A stretch of 64,000 nucleotides of DNA, taken from contig JAGVIE010000025.1 of NCBI GenBank assembly GCA_020056225.1, forward strand, positions 38,995 through 102,994, read 5' to 3'. The notes under the pieces are model-generated. The model saw nothing but the letters and a program-made list of their open reading frames with translations, was not told where the DNA came from and ran no database searches. Both the position numbers and the translations under genes were made by a program. This DNA is from Bacteroidota bacterium. GTDB lineage: Bacteria > Bacteroidota > Ignavibacteria > UBA10030 > SZUA-254. Positions 1 to 64,000 of the stretch are shown piece by piece. The number at the start of each line of letters is the position of its first letter. The stretch's first letter is position 1.

Positions 1-748
1 TCGGTTTAGATGTTAGAAATTCGTCCGGTGGATTAATTTTATTCCAAGCTAATCCGGTAGTTCCTTTCTTAAGGATGGATGCAGAATCGCCCACAGCATA
101 AAGTCTGTCTAAAGCGACGAATGCAAACGCATTGAGATTTGCCGGTATCCGTGCGTTATTATACATCAGCCAGGTTCCACCCCTGTTCGTTGTTCGCATT
201 ATTAGACCGCTGTCTCCGACAGCAAATCCTGCCTTCGCAGGGTGAGGTAATAAGTTAACGTCACGAATAGTTTTCATAGCTGGATCGGGATTTGCTACAA
301 CCTGTGGATCAATTATAAAGCTTGGGGGGCTTTTTTTGATCCTTAATATTAAGCCGTTATCGCCCACGATAATACCTGTGTCCGCGATAGAGAAACTCAC
401 ATCATTGAAAGTTCTATTCTCAAAACCAGCCGGTGGAGGAATCTGGGACCAGGTTTCTCCATCATCATCCGTATACCAGCACGAGCCGTTATCGCCGGCA
501 ACCACGCCGATAATCGGATATTGCTGATAAAACCATTGGAAGTATCCTCTTGTAGGATTGTATACTTCAATCCATGAAAAGTCGTAATACTTGTCAGGCG
601 AAAGCGCGAAAACTTCACTGATGATTAAATCCTTCCCGGGCGGCCGGACACTACCCTGATCCGGTTTTTTGGTAATAAGATCGCATCCGTTTAAAAATAA
701 AGTTGAACCTATAACTATTATTAAAAAAATGTAGAACAACGATTTCAT
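1..748 (-). CDS. Partial (C-terminus runs off the window start) lipoprotein with a lamin-tail-like motif and GD(N/S)G BNR/Ycf48-like repeats; it is not in the supplied ORF track because it has no in-window stop
   Basis: ATG at 746-748 preceded by GGAGA, and the frame stays open to base 1. N-terminus MKSLFYIFLIIVIGSTLFLNGC is a signal peptide with a lipobox. 'LIISEVFALSPDKYYDFSWIEVYNP' resembles the LTD motif. Repeated GDNG/GDSG motifs are present. Confidence 0.5.
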   Translation of the reverse strand, partial: MKSLFYIFLIIVIGSTLFLNGCDLITKKPDQGSVRPPGKDLIISEVFALSPDKYYDFSWIEVYNPTRGYFQWFYQQYPIIGVVAGDNGSCWYTDDDGETWSQIPPPAGFENRTFNDVSFSIADTGIIVGDNGLILRIKKSPPSFIIDPQVVANPDPAMKTIRDVNLLPHPAKAGFAVGDSGLIMRTTNRGGTWLMYNNARIPANLNAFAFVALDRLYAVGDSASILKKGTTGLAWNKINPPDEFLTSKP

Positions 749-785
749 TCTTTTCTCCAATATAATATCTTTTTTGAGGGACATC

Positions 786-1757
786 TTAGAATTGTAATTC
801 GAATGTCATGGAATAAGTCCCTGGCAAATATTTAAAATTATTGTAAGCAAGATCGAGCGTGCCATCGACGCCGAATCTTCCCATCGTCAAACCAAGCCCG
901 CCGGTGAAATCTTCCTGGTCGTATGCAAATTTATACCCACCCCGAAGCGCGACCATATTATTGAAGACATACTCTGCGCCCAGGTTGTACTGTTCCTCGG
1001 CATCATTCAAGCGGGATATCTGCAAAGTCGTTATCACCTCATGGTTAGCTTCCTTCAAAACATCGACCAGTACACCAAACCGCAATGCTGTAGGAATAGA
1101 TGATTGCTCTTCCAAATACTTGATATCTTTACCGATATTGTTCAATGAAACGCCGATATGACTGCGAAGAATTGCAATGTCATAAAGTGTTCCGATATCG
1201 AATGCGAATGTTGCCGCGCTGACCTCTGTATTGAACAAATAGGATTTAATATACTTCGCGTTTATACCGACTCTGAATTGATCCGTTACCTGACGAGCAT
1301 AAGCTAAGCTGAATGCATAATCGCTTGCCCGGAAATTACGCCCGGTACCCTCAGGAAACAATGGCGTAGTCTCAACGATATCGCCTGTAGTCAGCATTGT
1401 TATGCTCATTCCTACAGCACCGATACCGGGGAAATTCCTTACTACGCCGACAAACGAGTGCTGTATATCCGCGAACCAAGATGTGTAAGAAAATCCAACA
1501 CCATAGTTACTTACAGTCATCATGCCGGCTGGATTGAATGGAATTGACGAGACACCATTTGCAATAGCAACCTGTGCGCCGCCGATTCCAACCGCTCGGG
1601 CGCTTGTAGGTATTTTAAGGAATGTAGCCGATGTCGTGCCGGATCTATTCCCTGCTGTGCTTTGTCCACTCAGGAATATTAATAAGAGAGCGATAATCCC
1701 AAGATGTAATATTTGTTTATATAATCTCATAGCTTTTTCTCCTTGAAATCTTGTCAA
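786..1757 (-). CDS. Outer-membrane beta-barrel protein of the PorQ/PorV (T9SS-associated, FadL-like) family
   Basis: Signal peptide followed by 'TSATFLKIPTSARAVGIGGAQVAIANGVSSIPFNPAGM', the hallmark N-terminal motif of PorV/PorQ-type barrels. The 323-aa size fits PorQ. It ends in the aromatic residue F. Confidence 0.6.
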   Translation of the reverse strand: MTRFQGEKAMRLYKQILHLGIIALLLIFLSGQSTAGNRSGTTSATFLKIPTSARAVGIGGAQVAIANGVSSIPFNPAGMMTVSNYGVGFSYTSWFADIQHSFVGVVRNFPGIGAVGMSITMLTTGDIVETTPLFPEGTGRNFRASDYAFSLAYARQVTDQFRVGINAKYIKSYLFNTEVSAATFAFDIGTLYDIAILRSHIGVSLNNIGKDIKYLEEQSSIPTALRFGVLVDVLKEANHEVITTLQISRLNDAEEQYNLGAEYVFNNMVALRGGYKFAYDQEDFTGGLGLTMGRFGVDGTLDLAYNNFKYLPGTYSMTFELQF

Positions 1758-4174
1758 CGAATCAAAACAAATTTATCGATTTGAGTCCCGAACTTCGATT
1801 CAACGCTGTACACATATACTCCGCTGGCTAAAGCGCGCCGGTTTTCACTCATTAGGTTCCATTCTATCTCGCCTCGATCACTCTTATATTCATAGAAGTT
1901 GCTGGTCAAACTTGTATTAGGCGGTAATCCGGAATTTTGATAACCACCGGCGATTGTATTGGATATCGTCGAGATCAATTCACCGGCAATCGTAAAGATT
2001 CGCAGCGTCCATTCACCCTCAGGTAGATGAATAAATTTCACTCTTCTTTGTGATTCATCCCAGGCTGAAGTCTGGCCTTCCCATCCTCCATTCTCAAAAG
2101 TATAATTTTGATCGACCCGATAAGGATTAGGAACGACCAATACTTTATTAGACTCTCTGGAAATATCAAACGGTACATCAATTAACACGGCATTGTTCAA
2201 GAAATCGGACTCTGCATTTTGTGATCTCAAAGTGTCGTAACGAACTCCCCCTCCTGGAAGCGGAACAGGTAAGAGTACGATATCCGGGATACCGAAGGCT
2301 GTAACGACATAGTGATAACGTTTTCCACGAACGAGGAATGAATCGGTAAACGTAGAGTCTAAATGTTCAATTGACCACAGAGTTGCCGTATCGGGAATTG
2401 TATATTCACGGAGTAATGTATATTTATCATTCGCCGGTTGCTCGCCAGCATCTTCCGATCTGTAAAGTCTAAAACCGGTGAATGTTCTACCACCTGGTAA
2501 TTTCCCGTTAGCATCGCATATATGCTTAATGACTGACGGATCACATGCATTACTGGTATTGCATGGTACAGGAAATCTGCGCCAGTGCAGGGAATCATAA
2601 TGCTGTTCGACGTATTTATTAGAATCGTCCCAAACATCGTATGGTCCACCGGGGATGTTATTCCAACTTACATGAGGGAACCATGTAAGCTCAACAGAAT
2701 TATCTACAATCTTGTAATCCAATTTGGGCGATATTAAGGCAGTCGGGGTTGTATAGCCGCGCCTGAATAATTTTATAGCTTTCTCTGCATTTTCTTTCAA
2801 ACTGTTCACACCTCCGGCAACCGCATCGCCGGAAATAAGAGCAATTGAAATCTTTAATGTGTCACCGGGGCGAATCTCGTCAAATTTTCCGAATGAGAAA
2901 AGGAACCGCGTGTCTGAACAATTTGTTTCCGGCTGATTATCAGCGATCGGTTTACCAGGGAAAGCTCTCCCACTCATCCATTCGTAAATCGCAGAATCTA
3001 TAACCCCTGGATCTGGTGTAGTTGTAAAATCGGACCACTGCCAAATGAACTCTAACGAATCGAGAGATTTAGGAGTGCCTAGAACGGTTATCCCTAAAGG
3101 TGTGGAACCACGATCGATCGGATTATGAATGTATGCTGTCCTTAGCGATTCTATATAAGCAGAGTAATTATTCTCGACATAACTAGCGTTACTGACAGGT
3201 CCGAGGTCAATATCAGCGAAGAAACCGACATATACATCCTTGATTACTTTATTCCCTGCATTTATAAACCAATAATCGAATGGAAGAATTGCCCCGGCGT
3301 ATACACTACCCCAAGCGTATGATTTCTGTATAACCTTAATGCCCATCGGTACATGCTGAAAGACAGACGGACGGCTGAACGTATCTGTAGCGGCACAGTA
3401 TAGATCGTTATCTGAAATTGCTCCATAGTCTTCATCAACATTAGGTTCGCCATGGTCGGGAATTCCATTCTTCTCGAACCAAATATCTTCATCATTCTTA
3501 TACGGTAAAGTTCCATCCGGATTGGGATGGCATTTATCCCGCTTTGCCGGGTCATAATTATCACCGGCTGGATCGGGATTGGTCACTGGATCATAAAGCT
3601 TGCCATCGCACGAAGCTTCTTCTTGATCGGCACGTCCATCACTGCCGAGATCGTCTGTTACCGGGTTCCAGTCACCGTCGTTATCAGCACCGTCCAATTC
3701 ATCTTCATCGACTTTTCCGTCGTTGTCATCATCACATCCTCTGACATTCGGCTCACCAAGTTTTGTAGTTGCCGTTTGCCAGAAATGTTCACGTCTCAGG
3801 TGTTGGTATTCCGGCAGAAATTCTTTTCTTGCATCCGATCCGTTATACCCTTCATCAACTCTGGGTACGCCATCAACGAGTCCGCCTATCCTTGGTCCTG
3901 CGCCATAGAGATGTTCCACACCCGAGTTAGTCGGATACTCAAGTCCAAAACCATCAGGTATATCATCCGCGGAGCCAGCATCCCATGCTTGCATCCCCAT
4001 AGCCATCTGGTTACTCAACCAGACACGCATATTAAATCCCTGCTTTATCTTTTCAGCGAAAGCAACAGTAGTTTTAGAAAGTTTGTTAGAACGTTTTTTT
4101 GTTCCTGCCTGGGATATAGAAATTATCCCAATAATAAGTAGTAAGCAAATTATCCATTTTTTCATAGATATCAA
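1754..4174 (-). CDS. Secreted T9SS cargo protein with thrombospondin type-3-like Ca-binding Asp-rich repeats and a C-terminal T9SS sorting domain; paralog of 14288..16576
   Basis: Signal peptide. 'DDDNDGKVDEDELDGADNDGDWNPVTDDLGSDGRAD' are DxDxDG repeats. The C-terminus 'GVYVYSVESKFGTQIDKFVLIR' is a T9SS CTD. A block 'HGEPNVDEDYGAISDNDL' is shared with the paralog. There is a 4-bp overlap with the upstream gene. Confidence 0.7.
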   Translation of the reverse strand: MISMKKWIICLLLIIGIISISQAGTKKRSNKLSKTTVAFAEKIKQGFNMRVWLSNQMAMGMQAWDAGSADDIPDGFGLEYPTNSGVEHLYGAGPRIGGLVDGVPRVDEGYNGSDARKEFLPEYQHLRREHFWQTATTKLGEPNVRGCDDDNDGKVDEDELDGADNDGDWNPVTDDLGSDGRADQEEASCDGKLYDPVTNPDPAGDNYDPAKRDKCHPNPDGTLPYKNDEDIWFEKNGIPDHGEPNVDEDYGAISDNDLYCAATDTFSRPSVFQHVPMGIKVIQKSYAWGSVYAGAILPFDYWFINAGNKVIKDVYVGFFADIDLGPVSNASYVENNYSAYIESLRTAYIHNPIDRGSTPLGITVLGTPKSLDSLEFIWQWSDFTTTPDPGVIDSAIYEWMSGRAFPGKPIADNQPETNCSDTRFLFSFGKFDEIRPGDTLKISIALISGDAVAGGVNSLKENAEKAIKLFRRGYTTPTALISPKLDYKIVDNSVELTWFPHVSWNNIPGGPYDVWDDSNKYVEQHYDSLHWRRFPVPCNTSNACDPSVIKHICDANGKLPGGRTFTGFRLYRSEDAGEQPANDKYTLLREYTIPDTATLWSIEHLDSTFTDSFLVRGKRYHYVVTAFGIPDIVLLPVPLPGGGVRYDTLRSQNAESDFLNNAVLIDVPFDISRESNKVLVVPNPYRVDQNYTFENGGWEGQTSAWDESQRRVKFIHLPEGEWTLRIFTIAGELISTISNTIAGGYQNSGLPPNTSLTSNFYEYKSDRGEIEWNLMSENRRALASGVYVYSVESKFGTQIDKFVLIR

Positions 4175-4200
4175 TCCTTATTTTGATTTCATATAAATAA

Positions 4201-7116
4201 TCAATCCCAGTTTAATTTTACACCGAATAATACTTGACGCGGCGGCTGAAATAAAGTCCGATCAAGCGCCCAAAACTCTGTTTCGTTCCATGATCTGATA
4301 AGTTGTGCGTTATTATTCGAATAATCACCGTACTGAATTACACGTCCTGTGTAATTGTTGATTGAACCGGTTTCAGGGTTCTTACGGTTCAAAAGATTTA
4401 TCACATCGAGCGTTAAGAGTATATTAATCGTCTCGAAAACACGTAATCCCTTATAAATAGAAAGATTAAGCGTAGAATTATATGGACCGGTTTCGCTGTT
4501 GACTTTGCTATTGTACTGAACTTGCGTATATCGCGTTGATAAATATCCGTCGTACGGCGAACCGCTGTTGAAACTCCAGGTAAGAGAGATACCGTAGTTA
4601 TTAATAAACGGCATTCCGAAGAATTCACCTTCATCTCTTGGTCCAACGCGGTAACTTGCAAAAAGATTCGCAGTATGAGTTTGATCCCACGGCATCCGAA
4701 CTTCGCGGGCTAATTGAGTCAACTGTGGATTTATTAAAACATTCAGGTCTGTAGCCGCACGACCTTTTGCAATCAGATATGAATAGCTTAGGGAAACTGA
4801 AAAATTTGTTCCCAACGCCTGATTGACTGAAAGGTCAAAACCACGAGAACTTGCGTAATCGAAGTTTTTATAAAAATTGAAATCACCTCTTTTGACCAGA
4901 GTCGGATAGTCGAATATATCTTTATAATAGGCATGTACTGTAAACGCCATATCATCGGTGAATTGATCTTCGAAACCGGCTTCATAAGCTACAGTGCGTT
5001 GCGGTTTCAGATCGGGATTCCCGATTGTGGCATCTGTATTCAGGGTATAGTTATCTCTAAAATAGCGGGCGCGTTCAGGGAATTGAATGAAGTGTCCGTA
5101 GTTAAAATAAAACACAATCCGATCTGTTACCGGATAACCTATCGAGAGACGTGGACTGTAATATCCGTGAGTGAAGTAATACCAAAATCTCTTTGAATCT
5201 ATCCTGCCATTGGCTCTTTTTGCGCTGTCAGTCTTTCCAGACATATTCCATACCCAATCTGGAGAGGTTTGTCCGGGACTTTTGCCGTCAAGTGTATCAA
5301 TCCACTGATATGCATATTTCCAAGAATCTATATAATCATCATTATAAACTTGAGCACCAAGATCAAGATAATCATAGCGAATACCGATGTGTAAATTCAA
5401 TCCAGCCAGCTCAATATTATCCTGTAGATATAAACCTCCACGGTTAGGCATATTATTCAGGTGATACCTGGTTAATCCATAACCGGGATAATCACCATGT
5501 GACCACTCAGGTTTTGGATCAGGGGGAACAGTACCGTCGTTATGTGTGTAGGTCGGATATCGTATATCCGTGGAATTGATATTTTCAAAATAAACTTCCA
5601 TTCCTGTTTTCAGTAAATGCAAATCATGCACTTGTGAATTATAATCGAACCGTGAAGACCAGACAGTTGTACGCGATGAATACCATCTCTGGCTCGTACC
5701 AAGTTCATTGAAGTAATCACCATTTACATCATATTTGTTTATGTCGGCGGTAGAATATTCGTTGGGTTTTATACCTGCGACATCATTACCGTTTTTGTTC
5801 TCTGATTTTGCAATATACAGCTTAAAGAGAGACTTAGGACTAAAGAAATGCTGCCATGAAAATGTATTTTGGATTGCAATATCAACACCAACAGCAGACG
5901 AATCAGCCCGGTATTTCCAGGTTCTCACAGTGCCATCGTACGAATGGGAGGAAGACAAACTGGCATAATAACCGTAACTAAATTGATCGTCTCCACTAAG
6001 ATCGTATTTCAACTTAGTATTAAAAGTGAATGAATTATCTTGATTGTCACGATACCGGAATCCTGCCGCATTCAAAATGCCGCCTAAAAATCCATTCAAC
6101 TGTATTGTTCTCTCAATAGGATTATAGAATTCATTATGGACATACTGATACCAGCCGTCGCTACGCGTCATATCGGCATTCATAAAGAATGTGAGGGTGC
6201 CCGGTATTTTCATTCCAAGTTCCGGCAACAAATATTTCGACATCGGTTCAGGTCCTCCGAAAGAGAACGAACTATAGGCTTCATTTTGATTACTCTTTCC
6301 AAAGCGATCTGTTCGAAATTGCATGGAGCCTGTATATCTATCTCCGCCCGATTTTGTTGTAATATTTATTATTCCTGATTGAGCATTACCATAGTCCGCA
6401 TCAAAGCCGCTTGTCTGAACGCTGATCGATTGTATCGCGCTTGCAGACACGTTTAATCCGCTTGATCCGCCTACGCCTGTAGATGCACCGGAATAGAGTG
6501 CGTTAAGATCTTTATTGGCAGTCCCGGTTCCCTGGTCTCCGGAGTTTTCTACTACGTTATTCGTAGGAACACCATCGACTAAATATTGTACTTCATTAGC
6601 TCTTCCGCCCCGCAGGAATAAATTCTTACCCTTTTTAACAAATCCTGCCTGGAGCTTTAAAACGTCTTCAACACTCTTGACATTGGGAATGCTCTGGATA
6701 GATTTTTCTCCCACAGTTTTTGTGGAAGATGTTGTAAGTGAATTAACCAATTGCTGATCTGCAGTGATGGTAACCCCTGTCATTTGTACTTCACTTGAAG
6801 TCAATTTAAAATTCAAAGGCGTTGTTTCATCAGCGCCGATTTTTACTTCCTTCACTTCCATTGAAGCATAGCCGATCTGACTTGCCTTAACGGTATACCT
6901 GCCTATAGGTATTCCGATAATGGAATACTTTCCGTCGATATCGGTTACCCCGCCGCGCTGCGTCCCGACTACAATAACGTTCACGCCGAGCATCGCTTCT
7001 CCGGAGACCGCATCTGTAACTTTGCCTACAATTTTACCGGTGTTGCCCGCGAATAGAATTAAATTTACTGTCAGGATTAAAAAGCAAATATATAAACTTC
7101 TAACAAATGTTTTCAT
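4201..7116 (-). CDS. TonB-dependent outer-membrane receptor (SusC-like, N-terminal carboxypeptidase-regulatory-like domain plus plug)
   Basis: Signal peptide. 'GKIVGKVTDAVSGEAMLGVNVIVVGTQRGGVTDIDGKYSI' is a CarbopepD_reg-like domain. 'NLFLRGGRANEVQYLVDGVP' is a TonB plug motif. Length is 971 aa with a C-terminal aromatic beta-barrel ending. Confidence 0.8.
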   Translation of the reverse strand: MKTFVRSLYICFLILTVNLILFAGNTGKIVGKVTDAVSGEAMLGVNVIVVGTQRGGVTDIDGKYSIIGIPIGRYTVKASQIGYASMEVKEVKIGADETTPLNFKLTSSEVQMTGVTITADQQLVNSLTTSSTKTVGEKSIQSIPNVKSVEDVLKLQAGFVKKGKNLFLRGGRANEVQYLVDGVPTNNVVENSGDQGTGTANKDLNALYSGASTGVGGSSGLNVSASAIQSISVQTSGFDADYGNAQSGIINITTKSGGDRYTGSMQFRTDRFGKSNQNEAYSSFSFGGPEPMSKYLLPELGMKIPGTLTFFMNADMTRSDGWYQYVHNEFYNPIERTIQLNGFLGGILNAAGFRYRDNQDNSFTFNTKLKYDLSGDDQFSYGYYASLSSSHSYDGTVRTWKYRADSSAVGVDIAIQNTFSWQHFFSPKSLFKLYIAKSENKNGNDVAGIKPNEYSTADINKYDVNGDYFNELGTSQRWYSSRTTVWSSRFDYNSQVHDLHLLKTGMEVYFENINSTDIRYPTYTHNDGTVPPDPKPEWSHGDYPGYGLTRYHLNNMPNRGGLYLQDNIELAGLNLHIGIRYDYLDLGAQVYNDDYIDSWKYAYQWIDTLDGKSPGQTSPDWVWNMSGKTDSAKRANGRIDSKRFWYYFTHGYYSPRLSIGYPVTDRIVFYFNYGHFIQFPERARYFRDNYTLNTDATIGNPDLKPQRTVAYEAGFEDQFTDDMAFTVHAYYKDIFDYPTLVKRGDFNFYKNFDYASSRGFDLSVNQALGTNFSVSLSYSYLIAKGRAATDLNVLINPQLTQLAREVRMPWDQTHTANLFASYRVGPRDEGEFFGMPFINNYGISLTWSFNSGSPYDGYLSTRYTQVQYNSKVNSETGPYNSTLNLSIYKGLRVFETINILLTLDVINLLNRKNPETGSINNYTGRVIQYGDYSNNNAQLIRSWNETEFWALDRTLFQPPRQVLFGVKLNWD

Positions 7117-7130
7117 TAATCAACTCCAGT

Positions 7131-8996
7131 TTATTTTTCGATTTCTCTGAATGCGAGTGCGAGAGCTGAATCAACAGCAGGGCGCTCCATATAGTATAAC
7201 GGAACTCCGAAGAGAACCATGTTAAATGTTATTCCGTTGTAACGGATCGATAATGGAACTTGTTCAAAATATTGATTCCCGGTTTTAGATGCATATTTTT
7301 GAATCGTTTCGCCGAAACCAACCGGGTAATTCTTCATCACAGCGGTCATACCTCCGTGCCATGCTGTATCCATCTTTGTCGTATCGATACGAAGGTTCGG
7401 ATATCCGCGTAAACCGTTTGCACCTATGCCGTCTTCTTTGGGGAATCTGCCCAACTTGGATATAGAAACTTGAAAAATATGCCCATAAAATTCTTCATTC
7501 CGTGGAAAATTTGTATTGCTTGTGCTCGACCACCCGCTGAAAATAATATTGCCGCCGACATAACAATAATCTCTAAGAATTGCTTGCTTAGTTCCTCCGA
7601 CTTCATTACTCTGCCCCCATGTATAATAACCGTATTCATCCACACAGTCTGAGTACATTAATACGGCTTTATATTTTGCTATCTCTGCCCTTCCGGGGAA
7701 GATGTATTGGGATGCTCTGAACATAACAAGATTCGAATCAGGAATTCCCAACCCGTGCATTATATCAAAATAGAAATTATCGACCGTTTGCCAATGCGGA
7801 TGAGCCGGCGATTCAGGGACCCTCGTGGAATAATAAGCATTATTAATAACCAGAATTTTGTTGGTTTTGGGCAGATCTGGTCTGGCAAATGGCGGATAGA
7901 TGGTATAGAATGTCTGCCATGCCGAATCTATTTGTACACTTATTATTGAATCATGAGCTTGATTCCAAGTTATTCGCTCAAATATGCCAACGGTATCGAT
8001 CGAACCGAATTCATTCCTCGATTGAACATAAAACGTATGCTTGGTAGCATATGGATCCGGGAAATCGGCGGCTGTAACGAATGCCTCTTCACTTGGTGAA
8101 AATTCCGACCATGGTATTTTCCCGGTCTTCGCCAACCATTGATCTCGATCGACTACCCAGCGATAATCGATAGTTCTGCTGTTGGGATCGATCCCCTGGA
8201 ATTCAAATCTTATTCCTGCATACGTCGGAGTGAATCCATTAATAGCGAATGCTGTATCTGCCGGACCAAAGGTAACTCTGGTATGCGGCGCGGTAACTTT
8301 AGGGGTTGTGAACATAACAGTAGCGGGAACAGCCGATGTATCTCCGATATTATCGATTGCCGATATGATAAATTTATGATTGTTCCATTCGTATTGTGAA
8401 TCGAATATAAATGTTCCTGTGTTGGGATTCGTGTGCACAGGATAACTGTATTTCACCCGTTGGCCTGTCTGGATCCGTATAGAATCTGGATTGGACGCAT
8501 AAATTTTTACGCCGCTAATCGTTATAGTATCTCCCTTCGCTAACGAATCGCTCACATCATTGGGCAGTCCTGTCTCTTTATCGAGCGTTGCGAAATATCT
8601 GTAGAGTGTTGGTATCTGTTTATCATCATTTGTAATAACCATCAAAGCGAATTCTTCAACGATTATATTCAAGATGTATTTGTACGAATGCATGGTATCA
8701 AAGCCACTTGCCTGATATGTCCATGTGTATTTAAATCCTGTTACAAATCCATCCGGATCATCACCCACCCAATATAAAGTTAGTCTCGGTGAGTTGCTTG
8801 TATCGTAAGGCACGGGAACGTTTGCTAAGCGGGTTTTGGGTTTAATGTTCTGATGATATTCTCCTGGTTTTTCAGGATTGCTGCAATCCCAAGAGAGAAG
8901 AACAATTACGCTAAATAGGATCAGTGCGAAACTCTGTTTCATATTAAACCGTATTAATTTTTTCATTCTAAATTTTCCTGATATGGGAATATTCAT
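7131..8996 (-). CDS. Hypothetical secreted protein/lipoprotein, co-operonic with the TonB-dependent receptor
   Basis: Long ORF of 621 aa. N-terminal hydrophobic segment followed by Cys ('LLSWDCS'). It lies 14 bp upstream of the receptor gene and overlaps the upstream ORF by 4 bp. Confidence 0.5.
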   Translation of the reverse strand: MNIPISGKFRMKKLIRFNMKQSFALILFSVIVLLSWDCSNPEKPGEYHQNIKPKTRLANVPVPYDTSNSPRLTLYWVGDDPDGFVTGFKYTWTYQASGFDTMHSYKYILNIIVEEFALMVITNDDKQIPTLYRYFATLDKETGLPNDVSDSLAKGDTITISGVKIYASNPDSIRIQTGQRVKYSYPVHTNPNTGTFIFDSQYEWNNHKFIISAIDNIGDTSAVPATVMFTTPKVTAPHTRVTFGPADTAFAINGFTPTYAGIRFEFQGIDPNSRTIDYRWVVDRDQWLAKTGKIPWSEFSPSEEAFVTAADFPDPYATKHTFYVQSRNEFGSIDTVGIFERITWNQAHDSIISVQIDSAWQTFYTIYPPFARPDLPKTNKILVINNAYYSTRVPESPAHPHWQTVDNFYFDIMHGLGIPDSNLVMFRASQYIFPGRAEIAKYKAVLMYSDCVDEYGYYTWGQSNEVGGTKQAILRDYCYVGGNIIFSGWSSTSNTNFPRNEEFYGHIFQVSISKLGRFPKEDGIGANGLRGYPNLRIDTTKMDTAWHGGMTAVMKNYPVGFGETIQKYASKTGNQYFEQVPLSIRYNGITFNMVLFGVPLYYMERPAVDSALALAFREIEK

Positions 8997-9595
8997 TGGA
9001 TCATAATTTCATATTGTGGAGTAAAAATATAAGCATAGGCTCCCTTCACTAACGATTTATCAAGATCGAGCACAAGAATTATTTTTGTAGTCTGTGACTC
9101 ACCGACATGGAATGAAATATCTTGATGGAACACCGCGGGATAATTCGCTGATTTCACCACCGGAACCGGTTGCTGTTCATCTGCGTTTGATCCTAATAAA
9201 AGAGTACCTCCGGGATCGATTTGAAAATCGCATCCGATGTAATCACCGGGAGGCGCATAAACCTGACCGATGATGACGTTTCCTTTGATCGCCAACGAAT
9301 CAAGTGTGTTCACAACGATAGTAGTTATCTGATTTGAAGACTCTATGATTTTTGCGTCCTCAAAAACTTTCAGAATGCCTCCATCAGATCTTATCGCTTG
9401 GATTTTATCGACCTTGATGATAAAGTTTGTAAATTTAGTGATCTCGATATTCTGCGATATCGTACGAAGACGAACTTCTATCATACCGGGCAGAGGCGAA
9501 CGATAATCGTATTGGCAACTAATGTTGATGAATGCTAATACTATTGTGAGGGAAAAAATCGCGCCAATTGGGTAAATTCTCTTGACAACCTTCAT
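8993..9595 (-). CDS. Hypothetical small lipoprotein, first gene of the receptor operon
   Basis: Signal peptide with 'INISC' lipobox-like Cys. ATGA overlap with the downstream gene. An AT-rich promoter region lies upstream. Confidence 0.5.
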   Translation of the reverse strand: MKVVKRIYPIGAIFSLTIVLAFINISCQYDYRSPLPGMIEVRLRTISQNIEITKFTNFIIKVDKIQAIRSDGGILKVFEDAKIIESSNQITTIVVNTLDSLAIKGNVIIGQVYAPPGDYIGCDFQIDPGGTLLLGSNADEQQPVPVVKSANYPAVFHQDISFHVGESQTTKIILVLDLDKSLVKGAYAYIFTPQYEIMIQ

Positions 9596-9813
9596 ATGTT
9601 TTTTTTGATTTGACGGTTAGGGGGATTAGTTATCAATTTACTATAGTATTCTAAGTATAATGAAAAAAATAGATACAGTCAAGAAAAATAATGGCTAAAT
9701 TGAACAAAATATAGACTATAAAAATTAGCCAATTTTGCATCTCCAGATATTTTATGTATCTTATTTCTATCCAAATATCCATCGGTATTCTTATTAAATA
9801 TTAATGGTTCTCA

Positions 9814-10878
9814 ATGAGATGTAAACTTATCTTCACCTTCGTGTTGTTGGCTCTTTTCTTTGGCTGTAAAAATAAAACAGTCGATTCGGGAGAAACTAAG
9901 CCAATTTGGAAGACTTTTGTAAAGGCGAATACTGCTGGAATGCTTAGCGATAATATCCTCACAATATATATTTCCGGTATCGGGTCAGTATGGTTCGGTT
10001 CCGATTCAGGAGCATTTTATTATCATTCTAATTCATGGAGTTATCCCCCCCCCGATTCATTCAACTACACAGTGGGTCCTAATAAAACAGTAAAGAGAGA
10101 AATCTCTGCTATCTCCGAAGGCAAGTCTGGAAGTATGTGGTTCGGTTTAAGATTTGCCGGATCTTACGGTATAAGGAGGATGAATACTATAGATGCTCGT
10201 GAAAGATGGCAAAAATATAATGTTGGAAGTAACTATATAAGGGGCATCGTATCTTACGATTTGAATTCTGAAAAAATCTGGATAGCAACTACCGATGGAG
10301 CCAGTATCTACACCTTCACAGATGATAATGATCAAACAAAAGGTACACTCGATGAAATACCTACATCGAATTTTATTGACCCAATGATTAATTGTGCGGC
10401 TATTAACCAAAAAAACGGATACGTATACTTCGGCATGAATACCGGAGTTTCATACTATAACACTAATTCACGAAGTTGGAGTAATTATTTCTTACCGGAT
10501 GCTTATCAATCTGCCATTCGCTCCTTAGCTGTCCAATACACTTCAAATATAGTCTGGCTCGGGAAAGATATAGGTGTAACGAACTTTACGCCAAGCGACA
10601 CCGCACAGCATTATACTAATATTAACACCGACGGTAAATTACCCTACGGCACTGTCAATACAGTAATGACGGATTTCTTTTCAACAACGAGATGGTTCGG
10701 AACTAATGCCGGATTGGTTCAATTGAAAAATAACGAATGGAAAACTTTTACAACGGATAATACGCCGGAATTACCCAGCAATATTATCAAAGCTTTATAC
10801 TACGATTATGTAAAGAAAAATTTATGGATCGGAACCGATAATGGTATCGCTGTCTACAATGAAAGCGGTGTGCGATAA
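9814..10878 (+). CDS. Secreted beta-propeller protein with two-component-regulator propeller (Reg_prop-like) repeats
   Basis: Signal peptide with lipobox 'LFFGC'. Repeated approximately 40-aa units each carry an aromatic-Gly core ('VWFGSDSGAFYY','MWFGLRFAGSYGI','IWIATTDGASIY','VYFGMNTGVSYY','VWLGKDIGVTNF','RWFGTNAGLVQL','LWIGTDNGIAVY'). Confidence 0.6.
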   Translation: MRCKLIFTFVLLALFFGCKNKTVDSGETKPIWKTFVKANTAGMLSDNILTIYISGIGSVWFGSDSGAFYYHSNSWSYPPPDSFNYTVGPNKTVKREISAISEGKSGSMWFGLRFAGSYGIRRMNTIDARERWQKYNVGSNYIRGIVSYDLNSEKIWIATTDGASIYTFTDDNDQTKGTLDEIPTSNFIDPMINCAAINQKNGYVYFGMNTGVSYYNTNSRSWSNYFLPDAYQSAIRSLAVQYTSNIVWLGKDIGVTNFTPSDTAQHYTNINTDGKLPYGTVNTVMTDFFSTTRWFGTNAGLVQLKNNEWKTFTTDNTPELPSNIIKALYYDYVKKNLWIGTDNGIAVYNESGVR

Positions 10879-10911
10879 TCGATAGGACATTTTTTTCTAA
10901 GCAGTATGTAG

Positions 10912-11802
10912 TCACTTAATAATAGGAAGCTCGATTACAAAAGTACTTCCTTTCCCAAACTCACTTTTTACCCAAACTTTACCTCCATGCATTTCAATCA
11001 ATTGTTTTACGATTGAAAGGCCCAATCCTGCAGATGGTTCACCGGCAGTAGGCTGTGCGCTTAATTTCTGAAATTTCCCAAATACTTTTCTATTATCTTC
11101 TTCCGTCAAACCCGGTCCTTCATCGCGCACTTCAAAACGCGCTATGTCATCAAGTTTGCTTACTGTTACCCAAATACCCTTTCGTAGATCGGAATATTTA
11201 ATCGCGTTATTGATGAGATTATCCATGACTTCGCGAAGCCGTTCATCATCTGCGCTAACGAGTATCGCTTCGGAAGGTGTGAAAATAATCTTTTGTTCCT
11301 TTTGTTGGGCACTTATCCTATTATCCATTACAACCAATTCGGCAAGCTGAGATATATCGACCGGCTTTTTGTTAAGCGATAATAACCCGTTTTCTATCGT
11401 TGCCGACTCGAGTATTTCATTCACTAAATTATGCATTCGCTGTGCAGTGCTGAAAATATCCGCAGCATAATTCGCTAATGCCGAATCTTTATCCACCTGG
11501 TCTAATATTATTTTGGACATCATTTTGACAGTGATTAACGGACTCTTTAAATCGTGGGCTACAATGTTAAGCAGTTCGGTCTTTAGAATATTCGCTCGTT
11601 CTGCTATCTCTCTTTGTTTCTCAGCTTCCAACATTGCTTTTTCGGCTGTCGCTTGTTCTTCTTGAATTTTTTTTGTTCTTTCTTCGATGAGAGCTTCCAA
11701 CTTTTTCCTCAACCTCACCCTGTACCGGTGAAAAAAGAATAAAACAATTACTATAATAATCGCGATTATACTGAACAGTTGAACGGAAGGATTCATATTC
11801 AT
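10912..11802 (-). CDS. Membrane-anchored sensor histidine kinase (HisKA plus HATPase_c, no receiver domain)
   Basis: One N-terminal TM helix and a coiled coil. H-box 'AHDLKSPL', N-box 'NLINNAIKYS', G1 'RDEGPGL', G2 'GLGLSIVKQLIEMHGGKVWVKSEFGKGSTF'. Confidence 0.85.
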   Translation of the reverse strand: MNMNPSVQLFSIIAIIIVIVLFFFHRYRVRLRKKLEALIEERTKKIQEEQATAEKAMLEAEKQREIAERANILKTELLNIVAHDLKSPLITVKMMSKIILDQVDKDSALANYAADIFSTAQRMHNLVNEILESATIENGLLSLNKKPVDISQLAELVVMDNRISAQQKEQKIIFTPSEAILVSADDERLREVMDNLINNAIKYSDLRKGIWVTVSKLDDIARFEVRDEGPGLTEEDNRKVFGKFQKLSAQPTAGEPSAGLGLSIVKQLIEMHGGKVWVKSEFGKGSTFVIELPIIK

Positions 11803-11998
11803 CCTGAATTATTTTTATAGTAATGTAATGAAGTTAATATATAGCCACTATCACGCTTCATTCCGGAATGTTTAGGAATATCATAATGATATGGATTGCT
11901 TGCTCGCAAATCATATAAGTTGAAATAGTTCAATGCGAGTGCATGAACTCATAGTCTAATACTTACCATCAAAGATTCAAAACAGTTATTGTTTCACT

Positions 11999-14260
11999 TT
12001 ACAACGATTTCCATTCACACTCCCAAGTATGTTTATCTGTGCGAACAAGCGCCTGGTCACCATTCTTGTTGGCGTAGACTCCTTTAGTACCGTTGAAATA
12101 AAACACTCCGGCAAGTTTGCGCGGCATAATAATATAATCCAGCTGTGAATATTTTTTCTCATCGAAATCCTCGCGTTTGAATTTCGTCTTCCATGTTTTA
12201 CTATCGATAGGTTCAAGCGATACCGATATCCTCCCCCAGCGCGTAGGTGAACTTATCAACTCCATGGTTTTGCCGGCATTCAACTCAGGCAATCCGATAC
12301 CTTCGAAAAGACGAATATTTTTTTCGTCCTCGAGTATCATCATATGGCGAAGATACCTTATACACTCGGCGCTCGCCCAATTATGAGGCATATCTCCGAT
12401 GAAATCGAATACAGGAGCATCCTGCAATGATTGTTCTTCACGCCACGCATATAGAGGTGATGCGTGATTTAAGAAACCGATGAATGTTTGGCGTGCAAGG
12501 TCTTTGTAACCTAAGTAGAGATATGTTTGTGCGAGGACCGCTGCGTTGTAGGGCCAGAGTCCGTTATTCGACATCCAGCCGGTTTCGATTGGAATATCTT
12601 CTTTAACGATCGATCTCATTAAATCAACATGACCGCCGACGATCTTAGATCCCTTTGTGAAAAGAAGTCCCGGATAAATTGCTTGTGATAAATAAATCTG
12701 TGCCGCCTGAGGCTTTGGTTGTTTAAGCAGATCGGTTTCGCTCCATTTCGGATCGCTCTTCATCAACATTGGTAGGTATGAAAATCCATTCTGGCTATCG
12801 CGATATTCTGTTGTTGTAGATTTAAAGAAATCCTGCCGCAGTTCTCCGTAAAAATCTCTGATATCAACTCTTCGTGATAACGACTTCCTTTTCGCAATAT
12901 CATCCATCGCTCTCAGAGCAATAAGCGTCCATATCGTATTCGTGTATTCTTCACGTATCCCTCCGATACCGCTGTCGCCGAACCCACGCGGTAATAATTT
13001 GTATTTACTATTCGATGAACCGTCGTTCAAAGAATCATCGCGCAATTTTTTCAGTGCCATCATCGCCTTATGAGCATCTGGATACATTTCATTGAAGTAA
13101 TCCCAATTCTGAGATAATTCCGCCTGACGGATTAATGCGCAAACTGCAACGGGAGTGTCTTTCCAATGTGCTTCGCCGGCACCGCCGGTTATCAATCCTT
13201 TTTCATTCTGACGCGCCCAGATCGATTCCAATCCCTCCTGCGCTTCTTTAGCATATCCTAAATATTGAGCGGCTTCTAGTAAGAAATAACCATCCACAAC
13301 CCATAGACCACGATAGACGGTCGGACCGACCTGAAATATTTTTTTGCCGTCCTTTATTTCCCTGGCTTCCAAAATATTTCGTGCCGCCGCAACGATAAAA
13401 TTTTGGTACTCGGGTTGCAATTTCCATTCAACCTTTCCCGATGTCGGCTCCCACGATTGCCAGAATTTACGGGCATCTTCCAAGAGATCCTCTTGTTCTT
13501 CGAGTCCATCTTCAATTTTATTATACGGCTGTCCTTCCTGAGGAAATCTAACAAAATATTTCAGCGGCTCATCGATTGAAACAGTTCCTGTCTTCAACCG
13601 GAAATGATGAACACCATCGATCAATTGATATTCAACCGTACTGTCCACTGCCATGAACAATTTTCCATCAGTTGTGTCGAGATTGACGCGCGTAAAATCA
13701 CCCTCCACATTCAGTACGAACATTGCTGTGGACTTGATGATGATTTCCGGAGTACATTGCACACGCTGAGACTCCTTTGGCATAATCTCAACAATCAGAT
13801 TATCTACTCGACCTTCACCGGAATCGTTTGATGCGAAAGAAGTCAATTGCATGACAACATCGCCGCCATCGAGTTTCGTCATGATGATAGGAATTGAAGG
13901 CGATTCAAGTTTTTGGTCGATATATTGAAGTGGATCTTTTCCTTGCAGCGTTACCGATACGATGTGCGGAAATACTTTCTCATCGGCTCCCGTACCGGGA
14001 TGACCATATAAAAGTTCTCCGTACTTTCCAACTAAACTTTTAAACGGATCATCGGGGAAACAATAAGTTGACTGCCATGATGCCGGAGCGTATCGAAAAT
14101 CGATTCCATCTAACGGAAGTTGTTTTACGGCAGCTGCCTGAGCTTCACTACCGAGATACCGATCAAGGGGTGATGATTCCATGAGATTCCTTCCGACCGT
14201 CAGTGCGCCAACGGTAACACCGAATTTTGCCAAAAACTCCCGACGAGTATTCTTGCTCAT
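11999..14260 (-). CDS. Tat-exported large protein, possibly an (alpha/alpha)6-type glycoside-hydrolase-like enzyme; function uncertain
   Basis: Twin-arginine signal 'RREFLAKFGVTVGALTV'. A 753-aa ORF. The Trp/Tyr-rich central region is reminiscent of six-hairpin glycosidases. No definitive catalytic motif was identified. Confidence 0.55.
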   Translation of the reverse strand: MSKNTRREFLAKFGVTVGALTVGRNLMESSPLDRYLGSEAQAAAVKQLPLDGIDFRYAPASWQSTYCFPDDPFKSLVGKYGELLYGHPGTGADEKVFPHIVSVTLQGKDPLQYIDQKLESPSIPIIMTKLDGGDVVMQLTSFASNDSGEGRVDNLIVEIMPKESQRVQCTPEIIIKSTAMFVLNVEGDFTRVNLDTTDGKLFMAVDSTVEYQLIDGVHHFRLKTGTVSIDEPLKYFVRFPQEGQPYNKIEDGLEEQEDLLEDARKFWQSWEPTSGKVEWKLQPEYQNFIVAAARNILEAREIKDGKKIFQVGPTVYRGLWVVDGYFLLEAAQYLGYAKEAQEGLESIWARQNEKGLITGGAGEAHWKDTPVAVCALIRQAELSQNWDYFNEMYPDAHKAMMALKKLRDDSLNDGSSNSKYKLLPRGFGDSGIGGIREEYTNTIWTLIALRAMDDIAKRKSLSRRVDIRDFYGELRQDFFKSTTTEYRDSQNGFSYLPMLMKSDPKWSETDLLKQPKPQAAQIYLSQAIYPGLLFTKGSKIVGGHVDLMRSIVKEDIPIETGWMSNNGLWPYNAAVLAQTYLYLGYKDLARQTFIGFLNHASPLYAWREEQSLQDAPVFDFIGDMPHNWASAECIRYLRHMMILEDEKNIRLFEGIGLPELNAGKTMELISSPTRWGRISVSLEPIDSKTWKTKFKREDFDEKKYSQLDYIIMPRKLAGVFYFNGTKGVYANKNGDQALVRTDKHTWECEWKSL

Positions 14261-14287
14261 TTTAATCCTTTATTGTAAAGTTAATGT

Positions 14288-16576
14288 TCACTTAATAATA
14301 ACAAATTTTCCGATTTGTTGTCCGAAATCCGAATCCACACTGAAAACAAATACGCCACTTGCAATTGGTCTTCTGCTCTCGCTGAATAAATCCCATTCTT
14401 CCTGTCCGGTTGCCAAACCGCGTAGCCTACGTTCAGCATCGTCATGGTGAATGGTTTGTATGATTTCGCCGGCTATAGTATAAATCCGGATAGTCGCTTT
14501 TTCAGGAAGGCGGATGAACCAGATAACTCTTTTGTCCGGTGTCCAATTATAGCTGGGACCCTCGAAACCGAATCCGTCGGTATAAGGAACATCGGCGCGA
14601 TAAGGATTGGGGACAACTAAAACTTCACCAAGTTTTTTCGACGGCTCGAACAGCAAATGCGTTTGTGTAGCATTTTCAATTAACTCAGATTCGACTGGAG
14701 GTCCGATTAAGTTTGCCTGATGAATAACTCCACCTGCATCGGGAAAGGGGATTGTCATCCCTTCCGGTATCGAATACGAAGTTACCGCATACCAATATTT
14801 GTTGTATGCTTTCAACGTTGAATCGACGAATGTAAATCGCAAACCGGTCTGAGACCCGAATCCTAAATCATCATCGGCATCATACTGAGCAAGCATTGTG
14901 AATGATTCGACGTTGAATGTATCCGATTCGCTGCGCCACAGCTTGAAACCTTCAAGGTTTCTTCCGCCTTTTGTTTTCCCGTCAGGTGGATTTTTCTTCC
15001 GCCAATGTGTATCCGGTAACGAAGTTAAATATTCATTATGCTCATCCCAATTTTCAAGTGGATCATTTCCTATGTCGCCCGGTTTCCACTTCCAGTCTAA
15101 TATAATATTAAATCCTTCTCTTTTAACGTGAAGAGGAGGCGATGGAATATTTATATTCTCATAACCATGTTTAGAAATACTTATAGCTTTAGCGGCATTA
15201 TCTCGTAAACTGTTCGGGACTTCCGCGATTGCATCACCAGAAACAAAAGCGACTGCACATTTTACGGTATCACCCGGGTACATGGTTGGAAACGGACCAA
15301 TGGAGATAAACATCCTAACGTCTGACATATATGATGGTGGTTCAGAAAAGGGCCCAGAAGAACATAGGAATGCTGAACAATTCATCTGCATATATAGAAT
15401 GCTATCACCATATGAACCATCGCACTTCGTTGAATAATCAGCCCATTGGAAACAATAACTTAACGAGTCGAGAGGAGTTGATGCATCAAGCAATGTTAAT
15501 CCTAATGGAGTTGAGCCGCGATCCACAGGATTATGACAGTAAAATGTTCTTAAACTATCAATATACCCAACGTAATTATTATTAGGATATTCATTGACAT
15601 CAATCGGTCCAACATCGGGATCAAGGAAAAAAGCTAAATACACATCTTTGAAAATCTTTTTACCGATGTTTACAAATGTGTACTCGATTGGAAGAATAGG
15701 TTCTTTGACTCTATTTTTCCATGCTAAAGACTTCTGCCATACTTTTATACCCATACCAACATGACCTCCAATTTGAGGTCTGCTGAAAGTATCTGCATAA
15801 GCGCAAGATAAATCGTTCTCCGAGATTGCGCCGTAGTCCTCATCTACATTCGGCTCTCCATGATCGGGCTTGTTGTTGTTTTCTGTATAGACATTGATAT
15901 CATTTTTGTAAGGAAGAGTCCCAGTATAATTGACCGGGCATTTACTTTTCTGCAGAGGGTCATAATTATCTTGAGCAGGATCAGGATTTGTGAGTGAATC
16001 ATATGGAATCCCATCGCAACTCATTTCAAATCGATCCGCAAAACCATCCATGCCAACATCATCTCTGAGCGGATTCCAATCTCCATCATTATCCAGACCG
16101 TCAAGTTCATCCTCATCGATCTTACCATCACCGTCATCGTCATAATGACGACGGTTATGACCGTTGGGAGTATCAATACTCGTCTGCCAAAAATGATCAT
16201 CAGTACCTCTTGCTTCGTTGCGAGCATCCCCCCCATTAAACATCTCTGTCACTCTAATGTTAGGATAGTACGATTGATTCAATGAATCGTAAACAAGCGC
16301 ACCGATGCGAGGACCACCGGCAAAGAGATGCTCAATATTCGAGCCGGCAGGATATTCTAAATTAATCCCTCCTGTTTCATAACCGTAATAACCCAACACC
16401 CCGCTGTTGCTCATCCAGAGTTTCATGTTATACCCTTGCTGAGTATATACAACATTAGTGACGGGACCCGGTATTACATTAGGATGTCTCTGTTTAATTA
16501 AAGGTTGTGCATTTACAACTGAAATGCAGAACATCAACATTACAATAGTACCAATTATACAATCCAGTCTTTTCAT
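14288..16576 (-). CDS. Secreted T9SS cargo protein with thrombospondin type-3-like Ca-binding repeats; paralog of 1754..4174
   Basis: Signal peptide. 'DDDGDGKIDEDELDGLDNDGDWNPLRDDVGMDGFAD'. Shared block 'HGEPNVDEDYGAISENDL'. C-terminus 'GVFVFSVDSDFGQQIGKFVIIK' is a T9SS CTD. Confidence 0.7.
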   Translation of the reverse strand: MKRLDCIIGTIVMLMFCISVVNAQPLIKQRHPNVIPGPVTNVVYTQQGYNMKLWMSNSGVLGYYGYETGGINLEYPAGSNIEHLFAGGPRIGALVYDSLNQSYYPNIRVTEMFNGGDARNEARGTDDHFWQTSIDTPNGHNRRHYDDDGDGKIDEDELDGLDNDGDWNPLRDDVGMDGFADRFEMSCDGIPYDSLTNPDPAQDNYDPLQKSKCPVNYTGTLPYKNDINVYTENNNKPDHGEPNVDEDYGAISENDLSCAYADTFSRPQIGGHVGMGIKVWQKSLAWKNRVKEPILPIEYTFVNIGKKIFKDVYLAFFLDPDVGPIDVNEYPNNNYVGYIDSLRTFYCHNPVDRGSTPLGLTLLDASTPLDSLSYCFQWADYSTKCDGSYGDSILYMQMNCSAFLCSSGPFSEPPSYMSDVRMFISIGPFPTMYPGDTVKCAVAFVSGDAIAEVPNSLRDNAAKAISISKHGYENINIPSPPLHVKREGFNIILDWKWKPGDIGNDPLENWDEHNEYLTSLPDTHWRKKNPPDGKTKGGRNLEGFKLWRSESDTFNVESFTMLAQYDADDDLGFGSQTGLRFTFVDSTLKAYNKYWYAVTSYSIPEGMTIPFPDAGGVIHQANLIGPPVESELIENATQTHLLFEPSKKLGEVLVVPNPYRADVPYTDGFGFEGPSYNWTPDKRVIWFIRLPEKATIRIYTIAGEIIQTIHHDDAERRLRGLATGQEEWDLFSESRRPIASGVFVFSVDSDFGQQIGKFVIIK

Positions 16577-16616
16577 TCTTCCTTCCCTTCAAAGATTAGA
16601 ACAAAATATTTTTTTA

Positions 16617-17462
16617 TTAACCGCCATCCGAGGTATCGTTATCTTTCTTCATCATTTCTTCCATCTGCTTCATCATCTTTTCGAAGTCGGGATTCTCGCC
16701 CGGATCGTTTTTGTCTTCTTCCTTTCCATCCTTCTTCATATTGTTCATTTCTTTCATCATCTTTTGAATGTCGAAATCCATAGATTGTTTTGAGTAATCC
16801 TTCGGCACAGTAAATACAGATGATGCCACAGATTTCTTGTCGATCTTTGTCACTTCCTGCGATTGAACGAGTTTATCATCCTTCTTCGATAATATCTTCA
16901 GGGGAAATAGTTTCATATTGACAAGCTCATCCTCCCAATTTTTTACATCTTTCTTCGATTCTTTTCCTCCCATCTCACCGAACGATTTGAATAAATCCTG
17001 ATATAGATTTCCGAGCTTCAAGGTTCCCCAGATATGCGTTACTTCATCGTTCTCTTCAATAACAATTTCCTCGCACGAATATCCAAGAATGGTTTCCTTC
17101 TTTCCGGTCTTTGTAATTTTAGGTTTCATTTCTTTCTGTTCCGGTTTTTTCATCTCGTCAGGGTTCTGGAGTTCATTATCTTCCTTCATCGAGATCTCGA
17201 AGTAAGATTTTTCCTCATCGTTAACTATCCAGAGTAATTGCTTATCGCCCCGGAGAATAAATTTCCCGCGTCCGGCTTCACCGGTTCCGGCTTTGATAGA
17301 AGTTGCCATAAGATTGCCTTTGACAAACATCGTGTAGAAAACATCTTCCTGTTTGCCCTCATTAACCATTCTTACTTTCATGTCGATAGCTCCCTCGAAT
17401 TGTGCAAGCGTAATTCCTGCAAAAACAATTGTGGAGCAAAATAGAATTTTGATCTTATTCAT
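16617..17462 (-). CDS. Secreted Lys/Glu-rich hypothetical protein (DUF4412-like)
   Basis: Signal peptide. Charged low-complexity C-terminal half (KKDGKEEDKNDPGENPDFEKMMKQMEEMMKK). Confidence 0.5.
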   Translation of the reverse strand: MNKIKILFCSTIVFAGITLAQFEGAIDMKVRMVNEGKQEDVFYTMFVKGNLMATSIKAGTGEAGRGKFILRGDKQLLWIVNDEEKSYFEISMKEDNELQNPDEMKKPEQKEMKPKITKTGKKETILGYSCEEIVIEENDEVTHIWGTLKLGNLYQDLFKSFGEMGGKESKKDVKNWEDELVNMKLFPLKILSKKDDKLVQSQEVTKIDKKSVASSVFTVPKDYSKQSMDFDIQKMMKEMNNMKKDGKEEDKNDPGENPDFEKMMKQMEEMMKKDNDTSDGG

Positions 17463-17504
17463 AATATCATCTCAGAAATTTTTGGAAGTGAGTATTTGTG
17501 TAAG

Positions 17505-17708
17505 CTATTTCGCGTTGATTTCAGACTTAAAGTCGGCTGCTTTATGTGCGCCATCACAGAACGGTTTATTCTTGCTGTGTCCGCAACGGCATAGCCAGAT
17601 AGTCGGCTTTCCGGTGAGGTCGAACTTATTTCCTTTCTCATCATAAAGCTCAAAATCTCCATCAACTTGAATGCTCTTGTGATCTTTTACTGTTATTTTT
17701 GCTGCCAT
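17505..17708 (-). CDS. CDGSH-type iron-sulfur domain protein
   Basis: 'CRCGHSKNKPFCDGAHK' matches the CDGSH [2Fe-2S] finger signature C-x-C-x2-S-x3-P-x-C-D-G-x-H. Size is 67 aa. Confidence 0.8.
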   Translation of the reverse strand: MAAKITVKDHKSIQVDGDFELYDEKGNKFDLTGKPTIWLCRCGHSKNKPFCDGAHKAADFKSEINAK

Positions 17709-17826
17709 ACATCCTCCAAATGATTTTATTGTTTGATTATGTTATTGATGATAATCGATAATACTAAACTCCGCATGGAAAATCAACTGAATTCTTTCTA
17801 TCGACCGGAAATTATTTACTTTGCTC

Positions 17827-19005
17827 TTACACGCTCTTAGGTGGGAAGGAGAAATGCTCAATAGATATTTTGGAAATCGCCGCCTCGACTAATTGTTGGA
17901 TATTTAATTTTGTTTCAGCTTGCTGGATTTCTTTGTAATTCGACCAAGTTTCGGGTTTCCGCGGTGCAAGGAAAGAACAGCAATCGTCGTATGGTTCTTT
18001 CGAGATATCGTGCGTTCCAATCCTTCGGGCAAGAGCCATAGTTTCTTCCTTATCGGTTCCGGATAACGGTCGGAGAATTGGCAGAGTAACCGCAACTTCA
18101 ATGTTCCGTATGTTGCGGAGAGTTTGAGAGGCAACCTGTCCAACAGATTCACCCGTTACAAGCGCCTCCGCTTTTTCACGGTGAGCTATCTCTTCTGCGA
18201 TGCGAACCATGAATCGCCGATACAAGATTACTCTTAACGACTGAGGTGTTTGTAAAACGATTTCATTCTGAAGATCGGCAAATGGTACGATGTACAGCTT
18301 AGAGGTAAATTGATACTTCGTCAGTACCTCCGTAATCTGCCTCACCTGATCGACAGAATGCTGGCTGGTGTACGGCATACTGTGGAAGTGCACGAAGATA
18401 ACAGATGCTCCACGCTTCATTATCTTCCATGATGCTACGGGAGAATCAAAACCTGCGGAGAGCAGCGAGACAACTTTTCCGCTGACTCCGGACGGCAAAC
18501 CACCTGCACCTTTCAGCTTAGCGCGATAAACGTATGCCGTATTATCGGCTATCTCAATGTTTATTGTTTCATCCGGTTCTTTGAGATTTGCGCGAACGTT
18601 AAAATGCTGGCAGAGAGCTTCACCCACTTTTGCATTCACTGCCATTGAGCCGTGAGGGAATTTTTTATCGGATCGTGTAGTGTGCACTCTGATTGTTTTG
18701 AAGCTCTGACTTTCCAGCAATTTTTTTGCTGTATCACAAAAGACATCGAGATTTTGTTCAACCTCTACACCGACACAGATATTTGCCAGACCGAAAACGA
18801 AGGTAAGTCTCTCGACAATTTTATCAACTTCACTTTGTTCTTCAAGATGAATAACGAACCGTCCATAGCCACCGCCGACTGAAGAGGATGGTAGTAAACC
18901 CGTGAGTGCAGTGCGGACATTTTTCATTAACTGACGCTCGAAGAAACGACGATTGTCTCCTTTGAGTGTTATTTCATGATGATGAACAATAATTACGGAT
19001 TTCAT
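17827..19005 (-). CDS. thiI: tRNA 4-thiouridine synthase / tRNA sulfurtransferase ThiI
   Basis: N-terminal 'IIVHHHEITLKGDNRRFFE' is the THUMP-domain start typical of ThiI. PP-loop 'LLSAGFDSPVASW' (SGGxDS-like). Confidence 0.85.
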   Translation of the reverse strand: MKSVIIVHHHEITLKGDNRRFFERQLMKNVRTALTGLLPSSSVGGGYGRFVIHLEEQSEVDKIVERLTFVFGLANICVGVEVEQNLDVFCDTAKKLLESQSFKTIRVHTTRSDKKFPHGSMAVNAKVGEALCQHFNVRANLKEPDETINIEIADNTAYVYRAKLKGAGGLPSGVSGKVVSLLSAGFDSPVASWKIMKRGASVIFVHFHSMPYTSQHSVDQVRQITEVLTKYQFTSKLYIVPFADLQNEIVLQTPQSLRVILYRRFMVRIAEEIAHREKAEALVTGESVGQVASQTLRNIRNIEVAVTLPILRPLSGTDKEETMALARRIGTHDISKEPYDDCCSFLAPRKPETWSNYKEIQQAETKLNIQQLVEAAISKISIEHFSFPPKSV

Positions 19006-19283
19006 GTTTAAAGATAGTTAATTTATCAGAAGGAAAAAAGAGATACACCGTAAAGTGCACAGAACAATTTAACTACCTGAAGCTGGGAGGGAATTACAAG
19101 ACTGTGTTAAAAGTGTTTTTGTCATTTCGATCCCGACGACCTGTCCGCCCTTTTTCTGGCGGGAGTCGAGAGAGAAATCTTTTTCCTATGTCAGATTTCT
19201 CTGTCTCTCACTCTACGAGCGGGATCCTTCGAAATTACATTTAGAAGAACGCAAACCCCGACCTGAAGGTCCATCTCATGGTA

Positions 19284-19316
19284 AACCTTGCGAAGGTTCT
19301 GAACCTTCGCAAGGTT
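19284..19316. promoter_or_regulatory. Tandem pair of 15-bp palindromes AACCTTGCGAAGGTT-CTG-AACCTTCGCAAGGTT (four AACCTT/AAGGTT half-sites), an operator-like site or hairpin
   Basis: Read directly from the sequence: a perfect 15-bp inverted repeat with a 3-nt loop. Each arm is itself a 6-3-6 palindrome. It lies 18 bp past the stop of 19334..20788 and approximately 280 bp upstream of thiI. No U-tract follows on either strand. Confidence 0.5.
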
Positions 19317-19333
19317 CATGGCTCTCACTACAT

Positions 19334-20788
19334 TTATCTGACGAGCAACATCTTCTTCACCTGTGTGAACGACTTGCTTTGGTCAGCTACACCAACCGCA
19401 TCTAATCTAAAGAAATACACTCCTGATGCGGCAGTACTTGAGTTCCATTCCGTTGTTCGAAAACCTGCAGTTTCTATTCCATCCACAAGCACCTCTACAA
19501 CCTCCCCCAGTAGATTATAGATCGTAAGTTTTACTTTACTATCTACTGGCAAAGCGTACTTAAGTGTAGTTGTCGGATTAAACGGATTCGGGTAATTATG
19601 TTGTAATGCGAACTCCTTCGGCAGTTCGATATCTGTTCCTTTCCCCATCATCAGTTTAGTTGTCAAGATGGCAGAGGTATTGATCGTAATACTGCCTGAG
19701 CCTTTGAGCGGATATGTTTTTTGCTTCTCATTCTCAGTAGTTGTCTCCAGCGAGTAATTATTATCATCAGCATCCATCACCCACGTGATTGTGACAGGGT
19801 CTTTCGCACCGTTGATCATGATTGGAAATCGCTGTACTGCACTCTGTTTCTCAATATCGAATACCACAGCCGAGCGTTGCGAGTTGAAACGGACATCAAA
19901 TCCCACAGGCGGTGTAGGCGGAAGATCAAATTTATTAAGATTGAGTTCTACCTTCTTCGCAGTGAAATACAAAGTAGCCTTTCGACCGGTTCCATCTTGC
20001 ATTGTCAGGAAATGCAATCCTTTTTCGGTGGCAAGATTAGAACTGAGCGTTGAAAGGCTCAAGCTCTTTGCCTGCTTGGGAATACTTTGAGCAATGTCGG
20101 ACAATAGCAGAGTGCCTGTTTTGAGGACAAGCTTTCCTGCCTCACTTGTTTTTACCCAATACCCTTTGCCGGGTTTTAATGTGTCTTCTTCGTTGTATAT
20201 TCCGTCATAACCGAAGAAGACTGAAGTGATAGTCATTGGTGGTATTGGTTCAACATCTGCAACGAGGATTGGGTAATCGAGTGCACCGATCATATTCCAA
20301 CGGCCACTGACATCGATAGTATCGCGCATATAGCTCGTGCCTGCAAGTATGATCATGTCTGCGGATGGAAATTTTAGCCAGTAACCTACTCCGTTATGTA
20401 ATGTATCTTTTGTTTCATATGAGGTCACGTAGGCAAACGCATCCGAAACAGCCGTGGGAAAGAGTGTGGTTTTCCTTGAATCACTCACAATCAAAGGCAG
20501 TGAGATCATGTTCCATGATTCTGCCACAGCATATTCCAAAGTAGTAAAAGAGCCTGAATATGTCCGCAAACCTGGCATGAAGCCGCTCTCCATAATATTA
20601 CCGGTATCGAGGTATGTCATTTTCTGGATTGCCGGCTGACCGATGGACGAGCGAAGCACTATATCGCCGGAGGTTGCCTTCCCGCCGCCGCGATCTACCA
20701 CCCACCATGGGTGCGTTATTGTTTGTGTGTACACAAACATACTGCAAATTATAAGCAGTACATTTAGTAGTAAAATTTTTCGTTTCAT
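19334..20788 (-). CDS. Secreted hypothetical protein with a C-terminal T9SS sorting domain
   Basis: Signal peptide. C-terminus 'GVYFFRLDAVGVADQSKSFTQVKKMLLVR' is a typical T9SS CTD. Confidence 0.6.
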   Translation of the reverse strand: MKRKILLLNVLLIICSMFVYTQTITHPWWVVDRGGGKATSGDIVLRSSIGQPAIQKMTYLDTGNIMESGFMPGLRTYSGSFTTLEYAVAESWNMISLPLIVSDSRKTTLFPTAVSDAFAYVTSYETKDTLHNGVGYWLKFPSADMIILAGTSYMRDTIDVSGRWNMIGALDYPILVADVEPIPPMTITSVFFGYDGIYNEEDTLKPGKGYWVKTSEAGKLVLKTGTLLLSDIAQSIPKQAKSLSLSTLSSNLATEKGLHFLTMQDGTGRKATLYFTAKKVELNLNKFDLPPTPPVGFDVRFNSQRSAVVFDIEKQSAVQRFPIMINGAKDPVTITWVMDADDNNYSLETTTENEKQKTYPLKGSGSITINTSAILTTKLMMGKGTDIELPKEFALQHNYPNPFNPTTTLKYALPVDSKVKLTIYNLLGEVVEVLVDGIETAGFRTTEWNSSTAASGVYFFRLDAVGVADQSKSFTQVKKMLLVR

Positions 20789-20900
20789 ATTTTGATCTCC
20801 ATGTAATTTGTTGTTCGTACCTGCCCGCCGAAGTCCCTTAAGGCGGGACGCAGGCGGGTTTGTTGTTCGAAATTCGATTGTCTTTATGAACTCTTTTCCA

Positions 20901-22472
20901 CTAAAGTTTCATAATGAACGCCAACTTAAAGTAAGGCGGTAATGTGGTTGTACTCCCACTCGTAAATGATGCGATGTTAACATCATGTGTGTGTGCCTCG
21001 GACGCCGCAAAACTCACAGGAGCAGGAGATCCAAATATAACATTGGATCCTTCATTGGGCACAGTTGTTTGTGTGTTAGGAGGGTTAACAGAATGTGTGT
21101 GAGAAGTTGACCCGCCTGTTACACCGGGATTTTCTCCGTCAGAAGCTCCCCAGATAAATCTGTCCCGCAAATCCGGGGTTCCGTTAGCTCCATTGCAAAG
21201 CGCCCAACCGGCTGGGATGTTGATCAGCAATCCAGACCACATGACGATTACACCGGATGGTATCGAAGCCGCCGTGATCTGTGAGGTTCCGTCCGGGAAT
21301 TTGAAACCTCCGCTCGTCGAGTGGATGGTTCCGGCAACTTGAAGTTTTTCAGCGGGACTTACCGTCCCGAGGCCGACATTACCTGTGCTAAAATCGCCAT
21401 AAATGAGAGGTGGGTTGGTGAGGCTGTTGGCAATGTAGAGTTTGTTAGAACCGGTTTCATTGTAGCCAGCCTGATTTCCAAGGAACACATTGCTGTCGCC
21501 CTCGCTGTTGTAGCCAGCCTGACGTCCCAACGCAGTATTATAGTTTCCTGTGGAGTTGGAATAAAGCGCAACTATTCCGTTCGCGGTATTATAGCTTCCT
21601 GTAGTGTTGGAATATAGCGCACTGGATCCATTGGCGGTATTTTGGTTTCCTGTACTGTTTAAGTAAAGCGCACTCCTTCCATTGGCGGTATTATAGTCTC
21701 CTGTGGAGTTGGAATATAGCGACTGCCAACCATTGGCAGTATTGTTGTATCCATTAGAGTTGGAGTACAGCGACTGAAAACCATTGGCAGTATTGTTGTA
21801 TCCATTAGAGTTGGAGTACAGCGACTGAAAACCATTGGCAGTATTGTTGTATCCTACAGTATTGGAAAATCCAGATCGGTAGCCAACAAATACATTTCCA
21901 TTAGCTCCTAAGTCATCATTTGTCCCAGCTCCTTCTCCCACAAACACCGATTGCCCTGTATTGTATGTTTCTATTTGTCCTTTGGTTGTGATGCGGGTTC
22001 TCAATACATTATTGGTGCGGATATCGAATGCCTGTGCATCGGTGGTACCGACAAAATTCGTTCCTGCTGTAGTATTTGTATTGCCTTTAATATTCCAACT
22101 ACTAAGTGAATACGGTGCACTTGTTAACTCCGACCTCGGTGAAAATGTTAGGGGAGTTGAAATGCCCGGTCCGGCAAGTGCGGTCACTTCCACGAAAAGC
22201 GATTCGGCAAATATCGTGCTTGTCGGATGGAAAATCACGCTGAACGTCCCTCTTGAAACCGGGATTCCTGTCTGAGTTTCTGTGTACTTTAAACTTCCAT
22301 CAATGGGTAAATTGTAAATATCAAATTTTAAATCGTATCCTCCGTCGGTCACCGGCGTGCCTGCAGAAGTTGTAAGCAATCCCTGGTAAGAGATTTTGTT
22401 TGGTACTTGTGCAAGAGCTATCATGCTTACCCCAAGCACCAAAACCACGAGTATATTAATTAAGGTTTTCAT
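20901..22472 (-). CDS. Secreted tail-fibre-like protein: shared N-terminal module, 7 x 17-aa 'NTANGxxxLYSN(S/T)TGxx' repeats, and a phage tail-collar-like C-terminal domain
   Basis: Signal peptide. The N-terminal approximately 110 aa are nearly identical to the two downstream paralogs. The repeat array is NTANGFQSLYSNSNGYN x2 (identical) followed by diverged copies. 'GNVGLGTVSPAEKLQVAG' is a tail-fibre motif. The C-terminus 'IVMWSGLLINIPAGWALCNGANGTPDLRDRFIWGA' resembles a phage tail collar domain. Confidence 0.7.
   Translation of the reverse strand: MKTLINILVVLVLGVSMIALAQVPNKISYQGLLTTSAGTPVTDGGYDLKFDIYNLPIDGSLKYTETQTGIPVSRGTFSVIFHPTSTIFAESLFVEVTALAGPGISTPLTFSPRSELTSAPYSLSSWNIKGNTNTTAGTNFVGTTDAQAFDIRTNNVLRTRITTKGQIETYNTGQSVFVGEGAGTNDDLGANGNVFVGYRSGFSNTVGYNNTANGFQSLYSNSNGYNNTANGFQSLYSNSNGYNNTANGWQSLYSNSTGDYNTANGRSALYLNSTGNQNTANGSSALYSNTTGSYNTANGIVALYSNSTGNYNTALGRQAGYNSEGDSNVFLGNQAGYNETGSNKLYIANSLTNPPLIYGDFSTGNVGLGTVSPAEKLQVAGTIHSTSGGFKFPDGTSQITAASIPSGVIVMWSGLLINIPAGWALCNGANGTPDLRDRFIWGASDGENPGVTGGSTSHTHSVNPPNTQTTVPNEGSNVIFGSPAPVSFAASEAHTHDVNIASFTSGSTTTLPPYFKLAFIMKL
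21730..21831 (-). repeat. Perfect 51-bp tandem duplication (2 copies) inside the coding repeat array of the collar-domain protein
   Basis: Bases 21730-21780 equal 21781-21831 (ccattggcagtattgttgtatccattagagttggagtacagcgactgaaaa). This encodes the identical 17-aa units NTANGFQSLYSNSNGYN. Confidence 0.85.
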
Positions 22473-22488
22473 AAAGTCTCCTTTTTAA

Positions 22489-23190
22489 TTAGTTGTTTGT
22501 TATCCTCGTCAGAATGTATGCGAACTGCCCGGTCTTGCCGTCATATGTAGTGCACTCGTTCTGGTCGAACCACAGCTCAACCCGGAGTGTACCGCTAATG
22601 ACGACCGGACGTGCTGCGACTCTCAACGGCATGTAGGGTGGGCTTCCGCCCGTGGGTACGTACGCGCAAGCCGTCGCCACAACCTGATTAGCTTCCAGCG
22701 ACTGGAACGCGGTGTGCGTGATCACGATCGATATTTTGGGTGAAGCGCTCATAATGTCTGTGCCAAACATTCCTGATGCCGTACCAGCGCATACGAGATT
22801 AAGAGCATATAGAGCCGTATCTGACCTAAACGCATACGGCGCAGTCGTTAGCTCTGAGCGCGGTAAAAGTGTTACCGAATGACTTATACCCGGTCCATCA
22901 GTAATCGTTATTTGTACATACAACGATTCACTAAATATCCCGGATGGTGGATGCAGTATAACACTGAATGTCCCTTTCTCTACACTCACACCTGATTGTG
23001 ATTCTTCATGTTTTAAATCTCCACCAATCGGTAGATTGTAGATACCGAATTGTAGTTCATAGCTCCCATCCTGTACAGGTGTGTCAGAAGAAGTCGTCAG
23101 CAATCCCTGATAAGAGATTTTTTGCGGGACTTGCGCTGAAACAGAAATCACGATAAAACAGCACAACAAGATGGTAATGAAATATTTCAT
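22489..23190 (-). CDS. Secreted paralog of the tail-fibre-like family (shared N-terminal module, distinct Cys-containing C-terminal domain)
   Basis: Signal peptide. 'AQVPQKISYQGLLTTSSDTPVQDGSYELQFGIYNLP...LPRSELTTAPYA' aligns with the N-termini of the neighbours 20901..22472 and 23242..24195. Confidence 0.6.
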   Translation of the reverse strand: MKYFITILLCCFIVISVSAQVPQKISYQGLLTTSSDTPVQDGSYELQFGIYNLPIGGDLKHEESQSGVSVEKGTFSVILHPPSGIFSESLYVQITITDGPGISHSVTLLPRSELTTAPYAFRSDTALYALNLVCAGTASGMFGTDIMSASPKISIVITHTAFQSLEANQVVATACAYVPTGGSPPYMPLRVAARPVVISGTLRVELWFDQNECTTYDGKTGQFAYILTRITNN

Positions 23191-23241
23191 AACGGATCCT
23201 TTCTTGAAAAATAATTATGAATTTGTCAGATACTTGTGTAC

Positions 23242-24195
23242 TTAAAATTGAGTAACCATAATCCGGAACGTACCATTTAAAGGATTTTGTGCCGCCGCGG
23301 AATAATTATTAAACCGTACTGTTACTTCGTTATACGCGGAAACCCATGCAGTATAACAGGAATTTGCTGGAACACTGATGTCCGGAAGCCCCAGCGATAC
23401 TACATCACCAGGGATAGCACCGGTAACGGTCAGCAACAAATCCGCATTGCTCTGGGCGTTCGTACTCGGGAAATTCAATGCGATCGTGAGACTCAAAACT
23501 CTTGTTATCGGTGTCCCACCGATTCCTATGGTAACATCCTCAGCTTTGATGTTGCCGTTGACTTCCAATTTTTCAGTCGGTGTTGCCGTTCCAATGCCGA
23601 CGTTCCCGCCGGCAGGATTTAGTGCGAGCGGGGTAGTCCCGTAGTTTTTAAATGCCTGAAGCCGCCAGCTATCGTTATTGTACGGTTCCGATACAAAATA
23701 CTTCGAGCTTGTACTCCAGGTTCCCTGGCTAATCGCCCCGTTGACATGAAGTGGATTCAGCGGTGTTGCCACACCGATCCCAACGTTACCGGTCGTGAAC
23801 ACAACATTCGATCCTGTCGGGACCCACGGTGATAGTGAATAGGGAGCGCTCGTTAATTCTGAGCGAGGAGAGAATGTAATCGGCGATATTATCCCGGGAC
23901 CTGAAGTCGCGGTAACCTCGATATAGAGCGGTTCGCTAAATATCATCGGGAGGGGTCCGATGGTTAGACTGAACGCACCATGGCTGAGAATCACACCGGT
24001 ATGATTCTCCGAATGGCGCAATGTTCCACCGCTGGATGCATTAAAAAATTCGAATCGTAAATCGTACGATCCATCCTGTACGGGCGCACTTGCTGAAGTG
24101 ATGAGCAATCCCTGGTAAGAAATTTTATTTGGAATTTGCCCGTTCGCCAAACATATCAAAAACAAACATAGAAAAAATGTAACAATGTGTTTCAT
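23242..24195 (-). CDS. Secreted paralog of the tail-fibre-like family (shared N-terminal module plus 'NVGIGTATP..KL.VNG' fibre motifs)
   Basis: Signal peptide. 'GQIPNKISYQGLLITSASAPVQDGSYDLRFEFFN...SPRSELTSAPYSL'. Two 'GNVGIG(V/T)ATP' motifs typical of tail-fibre domain proteins. Confidence 0.6.
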   Translation of the reverse strand: MKHIVTFFLCLFLICLANGQIPNKISYQGLLITSASAPVQDGSYDLRFEFFNASSGGTLRHSENHTGVILSHGAFSLTIGPLPMIFSEPLYIEVTATSGPGIISPITFSPRSELTSAPYSLSPWVPTGSNVVFTTGNVGIGVATPLNPLHVNGAISQGTWSTSSKYFVSEPYNNDSWRLQAFKNYGTTPLALNPAGGNVGIGTATPTEKLEVNGNIKAEDVTIGIGGTPITRVLSLTIALNFPSTNAQSNADLLLTVTGAIPGDVVSLGLPDISVPANSCYTAWVSAYNEVTVRFNNYSAAAQNPLNGTFRIMVTQF

Positions 24196-24615
24196 AATGA
24201 TTCCTCACTTTAATTATGTAATTACATTTTATTTTCTATTAAATATTTTAGCGTTCTATTACTTGCGTTTGAATTGCATCTCCATCGTATTCAGGTGTTA
24301 TAGTTGAAGTAACTCAGTCACAATTCTCGCCTGACTGTCTTATAGAATCTTTGTGTAGGTGCATCATTTATCATTATACAACCGACCAAAGGTAGGTTGT
24401 ATATATACCCAGAGGTGTCGAACTAATGATAGAAAAATATTTATCTATTGTCAAACAAGCATTAATCGTCCTAAGACTTACCAGTGTGTCATTATACAAA
24501 CCGTTGGACAGTTAGAGACAGTTGCTTGATTTACCTCCCTTTATCTCTTGAATTTAGCCTGGAATTAGTGAATTTCTTTAAGTTTAAGGACAGCTTAAAC
24601 CTGAGAAATCGTAGA

Positions 24616-24634
24616 GTTCGATTCTCAATCGAAC
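24616..24634. other. Perfect 8-bp stem hairpin GTTCGATT-ctc-AATCGAAC downstream of the NTPase gene
   Basis: Read directly from the sequence. No U-tract follows. It superficially resembles a tRNA T-arm but no tRNA body is present. Confidence 0.4.
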
Positions 24635-24711
24635 CACAGTAAAACATCTCCCCCTTCCTTTCAGGGCTTGTCCTGATCGAAGCGAAAGATAAAAGATTTT
24701 ACAATTTGGTT

Positions 24712-26319
24712 TCAGTCTGGCTCGACTGGATCTTCGGTACTATCTGCGGTTGGTGATGAAGGTAAGCTTGATTGTGTCTCCGGCATATTTTCCTGTTGGG
24801 CTATACCGAGGCCAATCTGATAGAGCATCGGGATGGTAAATTCCATACTTGAATCTACGGTTCTTCCCACAGGCGTCAACAAACCGGTATCGTAAACCGC
24901 TCTGATTCCTTCATCTTCGTTTGGTGCGAGTTTCTCGAAAAGTTTATTTAGTTCCTCCCGTGTAAACCTGATCTTCGAACTTCCCCTGAATACATCGAAG
25001 TGTTTTGCAAGATGCGGGAATTCAGAATAGAGATAAGTATCGCATCTGTAGATGGAAAGCGCGGCAAATGCCTCTTTAAGTGCCTTTGCGCTAATCAGCC
25101 GACCTGATGTATGCTCACCTTCTTTGCGATTGACTTCGATCTGTTTCTCAACGGCAAGATTACCGAGATGGATTTGTTCACGAGGATAGACGTTCCCCAT
25201 TCCATCAGTAAGATTCTTGAGCATCCAGGTATGAGTGAACGGAAAATCCGGCTCAGAATTATCGTCTCTGCCCATGGTCGATTCGAAGAGAACATAAAAA
25301 TATTTCAATACATCTTCTTCTGTACCGTTGATGACATCCGCGACGGCGACCGACTCACCGGTTTGTTCTTCACAATATTCGCGCACAACCGGCTCGGCGA
25401 TAGCTCGCGAAACGAGTAACTTTAAAAGAAGCGAATCGTTCCATTTCATCTCGCTCGTGTAACTCACCAGGTGAGATTTATTGACGATCCGCAACTGACG
25501 GTAAATATCGTAACGAAGAAATATTTTAAAATGAATATTTTTAAAACGATTCGTCTGCTCGATCAGGAGCATAACCAAACCGGTGATTGATGATTTTAAT
25601 TTCTCGAAGTCATCGATAAACAACAGATCGAGTTTATCAAGCATCATCCATGCAAGACAGTTGGTTTCCTGAAGCACAATATCGATATGATCGAGAACCG
25701 CGGTAACGCTCATTCCGGTTTTATGCTTAAAATCACCGGCAAGTATTTTTGGAACCGCCTCATTCGACGACGGCTGATCTTTAAGCGAGGGTTTTACCAG
25801 CGACATAACACGCTGTTTCAACTTTCCTACCGTACTCTTCTCCTGCCCTAATCCCAAATCCTCAACGACCTGCTGGATGATCTTATACGCTTCCTTGAGT
25901 TTCGGATTTTTATTTTTATTGACCATATCGCGGATCTTTGGTTCTTCCGCTATCGCCGTGACGCTTTTCAAACCGATGATCATCAACCAGAAATAACGGA
26001 AATCGTCGATCGAATCCGATTTGATATCGCGGAATTCATTCCCGTATATATATTCTTCATTGTATAATCCATAGACAGGAACACAAAAAATATCTTCATA
26101 ACTTTTCGGAAAGAGGGAACGCAATTTTTCCTTATCGGTGCATAACAACCTGAACGAGGCACTCTTGCCGCTTCCCTTGCTTCCCAAAACGAGAGAATGC
26201 TGTGGTTTCATTACATGCCTCAGCATATCCGTTCCGATAAAACAATTTTCAAAACGGGTATCCGATTCGGCATCTACACGTCCGAAATTCAGCGCTGTTA
26301 ATACTTGTTGTGGCTCCAT
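24712..26319 (-). CDS. P-loop NTPase of unknown function (Walker A/B), an orphan ATPase
   Basis: Walker A 'LVLGSKGSGKSASF'. Walker B-like 'AWMMLDKLDLLFIDD'. Length is 535 aa with no recognisable partner domain. Confidence 0.6.
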   Translation of the reverse strand: MEPQQVLTALNFGRVDAESDTRFENCFIGTDMLRHVMKPQHSLVLGSKGSGKSASFRLLCTDKEKLRSLFPKSYEDIFCVPVYGLYNEEYIYGNEFRDIKSDSIDDFRYFWLMIIGLKSVTAIAEEPKIRDMVNKNKNPKLKEAYKIIQQVVEDLGLGQEKSTVGKLKQRVMSLVKPSLKDQPSSNEAVPKILAGDFKHKTGMSVTAVLDHIDIVLQETNCLAWMMLDKLDLLFIDDFEKLKSSITGLVMLLIEQTNRFKNIHFKIFLRYDIYRQLRIVNKSHLVSYTSEMKWNDSLLLKLLVSRAIAEPVVREYCEEQTGESVAVADVINGTEEDVLKYFYVLFESTMGRDDNSEPDFPFTHTWMLKNLTDGMGNVYPREQIHLGNLAVEKQIEVNRKEGEHTSGRLISAKALKEAFAALSIYRCDTYLYSEFPHLAKHFDVFRGSSKIRFTREELNKLFEKLAPNEDEGIRAVYDTGLLTPVGRTVDSSMEFTIPMLYQIGLGIAQQENMPETQSSLPSSPTADSTEDPVEPD

Positions 26320-26389
26320 GTTAACAAATATAATCTTTTATCTTAGAATTTCATATCCTTTTCTATCAATCCACTACACCAGCCATGTT

Positions 26390-27949
26390 TTATTTCCCTT
26401 CAGCCCATTCTGGTGTGATCACTACATCTATGCGCCGGTTCTTCGCCCTACCTTCCGGTGTATCGTTGCTCGCTATCGGTTTGGTCTCACCAAACCCTTC
26501 TGAATTTACCGGGAACTCGACACTCATATTTGCCATTAAATATTCAGCAACCGCATTGGCTCTCTTTTCAGAAAGAGTCTGGTTTATGTCGTCTCCACCT
26601 TGTGAATCTGTGTGTCCCTCGACTTTTATCCGCGAGCGCGGGAATTTAAGTATCGCTTCCTGTACTTTAGACAACAGCGGATAATATTGCGATTCGATGG
26701 CTGACTTGCCGACAGGAAATGTAAGTCCATATAGTCGTAAGATAATTGCATCACCTTCGCGAAGTACATTTCCTTCTTCTTCATTAAACATAGAAGCGAC
26801 TTTCTTGATAGTCGCTTCTTGATTGTGCTGCCTGTCGAGTTTGCGCTGTAATTCTTTCCCTTGTTCCTGAAGTTTCATTTCAGCATCGCTCAATGTGCCG
26901 AGCCGTTTGATCATCAGGTCGATTTGTTGTTTAAGATTCTCGATCTCGTCTTCTTTCGATCTGATATTCACTTCCGCCAGTTTCAATGAATCGGCATAGT
27001 TGCTAATCTTTGCATCCTTTGCCTTGACAGCTGAAATAATATCGATTATCACCGGATCGAAACCGTTTTCAAAATGAGCGTTAACATCCAGCACACTTCC
27101 GATTCTCTTCAGATCGAATTCTTTGGTGAGAAGAATCTCTTCCATCTCTTTCCGATCTTGCTTCATTTTCTCAATCGTTCTATTCAGATATAAAGCATGT
27201 GCGGCTTCGTATTTCGCTCCTTCGGCAAGCTGTCGTGCCTCGTCCGTATCATACCTATTTTGTTTGAGTAAATTTTCTACCTGAAGAGTTAGCTTGCGAG
27301 CGTTCGTGATCGTTTTAGGCGCGTTGTCTGCAACGTCTGTTTCGTCGGCTTGTTTTAACAATTCTCGTGCGGGCGAGAGATAATTTGATTTGATCGCCTC
27401 AAGCTCAGCCGCCCTGTAGTTTACTTCCGCCTCAGCGCCGTACTCCTTTGCGCTTTTTACGTCACCATCTTCCAATTCACGCGCGGCTTTATCAAATTGT
27501 TCTTCCGCTTTCTTCCAGAGTTCCTGTGAATACTTCAATGCGCCTGCACGTTCTGCATCGATGCGCGCACCCATAGCTGTAGTAAATGTTACTTCCCCGA
27601 TTTTACTCTGGTCAATTGCCTTGGCAAAATATGCAGAAGCATTTTTTATCTTCTCACGCATATCTTCAAGACTCTTCCCTTTCTTAAAGTACTCGTCAGC
27701 TTCAGAATAATAATTCATGGCTTTCTCGAAGCTCGAAGGTGAATAAAGATTTGCTTTCTTTTCTCTTGCCTGGTTCAACAGCTTATCTGCATCACCGAAC
27801 AGTTCGTTGCGGAGAGCTTCCTGCGCCGGGGAGAAACAAATTATAGAAAGAATCGAGACAACGATAAAACCGAGACTGCGATATTTAATTTTCATGTATT
27901 GCTCCTTTATTAACCTTTTGATTATACCGTAAATTGGAATGATTGTCAA
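26390..27949 (-). CDS. OmpA-family peptidoglycan-binding protein with a long N-terminal coiled-coil region
   Basis: Signal/TM segment, extended heptad-rich region, and a C-terminal OmpA domain 'IKVEGHTDSQGGDDINQTLSEKRANAVAEYLM...NRRIDVVI'. Confidence 0.8.
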   Translation of the reverse strand: MTIIPIYGIIKRLIKEQYMKIKYRSLGFIVVSILSIICFSPAQEALRNELFGDADKLLNQAREKKANLYSPSSFEKAMNYYSEADEYFKKGKSLEDMREKIKNASAYFAKAIDQSKIGEVTFTTAMGARIDAERAGALKYSQELWKKAEEQFDKAARELEDGDVKSAKEYGAEAEVNYRAAELEAIKSNYLSPARELLKQADETDVADNAPKTITNARKLTLQVENLLKQNRYDTDEARQLAEGAKYEAAHALYLNRTIEKMKQDRKEMEEILLTKEFDLKRIGSVLDVNAHFENGFDPVIIDIISAVKAKDAKISNYADSLKLAEVNIRSKEDEIENLKQQIDLMIKRLGTLSDAEMKLQEQGKELQRKLDRQHNQEATIKKVASMFNEEEGNVLREGDAIILRLYGLTFPVGKSAIESQYYPLLSKVQEAILKFPRSRIKVEGHTDSQGGDDINQTLSEKRANAVAEYLMANMSVEFPVNSEGFGETKPIASNDTPEGRAKNRRIDVVITPEWAEGK

Positions 27950-27955
27950 GATGAA

Positions 27956-29242
27956 TTATGATCTATATGATCTGGCAAGAAGGGATACGGGATGAACGAC
28001 CTCCATATTCAACCGATATTTGCGGATTCCATATTGAAGCTGGAGATGACAGCCGGGATTCGCCGTAACAACTATATCAGCTCTCGTGGATGCAAGATTG
28101 TTCATTTTTCTATCTAAAATTTTCATCGAGTCATCATAACGAACCACATTATAAATTCCCGCACTGCCGCAGCACCATGTCGCTTCCGGCAACTCGGCAA
28201 ATTCGATACCCGGAATTGATTGTATCAATTGCCGCGGCTGTTGACTGATCTTCTGAGTATGAACAAGATGACATGCTTCATGGTAAGTAACTTTTATATT
28301 CATGGTGCCCGGTTTTTTTGTGAGTTCAATTTCCATCAAGAATTCTGATATATCTTTTACCTTAGCCGATAGCGATGCGGCACGACTTGCGTACAGTTCA
28401 TCATCGGCAAATACACGGCTATATTCTTTCATGAAAGCGCCGCAGCCGGCTGAATCGGTAATGAGCGCATCGAATTGAAATCGTTCAAACACTTCAATGT
28501 TTTTTCTCGCGAGATTCTTCGCGGCTTCGATTTCACCGTTATGCGCGTGAAGCGAACCACAGCAGACTTGCTTTTTCGGAATCACTACTTCAAATCCATT
28601 TGCCGTTAGAACATCTACCGCATCATGGTGGATATCTGCAAAAGCGACATTCATGATACAGCCTGATAAAAATGCAACCCGTCCGCGTACTTCTCCATTC
28701 GGTGAGATAACCTCGGCAACTTCTTCATCGAAGAATTTATCGTTTATTGTCGGAAGAAGTTTATGCTTCTCGCACAATTGATTCGAAAAGATTTTTAGTA
28801 TCCCCGATTGCTCTACTGCATCATTCAAGCCGCAACGCTGGTAGAAGCGCATCAATCTTGCAGCAGATTTGATCCTTCCGGGTGATGATAGAACATTCTG
28901 TAAAAATATTTTCTTCAGGAATCTTAATCCAAACGGCTCTCTATGCTCTTCTGCAATCTGATTGCGCGCTTCTTCAACAAGCTCACCGAAATGGACTCCT
29001 GCCGGACATGCCGTCTCGCACGCCTGGCAATCCAAACAAAAATACATTTCATCAACAAAAATATCGGACAACGGAAGCTGATCGTTTTGAACTGAATTGA
29101 CAAGACGAATCCTTCCGCGGGGAGAAGATTCTTCACGATAATTCAGATTGTACGTCGGGCATGTCGGCAGACAAAGTCCGCAGTGGATGCACTTGTTGTA
29201 AACATCGTTCAGATGCTGTTTCAATGTTTCAGTCAGCGCCAT
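27956..29242 (-). CDS. glcF: (Fe-S)-binding oxidoreductase subunit, GlcF/LutA-like (two 4Fe-4S ferredoxin motifs plus two CCG domains); start reassigned to the internal ATG
   Basis: 'CIHCGLCLPTCPTY' and 'CLDCQACETACPAG' are ferredoxin clusters. 'CCGSLHAHNG' and 'CCGSAGIYN' are CCG motifs. The track ORF starts at 29308 (MVGAH...) but 'MALTETLKQ' at 29242 gives a sensible N-terminus and avoids a 76-bp overlap with the rhomboid gene. Confidence 0.75.
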   Translation of the reverse strand: MALTETLKQHLNDVYNKCIHCGLCLPTCPTYNLNYREESSPRGRIRLVNSVQNDQLPLSDIFVDEMYFCLDCQACETACPAGVHFGELVEEARNQIAEEHREPFGLRFLKKIFLQNVLSSPGRIKSAARLMRFYQRCGLNDAVEQSGILKIFSNQLCEKHKLLPTINDKFFDEEVAEVISPNGEVRGRVAFLSGCIMNVAFADIHHDAVDVLTANGFEVVIPKKQVCCGSLHAHNGEIEAAKNLARKNIEVFERFQFDALITDSAGCGAFMKEYSRVFADDELYASRAASLSAKVKDISEFLMEIELTKKPGTMNIKVTYHEACHLVHTQKISQQPRQLIQSIPGIEFAELPEATWCCGSAGIYNVVRYDDSMKILDRKMNNLASTRADIVVTANPGCHLQLQYGIRKYRLNMEVVHPVSLLARSYRS

Positions 29243-29907
29243 TTTCGTTTCCTCATGAATGGAAACAAAACCGCTCCTGCGGCAAAGCCGCCTATGTGCG
29301 CCCACCAAGCTATTCCTCCTGCATCCGCGCCGATTCCAAGCGCGAACATTCCGCTGATTATCTGCAGAAGGAACCAGATACCTAAGAAAAGAAAGGCGGG
29401 TAATTCAATAATCTGGAAAAAGAAAAAGATCGGGATCAGCGTTGTGATTTTTGCAGTGGGAAACATAAATACATAAGCGCCAAGTACGCCTGCTATAGCG
29501 CCGCTTGCGCCCACCATCGGTACATTAGAATCGGGGAACATGTAGATTTGTGTGAATGCCGCGGCTAAACCTGCGGCGAGATAAAAAAAGATATATTTGA
29601 AATGACCGAAACGATCTTCCACATTATCACCGAAGATAAACAGGAATAACATATTGCCCAGGAGGTGCATCCAGCCGCCGTGCAAAAACATTGAAGTGAA
29701 CAACGGAATAACCGTTCCGGTATTGACCTGAAATGATTGTAGGTCGCCTGTGAAGTTCAACGGGATAAGTCCGAATTGAAAAACAAAATCCGCCATCTCT
29801 TTTGAAAGAGAGAACTCATAAAGGAAAACCATAACGTTCATCGCAATCAGAAAATAATTCACGACCGGAATTGTTCTGGATGGATTGGTATCTCGCAGTG
29901 GGATCAT
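29233..29907 (-). CDS. Rhomboid-family intramembrane serine protease
   Basis: Multiple TM helices. 'GASGAIAGVLGAY' is the GxSG catalytic Ser. 'WAHIGGFAAGA' is the catalytic His. Confidence 0.8.
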   Translation of the reverse strand: MIPLRDTNPSRTIPVVNYFLIAMNVMVFLYEFSLSKEMADFVFQFGLIPLNFTGDLQSFQVNTGTVIPLFTSMFLHGGWMHLLGNMLFLFIFGDNVEDRFGHFKYIFFYLAAGLAAAFTQIYMFPDSNVPMVGASGAIAGVLGAYVFMFPTAKITTLIPIFFFFQIIELPAFLFLGIWFLLQIISGMFALGIGADAGGIAWWAHIGGFAAGAVLFPFMRKRKWR

Positions 29908-29976
29908 GTATCGGAATTGTTATATGCGATGCAGTTTAAAATTTTAGTTAACCGGTTTATAGAATCTTATCGTTGA

Positions 29977-30627
29977 TTAAATGTGCATTCCCAGCCACTT
30001 CGCAATATCATTCAAACTCTCCTCGTCGATCTGATGGTCCATTTCATATTCGCGGTATGTCAAATCTGCGCCGGCGTTCCTGAGAAGTTCTTTCGCACGC
30101 TTTGCATACGATACAGGTATGATGGAATCGAATTTTCCGTGCCCAACGAATACCGGTTTATTCTTCATCCCGCTCCATGAATATTTTAAATCGCCGTCTT
30201 CGGGTATCAAGCCGCTGTTTGATAGAATACCTTTTACAGAATCGGGCTGGGTGAGTGTGAGAACGAACGACATCATGGCTCCCATGCTGAAACCGAATAA
30301 AAATACTCTCTGCGGATCTATCGGATAACCCTGCTTGACGTCATCAATGAATTTAGTCAGCTTCTGATAACTTTCATCAAACATCTTTTTATCCGGCTTG
30401 CCTATATCGACGATATCGAACCAGGTAAAGCCGCCTGAGTATGCAAACTGATACGGCGCTCTCACACTGATGATGAACAAGCGCTCATCGAGAAACTCCG
30501 ATAAACCAAACAGGTCATTCTCATCTGCGCCACGACCATGAAGCATAATAATCGCCGGAGCTTTACCGGCGGTTTGTGTTCTTGGAGGAAGAATTTTATG
30601 AACAAGCGTGGTTTGGATTAAATTCAT
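29977..30627 (-). CDS. Alpha/beta-hydrolase esterase (phospholipase/carboxylesterase family)
   Basis: 'IIMLHGRGADEND' and the nucleophile elbow 'LFGFSMGAMMS' (GxSxG). Size is 216 aa. Confidence 0.75.
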   Translation of the reverse strand: MNLIQTTLVHKILPPRTQTAGKAPAIIMLHGRGADENDLFGLSEFLDERLFIISVRAPYQFAYSGGFTWFDIVDIGKPDKKMFDESYQKLTKFIDDVKQGYPIDPQRVFLFGFSMGAMMSFVLTLTQPDSVKGILSNSGLIPEDGDLKYSWSGMKNKPVFVGHGKFDSIIPVSYAKRAKELLRNAGADLTYREYEMDHQIDEESLNDIAKWLGMHI

Positions 30628-30731
30628 TCTTGATTTTAGATATTAGATTTCTGATTTACAATTTTCAATTGGCAATTATCAATTGACTTTTCTGTTTTTG
30701 AATAAACTGCTTTTAACTTGCTTCCCTTGCT

Positions 30732-32186
30732 TCATATCCACGCTACATCCTCAAACTTCTTTATCTGTTCTCTGTCTGTCGGAAGCGGTCCTTCACATTT
30801 CGGTTTCAGGTCGAATATCTTTCCGGGATTCAGGATATTGTTTGGGTCCATCATTTGTTTCAGTGTTCGCATCATCGTCATCGAAGGTGAACCGACCATC
30901 TTTTCAAGTAATCTCTTCTTGTACAACCCAACACCATGTTCGCCCGTGATCGTCCCGCCAAGATCGATAGCCGCTTCTTCTACTTCGATAATCGATTTTT
31001 CTGCGCGTGCGAATGCTTTTGCATCTCGTTTATCTGTCATGTAGTTTGGATGAAGATTACCGTCGCCCGCATGACCGAACGTGCCGATGCGAACATCATT
31101 CTTCTTACCAATCTCACAAATACGGCTGACCAATCTTGCAAGCTCGGAGCGCGGAACAGCAACATCCTCCGTCATGGTGGTCGGTGTAGCGCGTGCAAGC
31201 GATGCAAATGCTGATCGGCGTGCTGTTTTTAATTTCACCGACTCGCTTTCATCTTGTGCGACCTTTATTGTTGTTGCATTATGCTTCCTGCATATTTCAT
31301 TTACGAGTAAAGCATCGTCATCAACAACAGATTTCTTTCCATCCAATTCAATCAAAAGTATAGCCGCAGTCTCTATCGGCAAACCAATGTGAGTATAGTC
31401 TTCCACACACCTGATAGTTGTGTTATCAAGAATTTCCAGCATCGAAGGAGTTATCTTCGCTGTAATTATCGCTGATACAGTTTTTGCCGCATCATCCATC
31501 GTTGGAAAGAACGCAAGAAATGTTCGGGATGTCTCGGGTTTCGGAATTATCTTCAATAATATTTTTGTGAATATACCGAGCGTACCTTCAGAGCCGGTGA
31601 GAACATCTTTCAAATTATATCCGGCTACATCTTTAACAGACTTTCCTCCCGTATGAAGAATCTCACCTGTTGGCAAAATTACTTCCATCCCAAGCACATA
31701 GTTCTTCGTTACTCCGTATTTCAGACCGCGCAGACCTCCGGCATTCTCGGCAACATTCCCGCCGATAGTTGAAATGCTTGCGCTTCCCGGATCGGGAGGA
31801 TAAATAAATCCGAACTTCTCAACCTCTTGCTGAAGAACTGCGGTGATAACACCCGGTTCAACCCAAACGCTTAAATTTTCCTGATCGATTTCGAGTATGC
31901 GATTCCAATGATTTGTGAGGAGTATGATGGAATTTTCTGATGGAAGTGTGCCACCGCTCAATCCTGTTCCGGAACCTCTTGGGATAACTGTGAATTTTTC
32001 TGCGTTCGCAAGCTGAATGATTTGTGAAATTTGCTCAGCCGTTGATGGACGAACAACAACATCGGGAAGCGGTGCATTGATAGGTGAGGAATCATAAGAA
32101 TAAGCCAGACGCGATTCCGGTGAATCAAAAAGATTCTCTCCGCCAATAATTTCTTTTAGCTTTTTAACGATATTCGTTGAAATCAT
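30732..32186 (-). CDS. glcD: FAD-linked oxidase, glycolate oxidase subunit GlcD-like
   Basis: FAD-binding PCMH region 'VIPRGSGTGLSGG'. C-terminal 'GEHGVGLYKK' is typical of the GlcD/D-lactate dehydrogenase family. Confidence 0.8.
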   Translation of the reverse strand: MISTNIVKKLKEIIGGENLFDSPESRLAYSYDSSPINAPLPDVVVRPSTAEQISQIIQLANAEKFTVIPRGSGTGLSGGTLPSENSIILLTNHWNRILEIDQENLSVWVEPGVITAVLQQEVEKFGFIYPPDPGSASISTIGGNVAENAGGLRGLKYGVTKNYVLGMEVILPTGEILHTGGKSVKDVAGYNLKDVLTGSEGTLGIFTKILLKIIPKPETSRTFLAFFPTMDDAAKTVSAIITAKITPSMLEILDNTTIRCVEDYTHIGLPIETAAILLIELDGKKSVVDDDALLVNEICRKHNATTIKVAQDESESVKLKTARRSAFASLARATPTTMTEDVAVPRSELARLVSRICEIGKKNDVRIGTFGHAGDGNLHPNYMTDKRDAKAFARAEKSIIEVEEAAIDLGGTITGEHGVGLYKKRLLEKMVGSPSMTMMRTLKQMMDPNNILNPGKIFDLKPKCEGPLPTDREQIKKFEDVAWI

Positions 32187-32194
32187 GTAGGATG

Positions 32195-33208
32195 TTATAC
32201 GTCCCTTCCAACCGCTTGAGCGACTGCTTTCACTTCCTTCATCAATTGCCGGAAAGCATCCGGTGTCAGCGATTGTTCGCCGTCAGAAAGTGCTTCCGAG
32301 GGATTCGGATGAACTTCCACCATCAACCCGTCAGCGCCGGCAGCGATCGCCGCACGACTCATCGGGATAATCAGATCATTTCTTCCCGTACCATGACTCG
32401 GATCGACTATGATCGGAAGATGAGAAACTTTTTTAATTGCCGGAATGATATTCAAATCGAGTGTGTTGCGCGAATACTCGACAAAACTTCTGATACCTCT
32501 TTCACACAAAATTACCTGATCGTTGCCGCCCGAAAGAAGATATTCAGCGCTCATCAGAAATTCATTGAGTGTCGCTGAAAAATTTCGTTTCAACAAAATC
32601 GGTTTCTTAACCTTGGACAATTCACGAAGTAACTTAGTGTTGTACATATTGCGAGACCCAACCTGAAGTAAGTCGGCATATTCCAGAACAGTATCCAGTT
32701 CTGAAATATCGATCACCTCGGTCACAATCCCCAAGCCAGTCGCCTCACGCGCTTTCGCAAGCAATTTCAACCCGTCTTTACCTAAGCCCTGAAATGTATA
32801 TGGACTCGTGCGCGGCTTGAAAGCACCTCCCCGAAGCAACGAGGCGCCGGCAGTTTTCACTGCTTGCGCCGTCAGCAATAACTGCTCTTCGTTCTCTACA
32901 GAGCAAGGACCTGCAATCACTATAATCTTTTGTCCTCCGAATGTCGCACCCTTGACTTCTACTTTTGTATCATTTTGCTTGAATTCTCTGCTCGCTAATT
33001 TATATGGCTTCAAGACCGGGATTACATTCTCAACATGCGGCAATAATGAAAACTGTTCTCGTACCAGATTTCTCTCTTCGCCGACAACGTTGATTATAGT
33101 ACGCGAGGAGTCTCTCAGAAGATTCGCCTGACACCCGATCTCCTCGGCATGCGTAATAACTTGCTTAATATCTTCATCTGTGGCATTTACTGCCATCACA
33201 ATGATCAT
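32195..33208 (-). CDS. 3-deoxy-7-phosphoheptulonate (DAHP) synthase, type I-beta with an N-terminal regulatory domain
   Basis: 'IIVIAGPCSVENEEQ', 'KPRTSPYTFQGLG' and 'VDPSHGTGR' are DAHPS/KDO8PS-family motifs. The approximately 70-aa N-terminal extension favours DAHPS over KdsA. Confidence 0.75.
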   Translation of the reverse strand: MIIVMAVNATDEDIKQVITHAEEIGCQANLLRDSSRTIINVVGEERNLVREQFSLLPHVENVIPVLKPYKLASREFKQNDTKVEVKGATFGGQKIIVIAGPCSVENEEQLLLTAQAVKTAGASLLRGGAFKPRTSPYTFQGLGKDGLKLLAKAREATGLGIVTEVIDISELDTVLEYADLLQVGSRNMYNTKLLRELSKVKKPILLKRNFSATLNEFLMSAEYLLSGGNDQVILCERGIRSFVEYSRNTLDLNIIPAIKKVSHLPIIVDPSHGTGRNDLIIPMSRAAIAAGADGLMVEVHPNPSEALSDGEQSLTPDAFRQLMKEVKAVAQAVGRDV

Positions 33209-33352
33209 AAATATTCCGATAATTACTATATATCAAACCAAATTTAAAGTTGTGTAAAGATAAGAAAAAATGTTGAGAATGTATAGTTTCTCTATCGCAG
33301 AATGATCTGTTTTGAATTCTAATGATTAATGAATATATTTTAAATGAATAAT

Positions 33353-33439
33353 GGCGATGGAGTTCGCCGATAACTATTCCTGAATTGGGATTGATAACTC
33401 CTACAATTATAACCGATGTTATTGTTGTAGGAGTTTTTT
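33353..33439 (+). promoter_or_regulatory. Fluoride riboswitch (crcB motif) with an overlapping intrinsic terminator as expression platform
   Basis: 'GGCGATGGAGTTCGCCGATAAC...TTGATAACTCCTAC' matches the conserved crcB-motif cores (GGnGAUGGnGUUCGCC ... cUGAUgAuGCCUAC-like 3' segment). It is followed by the stem CTCCTACAA/TTGTAGGAG (33402-33410 / 33424-33433) plus TTTTTT. It lies 25 bp upstream of the crcB GTG start. Confidence 0.7.
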
Positions 33440-33463
33440 ATGCATAAGTCAAAGGAATAAATT

Positions 33464-33838
33464 GTGATAAAATATTTACTCGTTTTCGTAGGTGGTGGAA
33501 TCGGTGCATCCGTTCGTTATTGGCTGACAGGTATTGTTTACAAAATTGTACAGAATGAGTTTCCGTACGGGACGTTCATAGTCAACACTGTCGGATGCTT
33601 CTTGATAGGCTTTCTAATCCTCGGAATGGAAGATCGATTTGTTATGAGCCCATCACTTCGCATATTTCTCACTATCGGTATTCTCGGCGGGTTCACCACG
33701 TTCTCAACATTTAGTTATGAGACAATTGCACTCTTCCGGGACGGCGAAATCTTATTTGCATTGACGAACGTTTTTGCAAGTATTATTGTGTGCTTAACTG
33801 CAACGTATACCGGAATAGTCATAGGTAAATTATTATAA
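33464..33838 (+). CDS. crcB: Fluoride ion channel CrcB/Fluc (GTG start)
   Basis: 'VFVGGGIGASVRYWL', 'GTFIVNTVGCFLIGFL' and 'GILGGFTTFSTFS' are the hallmark CrcB motifs. An AAGGA SD lies 8 bp before the GTG. Confidence 0.9.
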   Translation: MIKYLLVFVGGGIGASVRYWLTGIVYKIVQNEFPYGTFIVNTVGCFLIGFLILGMEDRFVMSPSLRIFLTIGILGGFTTFSTFSYETIALFRDGEILFALTNVFASIIVCLTATYTGIVIGKLL

Positions 33839-33854
33839 TCGAAAAGGATTCAAG

Positions 33855-34205
33855 ATGAAACTTTCAGGTGATGGTAAATTGTTGAGGATTTTTCTCGGTG
33901 AATTAGACAAATATGAACACAAACCGTTATATGAGGTTATAATTCTAAAAGCACGTGAACTGGGATTAGCGGGGGCAACTGTTCTAAGAGGTGTGCAGGG
34001 TTTTGGAGCAAGAAGCCGGGTGATCCACACTGCAAAAATTCTCCGATTATCCGAAGATCTCCCGATCGTTGTCGAGATAGTTGATAATGAAAACAAGATC
34101 AGAAATTTTCTGCCTGTCGTCGATGAACTTTTCGAAAAAGTCGGATGCGGCGGCATGGTTACTATAGAGAAAGTAGAAATCATTAGATACACACCTGGTA
34201 AATAG
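33855..34205 (+). CDS. DUF190 (PII-like) protein commonly co-transcribed with crcB in fluoride-responsive operons
   Basis: 116 aa, 'ILKARELGLAGATVLRGVQGFG'. It sits immediately downstream of crcB under the same riboswitch. Confidence 0.8.
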   Translation: MKLSGDGKLLRIFLGELDKYEHKPLYEVIILKARELGLAGATVLRGVQGFGARSRVIHTAKILRLSEDLPIVVEIVDNENKIRNFLPVVDELFEKVGCGGMVTIEKVEIIRYTPGK

Positions 34206-34714
34206 ATATTCGGAAATTGATAACCGTCTTGCATTTAATAGATTATTTTCTATTATTTATTATGTGAAGAGTTTTGCACGACATATAACGACACTGTTGA
34301 TCATATCCTGCTACCTCACAATCACACTCACAGGTCAGAATGGAATTCTTCACTCGATCATTAACATCGGTAACGGAGAGCACCAGGTCGATACCGGAAA
34401 CAATTCTACACCCTCCGATTTTAAAATTTATTTTGTACAGGGGAAACATCTTCCGCTGACAATCAAGATTCAAGTCCCGTCCGAATCGATTCTTTCAATA
34501 ATTCAGTTTCCCGAACAAACGAAATTCATATATCCAAATTATTCTTGTACTCTTCTAACTCTTCAATCTTTTAAATTTATTCGTTATCTTCCCCGCGACC
34601 CTCCCGTGGCGTAGTTATTCCGTCCAACAAATAATTAAATCAATACCTGTGACAATGATATTAATTCATTTTCACGTGGTGTTATTATTTTAAAACATTC
34701 GAAGGAGAACTACG

Positions 34715-34855
34715 ATGAATCAGCAAAATCAAAAACGGGAAGATTTGCAACAAAATTCTGAACAGGGATTTCCGTTTCAACTCAAATTGTTGATTGTGGG
34801 AATTGCTATCGGTTTGACAATTCTTGTTCTTGAGTTCACCGGCTATTTCAAATAA
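34715..34855 (+). CDS. Possible 46-aa small single-TM membrane protein (below the ORF-track size cutoff)
   Basis: Strong SD 'GAAGGAGAA' 5 bp before the ATG. Translation is MNQQNQKREDLQQNSEQGFPFQLKLLIVGIAIGLTILVLEFTGYFK. It sits inside an otherwise gene-poor 800-bp gap. Confidence 0.3.
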   Translation: MNQQNQKREDLQQNSEQGFPFQLKLLIVGIAIGLTILVLEFTGYFK

Positions 34856-35011
34856 GCGATTATAAAAATCCGATGTTAGTGCCGGATGTGGGGCTTTGAT
34901 GAATAAAGATCAATCTCTGATTTTTAGAATATCGGAGATAATCTGTGCCTGTTATCGGTCAGGTTCTGTTTCAATACGGGCAATCGATCTAAGAATCTCA
35001 TCCGGCAGATA

Positions 35012-35902
35012 TTATCTAAGGAATAAAACAGCCACACCAACAACTGCAATGAAGGCGCCGATGATAGCCCGCCACGATAATTTTTCCTTATATACGAATC
35101 TCACCAGCGGCAACATCAATATCGGTACTATCGCCATGATTGTTGCGGCAATTCCAACCTTAGTGTATTCTATTGCTATCAGGCTGAACGATATTCCGAG
35201 GAAGGGTCCGAATATCGAGCCGAGTCCCGTCAGCCAGAATGCTTTTTTATCCTGATAATACATCCTGATTGGATTCTTGTACCGCTTGGTTAAGAATGCT
35301 AACGGTAGAAGCAAGACGAGAGATGCGACGATTCTAATTTCATTTGCTACAAATCCATTTATTTCTCCATCATGGAATGCCATCTTTGCAAAAATGAGTC
35401 CGATGCCTTGCCCCACCGCTCCAAGAAATGCGTAAATAATTCCCGACGTTGTAATCAAAATCTTTTCGGATGGATTTGCTCCTTTATCGAGTACAACAAT
35501 GGCAACACCAAACACTGTAACTATCATTCCCAGCACTCCAGCCGACGAAAGCGTTTCACCGAGAACGAAATATGCAAGTATAGCGGCAAACGCCGGCGCT
35601 AGCGACATAATAAGCATACTGATCCGCGCGCCGATTTCTTGAAATGCTTTGAATAAAAAAGTATCCCCGAGAGCTAACCCAATTACACCGCTGATGCTTA
35701 GATTCAAGATTTGTTTGTATGATAGATTAATATTAAAATCCATCACGATAATTAAAATCGTTAGGTACACGACAGCAAGAATAAGCCGGGTGATGTTTAC
35801 CTGGAACGATCCGACTCTTTTTGCGGCAGATGCAAACACCATAGCGCTGACCGACCAGAGCATGGCAGTAAGCAGCGCACTCAGTTCACCAAGGAAGGGC
35901 AT
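35012..35902 (-). CDS. DMT-superfamily (EamA-type) transporter
   Basis: Ten predicted TM helices arranged as two EamA-like halves. Size is 296 aa. Confidence 0.75.
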   Translation of the reverse strand: MPFLGELSALLTAMLWSVSAMVFASAAKRVGSFQVNITRLILAVVYLTILIIVMDFNINLSYKQILNLSISGVIGLALGDTFLFKAFQEIGARISMLIMSLAPAFAAILAYFVLGETLSSAGVLGMIVTVFGVAIVVLDKGANPSEKILITTSGIIYAFLGAVGQGIGLIFAKMAFHDGEINGFVANEIRIVASLVLLLPLAFLTKRYKNPIRMYYQDKKAFWLTGLGSIFGPFLGISFSLIAIEYTKVGIAATIMAIVPILMLPLVRFVYKEKLSWRAIIGAFIAVVGVAVLFLR

Positions 35903-36004
35903 CGGGATGAATCAAAAATAATATAATTGTTTAAGAGTATTTTAGCGAAGGAATCAATACGTCATCCAACGAGATAATATTTGTCATAATCCCCAGCTCG
36001 CACC

Positions 36005-37213
36005 TCAATCATTCGAATCTTCCAGAGGCTTCAAACCAAGTTTTCCCGATTCGTGTTTTAAGATATGAACCAGGAAATTGAGTTTCGGAACCATCCTGCC
36101 GTTGACGAAGATACGGGGCGTCCCATTGACACCAACCCGATGTGCATCTTCTATTAATGCGCCAACTTTGTTCCGATTTTCCACGGTCGTGAGACATAGT
36201 CTCATTGCTGCGGTATCGAGTCCCGCCATCGCACTGATGCGCATAACGTCTCCCGGAACTGCCGTTCGCGGTTGCTGGTTGAAAAACATATCGTGATATT
36301 CCCAGAATTTACCCTGATCCTCTGCGCAGATTGAGCCGAGGGCAGCCCAGCACGCACCGGGATGTTTTTTCGACTTCTGATATGGATTACAACCGGGATC
36401 AAGAGGATAACTTTTAAAATAGACCACCATACGATCTCCCCACGCCGCAATATGCTGTTTGAATATCATACTGACATTTCTGCAATAAGGACAAAGGAAA
36501 TCGGAGTATATCACAACCTTGATCGGCGCATCCACAGAACCCTGGTAAGGTACGTGTTCAAGGTTGAGTGTTTGCACCGGCGCTTTCTCGAATTCTTCTA
36601 TTGCTGCCTCAGCAAAGCGAGCCTCAATGCCGGAGATATCATGATAGGCGATCGCGTAATTTGTTGCGCCCACTGCAACCGCCAGTACAACAACGCCGAT
36701 CATAGAACCGGTTACGAACATTTTCCCATCCGATGTTGCGAGGAGTTCCGCAACCTTCTTCATGCTCGCCCCCCGCCGATACTTCATCAGCGTCAAGAGG
36801 AATATTATTGTCATCGCGTAAGTCGACAGGCAAATAGTGCAAAATGTTTTAAGTATAAAAGCCTGGAGAGCCAGCAAGAGGATATCGACGATCAGAGCAA
36901 AAGCTGCGGTAAAGAAACCGAACCTGTAAGCAAAGTCGAGAGTTTTTCCCCCGCCGACGGCAGCCAAACCTATTACCAGCATCAATGAGAGATAAAAAAA
37001 CAAGCCGAATGCGGCTAACGGTATTCCCCCTACAGTAGAATACTCACTACGGTTAACGGCATCGCACCCGCTCGCAGGATTATCGCCGCATAGCATACTG
37101 ATAAGATAATTCTCGTGGGTTTTGTTGTAATGCTGATACAGAAGGAGACCTGAAAGAAACGCACCGATGAATGCAGTGATGAGGAGAACAAAGACCGTAC
37201 GACGACTGAACAT
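36005..37213 (-). CDS. Vitamin K epoxide reductase (VKOR) domain fused to a periplasmic thioredoxin/DsbA-like domain
   Basis: An N-terminal 5-TM domain with loop cysteines 'CGDNPASGC' and a membrane CxxC 'TFCTICLS'. A C-terminal soluble domain with 'CPYC'. Confidence 0.75.
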   Translation of the reverse strand: MFSRRTVFVLLITAFIGAFLSGLLLYQHYNKTHENYLISMLCGDNPASGCDAVNRSEYSTVGGIPLAAFGLFFYLSLMLVIGLAAVGGGKTLDFAYRFGFFTAAFALIVDILLLALQAFILKTFCTICLSTYAMTIIFLLTLMKYRRGASMKKVAELLATSDGKMFVTGSMIGVVVLAVAVGATNYAIAYHDISGIEARFAEAAIEEFEKAPVQTLNLEHVPYQGSVDAPIKVVIYSDFLCPYCRNVSMIFKQHIAAWGDRMVVYFKSYPLDPGCNPYQKSKKHPGACWAALGSICAEDQGKFWEYHDMFFNQQPRTAVPGDVMRISAMAGLDTAAMRLCLTTVENRNKVGALIEDAHRVGVNGTPRIFVNGRMVPKLNFLVHILKHESGKLGLKPLEDSND

Positions 37214-37413
37214 AATAAGAAACCGATTACTGGAGTGAGTTGATTATAATTGTTTTATAATAGGCAAAGATCAACGAAAAGTCAAGGATAGGAGACGCCA
37301 ACTGGAGGTTGGGAGCTGAAATGCAGAAATGGTTTAAGAAGGTATTCAAAAAGTAGTGCCGAGTGAAGATCATCATTGGCGAAATTTAAAGATCGCCGTG
37401 AGAAGTCTTATAA

Positions 37414-38721
37414 CTAGCGCTTCATTCTATTACTATTACTATTACTATTACTATTACTATTACTATCAATTAGATTTTTGGCTATTGCATCGACAATATT
37501 AACATTTACTGCATTTCCCAATGCCTTAAATGCTTTCGTAGATGCTTCTGGCAAATATTTAAGTTCATCCATACTCTGGAGTTTAGCACACTCCCGCACA
37601 GTCATATATCGTTTCTCCCAAGCGATGATAGGAACTTGCGTGGCGGTCATTGCAACAAGTGATGGCGAAGTTGTTGGTCTTTTCACGCGCACACCTGAAG
37701 CTCGAATCTGAATAATATATTTCCAGATATTACGATCTTCACCATTACAATTCCATTCTAATTTTTGAAGGCTCGGTGGAAATATTTTTATCTTGGGTAG
37801 CCAATCATCTATCCATTTTTTATTCTTTTCATAAAGCCCTCTGTTTTGGTTTATGAATTGTATTTTCCAATCAGGGAATTTGGCTTTTTGGTCGCGTGCA
37901 TGTGATGGTAGCTTGGCAAGATATTTTTTGATTTGAATTTTTTGTTTAGCTCGATCGTCCTTAACTGTCAACTTTTTTATCTTAGCTTTGAAAAGCTTGT
38001 ATGGTGTCTGATCTTTATATGAATACTTAGCACCAAACTCCATGGACCATATAGGAAAAGACGGAAGCTCTTCGTCTTTAGGAAATTTATCGATGAATTG
38101 CTGCCATACTTTGAGGCATTGGATGGTTTGCTTGGTCAGTTTTTTTGCACTAGCAGGATTTTTTGAAAGAATAGATCTTATCCGAAGAATTTTGTGATTA
38201 GAAGGTTTGGGCCATGAGAAATTTGGTAATCCTATTTTGCTTCCAACGATGAAAACGCGATCACGAATTTGTGGTATACCAAATTGATGAGGAGAAAGCC
38301 GCTGGTGCTGAATATAATAACCTGCTTTTTGGAGTTTCTTTTCCATTAACTCCCAAGTTTTGCCATTATCATGCCGTGTGAGGTTGGGGACGTTCTCTAA
38401 GATGAAATACTTTGGCTTATGATACTTGATTATTCTTAATGTATATTCAAAAAGATTACCCGACGTCGGACAATTTAATCCTTTTTGATCTCCAGCTTTT
38501 GAAAACGGTTGGCAAGGGAAGCCAGCACAAAGAATATCGTGTTTTGGAATTTCATGTAATTTAATATCACGGATGTCTCCACGCGGCTCAAAACCAAAAT
38601 TATTTTTATATAATTGTCTAAGATCATCATCAATCTCAGATGCGAAAACACACTCATGTCCCAGTTGTTCTAGAGCTACATGAAAACCACCAAGGCCAGC
38701 ATAGAGATCAATGAATTTCAT
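37414..38721 (-). CDS. dcm: DNA (cytosine-5)-methyltransferase with a C-terminal (Ser-Asn)6 tail
   Basis: Motif I 'FIDLYAGLGGFHVAL'. Motif IV 'GFPCQPFSKAG'. Motif VI 'ILENVPNL'. It ends ...DSNSNSNSNSNSNRMKR. Confidence 0.9.
   Translation of the reverse strand: MKFIDLYAGLGGFHVALEQLGHECVFASEIDDDLRQLYKNNFGFEPRGDIRDIKLHEIPKHDILCAGFPCQPFSKAGDQKGLNCPTSGNLFEYTLRIIKYHKPKYFILENVPNLTRHDNGKTWELMEKKLQKAGYYIQHQRLSPHQFGIPQIRDRVFIVGSKIGLPNFSWPKPSNHKILRIRSILSKNPASAKKLTKQTIQCLKVWQQFIDKFPKDEELPSFPIWSMEFGAKYSYKDQTPYKLFKAKIKKLTVKDDRAKQKIQIKKYLAKLPSHARDQKAKFPDWKIQFINQNRGLYEKNKKWIDDWLPKIKIFPPSLQKLEWNCNGEDRNIWKYIIQIRASGVRVKRPTTSPSLVAMTATQVPIIAWEKRYMTVRECAKLQSMDELKYLPEASTKAFKALGNAVNVNIVDAIAKNLIDSNSNSNSNSNSNRMKR
37429..37464 (-). 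repeat. Hexanucleotide simple-sequence repeat (ATTACT)6 on the plus strand, equal to (AGTAAT)6 encoding (SN)6 at the 3' end of dcm
   Basis: Read directly from the sequence: six perfect tandem 6-bp units, in frame. Confidence 0.9.
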
Positions 38722-38725
38722 TGTA

Positions 38726-39658
38726 CTAATTCACGATTGATTTTAATTTTGATATTCTCGGTTTTAGCCACTTTGTTATTTTAGAATTTAGAGTTTGAGA
38801 AATCCAATTGATATTATCATTTGTGGGAGTTAAGATTCTGTATCTATCAAGGAACATTCCCCTCACTAAATTACAATATTTCCTAAAGTCATAATCTAAA
38901 ACGACATAAGGTATGGCAAATGCTTTTTGCGGTTTAGCAGCGAAAAGAACAAGCTTCTCCCATAGGTCAATATTGGGCGTATGCTGTTTTTTAGACCAAT
39001 CTTGTCCACTAGCGCATTGAAGTAAATATACTGGTATACCTACTCTCTTATCAAAAAAAGGTCGATAACATAATAAATCAAGACCAGCTTCATTAGCGTC
39101 TGAGTTAATCCATTGTTCCCAATCTCCCTTGATTTCACCGAGTCTATCAGAAACTTCCTGAACAATATTCCCAATTTTTTTGGCATTCGTCCTGGTCCAA
39201 CCAGTAGAGAATATGATCCACCCACTGAATTGTTTCTCTAAGGACTCTTTTGTTAGCAATTCAAATAACTCTCCTTGCTCTGTGTAGTCATTACCGAATT
39301 GTTCTGCCAACTTAGGGTAATAAGGTAATAACGAAACAATTAGACAAAAGCTATGAGCAATAGCTTCATTCCAAGAATATTTACGCTTAATTTTTGCAGA
39401 GGCTATAACAAAAGGAGATCCGCTTCCTAATAGTTTCTCCCTTCTTTTTAACTCGCTCCAAATATTGTCAACAAATTCTGAAGCAAAATCTTGATCATCG
39501 TACATTTGTTCCTCAATCAGTACGTCAATTACATCAGTAGTAGATATACGATCTTCAGCAAATAATACGCTTCCTTCAAGCCAATCACATGCAACGTCCA
39601 ATCTTGAATTATGCACATTAATAGAACGAGAAAACCCTTTAGTCGGTAGTCTAAGCAT
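38726..39658 (-). CDS. Hypothetical protein in the Vsr-Dcm operon, a candidate restriction/effector component
   Basis: A 310-aa ORF. A 4-bp gap to dcm and a 12-bp gap from the upstream ParB-like gene. No recognisable catalytic motif. Confidence 0.5.
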   Translation of the reverse strand: MLRLPTKGFSRSINVHNSRLDVACDWLEGSVLFAEDRISTTDVIDVLIEEQMYDDQDFASEFVDNIWSELKRREKLLGSGSPFVIASAKIKRKYSWNEAIAHSFCLIVSLLPYYPKLAEQFGNDYTEQGELFELLTKESLEKQFSGWIIFSTGWTRTNAKKIGNIVQEVSDRLGEIKGDWEQWINSDANEAGLDLLCYRPFFDKRVGIPVYLLQCASGQDWSKKQHTPNIDLWEKLVLFAAKPQKAFAIPYVVLDYDFRKYCNLVRGMFLDRYRILTPTNDNINWISQTLNSKITKWLKPRISKLKSIVN

Positions 39659-39670
39659 GTAAATTCCAAA

Positions 39671-40774
39671 TCATTTTTTTTGTTCGGCAGTAATTACTGG
39701 AAACATTTCCAAAATTTGACTAGCATCCGCACTGAATCTCTTTATCGCTTCTTGTACTTTTTTTGACTTCTTATAGAAATGTACACGTGTCAACGCTAAT
39801 TCAATGTTATCTGATGCTTTCTCAATTAAATCAACTATCTCGGGTTCGTCTCCTCCAGCTAAATTATGTGCGATGTCAAAGCTTGGCTTGTCAGTTCTCT
39901 CTAGATATTTTACAGCTTCTCCACTTTCCAAAATCCGTCCGAAACGATCCACTTGCCGCGAATCAGTAAACAACGCTGGAGTCTTGTCATCGCCGAATAA
40001 CCAGAGAGCGAAATTTGCAAGAGCCTTCAAGTGTTTTTTGGGGACTGGAACCTTTGCATTTTTGGGATTAGCCTGAATATCGATTTGAAGATATTTCTGA
40101 ACACCCTGTGTACGTAATGATAGGTACATTACGCTAAATCGTTCTTCAAAATTTTCTTCTGGAATTTGTTGTACGTTGTCTTCTATCTCAAGTAATAACC
40201 GATAAGCGATATAATTTTGCCTCACTACTGGAGTCTTGCTTCCAATTTTACGCATGACTTCTTCGTAGGTCAAACCTCGATCATCTATTAACTTTGCAAT
40301 AAATTCTGCCTTTTCAGCAGGCTTCCATTCTTTTATCCCGGTAACATGACGAAAACCCAGAAAAGCCTCTACGTCTTCTCGCTTGTCAGCCTTTAGATAA
40401 GGAATTTTTGTGAATAAATCTTTGGTCGGTTTTGCACTTTTTGCTATTTCTGCCCATTTAGAAGATATTGGATTTCCATTATATGCTTCTTGTAGCAATT
40501 TAAGTGCAGCGAGTCTACGATTACCTTCAATAACAACTAATCTTGATTTTCCGTATAATTTTTCATTACAAACAATTAAAGCCTCTTGGGTCCAAAAACC
40601 GCCACTCTCTAAAAACGATGTTGCGAGTTCTTCTAATGTCCAATCTCTCATCAGGTCTAAAACATCTTTTTGACTCACATCATCTCCAGTGTTATTCCGG
40701 CCGAGACGTGGATTAAGAGGATCAAGATAAAGATCCTCAAGTTTTGCATTTTCAAGTGCCCTGCTAATCGCCAT
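39671..40774 (-). CDS. ParB/Srx-like N-terminal domain protein (ParB-like nuclease fold) in the Vsr-Dcm operon
   Basis: 'LEDLYLDPLNPRLGRN' resembles the ParB box. 'RLVVIEGNRRLAALKLL' matches the ParB/sulfiredoxin-fold arginine motif. Its start overlaps the vsr stop by 11 bp. Confidence 0.55.
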   Translation of the reverse strand: MAISRALENAKLEDLYLDPLNPRLGRNNTGDDVSQKDVLDLMRDWTLEELATSFLESGGFWTQEALIVCNEKLYGKSRLVVIEGNRRLAALKLLQEAYNGNPISSKWAEIAKSAKPTKDLFTKIPYLKADKREDVEAFLGFRHVTGIKEWKPAEKAEFIAKLIDDRGLTYEEVMRKIGSKTPVVRQNYIAYRLLLEIEDNVQQIPEENFEERFSVMYLSLRTQGVQKYLQIDIQANPKNAKVPVPKKHLKALANFALWLFGDDKTPALFTDSRQVDRFGRILESGEAVKYLERTDKPSFDIAHNLAGGDEPEIVDLIEKASDNIELALTRVHFYKKSKKVQEAIKRFSADASQILEMFPVITAEQKK

Positions 40775-41243
40775 CTTCTTTACCTCTTAATATTGTTGTT
40801 ATACGTCTTATAACATAATCTGTATTTCTTATTATATCTGATTCCCAAAATCTTGCAACTTGCAATCCCATTCTTTTTAAAGATTTTGTATTGTTTCTGT
40901 CGTGAATTTTATTATTCCCAATTTTAGCTATCCAATACTTCGAGTTTGTGCCTCGTTGTAAATTTCTTTTTAACGTTCTCCAATACCGGCCATGCCAAAA
41001 GTCACCATCACAAAATACTGCTAACCGTTCAGACGGAAAAACGATATCTGGCTTGCCAGGCAAAGATTTTACATGCCTCTTAAATTTCAATCCCTGCTTG
41101 TTCAATTCGCTCATCAGAAGCAGTTCATGCTTTGTCTTTGTGCTTTTGTTTGCACGTTTTGAAAACGAGGCAATCTCGGATGCAGGTTTCAATCCTTTAT
41201 AAGAAGGGGCACTCTTCTTCCTTATGTTCGATGATCGTGTCAT
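40764..41243 (-). CDS. vsr: Very-short-patch repair endonuclease Vsr
   Basis: 'TKTKHELLLMSELNKQGLKFKRHVKSLPGKPDIVFPSERLAVFCDGDFWHGRYW' shows the canonical Vsr motifs (TKPE..L, LPGKPD, FVDGCFWH). Confidence 0.85.
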   Translation of the reverse strand: MTRSSNIRKKSAPSYKGLKPASEIASFSKRANKSTKTKHELLLMSELNKQGLKFKRHVKSLPGKPDIVFPSERLAVFCDGDFWHGRYWRTLKRNLQRGTNSKYWIAKIGNNKIHDRNNTKSLKRMGLQVARFWESDIIRNTDYVIRRITTILRGKEDGD

Positions 41244-41381
41244 TAGTTACCGATGGAAGATACAAAAAAAAAGAGAATATTGCATACTGATCCCTTGTAA
41301 TATTTACCTTCCAACTCTTTAAATCGTAATGTACAATTTAGCACAAATTTCTTGTCAGCTTCAAACCAACAGTTGCAAAAG

Positions 41382-41525
41382 TCCCCTCTTCCATAGCCCT
41401 AACTTTGGTGAGAGGGGATTTTCCGCCAGAGGCGGATGCGCCTCCGGCGCAAGGGGTGTGTCGCATGAGCCACGAGCTCTGCTTTATAACTACACACCCC
41501 TGTAGTCCCCTCTCAAGAGGGGACT
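41382..41525. repeat. Cluster of five consecutive GC-rich hairpins (REP/MITE-like structured element) between the Vsr operon and the upstream gene
   Basis: TCCCCTCT...AGAGGGGA (41382-41418). CCGCC-aga-GGCGG (41423-41435). GCGCC-tcc-GGCGC (41438-41450). GGGGTGTGT...ACACACCCC (41453-41500). AGTCCCCTCT-caag-AGAGGGGACT (41504-41525). Confidence 0.6.
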
Positions 41526-41526
41526 T

Positions 41527-42411
41527 TTAAATCAGCACCCCATCCTTCCATCCAAGCTTGATAAGCTCAATCTTCTTCATATCGGCTACACCAACTCCAT
41601 GCTTATGCTCTGCTGCTGCAATATGTTTTGGTGACGGGCGTATTGGCAAGTCTCCCTTGAAATACTGCCGCCGTTTTGCCTCGATTATTTTCAGCCCAAC
41701 CGAGTCGAGCGCTACCGGATCCGTCCCAACAAGCAATCCTTTGTATTGCCAGATAAATTCTTTATCAAAATGATGAGGTCCAAGACAATTAAACTGCGGC
41801 GTCATCATCAAAAGAACATTTAACCGCGTTTTACCTTTCACAATCGGAAGGTTGTACAAACTCCCCAGATCAACACACGAGTCGGGATGAAGATCCGACG
41901 GCTCGGGGGCGAACATAATATAATTCTTCAAACAGCCGCTCACACCTGCCCAATGATGCGCCCGCATCGGGCGTGAATTAATCAATGCAGTTGCCTTAAG
42001 GAAGACGGGGTTTTGTAAAACACCTTGGTCATCGATGCTGATATTTGCCTCCTGAACACCGACAGACCTGAGCCGAGATTTCAGTGTGTTCTCAACTTCT
42101 GCCGGCGTGGGTAAATACTTCCACCTGTTCGATTTTATACCAACAATATCCGTCGGCTTGATGATCTGCTTCCATGCCGCTTCGGGGGTTTTCGCATCGA
42201 ACAATTTTATCATCGCTTCATCGAGCATCTGCTCAAAAATCTTCTGATCGATCTTTCCGTCTTTATCTACAATGTTCTGGTGACGAATAAGTATGACCTT
42301 TGATTTCTTTTCCAATGCTTGATTTGCAAATAATGGTACCCCCGCGGTGGCTATGAGTGCGGCAGCGCCTGTCTTGCGAAGAAAATCCCTGCGAGTAATT
42401 ATGTGTGTCAT
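41527..42411 (-). CDS. Tat-signal-bearing hypothetical protein
   Basis: 'RRDFLRKTGAAALIATAGVPLFA' is a twin-arginine signal. A 294-aa ORF. There is a 4-bp overlap with the upstream gene. Confidence 0.5.
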   Translation of the reverse strand: MTHIITRRDFLRKTGAAALIATAGVPLFANQALEKKSKVILIRHQNIVDKDGKIDQKIFEQMLDEAMIKLFDAKTPEAAWKQIIKPTDIVGIKSNRWKYLPTPAEVENTLKSRLRSVGVQEANISIDDQGVLQNPVFLKATALINSRPMRAHHWAGVSGCLKNYIMFAPEPSDLHPDSCVDLGSLYNLPIVKGKTRLNVLLMMTPQFNCLGPHHFDKEFIWQYKGLLVGTDPVALDSVGLKIIEAKRRQYFKGDLPIRPSPKHIAAAEHKHGVGVADMKKIELIKLGWKDGVLI

Positions 42412-43286
42412 GGTAATCTCCTCTTGAATGTTTCAAGTGAAATCATTGCTTGTTCTTTTGTAGGTACATCGAACATTATGACGAAATAATTTTTCTCTTT
42501 CGTACAAGTTGTCCACTTTTCGTTTTCGGTCTTAACGATACCCGATTCCTTGCTATCAGGCATATAGTGAGTCAGAAAGCTATTATAAGCGGAATCGGTT
42601 TGTTCTTTGTTCGGATAACCGGCAAGCAGAAGGTAACTACTATCTTTCTTCGATCTTACAAGAACACCCTCAGTGCTATCATTTAGATTCAAAATGTTAC
42701 TATCCGCAACATAGAAGTGGATATTGAGGATCTCGTACCTGTAGAAATACCGCAAGCTCTTCTCAAGATATTTATTGAGCGGGATATGTTTGACTATATC
42801 CGGTCGTTTTCCTTCCGTTGGAATAGCACGTGCTATTTTCTCTCCCAGATCGAATATTGCCTTTGATGCTTGTGGATTCTCCTTTTCTACCCTGATGCAG
42901 ATGAAGTACTTGTCCTTCCAGAAACAAAGCAATCCCATTTTATATTCTCCATCCTGACCGATAGTCACGCTGGTTCCTCGTCCTTGCATGTATGTATAAA
43001 CGCCAAACGCATTCCGTGCGGATCCCATATCGAACACCTCAATCAGGATTTCTTCCTGATTCGGACACGCATATCGCTGAACAAGAAGTTTTTGGAAATT
43101 GTAAGAACGATATATTTCACCCGCACCGTCCATGTAATCAAATATTTCCTCACCTGTATAGATGCGCGACGAATCCGATGCTTTCCAGCAATCGATTGAA
43201 GGTGGAATGAATTTCTGCATAGCAGTTTGAGTTGTTGTATCTGATGAAGCCATAAAAAAAGATAGAAATATAAATAATGTTGTCAT
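42408..43286 (-). CDS. Secreted hypothetical protein
   Basis: N-terminal signal peptide. 292 aa. Co-operonic with 41527..42411. Confidence 0.5.
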   Translation of the reverse strand: MTTLFIFLSFFMASSDTTTQTAMQKFIPPSIDCWKASDSSRIYTGEEIFDYMDGAGEIYRSYNFQKLLVQRYACPNQEEILIEVFDMGSARNAFGVYTYMQGRGTSVTIGQDGEYKMGLLCFWKDKYFICIRVEKENPQASKAIFDLGEKIARAIPTEGKRPDIVKHIPLNKYLEKSLRYFYRYEILNIHFYVADSNILNLNDSTEGVLVRSKKDSSYLLLAGYPNKEQTDSAYNSFLTHYMPDSKESGIVKTENEKWTTCTKEKNYFVIMFDVPTKEQAMISLETFKRRLP

Positions 43287-43397
43287 ATTTATAGAGATAA
43301 AGTAATAATTGATGGATGATGCTACACATTTGGTGTTCCATTAACTATTCAGCAGCTGGATACACCACTCATATTGAACTCGACTCCCACCCAAACC

Positions 43398-43429
43398 CTC
43401 CCCTTTCTCTAATTTTAGAGAAGGGGGAG
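43398..43429. repeat. Near-perfect 14-bp-stem palindrome CTCCCCTTTCTCTA-attt-TAGAGAAGGGGGAG
   Basis: Read directly from the sequence. It lies approximately 50 nt downstream of the OPT transporter stop. No U-tract follows. Confidence 0.5.
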
Positions 43430-43477
43430 AACAGGGAGAGGGATGAGTATTTTTGCGTAACCTAAATTGATATTTTT

Positions 43478-45538
43478 TTATTTGACATTCTTTGATGGAA
43501 TCCTAATCAACAGGAATCCTATGATAGCTATGCAAACTAAACTCAGCAGATACATCGGCTCATCGAACATATGAAATATCTTAATCTCGGCAAAAGCGAG
43601 TCCGGCAAACAACAAACCGAGTAACGCTTCACCTGCGATGAGACCTGAAGATATCAGCACCCCGATATTATTCATCTTTTCTTTTGTACCAGCATCCAAC
43701 TTTCGTTTCTCTGCGATCTTATCGAGCAGTCCCTTCATCAATCCGCCCACGAAGATTGCAAAAGATGTATCGATTGGCAGGTACATACCGACGCTGATTA
43801 GCATGGGACTTTTTACCTGCATCATAATAAACGCAAAACCCATCAGCATGCCTACGATGATAAGAATAAATTCCGTCTTTGCTTCCACTATTCCTCGTGC
43901 GACAACAGCCATCAAGCTCGCTTGCGGCGCGGGCAATTTTTCTCCACCGAAACCGGCGCGCGTACCGAGGATATCGTTCTGTTGTTCTGGCGGTAATTGT
44001 TTTACTTCGTCAACCGTGTAAACCTTTCCATTTAATGTTGCGTCCTGCCCTTTGTATTCGACCGATGTTACTCCACTTTTTTGAAGCTTATCAAACTCAT
44101 TACCGACAACCTGCTTGATATCTCCCAAATGAAGCAACGACAAAATCAGAAACATAACTATCGCCGCCGCGGTCATGCCGAAGATATCGCCAACCTGCAT
44201 TCTCCAAGGCGTACAGCCGAGGATGTGACCGGCTTTCAAATCTTGCATCATCTCTCCGGCAACCGAGACGCTTGTACAGGTAAACGCCGCAACACCGAGC
44301 ACGGCTGCAATGGCGGCAACACCGGTCATTCCTAATCCAACCATAAGAAAAGCCACAACGATAAGTACCGAGACTGTCAGTCCGCTAGTTGGGTTATTGC
44401 TTACTCCGATGATACCGACAAGATAACCGGACACTGCCGCGAATACAAAACCGAGAAATAACATCACCACGGCGGCAACTGCGGCAGGTAAGAAACTCTG
44501 CGTAAAATAATTAAAAATGAAAAGCATGATGAGAGCAATAATCCCGATTACCAAAAGGGACCAACGGATGTTGATGTCTTTGTCGGTCCGTAAAATATTT
44601 GAATCATCCGAACCGGATTTTCTGAGATAAGAAAACGAGCGAGTTATACCTGTGAAAAGACTATTCCGCATTTTATACAATGTATAGAAAGCACCTACAA
44701 GCATTCCTCCGATCGCAATATAACGGACGTAGTTTTTCCAGATGGATGTAAGCTCCGCAGTCCAGTTACTTACAGCACCCGGATCGTCACGGTGTATGAA
44801 GTAAGCGATGATCGGTGTCAGCAATCCCCACGCAAGCACACCACCACTGAAGTTTATCGCACCAAGTTTCGGACCGATGATATAACCGACACCGAAGTAC
44901 GCCGGATTCATACCCGGTGCGCGAAGCATTAACACGCCTTTGGATAGCGACACTATCTTTTGCCATCCCGCCGCGATGAACTTGAATTCGACCAACGCAC
45001 TAAAAAAGGCACCGACACCCATCCCTGCAAATAGGAACCGTGAATTCTGGACACCACTCTGTCCCGATTTGTGGATTTCCGATGCCGCAATCGATTCAGG
45101 GAAGGGAAGCTCAGCATCTTCTACTAATACTCGTCTCAGTATCGTAACGAACATGATACCTAAAATGCCTGCAACGACCAGCATGATTGTTGAAAGGATG
45201 TAATGTTCGAGTGAGAAGAACGGATTCCAGATTGAAGCAATAAAAAATGCCGGTAATGTAAAGATGGCGCCTGTAGCGACATTCCCTCCAATCGATCCAA
45301 CAGTTCGTGCGGCATTTTCTTCGAGCAAAGTTCCTTTCATCGTTTTTAAAACTGCCATGCCGATGACAGCAGTTGTGTAAGTTGCAGCGATTGTCATTCC
45401 GGCTTTCAACCCGAGGTAGGCATTGGCAGCTCCCATCATTACTGCCATTAACACACCAAGGAACACAGCTCGGAATGTGAACTCTGCCATCTTTGTATCG
45501 GCAGAAACGAACGGAGTGAATTTTTTCTCTTCAGTCAT
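43478..45538 (-). CDS. OPT-family oligopeptide transporter
   Basis: 686 aa and polytopic. The N-terminus 'FTFRAVFLGVLMAVMMGAANAYLGLKAGMTIAATYTTAVIGMAV' is characteristic of bacterial OPT transporters. Confidence 0.8.
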   Translation of the reverse strand: MTEEKKFTPFVSADTKMAEFTFRAVFLGVLMAVMMGAANAYLGLKAGMTIAATYTTAVIGMAVLKTMKGTLLEENAARTVGSIGGNVATGAIFTLPAFFIASIWNPFFSLEHYILSTIMLVVAGILGIMFVTILRRVLVEDAELPFPESIAASEIHKSGQSGVQNSRFLFAGMGVGAFFSALVEFKFIAAGWQKIVSLSKGVLMLRAPGMNPAYFGVGYIIGPKLGAINFSGGVLAWGLLTPIIAYFIHRDDPGAVSNWTAELTSIWKNYVRYIAIGGMLVGAFYTLYKMRNSLFTGITRSFSYLRKSGSDDSNILRTDKDINIRWSLLVIGIIALIMLFIFNYFTQSFLPAAVAAVVMLFLGFVFAAVSGYLVGIIGVSNNPTSGLTVSVLIVVAFLMVGLGMTGVAAIAAVLGVAAFTCTSVSVAGEMMQDLKAGHILGCTPWRMQVGDIFGMTAAAIVMFLILSLLHLGDIKQVVGNEFDKLQKSGVTSVEYKGQDATLNGKVYTVDEVKQLPPEQQNDILGTRAGFGGEKLPAPQASLMAVVARGIVEAKTEFILIIVGMLMGFAFIMMQVKSPMLISVGMYLPIDTSFAIFVGGLMKGLLDKIAEKRKLDAGTKEKMNNIGVLISSGLIAGEALLGLLFAGLAFAEIKIFHMFDEPMYLLSLVCIAIIGFLLIRIPSKNVK

Positions 45539-45576
45539 ACTCTAGTACTTTCGATTGATGATATGAGTTATTAAAT

Positions 45577-47250
45577 TTATTTCACTACTGTTTTCTGAAT
45601 TAATATATCGGCACGCACTAATGCCTCGTTAAGATCACCACATATATTATCTTCACTCATTTGCTCCAGAAGACCCGACTGCTGGATAGCAAACAGAGGT
45701 TGTTTGTGTATTCCGGAAACGATTAAATGTATATGTTGATGTTTGAATTGATTTACTAAATCTTCAAGCGCATGCAAACCACTTGCATCTATAGCCAGGA
45801 GATTACTTGTTTCAAGAATAAGCACTTTCGGTTTCTTTTCGAGAAAGCGCATCGATTCAGTGAACTGATCGACTGCACCGAAGAAAAGCGTTCCGTAAAC
45901 TTCAAAAACCTCCACTCCATCCGGTATGATTCGGGTTGATAGTATCGATTCTTCCTCTTCCCTTTCTTCCTGTAAATCTCTCGTGATCGGATTTACATGG
46001 CTCACTTCCGACATCTTTCTCATAAAAAGCAATGCAGCCAGTACGATACCGACTTCAATCGCTACCGTAAGATCTACGATAATAGTCAATCCAAATGTTA
46101 CAATCATTACAGCCGAATCGCTTTTAGGACTTTTTAGGATCTTACGAAACGAGCGCCACTCACTCATGTTATATGATACCACGATAAGAATTGCCGCGAG
46201 TGTCGATAGCGGAATCAAAGACGCCCACTTACCAAAGAATAACATTATTAAAAACAAAACTATGGCATGAACAATACCAGCGACTGGTGTACGACCTCCG
46301 TTTTTTATATTCGTTGCTGTCCGGGCGATTGCACCTGTTGCCGGAAGTCCGAAAAACAGAGGAGACACGATATTAGCAGCACCCTGAGCAATCAATTCCA
46401 TATTGGATCTATGCCGGGTTCGAATCATACCATCGGCTACAACTGCGGACAATAACGATTCAATCGCACCCAGCAATGCAATCGTGATTGCAGGTGACAC
46501 TAAGCTTGTGATTGTCTGCCATGATACCTGTGGAATTCGAGGCGCGGGGAATGTATTCGGAACACTTCCAAATCTGCTTCCTATAGTTTCAACCGGAATC
46601 TGAAATATTTGAACTGTTGCCGTTGCCAGAATAATTGCAACCAATGCTCCGGGAATCCGGTGAGTAATCCGTGACCATATAACGATCAAGAGAAGAGATG
46701 AAATTCCAACAGCCGCCGTGTTGATATCCAGCGACTGGAAATTACCTGTATACACAACGCACTTCTCAATAAAATCGATCGGAAGATTTTGAATTTTCAA
46801 TCCGAAAAAATCTTTTATCTGCGATGAGAAGATGAGTATCGCAATCCCGCTCGTGAATCCGACGGTAAGAGGATAAGGAATAAATTTTAACAGAGTACCA
46901 AGCCGGGCAAATCCCATAATCATCAGAAATATTCCAGCCATTATGGTAGCAACAACCAGTCCGTCATATCCATAATTTTGAATGATGCCATAGATGATAA
47001 CAATGAACGCGCCGGTTGGACCAGCAATCTGAACACGACTTCCTCCGAAAAACGAGACTATCATGCCGGCAATGATTGCTGTGTATAGACCCTGTTCAGG
47101 TTTAGCACCGGATGCAATAGCAAATGCTATCGCCAGCGGCAATGCAACAATACCGACAATGATACCGGCGGTAAGGTCAGGTATGAATTGTTCTTTGGAA
47201 TAACCCTCTCGAAGAACTGTTACTAATTTGGGTTCGAATCGTTTCTGCAA
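45577..47250 (-). CDS. SulP-family anion transporter with a C-terminal STAS domain
   Basis: Approximately 11 TM helices followed by a cytoplasmic domain 'VLILETSNLLAIDASGLHALEDLVNQF' (STAS-like). Confidence 0.8.
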   Translation of the reverse strand: MQKRFEPKLVTVLREGYSKEQFIPDLTAGIIVGIVALPLAIAFAIASGAKPEQGLYTAIIAGMIVSFFGGSRVQIAGPTGAFIVIIYGIIQNYGYDGLVVATIMAGIFLMIMGFARLGTLLKFIPYPLTVGFTSGIAILIFSSQIKDFFGLKIQNLPIDFIEKCVVYTGNFQSLDINTAAVGISSLLLIVIWSRITHRIPGALVAIILATATVQIFQIPVETIGSRFGSVPNTFPAPRIPQVSWQTITSLVSPAITIALLGAIESLLSAVVADGMIRTRHRSNMELIAQGAANIVSPLFFGLPATGAIARTATNIKNGGRTPVAGIVHAIVLFLIMLFFGKWASLIPLSTLAAILIVVSYNMSEWRSFRKILKSPKSDSAVMIVTFGLTIIVDLTVAIEVGIVLAALLFMRKMSEVSHVNPITRDLQEEREEEESILSTRIIPDGVEVFEVYGTLFFGAVDQFTESMRFLEKKPKVLILETSNLLAIDASGLHALEDLVNQFKHQHIHLIVSGIHKQPLFAIQQSGLLEQMSEDNICGDLNEALVRADILIQKTVVK

Positions 47251-47336
47251 AAAGAAAATACTTTCAAAGATTGATTAAGAGAAATTGAATCACAAATACT
47301 AACAAATAGTTGACATATTAGCAAGTTTATTGGAAC

Positions 47337-47675
47337 TCAATCGATTATATAATTCATTTGTCTCAGCTTCACTATAACTCTTTCGAGTTGGTCACCCTGG
47401 ATTTCGATATTTCCATCTTTCACCGTTCCGCCGGCGCCGCAATACTGTTTTAATATACGCGCGATGTCTTCCATCGTTTTAGGATTGTGTTGTAAACCGG
47501 AAATTAGAGTTACCGTTTTACCCTTCCTTCCTTTCGCATCCAGTGATACACGAACTGACTTACCTTTTCCATCATGTCCGGATGCCGATGATTTGTCTGT
47601 AACCGGAGATCGTTTGGATTCAGGTAATATTTGTTTTAAATCGGAAAGTGATTTATATATTTTTCGATCATTCAT
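47337..47675 (-). CDS. yciH: SUI1/YciH-type translation initiation factor
   Basis: 'GRKGKTVTLISGLQ...ILKQYCGAGGTVKDGNIEIQGDQ' matches the SUI1 domain. Confidence 0.8.
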   Translation of the reverse strand: MNDRKIYKSLSDLKQILPESKRSPVTDKSSASGHDGKGKSVRVSLDAKGRKGKTVTLISGLQHNPKTMEDIARILKQYCGAGGTVKDGNIEIQGDQLERVIVKLRQMNYIID

Positions 47676-47770
47676 AGCCTGTATCCTTTGCAGGTTGTGA
47701 TATGAATATAATAAAAATATCTTAAGATTATAAGTCTAAATACTGCAATTGCAAGATCAGTTCTTATCAC

Positions 47771-47806
47771 AAAAAAAATCCTGAACCTTTACCAGATCCA
47801 GGATTT
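47771..47806 (-). terminator. Rho-independent terminator downstream of tyrS
   Basis: Minus-strand RNA forms AAUCCUG-(15 nt)-CAGGAUU followed by an 8-U tract. It is approximately 170 nt past the tyrS stop. Confidence 0.55.
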
Positions 47807-47976
47807 CTCTAATCATGTGAATTATCTTTGAGGTTTAAACCTCCATGTGTAATAATAAAAACTCCATCTTACAAATCCAAAAATAAATACCAACTTGCTT
47901 CTTGTTTTACCTGAATTTCCTCAATGACTTCAAAACCTTAAAAAGAAGACTCAATCGGGCTGTAATTTCATTATAA

Positions 47977-49251
47977 TCAAGTAACCTGAATCAGGAAATA
48001 ATTCCTTGCGCCTTTTCTCATTACAATGAACTTCCCATGAAAGGCATCATCGATTCCTACTCTTTTCTCGACTTCAGCTATACGGACGTTATTAAGATAA
48101 ACGCCGCCGCCCTGAATCATGCGCCGCGCTTCACCTTTAGATTTTACTATTCCGGCAGTTACCATCAGATCAAGCACAGGTAATCCAAGACCGCCGAGCT
48201 GATCCTTCGATATTTCTGTTGAAGGTACATCGCTGAAAATATCTAATAATTCTTTTTCGTTCACGTCGGTGATCTCACCGCCGAAGAATATCTTCGTAGC
48301 CTTAATTGCCTGATTAAGAGCCGCTTCACCGTGCAGCATTTTAGTTACTTCCTGCGCGAGTGTAATTTGAGCTTCGCGTTTTTCCGGAGATTCTTTCTGT
48401 AGGTTATTGAGTTCATTGATTCTGTCTTTAGTCATGAGCGTGAAGAATTTTAAATATTTCACAACATCCCTGTCATCGGTGTTAAACCAGAATTGGTAGA
48501 ATTTATAAGGTGACGTTCTCTCAGCATCGAGCCAGATTGTTCCGCCTTCTGTTTTTCCGAACTTCACGCCGGACGAGGTTGTAATCAAAGGAAATACTAT
48601 CGCATGTACTTCCGCCCCTTTGTGTCTTCTTACCAGGTCGATGCCCGATGTAATATTGCCCCACTGATCGCTGCCGCCCATCTGGATCGTGCAATTGTAG
48701 CGGTTGTACAATTGAAGATAATCGTACGATTGCAGTAATGAATAACTGAATTCGGTGAACGACATCCCCTGCTCCTGCTCTATCCGTGCACGTACAGATT
48801 CTTTTGCAAGCATTTCATTTACAGAAAAATATTTGCCTACATCGCGCAAGAATTCCATCATCGACAGCTTCGTCAACCAATCGGCATTATTCACCAGTAT
48901 AGCAGGATTATCCTTTGCTTTAAAATCTAAAAACTGCGACAGCTGTTTTTTTATTCCTACAAGATTCGATTCTATGTCTTGGATTGAAAGGAGCTTTCGT
49001 TCCTGAGCTTTGCCGCTTGGGTCGCCGACCATTCCTGTTCCGCCACCTGCTATCGCAATAGGTATATGTCCGGCACGCTGGAGATGTACAAGTCCCATAA
49101 TCGGTAGAAGCGATCCCACATGCAAACTGTTTGCAGTAGGATCAAAACCGATATAAGCGGTAACCTTGTTTTTCGCAAGATGTTCCTGCACACCCGGTGT
49201 AGATGTATGAATAAACCCTCGCCACTCTAATTCCTGAAAAAAGTTATGCAT
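47977..49251 (-). CDS. tyrS: Tyrosine--tRNA ligase with a C-terminal S4 domain
   Basis: 'YIGFDPTANSLHVGSLLPI' is the HIGH-type motif. 'KFGKTEGG' is KMSKS. 'ARRMIQGGGVYLNNVRI' is the S4 domain. Confidence 0.9.
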   Translation of the reverse strand: MHNFFQELEWRGFIHTSTPGVQEHLAKNKVTAYIGFDPTANSLHVGSLLPIMGLVHLQRAGHIPIAIAGGGTGMVGDPSGKAQERKLLSIQDIESNLVGIKKQLSQFLDFKAKDNPAILVNNADWLTKLSMMEFLRDVGKYFSVNEMLAKESVRARIEQEQGMSFTEFSYSLLQSYDYLQLYNRYNCTIQMGGSDQWGNITSGIDLVRRHKGAEVHAIVFPLITTSSGVKFGKTEGGTIWLDAERTSPYKFYQFWFNTDDRDVVKYLKFFTLMTKDRINELNNLQKESPEKREAQITLAQEVTKMLHGEAALNQAIKATKIFFGGEITDVNEKELLDIFSDVPSTEISKDQLGGLGLPVLDLMVTAGIVKSKGEARRMIQGGGVYLNNVRIAEVEKRVGIDDAFHGKFIVMRKGARNYFLIQVT

Positions 49252-49476
49252 TCAATCTTCCTATTAATCATCAAAATATCTTTGGAATGACAAATTACTA
49301 TCTTCTCATGGAAAAAACAAATAACTCCATATAAATTATGGAAGGATAGAATCATCTCCGGCTTAAGATAACTGCAACTGGAGAGGATATAATTTTTTCA
49401 ATTAACAACATTAATGAAAATAAATCTTGAAAATCAGTGAAGAATAATTTATCTTATCCATCCGAAAGAATTTCGT

Positions 49477-50088
49477 ATGCCTCTTATTGAAGATAAACCA
49501 AAATACTCTGCAAAAACGCTGATCATTATCGGCATACCTGCATTCCTTGCCGCGGTGGTTATTTCTACCGCATCGCACCAATATATTCATCACATCGCAG
49601 ATAATATTTTTGTCGGATCGAAAGAATATACTAATATGTTTTGTCCGGGCATTAAGCTTCACGGATTGTTTATGACTTCACCTGTTGCCGCCGCCGCCGG
49701 ACCGATCTGGACATTTTTTCTTGCCATCGTATCATTCGGACTATACCTGCATAACCCGCGTAATCTTTTTCTCGGCTCAATGGCGTTCGTAAATGCAAGC
49801 TCCAGAATGCCCGAAACTATTACATTGTTTCTTCAGTTATTGCTTCACAATAAAACAACATTACTTACCGATGAAAGCATTTCCCTCGTGCTGCTTAGAC
49901 TTAACGACCCGACGATATCCATTGTTTTATTATGCTTTTTCTCTCTGACAATTTTCTTCCTTACAATTACTATCGTGCATGATACTAAAACAGTTCCACT
50001 GAAATGGCTCATCGCTGCTATTTTATTTATCTTATTGATTCCGCTTCAGGATTTTCTGTGGAATAATATTGCGCAATTACTAAGTTGA
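49477..50088 (+). CDS. Hypothetical polytopic membrane protein
   Basis: 203 aa with about six hydrophobic segments. It is the only plus-strand ORF in the region that does not overlap a minus-strand gene. Confidence 0.45.
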   Translation: MPLIEDKPKYSAKTLIIIGIPAFLAAVVISTASHQYIHHIADNIFVGSKEYTNMFCPGIKLHGLFMTSPVAAAAGPIWTFFLAIVSFGLYLHNPRNLFLGSMAFVNASSRMPETITLFLQLLLHNKTTLLTDESISLVLLRLNDPTISIVLLCFFSLTIFFLTITIVHDTKTVPLKWLIAAILFILLIPLQDFLWNNIAQLLS

Positions 50089-50108
50089 GTAAGAATTGAT
50101 TTCATTTA

Positions 50109-51437
50109 TTAAGTGACGAGTTTAGCGGCATGAAACCCGCTAACAACCGCTCCTTCAATCGTTGCCGGTAAACCGGTATCAGTCCAATCGCCTGCAAGAT
50201 AGAAATTTCCAATCGGTGTTTCAGCTCCGGGTCTATATCGTTCGTAGATATTAGTAGCAGAAAAGGTTGCACGCTTTTCTTTTATGATAATTGATGAAGT
50301 TAATTTTGCTTTGCGGCTGTTTGGAAATACTTCATGGATTTCCGCGATGGCACAATCGAGTAATTTCTCTTTTGATGTTTCGATATATTTATGCGCGCCG
50401 CTTATAACGGTAGTAATATAACTGCCTGATTTCGATTCATTCATCAGCCGCCGTCGATTGAAGATCCACTGAAGATTTTTATCAATCAAACCTATATAAT
50501 CAAAATCCATAAATTCTGAATCGAACCATAGATTAATTGATATTATCGGAGAAGCTTCATATCTCCCTAGATCGCAAAATGGTTTTTCAGTCTTATATGA
50601 GTGCGGAATGATTTTCCTCAATGCGTATGGCGGTACCGTCGAGATAATACTCTTGGCTTTTACTAATTTATGCTCTTTCAATCGAACCCCGACAGCCTTC
50701 CCGTTCAGCAATTCTATTCCTTCTATCTCAGTGCTCGTAAAGATTTTTGCTCCTCGTATTTTCAGTAGATTTACCGCTTCATTGACGTAAAGTTCCGATT
50801 GACCTACCGTTGATATAAGGATAGCCGAATCAGATTTTTGTCCGAGGAATGTTGCTCTTAGCGACCGTGCCAGAAGAAACGCCGAAGCTTTAGCAGGAGA
50901 TTCGTTCATGATGGATATCGCAATCGGATGCCAGAGGTTTTTTCTCGCTTCTTCAGATTGGCGCATATCCACCAGCCACTCATCGACAGTCATGGTTGAA
51001 AGTTTTTTCTCCAGTTCATTATTCCAGCCGTTCAACACAAGACCGACTTTCAACAGTTTTTGACGATCTTGAAATGAAAGAAGTTTATATTTCAACATAC
51101 CCATGACAATATGAAACGGTTTAGGCAATGAAGACAATTCAAATTTCGCTCTACCCTTAACCGGATGATGGAATAATAAACTTAATGAAGTCTCATTCTT
51201 TAAGAAATGCCGCGTTCCGATCGCGTCGAGATATTTAAGAAGATTGTGGTATGCACCGGCAAGCACATGTTGTCCGTTATCGACAACATCACCGGTTTTT
51301 TCATCTATGTAGGAATAGCATCTTCCTCCCAATCGAGGAGCTTGTTCGAAGATTGCAACCTTTGCTCCATCTTTTGAAAGCTGAACTGCGGCGGCAAGTC
51401 CGCTTAATCCTCCGCCAATTATGATAACATCAAACAT
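50109..51437 (-). CDS. hpnE: FAD-dependent amine-oxidase-fold desaturase, HpnE-like (hydroxysqualene dehydroxylase)
   Basis: 'MFDVIIIGGGLSGLAAA' is a dinucleotide-binding GxGxxG. 'APRLGGRCYSY' is present. It is the last gene of a three-gene cluster with two squalene/phytoene-synthase paralogs. Confidence 0.7.
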   Translation of the reverse strand: MFDVIIIGGGLSGLAAAVQLSKDGAKVAIFEQAPRLGGRCYSYIDEKTGDVVDNGQHVLAGAYHNLLKYLDAIGTRHFLKNETSLSLLFHHPVKGRAKFELSSLPKPFHIVMGMLKYKLLSFQDRQKLLKVGLVLNGWNNELEKKLSTMTVDEWLVDMRQSEEARKNLWHPIAISIMNESPAKASAFLLARSLRATFLGQKSDSAILISTVGQSELYVNEAVNLLKIRGAKIFTSTEIEGIELLNGKAVGVRLKEHKLVKAKSIISTVPPYALRKIIPHSYKTEKPFCDLGRYEASPIISINLWFDSEFMDFDYIGLIDKNLQWIFNRRRLMNESKSGSYITTVISGAHKYIETSKEKLLDCAIAEIHEVFPNSRKAKLTSSIIIKEKRATFSATNIYERYRPGAETPIGNFYLAGDWTDTGLPATIEGAVVSGFHAAKLVT

Positions 51438-51496
51438 ATAAGATTTCAGATTTCAGATTGGAAGCTTCGGATTGATAATTAGAGGCACACAGCGAA

Positions 51497-52351
51497 TCAT
51501 CTCCCGAGCATTCGCTGCTTGACCCAGTATTTCACGGCGATTGCTAATTGCAGGAATCGGGGCAACATGATTTTCCTGTCGAACACATTATAATTTACTT
51601 CCTTGATGCGGAGAAGAGTGTGGTAATAAATCCTTTCCATAATCTTTGCGGCAAACATCGCACGTTTATCTTCCTCAGGCAACGATTCTTTCGCTTTTTG
51701 GAAATATTCTTCGGCTCGCTGAGTTTCGAATTCCATTAACTTCTTGAATTGAGAGCTGTTACGTGACGAAATAAGTTCTGCTTCTGTGTAACCGAACCTG
51801 CGTAAATCTTCTTGTGGGAGATATACCCTTCCATATTTTGCATCGATGCCGATATCGCGGATAATATTGGTCAACTGAAGTGCGATACCTAAATTAACGG
51901 CATATTCTTTTGTGCGCTCGTTCCTCGGTCCGAATATTCCAAGACTCATAAGTCCGACTGTTGAAGCTACAAGATAGCAGTACTCTTTTAGCTCATCGAA
52001 TGTCTCATAGCGGTTCTTCACCAGATCCATCTCGACTCCCCTGAGCAGTTCGTAAAAATGGACTACAGGTATTTTAAATTTTTTCGTGATTTCGCTGAGC
52101 TGATTCAGTATTTGATAGCCGGATTTTCCATCAAGACCGAGTTCAAGCTCGTTCCGCCATTTTCTTAATACTTCAATTTTACTGCTGACGTCATGAACAT
52201 TATCGACAATATCATCGGTAGTGCGACAGAAAGCATAAACGGTCTTCAACGCATCGCGTTTCCTTTTCGGAAGGAATGAGAACGAGTAATAAAAACTCGA
52301 TTTACTCTCCTTCAAACCAGAAGCGAGCGGCATGGCTAAGTCAGATCCCAT
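51497..52351 (-). CDS. hpnD: Squalene/phytoene synthase family protein, HpnD-like (presqualene diphosphate synthase)
   Basis: 'YAFCRTTDDIVD' is an Asp-rich substrate-binding motif. 'NIIRDIGIDAKYGRVYLP' is the second motif. There is a 16-bp overlap with the upstream paralog. Confidence 0.65.
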   Translation of the reverse strand: MGSDLAMPLASGLKESKSSFYYSFSFLPKRKRDALKTVYAFCRTTDDIVDNVHDVSSKIEVLRKWRNELELGLDGKSGYQILNQLSEITKKFKIPVVHFYELLRGVEMDLVKNRYETFDELKEYCYLVASTVGLMSLGIFGPRNERTKEYAVNLGIALQLTNIIRDIGIDAKYGRVYLPQEDLRRFGYTEAELISSRNSSQFKKLMEFETQRAEEYFQKAKESLPEEDKRAMFAAKIMERIYYHTLLRIKEVNYNVFDRKIMLPRFLQLAIAVKYWVKQRMLGR

Positions 52352-53256
52352 ACTTCTTTCCTCGGACGTTTCTTTTTATAATTCGGTAAATCGTTGAATA
52401 CCAATCCGCGTAAAAATATCATCATTTTATCCGATGTTCTTAATCTCGGTCTCTTTTGCAGTACATCATATTTATTTTTCTCGATCATCTTCAATATTCC
52501 CATTCCGCCAAACCAGATGAGTTTCAACTCAAGTTGTAAATCTTTCGAGACGAGAGCCGGAAGTTCGGCTCCTTTATAAAACATCTCTCTCGTGCGCCCA
52601 ACCTGATATTTCATCAATTTCCTGAATCCGCTATCCATAACTCCATTATTCCATTTATCCAAACCGTAGCCAAACTTTATCATATCCTCAATTGGAATAT
52701 ACAACCTATCTTTTTCCTTATCAACTTTTATATCCTGCCAGAAATTTGTTAACTGGAGCGCACTGCAAATATAATCGGAGAGTTCAAACAACTTCTCATC
52801 CCGGTAATTGAAAATCATTAGTACAAGTCTGCCCACCGGATTTGCAGAATATTTACAATAATCCAAAAGTTCATCGATCGTCTCGTAACGGTTCTGCGTA
52901 ACATCACGTTTAAAAGCGGTTATCAGGTCGCTAAGCGGTTCGATCGGAATGTCTAATCGTTTAACCGTTTCCCGAAGTGCAATAAAGATTGGGTGATCCG
53001 CATAACCTTCGTAGCATTGCTTGAGTTTATTTTCCCAATCATTCAGCTTAGTAAGTCTATCCTCTTTGGCAATCTGGAATTCGTCTGCAAAATCATCGGC
53101 TATGCGGCTGAAAGCGTAGATCGCCTGCACATATGGACGTTTTTCCTGCGGCAGGAAAATTGAGGCTACTGGAAAATTTTCGTAATGCGCTTCAGTAATT
53201 TCCGCACAGTATGCAAACGCCTCATCTGGAGAATATTTATGGGTCTCACTCAGCAA
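52336..53256 (-). CDS. hpnC: Squalene/phytoene synthase family protein, HpnC-like (hydroxysqualene synthase)
   Basis: 'YAFSRIADDFADE' and 'TNFWQDIKVDKEKDRLYIP' are the trans-isoprenyl diphosphate synthase head-to-head motifs. Confidence 0.65.
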   Translation of the reverse strand: MLSETHKYSPDEAFAYCAEITEAHYENFPVASIFLPQEKRPYVQAIYAFSRIADDFADEFQIAKEDRLTKLNDWENKLKQCYEGYADHPIFIALRETVKRLDIPIEPLSDLITAFKRDVTQNRYETIDELLDYCKYSANPVGRLVLMIFNYRDEKLFELSDYICSALQLTNFWQDIKVDKEKDRLYIPIEDMIKFGYGLDKWNNGVMDSGFRKLMKYQVGRTREMFYKGAELPALVSKDLQLELKLIWFGGMGILKMIEKNKYDVLQKRPRLRTSDKMMIFLRGLVFNDLPNYKKKRPRKEVWDLT

Positions 53257-53359
53257 TATCTTATCTCGTCCTTAATTAGAATCAGGGTTTAATATTAATA
53301 AAATTTAAAGGAAAGTCAAAGATGGAATTGATCCTCCAATAAAATATTTTCAAATCGAA

Positions 53360-54514
53360 TTAAGTATTCCCTCCGATCTTAATCGTGTCATCTCCAAATT
53401 TATCCCGTAGTTTGTCGACTGCTTGAAGAATTCTCTGTTGTTTTTCGGATGAAGGGAATAAGTCGATATCAGCTTGAGACTCATCTGCAAAGTTCGATAA
53501 TCCGATACCGATGAGTCTGATCTGAGTTTTGCCATCATGCGCTTCTTGCAATAACCGCTTAGCCGTATTGAGAATATCCGGATCGTAATTTGTCGGTTGA
53601 ATGGTACACCTGCGTGTTATTGTTTTAAACTTTGAATTCCGCAGTTTCAGTTGAACGGTTCGCGCCTTTAGCGATTTCAGTCTGAGCGTCGAGCACACAC
53701 TTTCCGTGAGCATGAAAAGAATATTTTCCAATTCACCGGTATCGGATATATCTTTCTCAAATGTTTCTTCACGGCTGACGCTTTTTGCTATGTGTTCAGT
53801 TTCTAAAGTTGTTGACCCCTCACCATTCGATGCACGATGAATCCACCCGCCGTGCGCACCAAGAAGTTTGATCAATTCCTTCAAGGAAACAGATTGAAGA
53901 TCAGCAACTGTCTTGAAACCTTTCTGTGTGAGAAACTCTTCTGTTTTTTTCCCTACGCCCGGAATCACACCGATAGGAAGCGGAGCGAGAAATATTTTCT
54001 CAGTGCCGGGTGGGACATAAATTACACCGGCAGGCTTAACTGTATTTGCGGCAATCTTTGCAACCAACTTATTTGACGCAAGTGCAATTGTACACGGAAG
54101 CTGGAATTCCTGCTTGACCATTTTCTGAAGTTTATTCATGTAACCCGGCAGGTTGTTTGAGTAAAGTGATTCGCACCCTGTGAAATCGAGGTACATTTCA
54201 TCGATTGAAGCACGTTCTACAACCGGTGCAACTTCAAGCATCCTTTTATATAATCTATTTGAATATGTCGAATAATCTACGTGATGACCTGATACTACAA
54301 TCAAGTCCGGGCAAAGCCGCAACGCTTGCGCAGTAGGAATCGCCGAACGGACACCGTATTTTCTTGCTTCGTAAGATGCAGAAGCAACTACACCACGCCC
54401 TCTTGCACTTCCACCGACAACGACAGGTTTACCATCGAGAGATGGATCCTTAATGCGTTCCACAGAGACAAAGAAACAATCGAGATCGATATGAGCGATG
54501 AATATCTGTTGCAT
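53360..54514 (-). CDS. dinB: DNA polymerase IV (Y-family)
   Basis: 'IAHIDLDCFFVSVE', 'SYEARKYGVRSAIP' and 'SIDEMYLDFTG' are Y-family polymerase catalytic motifs. Confidence 0.9.
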   Translation of the reverse strand: MQQIFIAHIDLDCFFVSVERIKDPSLDGKPVVVGGSARGRGVVASASYEARKYGVRSAIPTAQALRLCPDLIVVSGHHVDYSTYSNRLYKRMLEVAPVVERASIDEMYLDFTGCESLYSNNLPGYMNKLQKMVKQEFQLPCTIALASNKLVAKIAANTVKPAGVIYVPPGTEKIFLAPLPIGVIPGVGKKTEEFLTQKGFKTVADLQSVSLKELIKLLGAHGGWIHRASNGEGSTTLETEHIAKSVSREETFEKDISDTGELENILFMLTESVCSTLRLKSLKARTVQLKLRNSKFKTITRRCTIQPTNYDPDILNTAKRLLQEAHDGKTQIRLIGIGLSNFADESQADIDLFPSSEKQQRILQAVDKLRDKFGDDTIKIGGNT

Positions 54515-54740
54515 ATTTGAAAGGTAAGAATATTCTTACTCAGAATCATTTAGAAACAATTCTGATTTCTTAAATTATTGTTCAGGATAAGATTCTCATT
54601 TCTCCTCTTATGAAACACCAAAATAGCTAATTGAACTCTTTCATCTAATCTGATGTTCAGTAAAATAGAGCAATCGCAAAGCTCCAACAAAACAGCAAGC
54701 ATTACACAATAATAAAACATATCTAAGAAAGGAATTAGTT

Positions 54741-55235
54741 ATGGCAACATCAGAGAAAAATCAATTCATTGAAGTCTGGGAACGAGAGTTCCATACAACT
54801 CTGAAAGTTCTCAAGTCATATCCTGAGAACAAACTCGATCTCAAGCCGCACGAGAAATCTCGCTCGGCAAAAGAACTTGCCTGGACATTGAACAACGAAG
54901 AAAAGGTTCTCATAAACGGAGCGATCTCAGGTAAATTCGATTTTAATAACACTCCACCGCCGCCATCGACCTTACAGGAAATTCTTTCGATCTATGAGCG
55001 CAATCATAAAGAGAATGTAGAAAAAGTAAAGAAGATGAGCGATCAGGATATGAACAAGACCGTTCAGTTCATGTCGGGACCAAACCAAATGGCTGACATG
55101 CGTACAGCAGACGTTCTTTGGACAGGAGTGATGGATACTATTCACCATCGCGGACAGTTCTCGGTTTATTTGAGAATGGCTGGAGGTAAAGTTCCGTCTA
55201 TCTATGGTCCATCGGCGGATGAACCGTGGATGTGA
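54741..55235 (+). CDS. DinB_2/YfiT-like four-helix-bundle protein (damage-inducible protein DinB superfamily)
   Basis: 164 aa. The C-terminal 'MDTIHHRGQFSVYLRMAGGKVPSIYGP' is typical of the DinB_2 family. Confidence 0.65.
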   Translation: MATSEKNQFIEVWEREFHTTLKVLKSYPENKLDLKPHEKSRSAKELAWTLNNEEKVLINGAISGKFDFNNTPPPPSTLQEILSIYERNHKENVEKVKKMSDQDMNKTVQFMSGPNQMADMRTADVLWTGVMDTIHHRGQFSVYLRMAGGKVPSIYGPSADEPWM

Positions 55236-55296
55236 AATAGATATTTACACTTGTACTTGAAGAGATTAATGGGCTGTCCAGAAAGCTACTAGCCAC

Positions 55297-55347
55297 AGTC
55301 ATATTAAGTCCCGCCGTCATGGTGAGCGAAGTCGAACCATAGGCGGG
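55297..55347. terminator. Bidirectional hairpin terminator between convergent genes; the loop carries the conserved 14-mer TGAGCGAAGTCGAA
   Basis: AGTCCCGCC-(inner hairpin CATGGT-gagcgaagtcga-ACCAT)-GGCGGGACT followed by TTTTTATTT on the plus strand. Confidence 0.6.
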
Positions 55348-55375
55348 ACTTTTTATTTCACCAGGAATTACAAAC

Positions 55376-56290
55376 CTATTTCTTAATTGAATCCGGCTTC
55401 TGAGGCAGTGCCAACGGTAAATCCTCCCTGCCGCTCCAATCTTCGAACGAGCCATCGTAAAGATGAGGCGTATATCCAAGCGAACGCGCGGCGATATAAA
55501 CCACGCACGCAGAGACTCCGCTGTGGCAATATACAATAACCTCATTTTCTTTCTTGACCCCCGCTGAATCAAATTTCTCAGCAATTCTCGTCATCGGAAT
55601 CATTTTGTTTGTGCTGTCGATAAGACTTCCCGCAAAAATATTCTTTGCAGTTGGGATACCTCCTGCGCGTGGGTAACCTCCGCTGTTCGTACCGTTATAA
55701 AATTGCGGAGCGCGCGCATCTATGATGGAAATATCCTGCTTATGAAGCCCCGACTTTACAAACTCCGCATCAACAATTGCAAGCGGATTTAGTTTAGGTG
55801 TGAACGATCCGCGTTGATAAACCGGCAGTTCTTTTGTTATTGGTTTGCCCTCAACTTTCCAGGCATCGAAGCCGCCATCGAGTATTGATGTTCTCTCACC
55901 CATACCGAGATAATCCAGCGTAACAAAGACGCGTGCAACCTGATTTACATTTCCGCCGATGCCGCAAAGAATTATTCGTGAATCACTCGAAACACCAAGC
56001 GCTTCAAGCGTTGTATCGAGCTGCTCTACGGGTAATAACTCGTAGCTCAGTTCGGGGTTCGACATATATATCCAACCGTTCCATAGAAACCGCGCACCGG
56101 GGATATGCCCTCTTTCGTAATCGCGGCGGATAGGCGCAACATGTAGGACGACAAGCGATGGATCGTTGATATGCTCTGCCAACCACGAAGTTGTGACAAA
56201 AACAGTTTGATTATTCGATTGTGCGTTGCTTTGTTGTGGGAGGATTACAACGAGCACAAACATTAGAGATAATAAAAGTAATTTGTTCAT
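55376..56290 (-). CDS. Tandem-rhodanese sulfurtransferase (3-mercaptopyruvate/thiosulfate sulfurtransferase-like), secreted
   Basis: Signal peptide and two rhodanese domains. The active-site loop is 'VIVYCHSGVSACV'. Confidence 0.8.
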   Translation of the reverse strand: MNKLLLLSLMFVLVVILPQQSNAQSNNQTVFVTTSWLAEHINDPSLVVLHVAPIRRDYERGHIPGARFLWNGWIYMSNPELSYELLPVEQLDTTLEALGVSSDSRIILCGIGGNVNQVARVFVTLDYLGMGERTSILDGGFDAWKVEGKPITKELPVYQRGSFTPKLNPLAIVDAEFVKSGLHKQDISIIDARAPQFYNGTNSGGYPRAGGIPTAKNIFAGSLIDSTNKMIPMTRIAEKFDSAGVKKENEVIVYCHSGVSACVVYIAARSLGYTPHLYDGSFEDWSGREDLPLALPQKPDSIKK

Positions 56291-56364
56291 AGAGATATAG
56301 TTGAGGTTATGAGGTAACAGAATTATGATTTATCATATGCCTTGCATGTAAATAAGTTATTGAC

Positions 56365-56631
56365 TCATGGGAAATGACGGTAAATCTCTTTGCGATGAAG
56401 AACTCTTTCAAATATAACAGTATCGGCAACTATTGATAGACCAATGCGATAATCACCGAAGCGTACTTTATAATATCCGGGATAACCTGTCATCGCCTCC
56501 ACCTTACCTGACTCGAATATTGTCTTCAGATTTGGAACAGTTTCAAATACAAATTCTTCGATTGGAGTTCTATGATGCGAGGGGATATCGGCGAGTTCTT
56601 TTAGAAAACGTTTTCGGTACTCCGTTTTCAC
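56365..56631 (-). CDS. Type II toxin-antitoxin toxin, RelE/ParE family
   Basis: 88 aa. 'YKVRFGDYRIGLSIVADTVIFERVLHRKEIY' matches the RelE/ParE C-terminal signature. Confidence 0.7.
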   Translation of the reverse strand: MKTEYRKRFLKELADIPSHHRTPIEEFVFETVPNLKTIFESGKVEAMTGYPGYYKVRFGDYRIGLSIVADTVIFERVLHRKEIYRHFP

Positions 56632-56831
56632 GGTTTCTTTTCCATTGTTTTATAGGCGGCTTTTGCCTCTGCAAGTACAAATTTCTCATCTGCTTCACCT
56701 TCCTTGATCAACTTGAGCAAGCCATAATTCTCCAACACCTCTTCAATTTTTTCAAACGTACCGATATCTAGCTGGACTGCGATTTTATTATTCTTCTCAT
56801 CGACAATATATTTTCTTGGAATGTTAAGCAT
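56628..56831 (-). CDS. Putative cognate antitoxin
   Basis: A 67-aa acidic protein immediately upstream of the toxin. A 4-bp ATGA-type overlap. Confidence 0.5.
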   Translation of the reverse strand: MLNIPRKYIVDEKNNKIAVQLDIGTFEKIEEVLENYGLLKLIKEGEADEKFVLAEAKAAYKTMEKKP

Positions 56832-56889
56832 GGATATTCTCCTTTCACTTTAATATAACAAAGGGAGGGATTAACGACAAATTACACCT

Positions 56890-59800
56890 TCATAAATCTT
56901 TCGGATTCCGAAAGTCAATACCTATCACTTCAAGACCTTCAACTTCATTACGAGATTCAACAATTGCCTTCGCTCGTGCTTTAAGGATTTCAATCACTTG
57001 TTCAAAACTATGCTCTTGATCGTTCTTACATGATTTTTCCTTATTGTGACCAATCATTCCAATAAAGTAAATTCCATAACGGGAGTTATGTGCCCGTAAA
57101 TATTGTCCTACTAATTGATTTTCAAGACGTTCTATTAGTGTACTCAAAGTCCAACGCTCCGCCCATTTAATTTCGATAGATACAGGATCGGTATTTGGGT
57201 TTTCAATTCGTAGATCCGGCCTGTCTTGTTGGTCGATTTCCTCCTCTTGCGGTACAGTGTAACGATTGTTGTTACGGTCCACTAACTTTCTTTGCAACCA
57301 TCGTCTAAGTATAGGTTCTGGATCACCAATACGAACTTCTTCTCTTAAGCTATTATCTGCTTTTTCTACATCATATTTAATCCCTTGCAAGCGTTTAATT
57401 ACGAGTTTAAATAGATCACGATCTGTCTTTGGGTCTATCTCATGATCCTTTTGGAAAGAACGTACGTCCTCTGGTTTCCATGGTTCTAAATCTGCTTGAG
57501 TTTCTTCTCTATTCTCAATCAGATGCAATATGAAATCTCGTCTAGCAACCATAGCTGGTTCGGAGAGTAGATTCTTCAATTCAATCGTTGCTTGCGGATC
57601 AGTGCTATTTGCAAGCCGATCAAGTAATCTACCACGAAAATCCTGTACATCGTGTCTTGCTGTTGGTGTGAATACACCGGGACCATAAGACTCATCATCC
57701 TCAGGTCGTATATAACGAAATACCAAAACTATGAATCTCCGCAATAAAACCGGATGTTCGTAATCTGGTTTATGTGATACTGGTGCTTTATCAAAACGAT
57801 CACCTTTTAGCACAGCGCATAAGTTTAGCATCAGATCAACTGCTTTATCATAATTATTTAATAACTCATTCAAAAAATTTATTGCATGAGCAGCATCGGT
57901 TTGTAACCATACCGTTAGCCACAACAAGAATATTTTGCTCCCAACGGGATATCGCTTAATACGTTCCGAAGCAATTATTCCGAGTTCATTTGATGGTGCA
58001 ATATTTCGTCTCATTAGAAGTGAAAGACCCAAGCGAAGTATTGATGGATTAGGTGGATCATCATTCTTCAGCAATTCGATTATAGATTTTTCCACTAGTG
58101 GTACCAGGTCATCACCTTGCCATACTAAATCTTGCAATACTTCATTAACGTCTTTTCGATCTGCAGTAAATTGCCATTCTCCTCTGATGCACTCAACAAG
58201 AACTTCGCGAACTGCGTCAGGATGAAAACAGGCAAGATCTTTAAACCATGTGGCAAATCCATTTAACTCATTTACCGCATACCTTGAAGCTCGATAAGCA
58301 TCTTCATAATTCATTTTTGCCAGATTTATTTCTTTGTCTGCTAAAGTTGCTTGTATGCCCGCAAGACCAGCTATTATCCCATAAGTTCTATTTCCATTAA
58401 CGCTTTCATGCGGCAAGTTCGGTTTATATGTACGCCAGATATGTTTACATCCTTTTCTTGTTGCCCAAGTAATAAGTCTACCCCGTTTCTTTGTAAGATC
58501 GTCCCATGTGCTTGGAGTATAGCGTTGAATATTTTTCTCATCAGCTTCACGACAAAGATGAGAAAGCCAGGCTGCGTTTTTACCTGTTATTAATTGTTTT
58601 AAATGAATGATTAGTTTGTACTGATCATTGAAATATGTCCAACTTTGTTTAAGTTTTCTCCATTTGTCAATCCACCACCACTTATCTCCGAGCTTCCAGT
58701 GTATATTTCTGTACCACAGTCGTTTTAACCACAATGTAGGACCATTGATCTGTCTGTGATAAAATGACTTTAGATGCGTATCTCGAACGATAGCTTTCTT
58801 GATTTTGTTGCGGTCAAGATCTTTTTGTTTTGATCTTCGAATTAGGTCAGACGCTAGACATAATACAAGTTCACGATCTCTAATACTATCCATCCCCTGA
58901 ATATCCTGCACCATCCAATCGATATCGTCTTGCAGGGGTTTAATAACTTCGTAGTAATCATATAGCGCAACCAATGTCCTAGGTTCGTCTTTTTCTTGCT
59001 GACGTCGTTCTTTAACGCGATTCCAAAAGTAATGTCTTCTTAATGAAGGATGTCTGCCCGTTGCAATATTCAGTTCATCAAACTTGGATGTATGCAGTTT
59101 ACTATATCGATGGATCTGTCCCAGAAAGGATATTGCAGTGACAGTTATAGCTATCTCTTCTTCGCTTAGTTCTGTTATTGAAAACAATTTCCGCAGTACT
59201 ACGGGGATTACTTCACCTAACCAAGAGAATTGAGCAGAGACATTTGTCTCTTTACTATCATGGAGAATATATGGAGGGGTTCGTCCCAAATCTAATAGTG
59301 CTAAAAGTAATTCATGTGCTTGATCTGGTTTCAATACTGATTCAAAGTGAGATGATAATTGATAATTTAGATCAACACTGCTATCAGGAACTGGTTCTGT
59401 TTTCCTTAATAAATCGATCAACCCACAAGAATCTATTACATCTGGATAAAGCGCTTCACATATTTCACCACAAAGGTAATTAGGAATATTGGGAAGTTGA
59501 TTTGCAATCTGAACAAGCTTTTGTCGGCTTTCCTTATCACCAGCATCTCTAATTGTCGCTGCTGCGTATATCCTTATATCTAAAGATTCATCTGGAGTCG
59601 CGATTAATTCTAGAGCAATACTAAGACACTCTTTTAGGCGTCCATAGCGTACTAATTGGAGTATTTCTTTTCTTATATCAGCCGAAATATCTCGATTGCG
59701 TATAATTGTAATAGCATCTTCTGCGAGTGCTGGGTCTGCAATACGTTTTAAGGATTCAGGTGAAGATTCAATCCATACTCGTTCCCTTCCCTTGAAGCGT

Positions 59801-61167
59801 TCTACAATTGCTGCAAGAATTTTTCTTTTATATTCGATTGGTAACCGACTTGGATCACCATATTGCAAATGAATATCAGGGGCAGCTTCTAGAACCCAAT
59901 TTCTAATATCTTCATTCCACGGCTCACTGCCACAGCAAAGCCAAGCCGCAATTGGTGCAAGTCCCTTTCGGATTATCTTTTTTCCCCAACTATGCTCGAA
60001 AAGTAGATTATTTATCTCCATCACCGGACATCGATTATACAACCGATCTTCCAACCATTGCGCTGTAAGATACTCTGCAATACGTCGATGGTGAAAACGA
60101 ATGTGTCCATAACTTGCGCTGTCAAAAAGAGGGCGCATTAGTAATGAACTTGATTGTTGTTTGCTCCAATTTTCTTGTAAACACTTATTAGCATCTAGTG
60201 CCAAGCTATCCGAATTATCCTCCGGTACTTTGAAGTTAAATTGGCGACAAAACATTGTGGCTGCAGCGAGTGATTTGACTCCCTCATATAATTGGTCGGA
60301 AGACAGCGAGTCATTATCACGTTTCGGTAATTGTAGTTTAAAACGAACATCATGTTCTATGAGTTCACTAAGTGAACCAAACCGTTTTTGTTCCTTCCAA
60401 AATTTAAGTAAGTCGACTACATCTCCTGGTCTTCTGGTGAACTCCCATGCTTGATGCTCTTCTAAGGCAGAAAGAAATTTATCAGCATCTGAAATATTCT
60501 TTGCTCGAGTGAAAGCTTCCACCCGAGTTTTATCTAGAGGTTCCATTTGGACAACAATGATTCCCTCTCGTTTATCAGATTGATCTCCTTGCGCAATTGG
60601 AGTGCTGGCTTTTTCCTTTGAGGTGGCTAGTAGAGGAAAAAGGCTCGAAACCTCATATAGATCATTCTTTGGTTGCCATTCACTTATCCGTGAACTTAAA
60701 ATAATCCGTGTTCGCCCAATATTAATAGTGTCAAGATCGTTGTGGAATCGGTTCAATGCCGTATAGAAATCGGTAAGCTTTCGAAATTTTGTTTCATCGA
60801 CAGAGTCAAGAAAGAAAAATGCTTCGTGACTACTATGTAACCATTTTTGAAAGTAATTGTAATCATCTCTGCCAATAGCATCAACCAAAGACAGATCTAT
60901 TAATCTATCTAGCTGAATAAAGAAAGCAAATCGTCTTTCGTCTCTCATTAAGTCAACGCGACGCTTAAATTCCCACGTCTTGCCACTAAAAGGTTCTCCG
61001 AGAACAACGACAAATCTATTATTGAAAAGATCATCCCACCCAAGTCCTAGTTCACGTCCTAATAATTCGCGAGTATAACTGAAAAGAGCCATATCTTCTG
61101 GCTGCTCTCCCTCATTTAGCGGAATGAAACGACGATTCAGTTCAATGAATTCTGTGGATGCAAACAT
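56890..61167 (-). CDS. 1425-aa STAND/NACHT-type NTPase with a long alpha-helical repeat region and a C-terminal RecB-like PD-(D/E)xK nuclease-fold domain; candidate NLR-like defence protein
   Basis: Walker A 'VVVLGEPFSGKTWEF' at aa 52-66. NACHT-style Walker B 'AFFFLDSVDE'. C-terminal motifs 'RPDLRIE' (D), 'VSIEIKW' (ExK) and 'QLVGQY' (QxxxY). Confidence 0.7.
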   Translation of the reverse strand: MFASTEFIELNRRFIPLNEGEQPEDMALFSYTRELLGRELGLGWDDLFNNRFVVVLGEPFSGKTWEFKRRVDLMRDERRFAFFIQLDRLIDLSLVDAIGRDDYNYFQKWLHSSHEAFFFLDSVDETKFRKLTDFYTALNRFHNDLDTINIGRTRIILSSRISEWQPKNDLYEVSSLFPLLATSKEKASTPIAQGDQSDKREGIIVVQMEPLDKTRVEAFTRAKNISDADKFLSALEEHQAWEFTRRPGDVVDLLKFWKEQKRFGSLSELIEHDVRFKLQLPKRDNDSLSSDQLYEGVKSLAAATMFCRQFNFKVPEDNSDSLALDANKCLQENWSKQQSSSLLMRPLFDSASYGHIRFHHRRIAEYLTAQWLEDRLYNRCPVMEINNLLFEHSWGKKIIRKGLAPIAAWLCCGSEPWNEDIRNWVLEAAPDIHLQYGDPSRLPIEYKRKILAAIVERFKGRERVWIESSPESLKRIADPALAEDAITIIRNRDISADIRKEILQLVRYGRLKECLSIALELIATPDESLDIRIYAAATIRDAGDKESRQKLVQIANQLPNIPNYLCGEICEALYPDVIDSCGLIDLLRKTEPVPDSSVDLNYQLSSHFESVLKPDQAHELLLALLDLGRTPPYILHDSKETNVSAQFSWLGEVIPVVLRKLFSITELSEEEIAITVTAISFLGQIHRYSKLHTSKFDELNIATGRHPSLRRHYFWNRVKERRQQEKDEPRTLVALYDYYEVIKPLQDDIDWMVQDIQGMDSIRDRELVLCLASDLIRRSKQKDLDRNKIKKAIVRDTHLKSFYHRQINGPTLWLKRLWYRNIHWKLGDKWWWIDKWRKLKQSWTYFNDQYKLIIHLKQLITGKNAAWLSHLCREADEKNIQRYTPSTWDDLTKKRGRLITWATRKGCKHIWRTYKPNLPHESVNGNRTYGIIAGLAGIQATLADKEINLAKMNYEDAYRASRYAVNELNGFATWFKDLACFHPDAVREVLVECIRGEWQFTADRKDVNEVLQDLVWQGDDLVPLVEKSIIELLKNDDPPNPSILRLGLSLLMRRNIAPSNELGIIASERIKRYPVGSKIFLLWLTVWLQTDAAHAINFLNELLNNYDKAVDLMLNLCAVLKGDRFDKAPVSHKPDYEHPVLLRRFIVLVFRYIRPEDDESYGPGVFTPTARHDVQDFRGRLLDRLANSTDPQATIELKNLLSEPAMVARRDFILHLIENREETQADLEPWKPEDVRSFQKDHEIDPKTDRDLFKLVIKRLQGIKYDVEKADNSLREEVRIGDPEPILRRWLQRKLVDRNNNRYTVPQEEEIDQQDRPDLRIENPNTDPVSIEIKWAERWTLSTLIERLENQLVGQYLRAHNSRYGIYFIGMIGHNKEKSCKNDQEHSFEQVIEILKARAKAIVESRNEVEGLEVIGIDFRNPKDL

Positions 61168-61271
61168 TTCTAATAATAAAATAAATTTTACTTGATGGTA
61201 AGAATCTACACAAATTTCTTTTCACCTTCAACAACCGCACCTCAGAGATACCACAACCCACCCAACCCGTC

Positions 61272-61320
61272 ATGCTGACACCTGTCCTGAGCGAAGTCGA
61301 AGGATGCTCTTGGTCAGCAT
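61272..61320. repeat. Palindromic element ATGCTGAC-...GTCCTGAGCGAAGTCGAAGGATG...-GTCAGCAT carrying the 14-mer TGAGCGAAGTCGAA
   Basis: Outer 8-bp inverted repeat atgctgac/gtcagcat. An inner gtcct/aggat stem around the same 14-nt core found at 55313-55326. Confidence 0.6.
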
Positions 61321-61478
61321 CTATACCAAGCCAGCCCCGTTCTGATCCCGACCAATCCCGCTCATCGAGCGGGACGGGATGACGTGTATCTTTTTTTAAA
61401 ATTACATCCAACCCAGTTCCGGCTTCCCTTTCATTGCCAGATGATAAAATCTATGAGCGGTGGTTCACTGCCCAACTC

Positions 61479-61514
61479 GTTTAAAATAAACACCCCGTCC
61501 TATGAGGAACGGGG
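61479..61514 (-). terminator. Candidate rho-independent terminator for the S9 peptidase gene
   Basis: The minus-strand RNA hairpin CCCCGU...ACGGGG (plus-strand 61493-61514) is followed by UGUUUAUUUUAAA. Confidence 0.4.
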
Positions 61515-61652
61515 CATCATCTATTAAAATATTATGGAGATTTTACATAATTAAATTAATGTCATGGTTAACCTCGTGAGCTTGCCGAACGACGAACAAT
61601 GACATTTCACTTACTTTTCACGCTTCGACAAGCTCAGCGTGACAGGTTTTTT

Positions 61653-63545
61653 TTATTGAAGCAAATGTTTTTCTAAAAATTTCTCCATCGCTTCGTAGAA
61701 GTCGAACCGGTTTTCTTCGTTGCGGAATCCGTGACCTTCGTTCTCTTTCACGAGGTAAGGCACATCGATACCTTTTTTCTTCAGAGCATCAACAATCTGG
61801 TTCGACTCGTTGATATTGACGCGGGGATCTTTTGCACCCTGCGCAACTAAAAGCGGTGCCTTGATGTTATCAACGTGAAATACCGGCGATGCGGAGGCAA
61901 GCAACGTGCTGTCTTTCTGCATATCTCCAACCATCTCGTAGAACATATCGAGGTATGGTTTCCAATACGGTGGAATTGTTCTCATAAATGTAAACAAATT
62001 CGATACGCCGACATAATCAACTCCGCAGGCGTACAGATCGGGTGTGAATGTAAGTCCTGCAAGCGTGGCATAACCGCCGTAACTTCCGCCGTAAATCGCT
62101 ACTCGTTTCGGGTCGGCAATCCCCTGACTGATGAGCCACTTAACGCCGTCGGAAATATCATCCTGCATAGATTTTCCCCACTGTTTGAAAGAAATTTCCC
62201 AGAACTTTTTTCCATAACCGGTGGAGCCGCGGAAATTCATTTGCAAAACTGCATACCCGCGGTTTGCAAGGAATTGTACCTCGGCGTTGAACCGCCACAT
62301 GTCGCGCGCCCACGGTCCGCCATGCGGATTAACAATTACAGGAAGATATTTTGCTTCCTTACCTTTCGGCAATGTGAGATAACCATGGATCGTTAATCCG
62401 TCGCGGGTTTTGTATTCAATCGGTTTCATCTCAGCAAGATCTTTTTCTTCCAACCAGGGGGAACGGTCGGCAAGCTTTGTCAGCTTATCCGATTTCTTTT
62501 CATAAAGATAAAACGAGCCGCGTGTTCTGTCGCTTGATGTTGACACTGTAAATACTTCCTCGTCCTTGTCGCTGGAGACAACTGTTACCTCATACCCGGG
62601 GAGTTGCTTTTCAAGCTTTGCGTATAGGTCTTCAGTTTCTTTGTCGAGGAATTTGTGTTCAACCTTCCATGTTATGTAACCTATTTCGGTCAACACTTTC
62701 CTCAATCGTGAATAATCCATCCCGTTAACATCCACATCGTCGCGCTCATATATTACACTAACTTCTTTCTTGTTGGCAATGTCGTATTCAACAATTGCGG
62801 TTTTATCTCTGCCAAGATTTGAGACAGCATAAATATTTTTGTTATCGAACGTGAAGAATAGAGGTCCAAACGATTCCTTAAAATTCGTAGTCATAACATT
62901 TTGGAATGTATCCTTCTCGGTATCGCGATAAAGTATACTCGTGTTGACGCCATCGGTTGTCGTAGCAATCCTAATATTACCGGCATGATCGGTAACCCAG
63001 CCTGTTATGTTACCGGGGTTTTGAGCAACCATTGTGAGTTCACCCGTACCTGTATTGAGCCGATATACATCAAATATCTCACGAACACGTTTATTCATTC
63101 CGACGAGGACATCTGTGGGATGATCTCTTAGATCGTCAATTATTAGAACTCGAACACTGTCGAATGGCGTAAGGTCTTTCATCTCTTTACCTTCACGATC
63201 AACGGCAAAGAGATGGAAGTTTTCATCACCGCCGAAATCTTTTACAAATAATAACCGGTCGCTGCCCTTCCAAAAATATCCTGATAGATCACGATCGGTT
63301 ACCGATGTAATTCGTTTTGATTCGCCGCCCGAAATCGGCTGGACAAATATGTTCATGCGTCTCTCGTACGGTTCAACATGCGCAACGTATTTACCATCAA
63401 GCGATAAGGTAAATGCAGACTTTTCCGGATTCTTGAAAAAATCACGCATCGGGATTTTTTTCGGAGCTTGCGCCAGAGATGAGACAGAGAGAAATAAAAT
63501 ACACATCATCAGAATGATGGTAGGAAAACGGTTTGTTAATTTCAT
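61653..63545 (-). CDS. S9-family serine peptidase (prolyl oligopeptidase/dipeptidyl-peptidase type) with an N-terminal beta-propeller
   Basis: Signal peptide. 'IYGGSYGGYATLAG' is the GxSxGG nucleophile. 'EGHGF' is the catalytic His region. 630 aa. Confidence 0.85.
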   Translation of the reverse strand: MKLTNRFPTIILMMCILFLSVSSLAQAPKKIPMRDFFKNPEKSAFTLSLDGKYVAHVEPYERRMNIFVQPISGGESKRITSVTDRDLSGYFWKGSDRLLFVKDFGGDENFHLFAVDREGKEMKDLTPFDSVRVLIIDDLRDHPTDVLVGMNKRVREIFDVYRLNTGTGELTMVAQNPGNITGWVTDHAGNIRIATTTDGVNTSILYRDTEKDTFQNVMTTNFKESFGPLFFTFDNKNIYAVSNLGRDKTAIVEYDIANKKEVSVIYERDDVDVNGMDYSRLRKVLTEIGYITWKVEHKFLDKETEDLYAKLEKQLPGYEVTVVSSDKDEEVFTVSTSSDRTRGSFYLYEKKSDKLTKLADRSPWLEEKDLAEMKPIEYKTRDGLTIHGYLTLPKGKEAKYLPVIVNPHGGPWARDMWRFNAEVQFLANRGYAVLQMNFRGSTGYGKKFWEISFKQWGKSMQDDISDGVKWLISQGIADPKRVAIYGGSYGGYATLAGLTFTPDLYACGVDYVGVSNLFTFMRTIPPYWKPYLDMFYEMVGDMQKDSTLLASASPVFHVDNIKAPLLVAQGAKDPRVNINESNQIVDALKKKGIDVPYLVKENEGHGFRNEENRFDFYEAMEKFLEKHLLQ

Positions 63546-63683
63546 AATAGTACCTTTATGTTGTGAATTTATTGTGTATTTATAACTTAATTTGCAGTGC
63601 TGTGAGGAAGTGACCCCTACATTCTCTCATGTTTACGAGCGATTCGATAAAGTGTTGCTAATACAACATTAAAAAGTATTCGT

Positions 63684-64000
63684 CTATTTCCACTCCGGTT
63701 CGGGCTTCTCTTTCCAAAGCCAGAGGATGAAATCCGTCAGCGGGGGATTTCCACCTAACTCGCGCAATCGCGCTGCATTCTGTCCGCGGTGGTAATGACT
63801 GTGCAAAGCGGTTTGAGTGAGCGCCTGTTCAATCGTTATACTTATAGGCGGGTCTTTGAACCAAGGGATCGTAACAACATCATTGAGTTGTTCATCCGTA
63901 GCATTATTAAGAAACTCAGCAGCTTCTTCGTGGTTGCATTTTGTAAGATCCTTAAGTACAGGCATATCGTAAATTATTCCATAATCATGTCGATCTAATT
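63684..64000 (-). CDS. DinB_2/DUF664-like protein, N-terminus truncated by the window edge
   Basis: 'ALHSHYHRGQNAARLRELGG' is the DinB_2 His motif. The reading frame stays open upstream of the listed ATG to base 64000. Confidence 0.55.
   Translation of the reverse strand, partial: LDRHDYGIIYDMPVLKDLTKCNHEEAAEFLNNATDEQLNDVVTIPWFKDPPISITIEQALTQTALHSHYHRGQNAARLRELGGNPPLTDFILWLWKEKPEPEWK

Follow-up and report, generated by a model that had tools for sequence, protein, structure and literature searches.

Tandem MAT-like fibre genes with exchanged tips and a linked gene for a type IX-sorted protein form a probable four-gene operon in an Ignavibacteria-type bacterium

Three consecutive genes of an Ignavibacteria-type bacterium with type IX secretion (T9SS) encode proteins that begin alike, end differently and in part resemble phage tail fibres. 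This raises the question of whether they are stranded phage parts or surface fibres of the cell, and how such fibres would be exported and held. The window analyzed here is a 64 kb stretch of DNA, in which the three ORFs lie on the minus strand: w1 (24195..23242, a fibre ORF of 317 aa), w2 (23190..22489, 233 aa) and w3 (22472..20901, a fibre ORF of 523 aa), separated by gaps of 51 nt (w1-w2) and 16 nt (w2-w3). The first-pass annotation had stated that each of the three carries a signal peptide and a shared N-terminal domain, and this was confirmed. We consider it likely that w1, w2, w3 and a partner gene downstream form an operon for surface fibres of the MAT (mosaic adhesive trimer) kind with swapped tips, the partner being inferred to act as a T9SS adaptor in trans.

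Alignment of the N-termini delimited the shared region, which begins with the hydrophobic leader and extends as far as ...PRSELT.APY (about residue 119-125). The mature modules (~104 aa) comprise residues 20-123 of w1 (23827..24138), residues 20-123 of w2 (22822..23133) and residues 22-125 of w3 (22098..22409), all on the minus strand. They had been described as nearly identical domains of ~110 aa. The sharing stood and extends beyond the signal peptide, since leader-free modules still match each other (tblastn E 4e-34 to 4e-43), but the near-identity did not, with pairwise identities of 54-64% in protein and 60-65% in DNA. This DNA identity and the shortness of the longest identical runs (11-17 nt) indicated that the genes are old paralogs and not recent copies. 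No further copy was found by tblastn in the 64 kb window. Past about residue 123 the three proteins are unrelated, as had been claimed, except for one motif common to w1 and w3, GNVG[IL]GT..P.EKL.V.G. The module was modeled by AF2 as a confident beta-sandwich (pLDDT 90-98), and its fold had no significant structural match in the PDB or among viral structures. At E<=1e-3 the module family comprised 49,330 cluster representatives, which are cellular, spread over many phyla and matched nearly always at residues ~20-125, while 50,697 phage genomes gave no match. Some proteins contain the module two or three times in tandem, an arrangement as compatible with a spacer as with a docking domain.

The only family matched by w1, w2 and w3 alike was Bdello_MAT_N (NCBIfam NF053851; E 5e-8 to 2e-5), which belongs to the MAT superfamily of Bdellovibrio described by Caulton et al. 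2024 (PMC10769870). The scores of the three proteins were 24.7, 33.0 and 30.7 bits at profile positions 2-73 of 162; these matches of 24-33 bits cover only about the first 60 module residues and do not reach the cut-off of 60 bits, which makes the proteins distant relatives and not members of the Bdellovibrio subfamily. The same profile was matched by 30 of 31 relatives (best 3.4e-13) and by all 12 mature modules freed of their signal peptides (best 3e-9; w1, 2.3e-5). Judged by these sequence matches, the module and the Bdellovibrio MAT N-domain are distantly homologous. Its want of a significant PDB match agrees with the MAT N-domain, for which no PDB homolog was reported either (PMC10769870). 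The layout is also alike: in the Bdellovibrio MATs, as here, the signal peptide is followed directly by a conserved beta-rich N-domain (~130 aa in MATs), then come a shaft with GNVGIG...KL.V.G necks and swappable C-terminal tips, and there are several paralogs per genome. In MATs the shaft is a trimeric beta-prism or beta-helix of meandering course that bears capping or neck motifs. In the window, three unrelated C-termini are borne on the one constant base. Unlike the Bdellovibrio MATs, which are ~600-1150 aa long, the proteins described here have 233-523 aa, a quarter to a half of that length, their host is a T9SS-bearing Ignavibacteria-type bacterium and not a predator, the genes stand in tandem and are coupled to a T9SS-sorted partner, and w2 is without a shaft. 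In addition, the S74 domain (PF13884) had no Pfam match in w1, w2 or w3, so that they are of a non-S74 type, and it was present in the relatives P0039, P0042 and P0055.

The w1 protein consists of a signal peptide (residues 1-19), the module (20-123), one shaft unit (~130-219) bounded by two GNVGIG neck motifs, which had been noticed before, and a tip (~230-317; 23245..23508, minus strand). The best PDB sequence matches of both w1 and w3 were Bd2133, Bd1334 and Bd2439; residues 130-219 of w1 align with residues 130-230 of Bd2133 (8OND, E 3e-4). The AF2 model of w1 had a mean pLDDT of 80.9, and its best Foldseek matches were again 8OND (E 6e-4) and 8ONF. In the structure prediction of the heads, which the first-pass annotation had suggested, the w1 tip was predicted as a beta-sandwich with a pLDDT of 87-97, and the C-terminus of w2 had a pLDDT below 50. 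Tips homologous to that of w1 were found on the module-bearing proteins P0193, P0274 and P0210.

In w3, a shaft of repeats follows the signal peptide and module and leads through a neck to a tail-collar-like tip; orthologs with 76-88% identity were found in other metagenomes. The 17-aa repeats reported earlier are real: ~6 tandem copies of 51 nt (21531..21888, minus strand; YN.TANG.QSLYSNS.G). This shaft matched virion structural and tail-spike families of PHROG (E 5e-28 to 2e-11), and relatives carry the Pfam family PF26696 (PTL_trimer). The neck (21261..21389, minus strand; residues 362-404, GNVGLGTVSPAEKLQVAGTIHSTSGGFKFPDGTSQITAAS) aligned to residues 206-248 of Bd2133 (8OND) with an E of 5e-11 and, by sequence, is nearly identical to the neck of that protein. 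The tip (20904..21278, minus strand; residues ~399-523) had been called phage tail-collar-like. Its Pfam Collar match (PF07484) of 15.4 bits (E 0.019) stayed under the gathering threshold of 24 bits, yet the collar-type homology was upheld by matches to the PDB (6OV6, E 3e-7; 9QGO, E 5e-6; 9NXK, E 2e-5) and to the PHROG tail-fibre families phrog_8469 and phrog_5795 (E 2e-12 and 4e-15). The first of these structures, C24 of Bizionia argentinensis, is a bacterial tail-collar (MdpB-like) protein; w3 residues 399-482 align to it, including a GW.LC.G.NGT..L..RF motif, and this match spans the tip alone.

Such matches would be expected if a prophage, tailocin or contractile injection system had left the genes stranded in the chromosome, where they would do nothing for the cell. 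For the shaft and tip of w3, matches were found in 178 phage records and, through PHROG and the PDB, among tail fibres, tail spikes and structural proteins of virions; phage tail fibres and tailspikes (PF07484, PF13884; 9QGO, 9NXK; T5 pb1, K1F endosialidase) are homologous to its shaft, neck and tip; close relatives such as P0042 even end in S74, as phage fibres of the S74 type do. However, phage fibres use a baseplate- or tail-binding N-terminus, whereas all three proteins here have a Sec-type leader and a cellular base module, the latter with no match in the phage genomes against its 49,330 cellular representatives. As the first-pass annotation had stated, no phage structural genes adjoin the locus: within ~15 kb on either side the neighbors have housekeeping or defence functions, and neither an integrase gene nor one for a capsid, terminase, sheath, tube or baseplate was detected when most large ORFs of the window were scanned with Pfam and NCBIfam. 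Furthermore, the gene order with the T9SS partner recurs in many genomes. The remnant reading is thus largely refuted, and we regard it as highly improbable.

The earlier suggestion of a cellular fibre or adhesin family, in which the base is conserved and the tips are swapped, was supported by the lack of phage structural genes nearby, by the absence of the module from phage genomes and by comparison of relatives. Their tip and module identities were decoupled (89% vs 67%, 79% vs 42% and 29% vs 92%, respectively), which indicated mosaic evolution. The relatives carry arrays of one to five fibre genes. Shufflons, invertible promoters and DGRs were searched for as systems of programmed variation, and the locus has the marks of none of them: its inverted repeats are only short and imperfect, all genes are co-oriented, and neither a recombinase nor a reverse transcriptase was found among the neighboring genes. 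Several relatives are named trimeric autotransporter adhesins by JGI. These are likewise repetitive trimeric fibre adhesins, and some relatives gave faint YadA_head matches; the orientation is reversed, however, with the conserved end N-terminal here, and Pfam found no YadA-type C-terminal membrane anchor in w1, w2 or w3.

Downstream of w3, at a distance of 112 nt, starts the partner gene (19334..20788, minus strand), which encodes a secreted protein of 484 aa with a T9SS type A C-terminal sorting domain (CTD) at residues ~399-484 (19337..19594, minus strand). The domain scored 31.2 bits with PF18962 (cut-off 27) and 36.4 bits with TIGR04183 (cut-off 23), and a PorV/PorQ-family gene lies in the same window (786..1757; 205 bits, cut-off 90), as expected of a T9SS type A cargo. 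This gene as a member of the unit, and the kinship with the MAT superfamily, are two things that the first-pass annotation had missed. A promoter-like site, TTGACA-17-TATCAT (24426..24454, minus strand), lies ~230 nt upstream of the w1 start codon; with 11 of 12 consensus positions it is the best match of the region, as a consensus match only, and the counts of such sites were not above shuffled expectation. A perfect 16-bp palindrome (19284..19316, no strand assigned), an inverted repeat 18 nt past the stop codon of the partner, is a candidate transcription terminator of the four-gene unit, and no comparable minus-strand hairpin was found between the four genes. The four genes probably form one operon.

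The linkage of fibre genes and partner recurs in related loci. Full-length partner homologs with 40-53% identity directly follow the fibre genes in 13 of them, and of the 24 related loci with room for one, 18 have a CTD gene as the next gene downstream (binomial P 3e-16 relative to how frequent CTD genes are locally, an upper bound on the significance since the loci are related). These downstream genes encode either partner homologs or far smaller proteins that share with the partner an N-terminal motif of ~45 aa, which in the 484-aa protein covers residues 27-75 (20564..20710, minus strand; HPWWVVDRGGGKATSGDIVLRSSIGQPAIQKMTYLDTGNIMESGFMPGL). The motif is the only part common to all partners, whose lengths range from 142 to 724 aa; written as a regular expression it matched 21 of 1539 ORFs, 20 of which adjoin fibre genes. 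In ten independent look-ups, a fibre-adjacent partner was found six times, in several cases after a gap of 7 nt. The four others were negative, one of them ending 249 nt after the fibre gene, and four of the 24 loci had neither a downstream CTD gene nor a motif gene nearby.

The fibres themselves are without such a domain. Por_Secre_tail and CHU_C had no match in w1, w2 or w3 (Pfam, NCBIfam), and not one of 174 fibres with the module had a CTD in cis, compared with 5 of 80 shaft homologs that lack the module (Fisher P 0.003). In the same bacterial group, the T9SS-dependent filaments or adhesins on the surface of Flavobacterium johnsoniae, such as SprB and RemA, bear their own C-terminal sorting domain. 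Here, in contrast, the CTD is carried by a separate small protein.

The MAT-like fibres might nevertheless owe nothing to this protein, which could be an independent, co-regulated surface protein such as an adhesin or an enzyme; the fibres would then be held at the surface in another way, the module binding LPS or an outer-membrane protein, as it must in Bdellovibrio. Bdellovibrio MATs are surface-exposed without a T9SS (PMC10769870), some fibre loci have no partner gene, the 484-aa protein has its own conserved middle domains, ~300 residues in all, and the tandem modules in one chain suggest a spacer role. But minimal partners consist of a signal peptide, the ~45-aa motif and the CTD and nothing else, which leaves no room for a separate function. 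The motif is kept while the C-terminus varies between a CTD, a dockerin-like region and FG-GAP-like repeats, the 7-nt gaps suggest translational coupling, and the lack of cis CTDs in module-bearing fibres also argues against independence. We think a separate role of the partner unlikely.

For the probable operon we propose the following. The three proteins would be exported by Sec and probably cleaved just ahead of a near-invariant Gln. The conserved beta-sandwich of ~100 aa would form the base of a presumably trimeric, surface-displayed fibre, and the differing distal domain would set the binding target. In w1 this domain would be one beta-prism shaft unit with a small beta-sandwich tip, in w3 a shaft of 17-aa repeats with a Bd2133-like neck and a phage tail-collar-like tip, while in w2 the base would pass directly into an orphan region of 110 aa. 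The array may diversify through duplication and exchange of shafts and tips, some of which it has in common with phage tail fibres, and the base may stay constant because it is handled by the cell. The partner is inferred to bind the base module through its GGG...SIGQ...SGF motif and in this way to provide, in trans, a sorting domain for the T9SS or an anchor at the surface; the fibres could not bear a sorting domain C-terminally, because their C-terminus would be the working tip. More generally, and tentatively, the MAT-like module may be a docking site for a small dedicated adaptor, whose motif would bind the module and whose C-terminal "address" would set export or anchoring; in most cases this address is a T9SS sorting domain, in others a region that resembles dockerin or FG-GAP repeats. 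This broader idea we hold possible rather than probable.

The fibres are new members of the known MAT-like kind in a T9SS-coupled variant, and the T9SS-sorted partner gene is the new addition. If the adaptor role is true, a T9SS cargo would depend on a sorting signal provided in trans, which would be unusual for type IX secretion, and it would be clear by what kind of surface element the MAT N-domain is held, a point left open by Caulton et al. 2024 (PMC10769870). The recurrent and tightly coupled partner gene is a concrete candidate for fibre export and retention on the cell. A constant base with exchangeable phage-type tips would also be a natural scaffold for engineering the binding specificity of cell surfaces.

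In 2024 the MAT fibres were described as the prey-recognition toolkit of one predator (PMC10769870). The fibres of this locus could serve antagonism or predation by recognizing other bacterial cells, as the Bdellovibrio fibres do, and not adhesion in general. The only characterized relatives recognize prey surface glycans (PMC10769870), and the tips are of the phage receptor-binding type. However, the design of one base with swappable tips occurs very widely among bacteria that are not predators, in tens of thousands of sequence clusters from many phyla, relatives in non-predatory strains were noted in the original description as well (PMC10769870), and the window gave no indication of a predatory lifestyle. 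We judge a predatory function distinctly unlikely.

The w2 protein consists of a signal peptide, the module and a Cys-containing C-terminal region of 110 aa, the Cys-containing head of the first-pass annotation. Neither the shaft motif nor the GNVGIG neck is present. Relatives of the C-terminal region were found neither in ~5.8 billion proteins nor in the related loci, the 287 family proteins or the PDB, and AF2 gave a pLDDT below 50 for it against 90-98 for the module. With no shaft or neck and an unpredictable C-terminus without relatives, w2 is possibly a decaying gene or no fibre at all. Only w1 and w3 would then be functional fibres, with w2 a truncated or decaying paralog whose last 110 residues are no real domain, which we think somewhat unlikely. 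The low pLDDT is to be expected, because the alignment of this stretch contained the w2 sequence alone. Moreover, the reading frame of w2 is intact with a normal stop, no fibre-like remnant was found in the alternative frames of its 3' part, and short module-bearing proteins (~186-300 aa) also exist elsewhere, on long contigs.

The three genes studied here, w1 (24195..23242, 317 aa), w2 (23190..22489, 233 aa), and w3 (22472..20901, 523 aa), are open reading frames for secreted fibre-type proteins lying in tandem on the minus strand, with spacings of 51 nt between w1 and w2 and 16 nt between w2 and w3. The N-terminus of each product is a hydrophobic leader with a small-residue cleavage-type site at its end, and an invariant Gln comes next. 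Such leaders serve Sec export with cleavage by signal peptidase I, and exported proteins of this bacterial group typically have an N-terminal Gln (the "Q-rule" of Bacteroidetes). The region common to the three proteins, here called the module, comprises ~104 residues from QVPNKISYQGLL through PRSELT.APY. The mature modules showed pairwise identities of 54-64% (tblastn, E 4e-34 to 4e-43), and no further copy was found by tblastn within the 64-kb window. At the DNA level their identity was 60-65% and the longest identical run was 17 nt, which indicates that they are old paralogs and rules out recent gene conversion or cassette copying among the three genes. The first-pass annotation had therefore recognized a genuine shared domain, and its wording "nearly identical" was too strong for these values.

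Alignment of the N-termini, as that annotation had proposed, placed the end of the relatedness at ~residue 123. Beyond this point the three proteins are unrelated, as had been claimed, with the sole exception of the motif GNVG[IL]GT..P.EKL.V.G, which is present in both w1 and w3. The descriptions of the individual C-termini held up: the 17-aa repeats of w3 correspond to a 51-nt tandem array of about six copies, and its tail-collar-like C-terminus gave significant PHROG and PDB matches, though below the Pfam threshold; w1 carries two GNVGIG motifs; and the Cys-containing C-terminus of w2 is 110 aa long. No relatives of this w2 region were found in the PDB, the related loci, the family proteins, or large protein searches. 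A search of the other frames of w2 for signs of a frameshifted fibre revealed no fibre-like remnants.

The sole family matched by the N-termini of w1, w2, and w3 was NF053851 (Bdello_MAT_N, "mosaic adhesive trimer family chimeric fiber protein"; NCBIfam), with E-values of 5e-8 to 2e-5 and 25-33 bits, below the curated cut-off of 60. The same profile matched 30 of 31 relatives that carry the module (best 3.4e-13). It also matched 12/12 mature modules stripped of their leader (best 3e-9), and the match is thus not due to the signal peptide. For the same reason, and because the mature modules alone align with each other, a similarity of the three proteins confined to the signal peptide, which had been named as a possible refutation, is ruled out. 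In the PDB, the top sequence matches of w3 and w1 were the mosaic adhesive trimer (MAT) fibres of Bdellovibrio. The neck of w3 (residues 362-404) matched residues 206-248 of Bd2133 with an E-value of 5e-11, the shaft unit of w1 (residues 130-219) aligned to residues 130-230 of the same protein, and weaker matches were to Bd1334 and Bd2439. The tip of w1 was modelled by AlphaFold as a small confident beta-sandwich (pLDDT 87-97), and Foldseek with the w1 model ranked 8OND (Bd2133) and 8ONF/8OL4 (Bd2439) on top, followed by R-type pyocin fibre tips. The module was likewise modelled as a confident beta-sandwich (pLDDT 90-98), and searches of its fold against the PDB and viral models (BFVD) returned generic Ig-like matches only, none of them significant. 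This agrees with Caulton et al., who reported the MAT N-domain to be without a PDB homolog (PMC10769870).

In the published definition (PMC10769870), MAT proteins open with a signal peptide and a conserved beta-rich N-domain of ~130 aa, and their trimeric shafts carry either variable tips or an S74 (chaperone/peptidase) domain. Both w1 and w3 fit this definition as miniature non-S74 members, whereas w2 consists only of the base module and an orphan C-terminal region. Since the curated cut-off of 60 bits was not reached, the three proteins are, as judged from sequence, distant relatives within the wider MAT superfamily and outside the Bdellovibrio subfamily.

A phage-derived origin was weighed against a cellular one. 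The products of genes within ~15 kb include ThiI, an OmpA-family protein, a glycolate-oxidase-like pair, a rhomboid protease, DAHP synthase, a histidine kinase, a TonB-dependent receptor, and defence-type proteins. In agreement with the first-pass annotation, no phage structural genes were found within this distance or among the other large open reading frames scanned in the window. For the shaft and tip of w3, 178 phage records gave matches to proteins of the tail fibre, tail spike, or virion, and in the best 15 of these no match began before w3 residue 117. The module alone matched none of 50,697 phage genomes. An exhaustive profile search with the module recovered 49,330 cluster representatives, 16,702 of them at E<=1e-10, and in almost all of the best matches listed it occupied residues ~20-125. 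Because of this distribution, the module is best read as a base domain that belongs to cells, with shafts and tips shared with phages grafted onto it. The lack of structural genes nearby and the absence of the module from phage genomes lead us to reject a prophage or tailocin origin.

The nearest relatives are found in Ignavibacteria-type metagenome-assembled genomes (MAGs) and carry one to five module genes in tandem (five in L002, four each in L004 and L045). The comparison across loci suggested in the first-pass annotation revealed that tip and module identities are decoupled. The tip of w3 was 89% identical and its module 67% identical to those of a 509-aa protein of L004, and the corresponding values for L009 and L007 were 79 and 42%. 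The opposite pattern was seen for L015 and L014 (module 92%, tip 29%) and for L002 and L011 (module 75%, tip 26%). Moreover, the w1 tip recurs on other module proteins. These comparisons point to mosaic evolution of the family. Orthologs of w3 with 76-88% identity occur in several metagenomes; relative to L004, the nearest relative, the make-up of the window's array differs save for the w3 ortholog. The outer flanks (ThiI, Sll1717 ATPase, and OmpA) were not conserved beside the arrays of relatives. At 90% clustering, w1, w2, w3, and the gene downstream of w3 had no cluster mates except an alternative start of the latter. A separate fibre clade in Kapaibacterium-type MAGs (L020, L021, L024, L025, L028, and L029; fibre gene at ~9938) is preceded instead by another conserved pair of genes, one of them carboxyl-transferase-like (520 aa) and the other encoding a 317-aa lipoprotein-like repeat protein. 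Most contigs of this clade stop within the fibre gene and are hence uninformative on what follows it.

Located 112 nt downstream of w3 is a gene (20788..19334, minus strand), termed the partner, for a secreted 484-aa protein with a T9SS type A sorting domain. Domains of this type send folded proteins over the outer membrane, often with surface attachment. The only match in a PDB profile search of the partner was a T9SS sorting domain (E 0.087). The region's best sigma-70-like site by consensus match, TTGACA-17-TATCAT, lies ~230 nt upstream of w1, with GAGG 9 nt ahead of the w1 ATG. No convincing terminators were found between w1, w2, w3, and the partner on the minus strand, and 18 nt past the partner stop codon there is a perfect palindrome of 16 bp. 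These signals are consistent with, without proving, a single transcript of w1-w2-w3-partner.

The linkage is conserved. In 13 related loci, the gene right after the last fibre gene encodes a full-length partner homolog (40-53% identity); in loci more distantly related, the neighbouring gene codes for another T9SS-sorted protein, 167-724 aa long. Downstream sequence of 600 nt or more was available for 24 loci, and 18 of them have a T9SS-sorted gene adjoining the fibre gene (binomial P 3e-16 relative to how often sorting-domain genes occur locally, a test that overstates independence because the loci are related). All partner proteins share a ~45-aa motif right behind the leader (HPWWVVDRGGGKATSGDIVLRSSIGQPAIQKMTYLDTGNIMESGFMPGL in the window), and the smallest consist of leader, motif, and sorting domain and nothing else. 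A regular expression for the motif matched 21 of 1539 open reading frames, 20 of them fibre-adjacent; 16 other sorting-domain proteins of the same loci were without it. Four extra partners were recognized: one upstream of its fibre gene (L039), one cut by the contig end (L040), and two that adjoin module-bearing fibre genes and are without a T9SS sorting domain, namely a protein with a dockerin-like C-terminus in a Neomarinimicrobiota MAG (L022, 9443-9871) and one with FG-GAP-like repeats in a 'delta proteobacterium' MAG (L026, 13862-14989). When ten more distantly related fibres were looked up independently, six also proved to have a small Por_Secre_tail gene next to them, which lies upstream in four cases (gaps of 7-24 nt) and in another follows four tandem fibres after a gap of 7 nt. 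Furthermore, none of 174 module-bearing fibres has its own sorting domain, compared with 5 of 80 module-less shaft homologs (Fisher P 0.003).

Residues ~85-240 of the partner contain two similar units, WNMISLPL...GYWLKF and WNMIGAL...GYWVKT, for which no family assignment was obtained; the units recur in further T9SS proteins encoded in the related loci (L002, 759 aa; L019, 1034 aa; L010, 604 aa). Fibre and T9SS-partner pairs were also present on contigs labelled Promethearchaeota archaeon (L040), Hyphomicrobiales (L032 and L036), and Chlorobiaceae (L001, L003, L008, and L014), which are probably mis-binned public MAG contigs, as T9SS is unexpected there.

In the mechanism we propose, the fibres would trimerise with their tips projecting from the cell surface, and the base would have stayed constant as the handle for the motif of the partner, which would supply a sorting domain or anchor in trans. 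Supply in trans may be needed since the fibre C-terminus is the functional tip, or is cleaved off in S74 relatives. Some relatives (P0154, P0156, P0253, and P0265) bear two to three tandem modules per chain, at residues 27-126, 177-275, and 327-430 in P0154, which bears on the choice between a docking domain and a spacer. The module could be a spacer rather than a docking handle, and tandem copies within one chain fit that role. Because of these tandem modules, because Bdellovibrio is without T9SS, and because some loci are without a partner, we give sorting or anchoring in trans by the partner somewhat less than an even chance.

Our literature search returned nothing relevant on trans-acting sorting domains or on fibres of this kind linked to T9SS; nor did we find the partner coupling, the common partner motif, or the complementary sorting-domain distribution described. 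The MAT superfamily was described in 2024, and its authors noted relatives in other bacteria, "predatory and otherwise" (PMC10769870). The architecture itself being known, w1, w2, and w3 are new, unusually short MAT-type members from a different phylum and not a new kind. While this family assignment is ordinary, the partner is a specific lead on an open question: the coupling, the motif, and the sorting-domain distribution together make for a variant coupled to T9SS and for a hypothesis on export or anchoring that can be tested.

Other T9SS-related genes are present in the window on the minus strand. A PorV/PorQ-family T9SS protein (786-1757, 205 bits) belongs to a group spanning 786-4174 and is preceded by an 806-aa open reading frame whose C-terminus weakly matches the sorting-domain profile, its sole family match; judged by position, this open reading frame is a candidate PorU-like partner of the PorV/PorQ-family protein. 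Two large open reading frames at 11999-16576 (753 and 762 aa) had no Pfam match, and the second showed very weak similarity to PorZ (E 8e-4, 18 bits).

Directly upstream of the fibre array lies a gene for a Sll1717-family P-loop ATPase (24712-26319, minus strand; NCBIfam 143.7 bits, cut-off 75), which also matches the candidate defence family PDC-M28C and phrog_14159. It was not found next to the arrays of relatives. A 16-nt inverted repeat with 94% complementarity (24686-24701 / 26329-26344) flanks the gene almost exactly and suggests that it may be an inserted cassette. The group at 37414-40774 on the minus strand, comprising a C-5 cytosine DNA methylase (37414-38721), an unassigned 310-aa open reading frame, and a protein matching PD-Lambda-5_A and PDC-M38A (39671-40774), is probably a restriction or defence islet. 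In addition, a 1425-aa NACHT protein (56890-61167, minus strand) gave a full-length match to the antiphage protein HyoA at 1120.7 bits, just below the equivalog cut-off of 1200.

Follow-up and report, generated by a model that had tools for sequence, protein, structure and literature searches.

The largest gene of the region is a diverged, intact member of a published anti-phage family; it is real, correctly read and not new. Its product of 1425 aa is probably a pattern-recognition receptor of the STAND/NLR type that acts against phages on its own, belonging to the Avs10 family (Erebus/Hypnos/bNACHT64; HyoA/EruA in NCBIfam). The initial annotation had given the span 56365-61167 of the window (the whole stretch of 64,000 nt that was analysed). 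The 1425-aa ORF is present there, but 56365 is the end of a ParE gene and the span contains three genes (Table 1). The strings reported from the translation were all found in the ORF, both the N-terminal GEPFSGKT and FFFLDSVDE (aa 117-125) and the C-terminal RPDLRIE, SIEIKW and QLVGQY.

Table 1. Features of the large gene, its cassette and a neighbouring polymerase gene (positions in the window; residue numbers are those of the 1425-aa protein)
Feature	Position	Strand	Remarks
Y-family polymerase	53360..54514	-	IMS, E=2.2e-45
Variable cassette, 5.3 kb (HyoA-like gene, relB, parE)	56339..61659		Between conserved S9 peptidase and rhodanese genes
ParE/RelE-family toxin, 88 aa	56365..56631	-	GTG start; PF05016, E=8.6e-10
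RelB-like antitoxin, 67 aa	56628..56831	-	PF18506, E=9.5e-23
Full ORF, 1425 aa + stop	56890..61167	-	Probable single-gene NLR-like anti-phage protein, Avs10 / Hypnos (HyoA)-like family
PD-(D/E)xK nuclease domain	56893..57312	-	About aa 1286-1425; presumed effector
Catalytic block	57100..57216	-	D1318 (RPDLRIE), E1332-x-K1334 (IEIKW), Q1351...Y1356 (QLVGQY)
Alpha-helical repeat (HEAT/TPR-like) region	57313..59967	-	About aa 401-1285; presumed sensor
NACHT-type STAND NTPase + winged-helix module	59968..61032	-	About aa 46-400
RFHHR motif	60085..60099	-	aa 357-361, winged-helix region; conserved motif
Walker B with NACHT signature D[GAS]hDE	60793..60816	-	FFLDSVDE, aa 118-125
Walker A	60976..60999	-	GEPFSGKT, aa 57-64; fits GxxxxGK[ST]
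Promoter-like site 5′ of the large ORF	61173..61201	-	Weak consensus match only

The gene is currently labelled "hypothetical protein." An ORF of 89 aa with a TTG start (61142..61411, minus strand), which overlaps the start of the large gene, was treated as spurious. Promoter-like sites are not more numerous in the region than in shuffled sequence, in a scan that covered promoters other than those of the Bacteroidota type.

Family membership and domain architecture

The NCBIfam model NF058534.1 (antiphage_HyoA) aligns with the protein in one collinear stretch, residues 10-1420 on profile positions 1-1428 of 1430, at 1120.7 bits, which is under the curated equivalog cutoff of 1200 bits; the EruA model (NF058535) gives 168 bits. 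The closest relatives score 1091.7 (P0002) and 1137.5 bits (P0013), a Paraburkholderia protein 1206.6 bits, and those of Edaphovirga, Shewanella and E. coli 1420-1700 bits. These scores thus place the protein in a sister clade just outside the curated HyoA boundary. The same model matches all 30 of 30 diverse homologs. The alignment of the protein with a bona fide HyoA of E. coli (WP_205854001.1; 1419.5 bits) falls into two long stretches, aa 6-733 and aa 888-1376, with 24-25% identity and every motif in register. The bNACHT64 counterpart from E. coli aligns end to end with the family profile of our protein (868.7 bits), and the C-terminus of this bNACHT64-like protein matches the nuclease-domain profile (E=6e-37). 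A total of 372 homologs was found, and most of the 120 listed are approximately 1430 aa in length.

The names Erebus and Hypnos reportedly go back to van den Berg et al. 2024 (Cell Host Microbe). Judging by the names, HyoA would correspond to Hypnos and EruA to Erebus. Both are DefenseFinder subtypes, and Bdi1 is cited as a phage-encoded Hypnos inhibitor. According to Lee et al. (Nature 2026, PMC13581612), Avs10 is Erebus/Hypnos/bNACHT64; it recognises the major capsid protein of the phage and brings about cell death by means of an effector domain, and each of these STAND families consists of a single protein with a single phage-protein trigger. The link between a HyoA-type protein and Avs10 is reached through bNACHT64 as it appears in that text. 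Kibby et al. include bNACHT64 in NACHT clade 20, enter it as a one-gene operon, and describe effectors at the extreme C-terminus of some bacterial NACHT proteins; the table of their preprint gives no phage sensitivity for bNACHT64 or bNACHT28.

The order of domains, NTPase first and nuclease last, had been regarded as unusual in the initial annotation, but this architecture is already known, the family of the protein being clade 20 of Kibby et al., HyoA/EruA of NCBIfam and Avs10 of Lee et al. The view that a STAND/NACHT NTPase with a C-terminal nuclease serves in defence is congruent with the published anti-phage activity of the family. With Avs10 the protein shares the length class (about 1425-1470 aa), the domain order (NACHT first, then the helical region, with PD-(D/E)xK at the C-terminus), end-to-end homology, identical catalytic motifs, a single-gene organization, a sporadic distribution, and occurrence in islands. 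It differs in sequence, sharing approximately 24% identity with the HyoA and bNACHT64-like proteins of E. coli used for comparison, and in its host, an uncultured Ignavibacteriales-type bacterium. Conservation is highest at the two enzymatic ends of the protein, with a variable stretch between them.

The N-terminal module carries the D[GAS]hDE form of Walker B by which Kibby et al., following Koonin and Aravind 2000, define NACHT proteins. Among 41 homologs of 35-50% identity, G57, S61, G62 and K63 of Walker A and D121, S122, V123, D124 and E125 of Walker B are invariant. In a set of 30 homologs reaching down to 23% identity E58, G62, K63, D121, D124 and E125 are invariant, and the invariance of G57 and S61 is lost. 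The predicted fold of the NTPase and winged-helix region is closest to known NACHT proteins; two fold searches put it in the NACHT/STAND class suggested by the initial annotation, with the NACHT modules of animal NLRs on top. The full protein had no match in either Pfam or PADLOC (2023), the gathering threshold of Pfam NACHT (PF05729) not being reached and no Pfam family matching at E<=0.1, and PDB sequence and profile searches returned nothing credible. The NACHT model is weak in the family as a whole, matching 5 of 30 members (best E=5e-4); it is simply too distant from the clade that holds our protein. Within the RFHHR motif, which sits at a strand/helix junction of the predicted structure (strand 355-358, helix 361-377), R357, F358, H359 and R361 are invariant and H360 is at least 90% conserved in the 41 homologs. 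By analogy with the work of Kibby et al., this motif may be the equivalent of the autoinhibitory histidine of NLRs (NLRC4 H443).

The predicted fold of the C-terminal domain has an alpha-beta-beta-beta-alpha-beta core in which strand 2 bears the D and strand 3 the (D/E)xK. D1318, E1332, K1334, Q1351 and Y1356 are invariant in the 41 homologs and also in the 30 homologs down to 23% identity. E1284 and E1308, upstream of the catalytic block, are invariant as well. Fold and invariant E...D...ExK residues thus agree with the PD-(D/E)xK nuclease proposed for this end of the protein. The further proposal of a RecB-like QxxxY motif did not hold: the spacing is QxxxxY, with Q and Y five positions apart, and no RecB-family match was found. 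An assignment to the RecB/Cas4/AddB type was rejected on this spacing and on the closest similarity lying elsewhere. The core fold, with D...ExK on strands 2 and 3, is common to PD-(D/E)xK effector and toxin nucleases such as CdiA-CT EC869, BamHI/OkrAI/BstYI, Can2/Card1, NucC and HamA. None of the Pfam PD-(D/E)xK families matched the domain significantly, the best being PDDEXK_15 (E=0.049, in 2 of 23 members). Among its best 150 database matches the domain is almost always the C-terminal end of family proteins or of apparent fragments of them. We infer that it corresponds to the "effector domain" of Avs10, for which the available text of Lee et al. gives neither identity nor place.

Between the two enzymatic ends, the parts that were modelled (aa 400-620 and 1100-1285) are alpha-helical, and aa 400-620 matches HEAT-like repeat proteins. 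The earlier description of some 900 aa of helical repeats is borne out for these two parts and extends beyond them.

The variable cassette and its RelB/ParE pair

Blastn comparison with the close relative L169 (GCA_964520905.1) shows homology stopping at 61660 and restarting at 56338. The backbone is approximately 90% identical in DNA and the tyrosyl-tRNA synthetase (TyrRS) 96% identical, and the large gene is absent at the same site. The slot instead holds a different cassette of 3.1 kb, the first gene of which matches the PADLOC candidate PDC-S05 (E=3e-31). The gene is likewise absent from two further relatives (L088 and L089), whose contigs end before the far cassette boundary. The GC content of the cassette (0.391) is within the lowest 1.7% of 5.3-kb windows, and the GC3 of the HyoA-like gene is 0.28, as opposed to 0.36-0.48 in backbone genes. 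The different cassette in the slot of the relative and the unusually low GC content suggest that the cassette was acquired horizontally and that the site is variable. No tRNA gene was detected within the window.

The Y-family polymerase reported close by is present. The defence-island setting did not materialize within the window, where the remaining neighbours have metabolic or housekeeping roles (rhodanese, squalene-synthase-like genes, S9 peptidase, TyrRS) and where PADLOC found no match for the three cassette genes. Homologs elsewhere adjoin type I R-M genes, SIR2, and gene pairs of PARIS-like and Gabija type. There are 366 confirmed matches among 185,579 species-representative genomes, a rare and patchy distribution over many phyla; 61 plasmid records carry homologs, 30 of these plasmids being predicted conjugative. 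IMG/VR contained no confirmed relatives of the protein, and homologs occurred in just two records deposited under the name "Acinetobacter phage MD-2021a."

The RelE/ParE toxin and small antitoxin reported directly beside the large gene are confirmed, immediately downstream of it, by matches to both family profiles. The antitoxin gene comes first and the start of parE overlaps the stop of relB by 4 nt (GTGA), so that order, overlap and profiles all identify the pair as a type II toxin-antitoxin module. Whether it forms one three-gene system with the large protein, acting as a second abortive-infection arm, as a regulator or as an addiction module for retention of the defence gene, has to be weighed. 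The three genes share one strand and one variable cassette that ends 27 nt past the parE stop, and the gap of 58 nt between the large ORF and relB has no detected terminator-like site; yet relB is preceded by a well-formed promoter-like site of its own and by an AAAGGAG ribosome-binding site. Toxin-antitoxin genes are somewhat enriched within 900 nt of homologs (44 loci: HigB twice, RelE, PIN_3, DUF433/DUF5615 and DUF4160/DUF2442) as compared with a distance of 3-3.9 kb (55 loci: one PIN/Rv0623-like pair); a HigBA pair adjoins one homolog (P0016), and the bNACHT64 locus has a RelE/ParE pair nearby. These adjacent modules nevertheless come from different, unrelated families, most loci have none, and toxin-antitoxin modules accumulate in mobile and defence islands in general. 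All-against-all clustering of the flanking ORFs of 78 loci revealed no conserved partner gene, the best cluster comprising 6 of the 78 with scattered positions, and the idea of a conserved linkage to toxin-antitoxin modules was not upheld. The recurrence of rhodanese and DinB near homologs was dismissed as coincidental, the organisms being unrelated and the positions different. Finally, the one-gene operon of bNACHT64 (Kibby et al.) and the single protein with a single trigger in Lee et al. (PMC13581612) also speak against a composite system, which we regard as improbable. RelB/ParE is most probably an independent type II toxin-antitoxin operon within the cassette of the large gene and not a system component. 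In a weaker variant, the co-travelling pair might stabilise or back up the defence gene in the cassette.

Two other explanations concern the large protein itself. It could be a conserved housekeeping or regulatory STAND ATPase of the MalT-type kind, unrelated to defence, as its neighbours in the window and the lack of a PADLOC (2023) match might suggest. Such a gene is not expected to be missing from the same slot in close relatives; its absence at the L169 site contradicts a syntenic ATPase kept in all relatives. With the foreign composition of the gene, its patchy occurrence and presence on conjugative plasmids, the defence-island setting of homologs and the curated antiphage name of the family, this role is extremely unlikely. 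Very unlikely, if a little less so, is an NTP-dependent restriction-type nuclease that recognises DNA, e.g. modified phage DNA, with the PD-(D/E)xK domain as sensor and cutter and the NTPase as switch, much as in McrBC or Type ISP enzymes. Fold searches identify the NTPase as NACHT/STAND, neither a McrB-type GTPase nor a helicase-type motor, and the helical region of approximately 900 aa is typical of protein-binding sensors. Moreover, the trigger of Avs10 in Lee et al. (PMC13581612) is a protein, the major capsid protein.

Relation to other systems and proposed mode of action

As an Avs10-type receptor the protein resembles bNACHT25 and its kin (Kibby et al.), which also combine a NACHT switch with a DNase effector of restriction-endonuclease fold and a repeat or other sensor, DNA cleavage being predicted on activation. 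In these proteins, however, the effector is Mrr-like and N-terminal, i.e. at the opposite end, and the sensor is another one; bNACHT25 is reported to sense DnaJ perturbation. Avs1-4 (AVAST; Gao et al. 2022) likewise differ in having N-terminal effectors and in sensing terminase or portal, and their structures (8dgf, 8dgc) ranked below the NACHT modules of animal NLRs in both fold searches. The animal NLRs (NLRC4/NAIP, NLRP3, NLRP1, NOD2) give the best structural matches to the NTPase and winged-helix region and have the D[GAS]hDE Walker B in common with it, but their signalling runs through N-terminal adaptor domains (CARD, PYD), their sensors are LRRs, and they have no fused nuclease.

By analogy with the literature on the family, the protein would rest as an autoinhibited monomer. 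Upon infection the helical region would wrap around a conserved phage protein, namely the HK97-fold major capsid protein in those enterobacterial members that have been characterised. Binding would free the autoinhibition, and the NACHT module would drive an ATP-dependent oligomerisation that gathers the C-terminal nuclease domains and so activates them. DNA would then be degraded, and the infected cell would die or the infection would abort. Trigger, oligomerisation, DNA target and cell death are all carried over from published relatives in this scheme. The specificity for the capsid protein may not transfer to our protein, because it scores below the HyoA cutoff and is approximately 24% identical to the E. 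coli proteins compared, and because the accessible text of Lee et al. does not name the Avs10 homologs tested. The environmental clade to which it belongs includes Nitrospirota, Planctomycetota, Desulfobacterota and Verrucomicrobiota besides the Ignavibacteriales genome described here. There is a small but real chance that this clade senses not the HK97 major capsid protein but another phage protein, and that its C-terminal domain forms a separate nuclease family with a substrate preference of its own.

The finding matters little beyond annotation: the gene product can be named an anti-phage NACHT protein of the Avs10/Hypnos-like kind that ends in a PD-(D/E)xK nuclease. That nuclease carries no annotation in Pfam or in the domain table of Kibby et al., and is supported here by its fold, its invariant catalytic residues and its near-exclusive C-terminal placement. 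The curated HyoA cutoff of NCBIfam leaves out a large sister clade of environmental origin, which aligns over its whole length, and the locus shows clearly how, in two close Ignavibacteriales genomes, one cassette has been replaced by another at a chromosomal hotspot.

The variable cassette and its surroundings

The 1425-aa NACHT-first, nuclease-last protein, a RelB-like antitoxin and a ParE/RelE toxin are encoded by co-oriented genes in a 5.3-kb cassette (56339..61659) between S9 peptidase and rhodanese genes. The initial annotation had given the large protein a span of 56365-61167; the genes are present, but 56365 marks where the ParE gene ends, and this span therefore covers all three. The ParE GTG start overlaps the TGA stop of relB, and the 58-nt gap between the large ORF and relB holds a well-formed promoter-like site (TTGTCG, 17 nt, TG-n-TATATT) together with the relB ribosome-binding site, AAAGGAG.

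Features of the window
Feature	Position	Strand	Evidence
Large ORF, 1425 aa, uninterrupted	56890..61167	-	ORF call
RelB-like antitoxin	56628..56831	-	PF18506, E=9.5e-23
ParE/RelE toxin	56365..56631	-	PF05016, E=8.6e-10
Y-family polymerase (Pol IV)	53360..54514	-	IMS domains, E=2.2e-45
DinB-family protein	54741..55235	divergent from Pol IV	
Fluoride riboswitch	33344-33410	+	Rfam RF01734, 48.3 bits (gathering 34), E=2.5e-10
Large ORFs without Pfam match	1754-4174, 7131-8996, 11999-14260, 14288-16576, 20901-22472, 24712-26319	-	

The host is a bacterium of Ignavibacteriales type, to judge from its TyrRS: most of the best named matches (76-79% identity) bear the label Ignavibacteriales or Ignavibacteriae. 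A relative, GCA_964520905.1 (locus L169), has a 96% identical TyrRS and a backbone of ~90% DNA identity, and shares the window's gene order (S9 peptidase ... rhodanese, two SQS genes, amine oxidase, TyrRS). Homology with the window breaks off at 61660 and returns at 56338, 27 nt past the ParE stop; between its S9 peptidase and rhodanese genes L169 carries another, 3.1-kb four-gene cassette (L169:1647-4744, contig CAZFQL010000006.1; also in L168). The first gene of the latter encodes an ORF6N-domain protein matching the PADLOC candidate PDC-S05 (E=3e-31), the remaining proteins (237, 193 and 276 aa) have no PADLOC match and no Pfam family on record, and the whole may be an uncharacterised defence cassette. 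Two other relatives, whose S9 peptidases are 92% and 89% identical, have a lipocalin-like gene or other sequence after the peptidase, and no homologue of the large gene. The cassette is accessory; its GC content of 0.391 places it among the 1.7% of 5.3-kb windows with the lowest values, and GC3 is 0.28 for the large ORF versus 0.36-0.48 for backbone genes. Its neighbours in the window are ordinary chromosomal genes, and the defence-island setting first proposed here gives way to a variable slot, not a multi-system island. After the S9 peptidase gene comes a strong intrinsic-terminator-like hairpin (61489-61518, minus strand; 12-bp stem with 6 GC pairs, T-run), inside the last stretch conserved with L088 and L089 (loci of other relatives) and just before that homology ends at 61418.

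The Y-family polymerase, which had been named as part of the same neighbourhood, is also accessory but separate from the defence cassette, since together with the DinB-family gene it forms a second insertion (53338-55202) absent from L169, where rhodanese adjoins the first SQS gene. L169 also lacks a sulfate permease/STAS gene (45577..47250; difference region 45539-47293), and has only ~1.2 kb, with an alpha/beta-hydrolase gene, against the 5.6 kb of window 35981-41542; near the breakpoint of this region, L089 shows a 76-nt match (79% identity) to 41360-41435. The fluoride riboswitch is the sole Rfam match within the window. Six large minus-strand ORFs (523-806 aa) have no Pfam match at E<=1e-5; one of these adjoins a TonB-dependent receptor gene with a CarboxypepD_reg domain (4201..7116).

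Domains and family membership

Every peptide quoted in the initial annotation is found in the large ORF, and the invariance of the residues shows that these are not chance motifs. Among 41 homologues of 35-50% identity, Walker A G57, S61, G62 and K63, Walker B D121, S122, V123, D124 and E125, and the C-terminal D1318, E1332, K1334, Q1351 and Y1356 are invariant; down to 23% identity (30 sequences) all of them except G57, S61, S122 and V123 remain so. Conservation is highest in the nuclease core (aa 1301-1350) and second in the NTPase/winged-helix region, the middle (aa 641-900) being most variable, a pattern consistent with a putative sensor that links two enzymatic ends.

The AlphaFold2 model of aa 1-620 (pLDDT 86.2, pTM 0.84) has animal NACHT proteins as its best structural matches in Foldseek (NAIP/NLRC4, E=8.6e-9), with Avs4 at about 1e-4 and generic AAA+ proteins ranking behind. 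The Walker B signature D[GAS]hDE, which sets NACHT apart from other STAND clades (Kibby et al., bioRxiv 10.1101/2022.07.19.500537), is matched by D-S-V-D-E in the window protein; fold and signature together uphold the original NACHT assignment. The window protein escapes the Pfam NACHT model, which picks up only 5 of 30 family members, and these weakly.

The C-terminal domain had been described as RecB-like with a QxxxY motif. This assignment was rejected, because five positions separate the invariant Q from the invariant Y (QLVGQY), and because profile comparison of the isolated domain with Pfam and PDB gave nothing significant (the best was PDDEXK_15, E=0.049, for 2 of 23 members). When 1.84 billion cluster representatives were searched exhaustively with phmmer, 1177 proteins had the domain at the E<=1e-3 level, and 535 at the stricter E<=1e-10. 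In the best 150 of the 1177 it nearly always occupies the extreme C-terminus of ~1400-1500-aa proteins, or of apparent 5'-truncated fragments thereof, so that it looks largely specific to this family. It lies off the C-terminal end or near the N-terminus in P0258 (228 aa), P0371 (238 aa), P0319 (351 aa) and P0353 (386 aa), database proteins that could be stand-alone or differently fused versions, or gene-calling artefacts.

The window protein belongs to the family of NCBIfam NF058534.1, "NACHT domain-containing antiphage protein HyoA", which it matches collinearly once (residues 10-1420 versus profile 1-1428/1430); EruA, the sister model, matches more weakly (168 bits). All 30 diverse homologues match the HyoA model. 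Scores descend from Edaphovirga (1699.8 bits), Shewanella (1604.7 bits), E. coli WP_205854001.1 (1419.5 bits) and Paraburkholderia (1206.6 bits) through P0013, a closest relative (1137.5 bits), the window protein (1120.7 bits, below the curated cutoff of 1200 bits) and P0002, another closest relative (1091.7 bits), to Balneola (882 bits), and thus place the window protein in a sister clade just beyond the curated equivalog boundary. E. coli HyoA aligns with it in two long blocks (aa 6-733 and 888-1376; 24-25% identity) with all motifs in register.

The group is NACHT clade 20 of Kibby et al., annotated plain "NACHT"; two of its E. coli proteins were tested, bNACHT28 (615-aa split form) and bNACHT64 (1468 aa), and their table lists no phages for either. 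The bNACHT64 locus was found in E. coli DETEC-P881, where the counterpart (L170:9424-13830, NZ_CP116100.1; RefSeq label still "hypothetical protein") is matched along its full length by the profile of the window protein's family (868.7 bits) and bears the same nuclease domain (E=6e-37). In bNACHT28 (WP_157702471), a split member listed in a two-gene operon (Kibby et al., Table S2), the first gene stops after the NACHT/winged-helix part. At several homologue loci (L005, L009, L022, L033, L061) the gene is broken into two or three ORFs, which may be frameshifts, pseudogenes or assembly errors.

According to Lee et al. (Nature 2026, PMC13581612), "Avs10 (Erebus/Hypnos/bNACHT64) sensed MCPs", and the Avs7, Avs8 and Avs10 sensors bind the HK97 capsid-protein A-domain at the penton/hexon-forming interface; for Erebus and Hypnos they cite van den Berg et al. 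2024. DefenseFinder subtypes include both, and a paper on phage Banzai cites a phage inhibitor of Hypnos, Bdi1. From the names and the homology chain we infer that HyoA is Hypnos and EruA is Erebus. The NACHT-first, effector-last order is a minority arrangement that is already described, and Kibby et al. propose that the repeats return the C-terminal effector to its usual spatial position. The initial annotation thus read the sequence correctly and rightly inferred the kind of protein; its claim of novelty for the reversed order fails, because the architecture is that of a catalogued family with a published trigger.

Neighbourhoods and distribution of the family

Clustering of all flanking ORFs of 78 homologue loci gave no conserved neighbour, the best cluster covering 6 of 78 loci at scattered positions. 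When 150 small ORFs lying no more than 900 nt from homologues (44 loci) were scanned against Pfam, HigB came up twice, along with RelE, PIN_3, DUF433/DUF5615, DUF4160/DUF2442 and HTH antitoxins; a matched control set of 150 ORFs at a distance of 3-3.9 kb (55 loci) gave one PIN/Rv0623-like pair. The immediate vicinity of homologues is thus modestly enriched in toxin-antitoxin modules, as is expected for mobile islands. The families are unrelated, never the same partner and absent at most loci, and the conserved linkage that the initial annotation had raised is not borne out by these surveys. Homologues are found beside type I R-M, AAA_15/21 ATPase, PLD and SNF2 genes, and elsewhere beside SNF2/DUF1156 genes and an AAA_15/21 and DUF4435 pair, the PARIS-type architecture. 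An E. coli homologue in a CP4-like element lies beside a BrxD-like ATPase, a DEAD-box helicase and SIR2. The DETEC-P881 counterpart occupies a tRNA-Asn island; upstream of it are two integrases and a RelE/ParE-HTH pair, and directly downstream an "ATP-dependent nuclease" and UvrD-helicase pair, the Gabija gene pair.

Nitrospira, Planctomycetaceae, Syntrophaceae and Binatia supply the nearest named homologues (44-46% identity), and identity is just 28-30% for the copies in Bacteroidota and Balneolaceae, a ranking that disagrees with the host lineage. In 185,579 species-representative genomes the family has at least 366 confirmed matches, a minimum figure since detection relied on two peptide patterns. 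Plasmid records with a family member number 61, of which 30 are predicted to be conjugative; in IMG/VR the family was not confirmed.

Proposed mode of action

The best-supported reading is a single-protein receptor, and as regards family and general mechanism we regard it as probable. The present analysis itself establishes the folds, the invariance of the catalytic residues, the family and the accessory status of the gene. By analogy with Lee et al. and the Avs and bNACHT literature, the helical region would bind a conserved phage protein, which in characterised members is the capsid protein; the NACHT module would then drive ATP-dependent oligomerisation, and the clustered C-terminal PD-(D/E)xK domains would cut DNA, so that infection aborts. 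That the window protein, a distant member, senses a capsid protein in particular has about an even chance of being correct.
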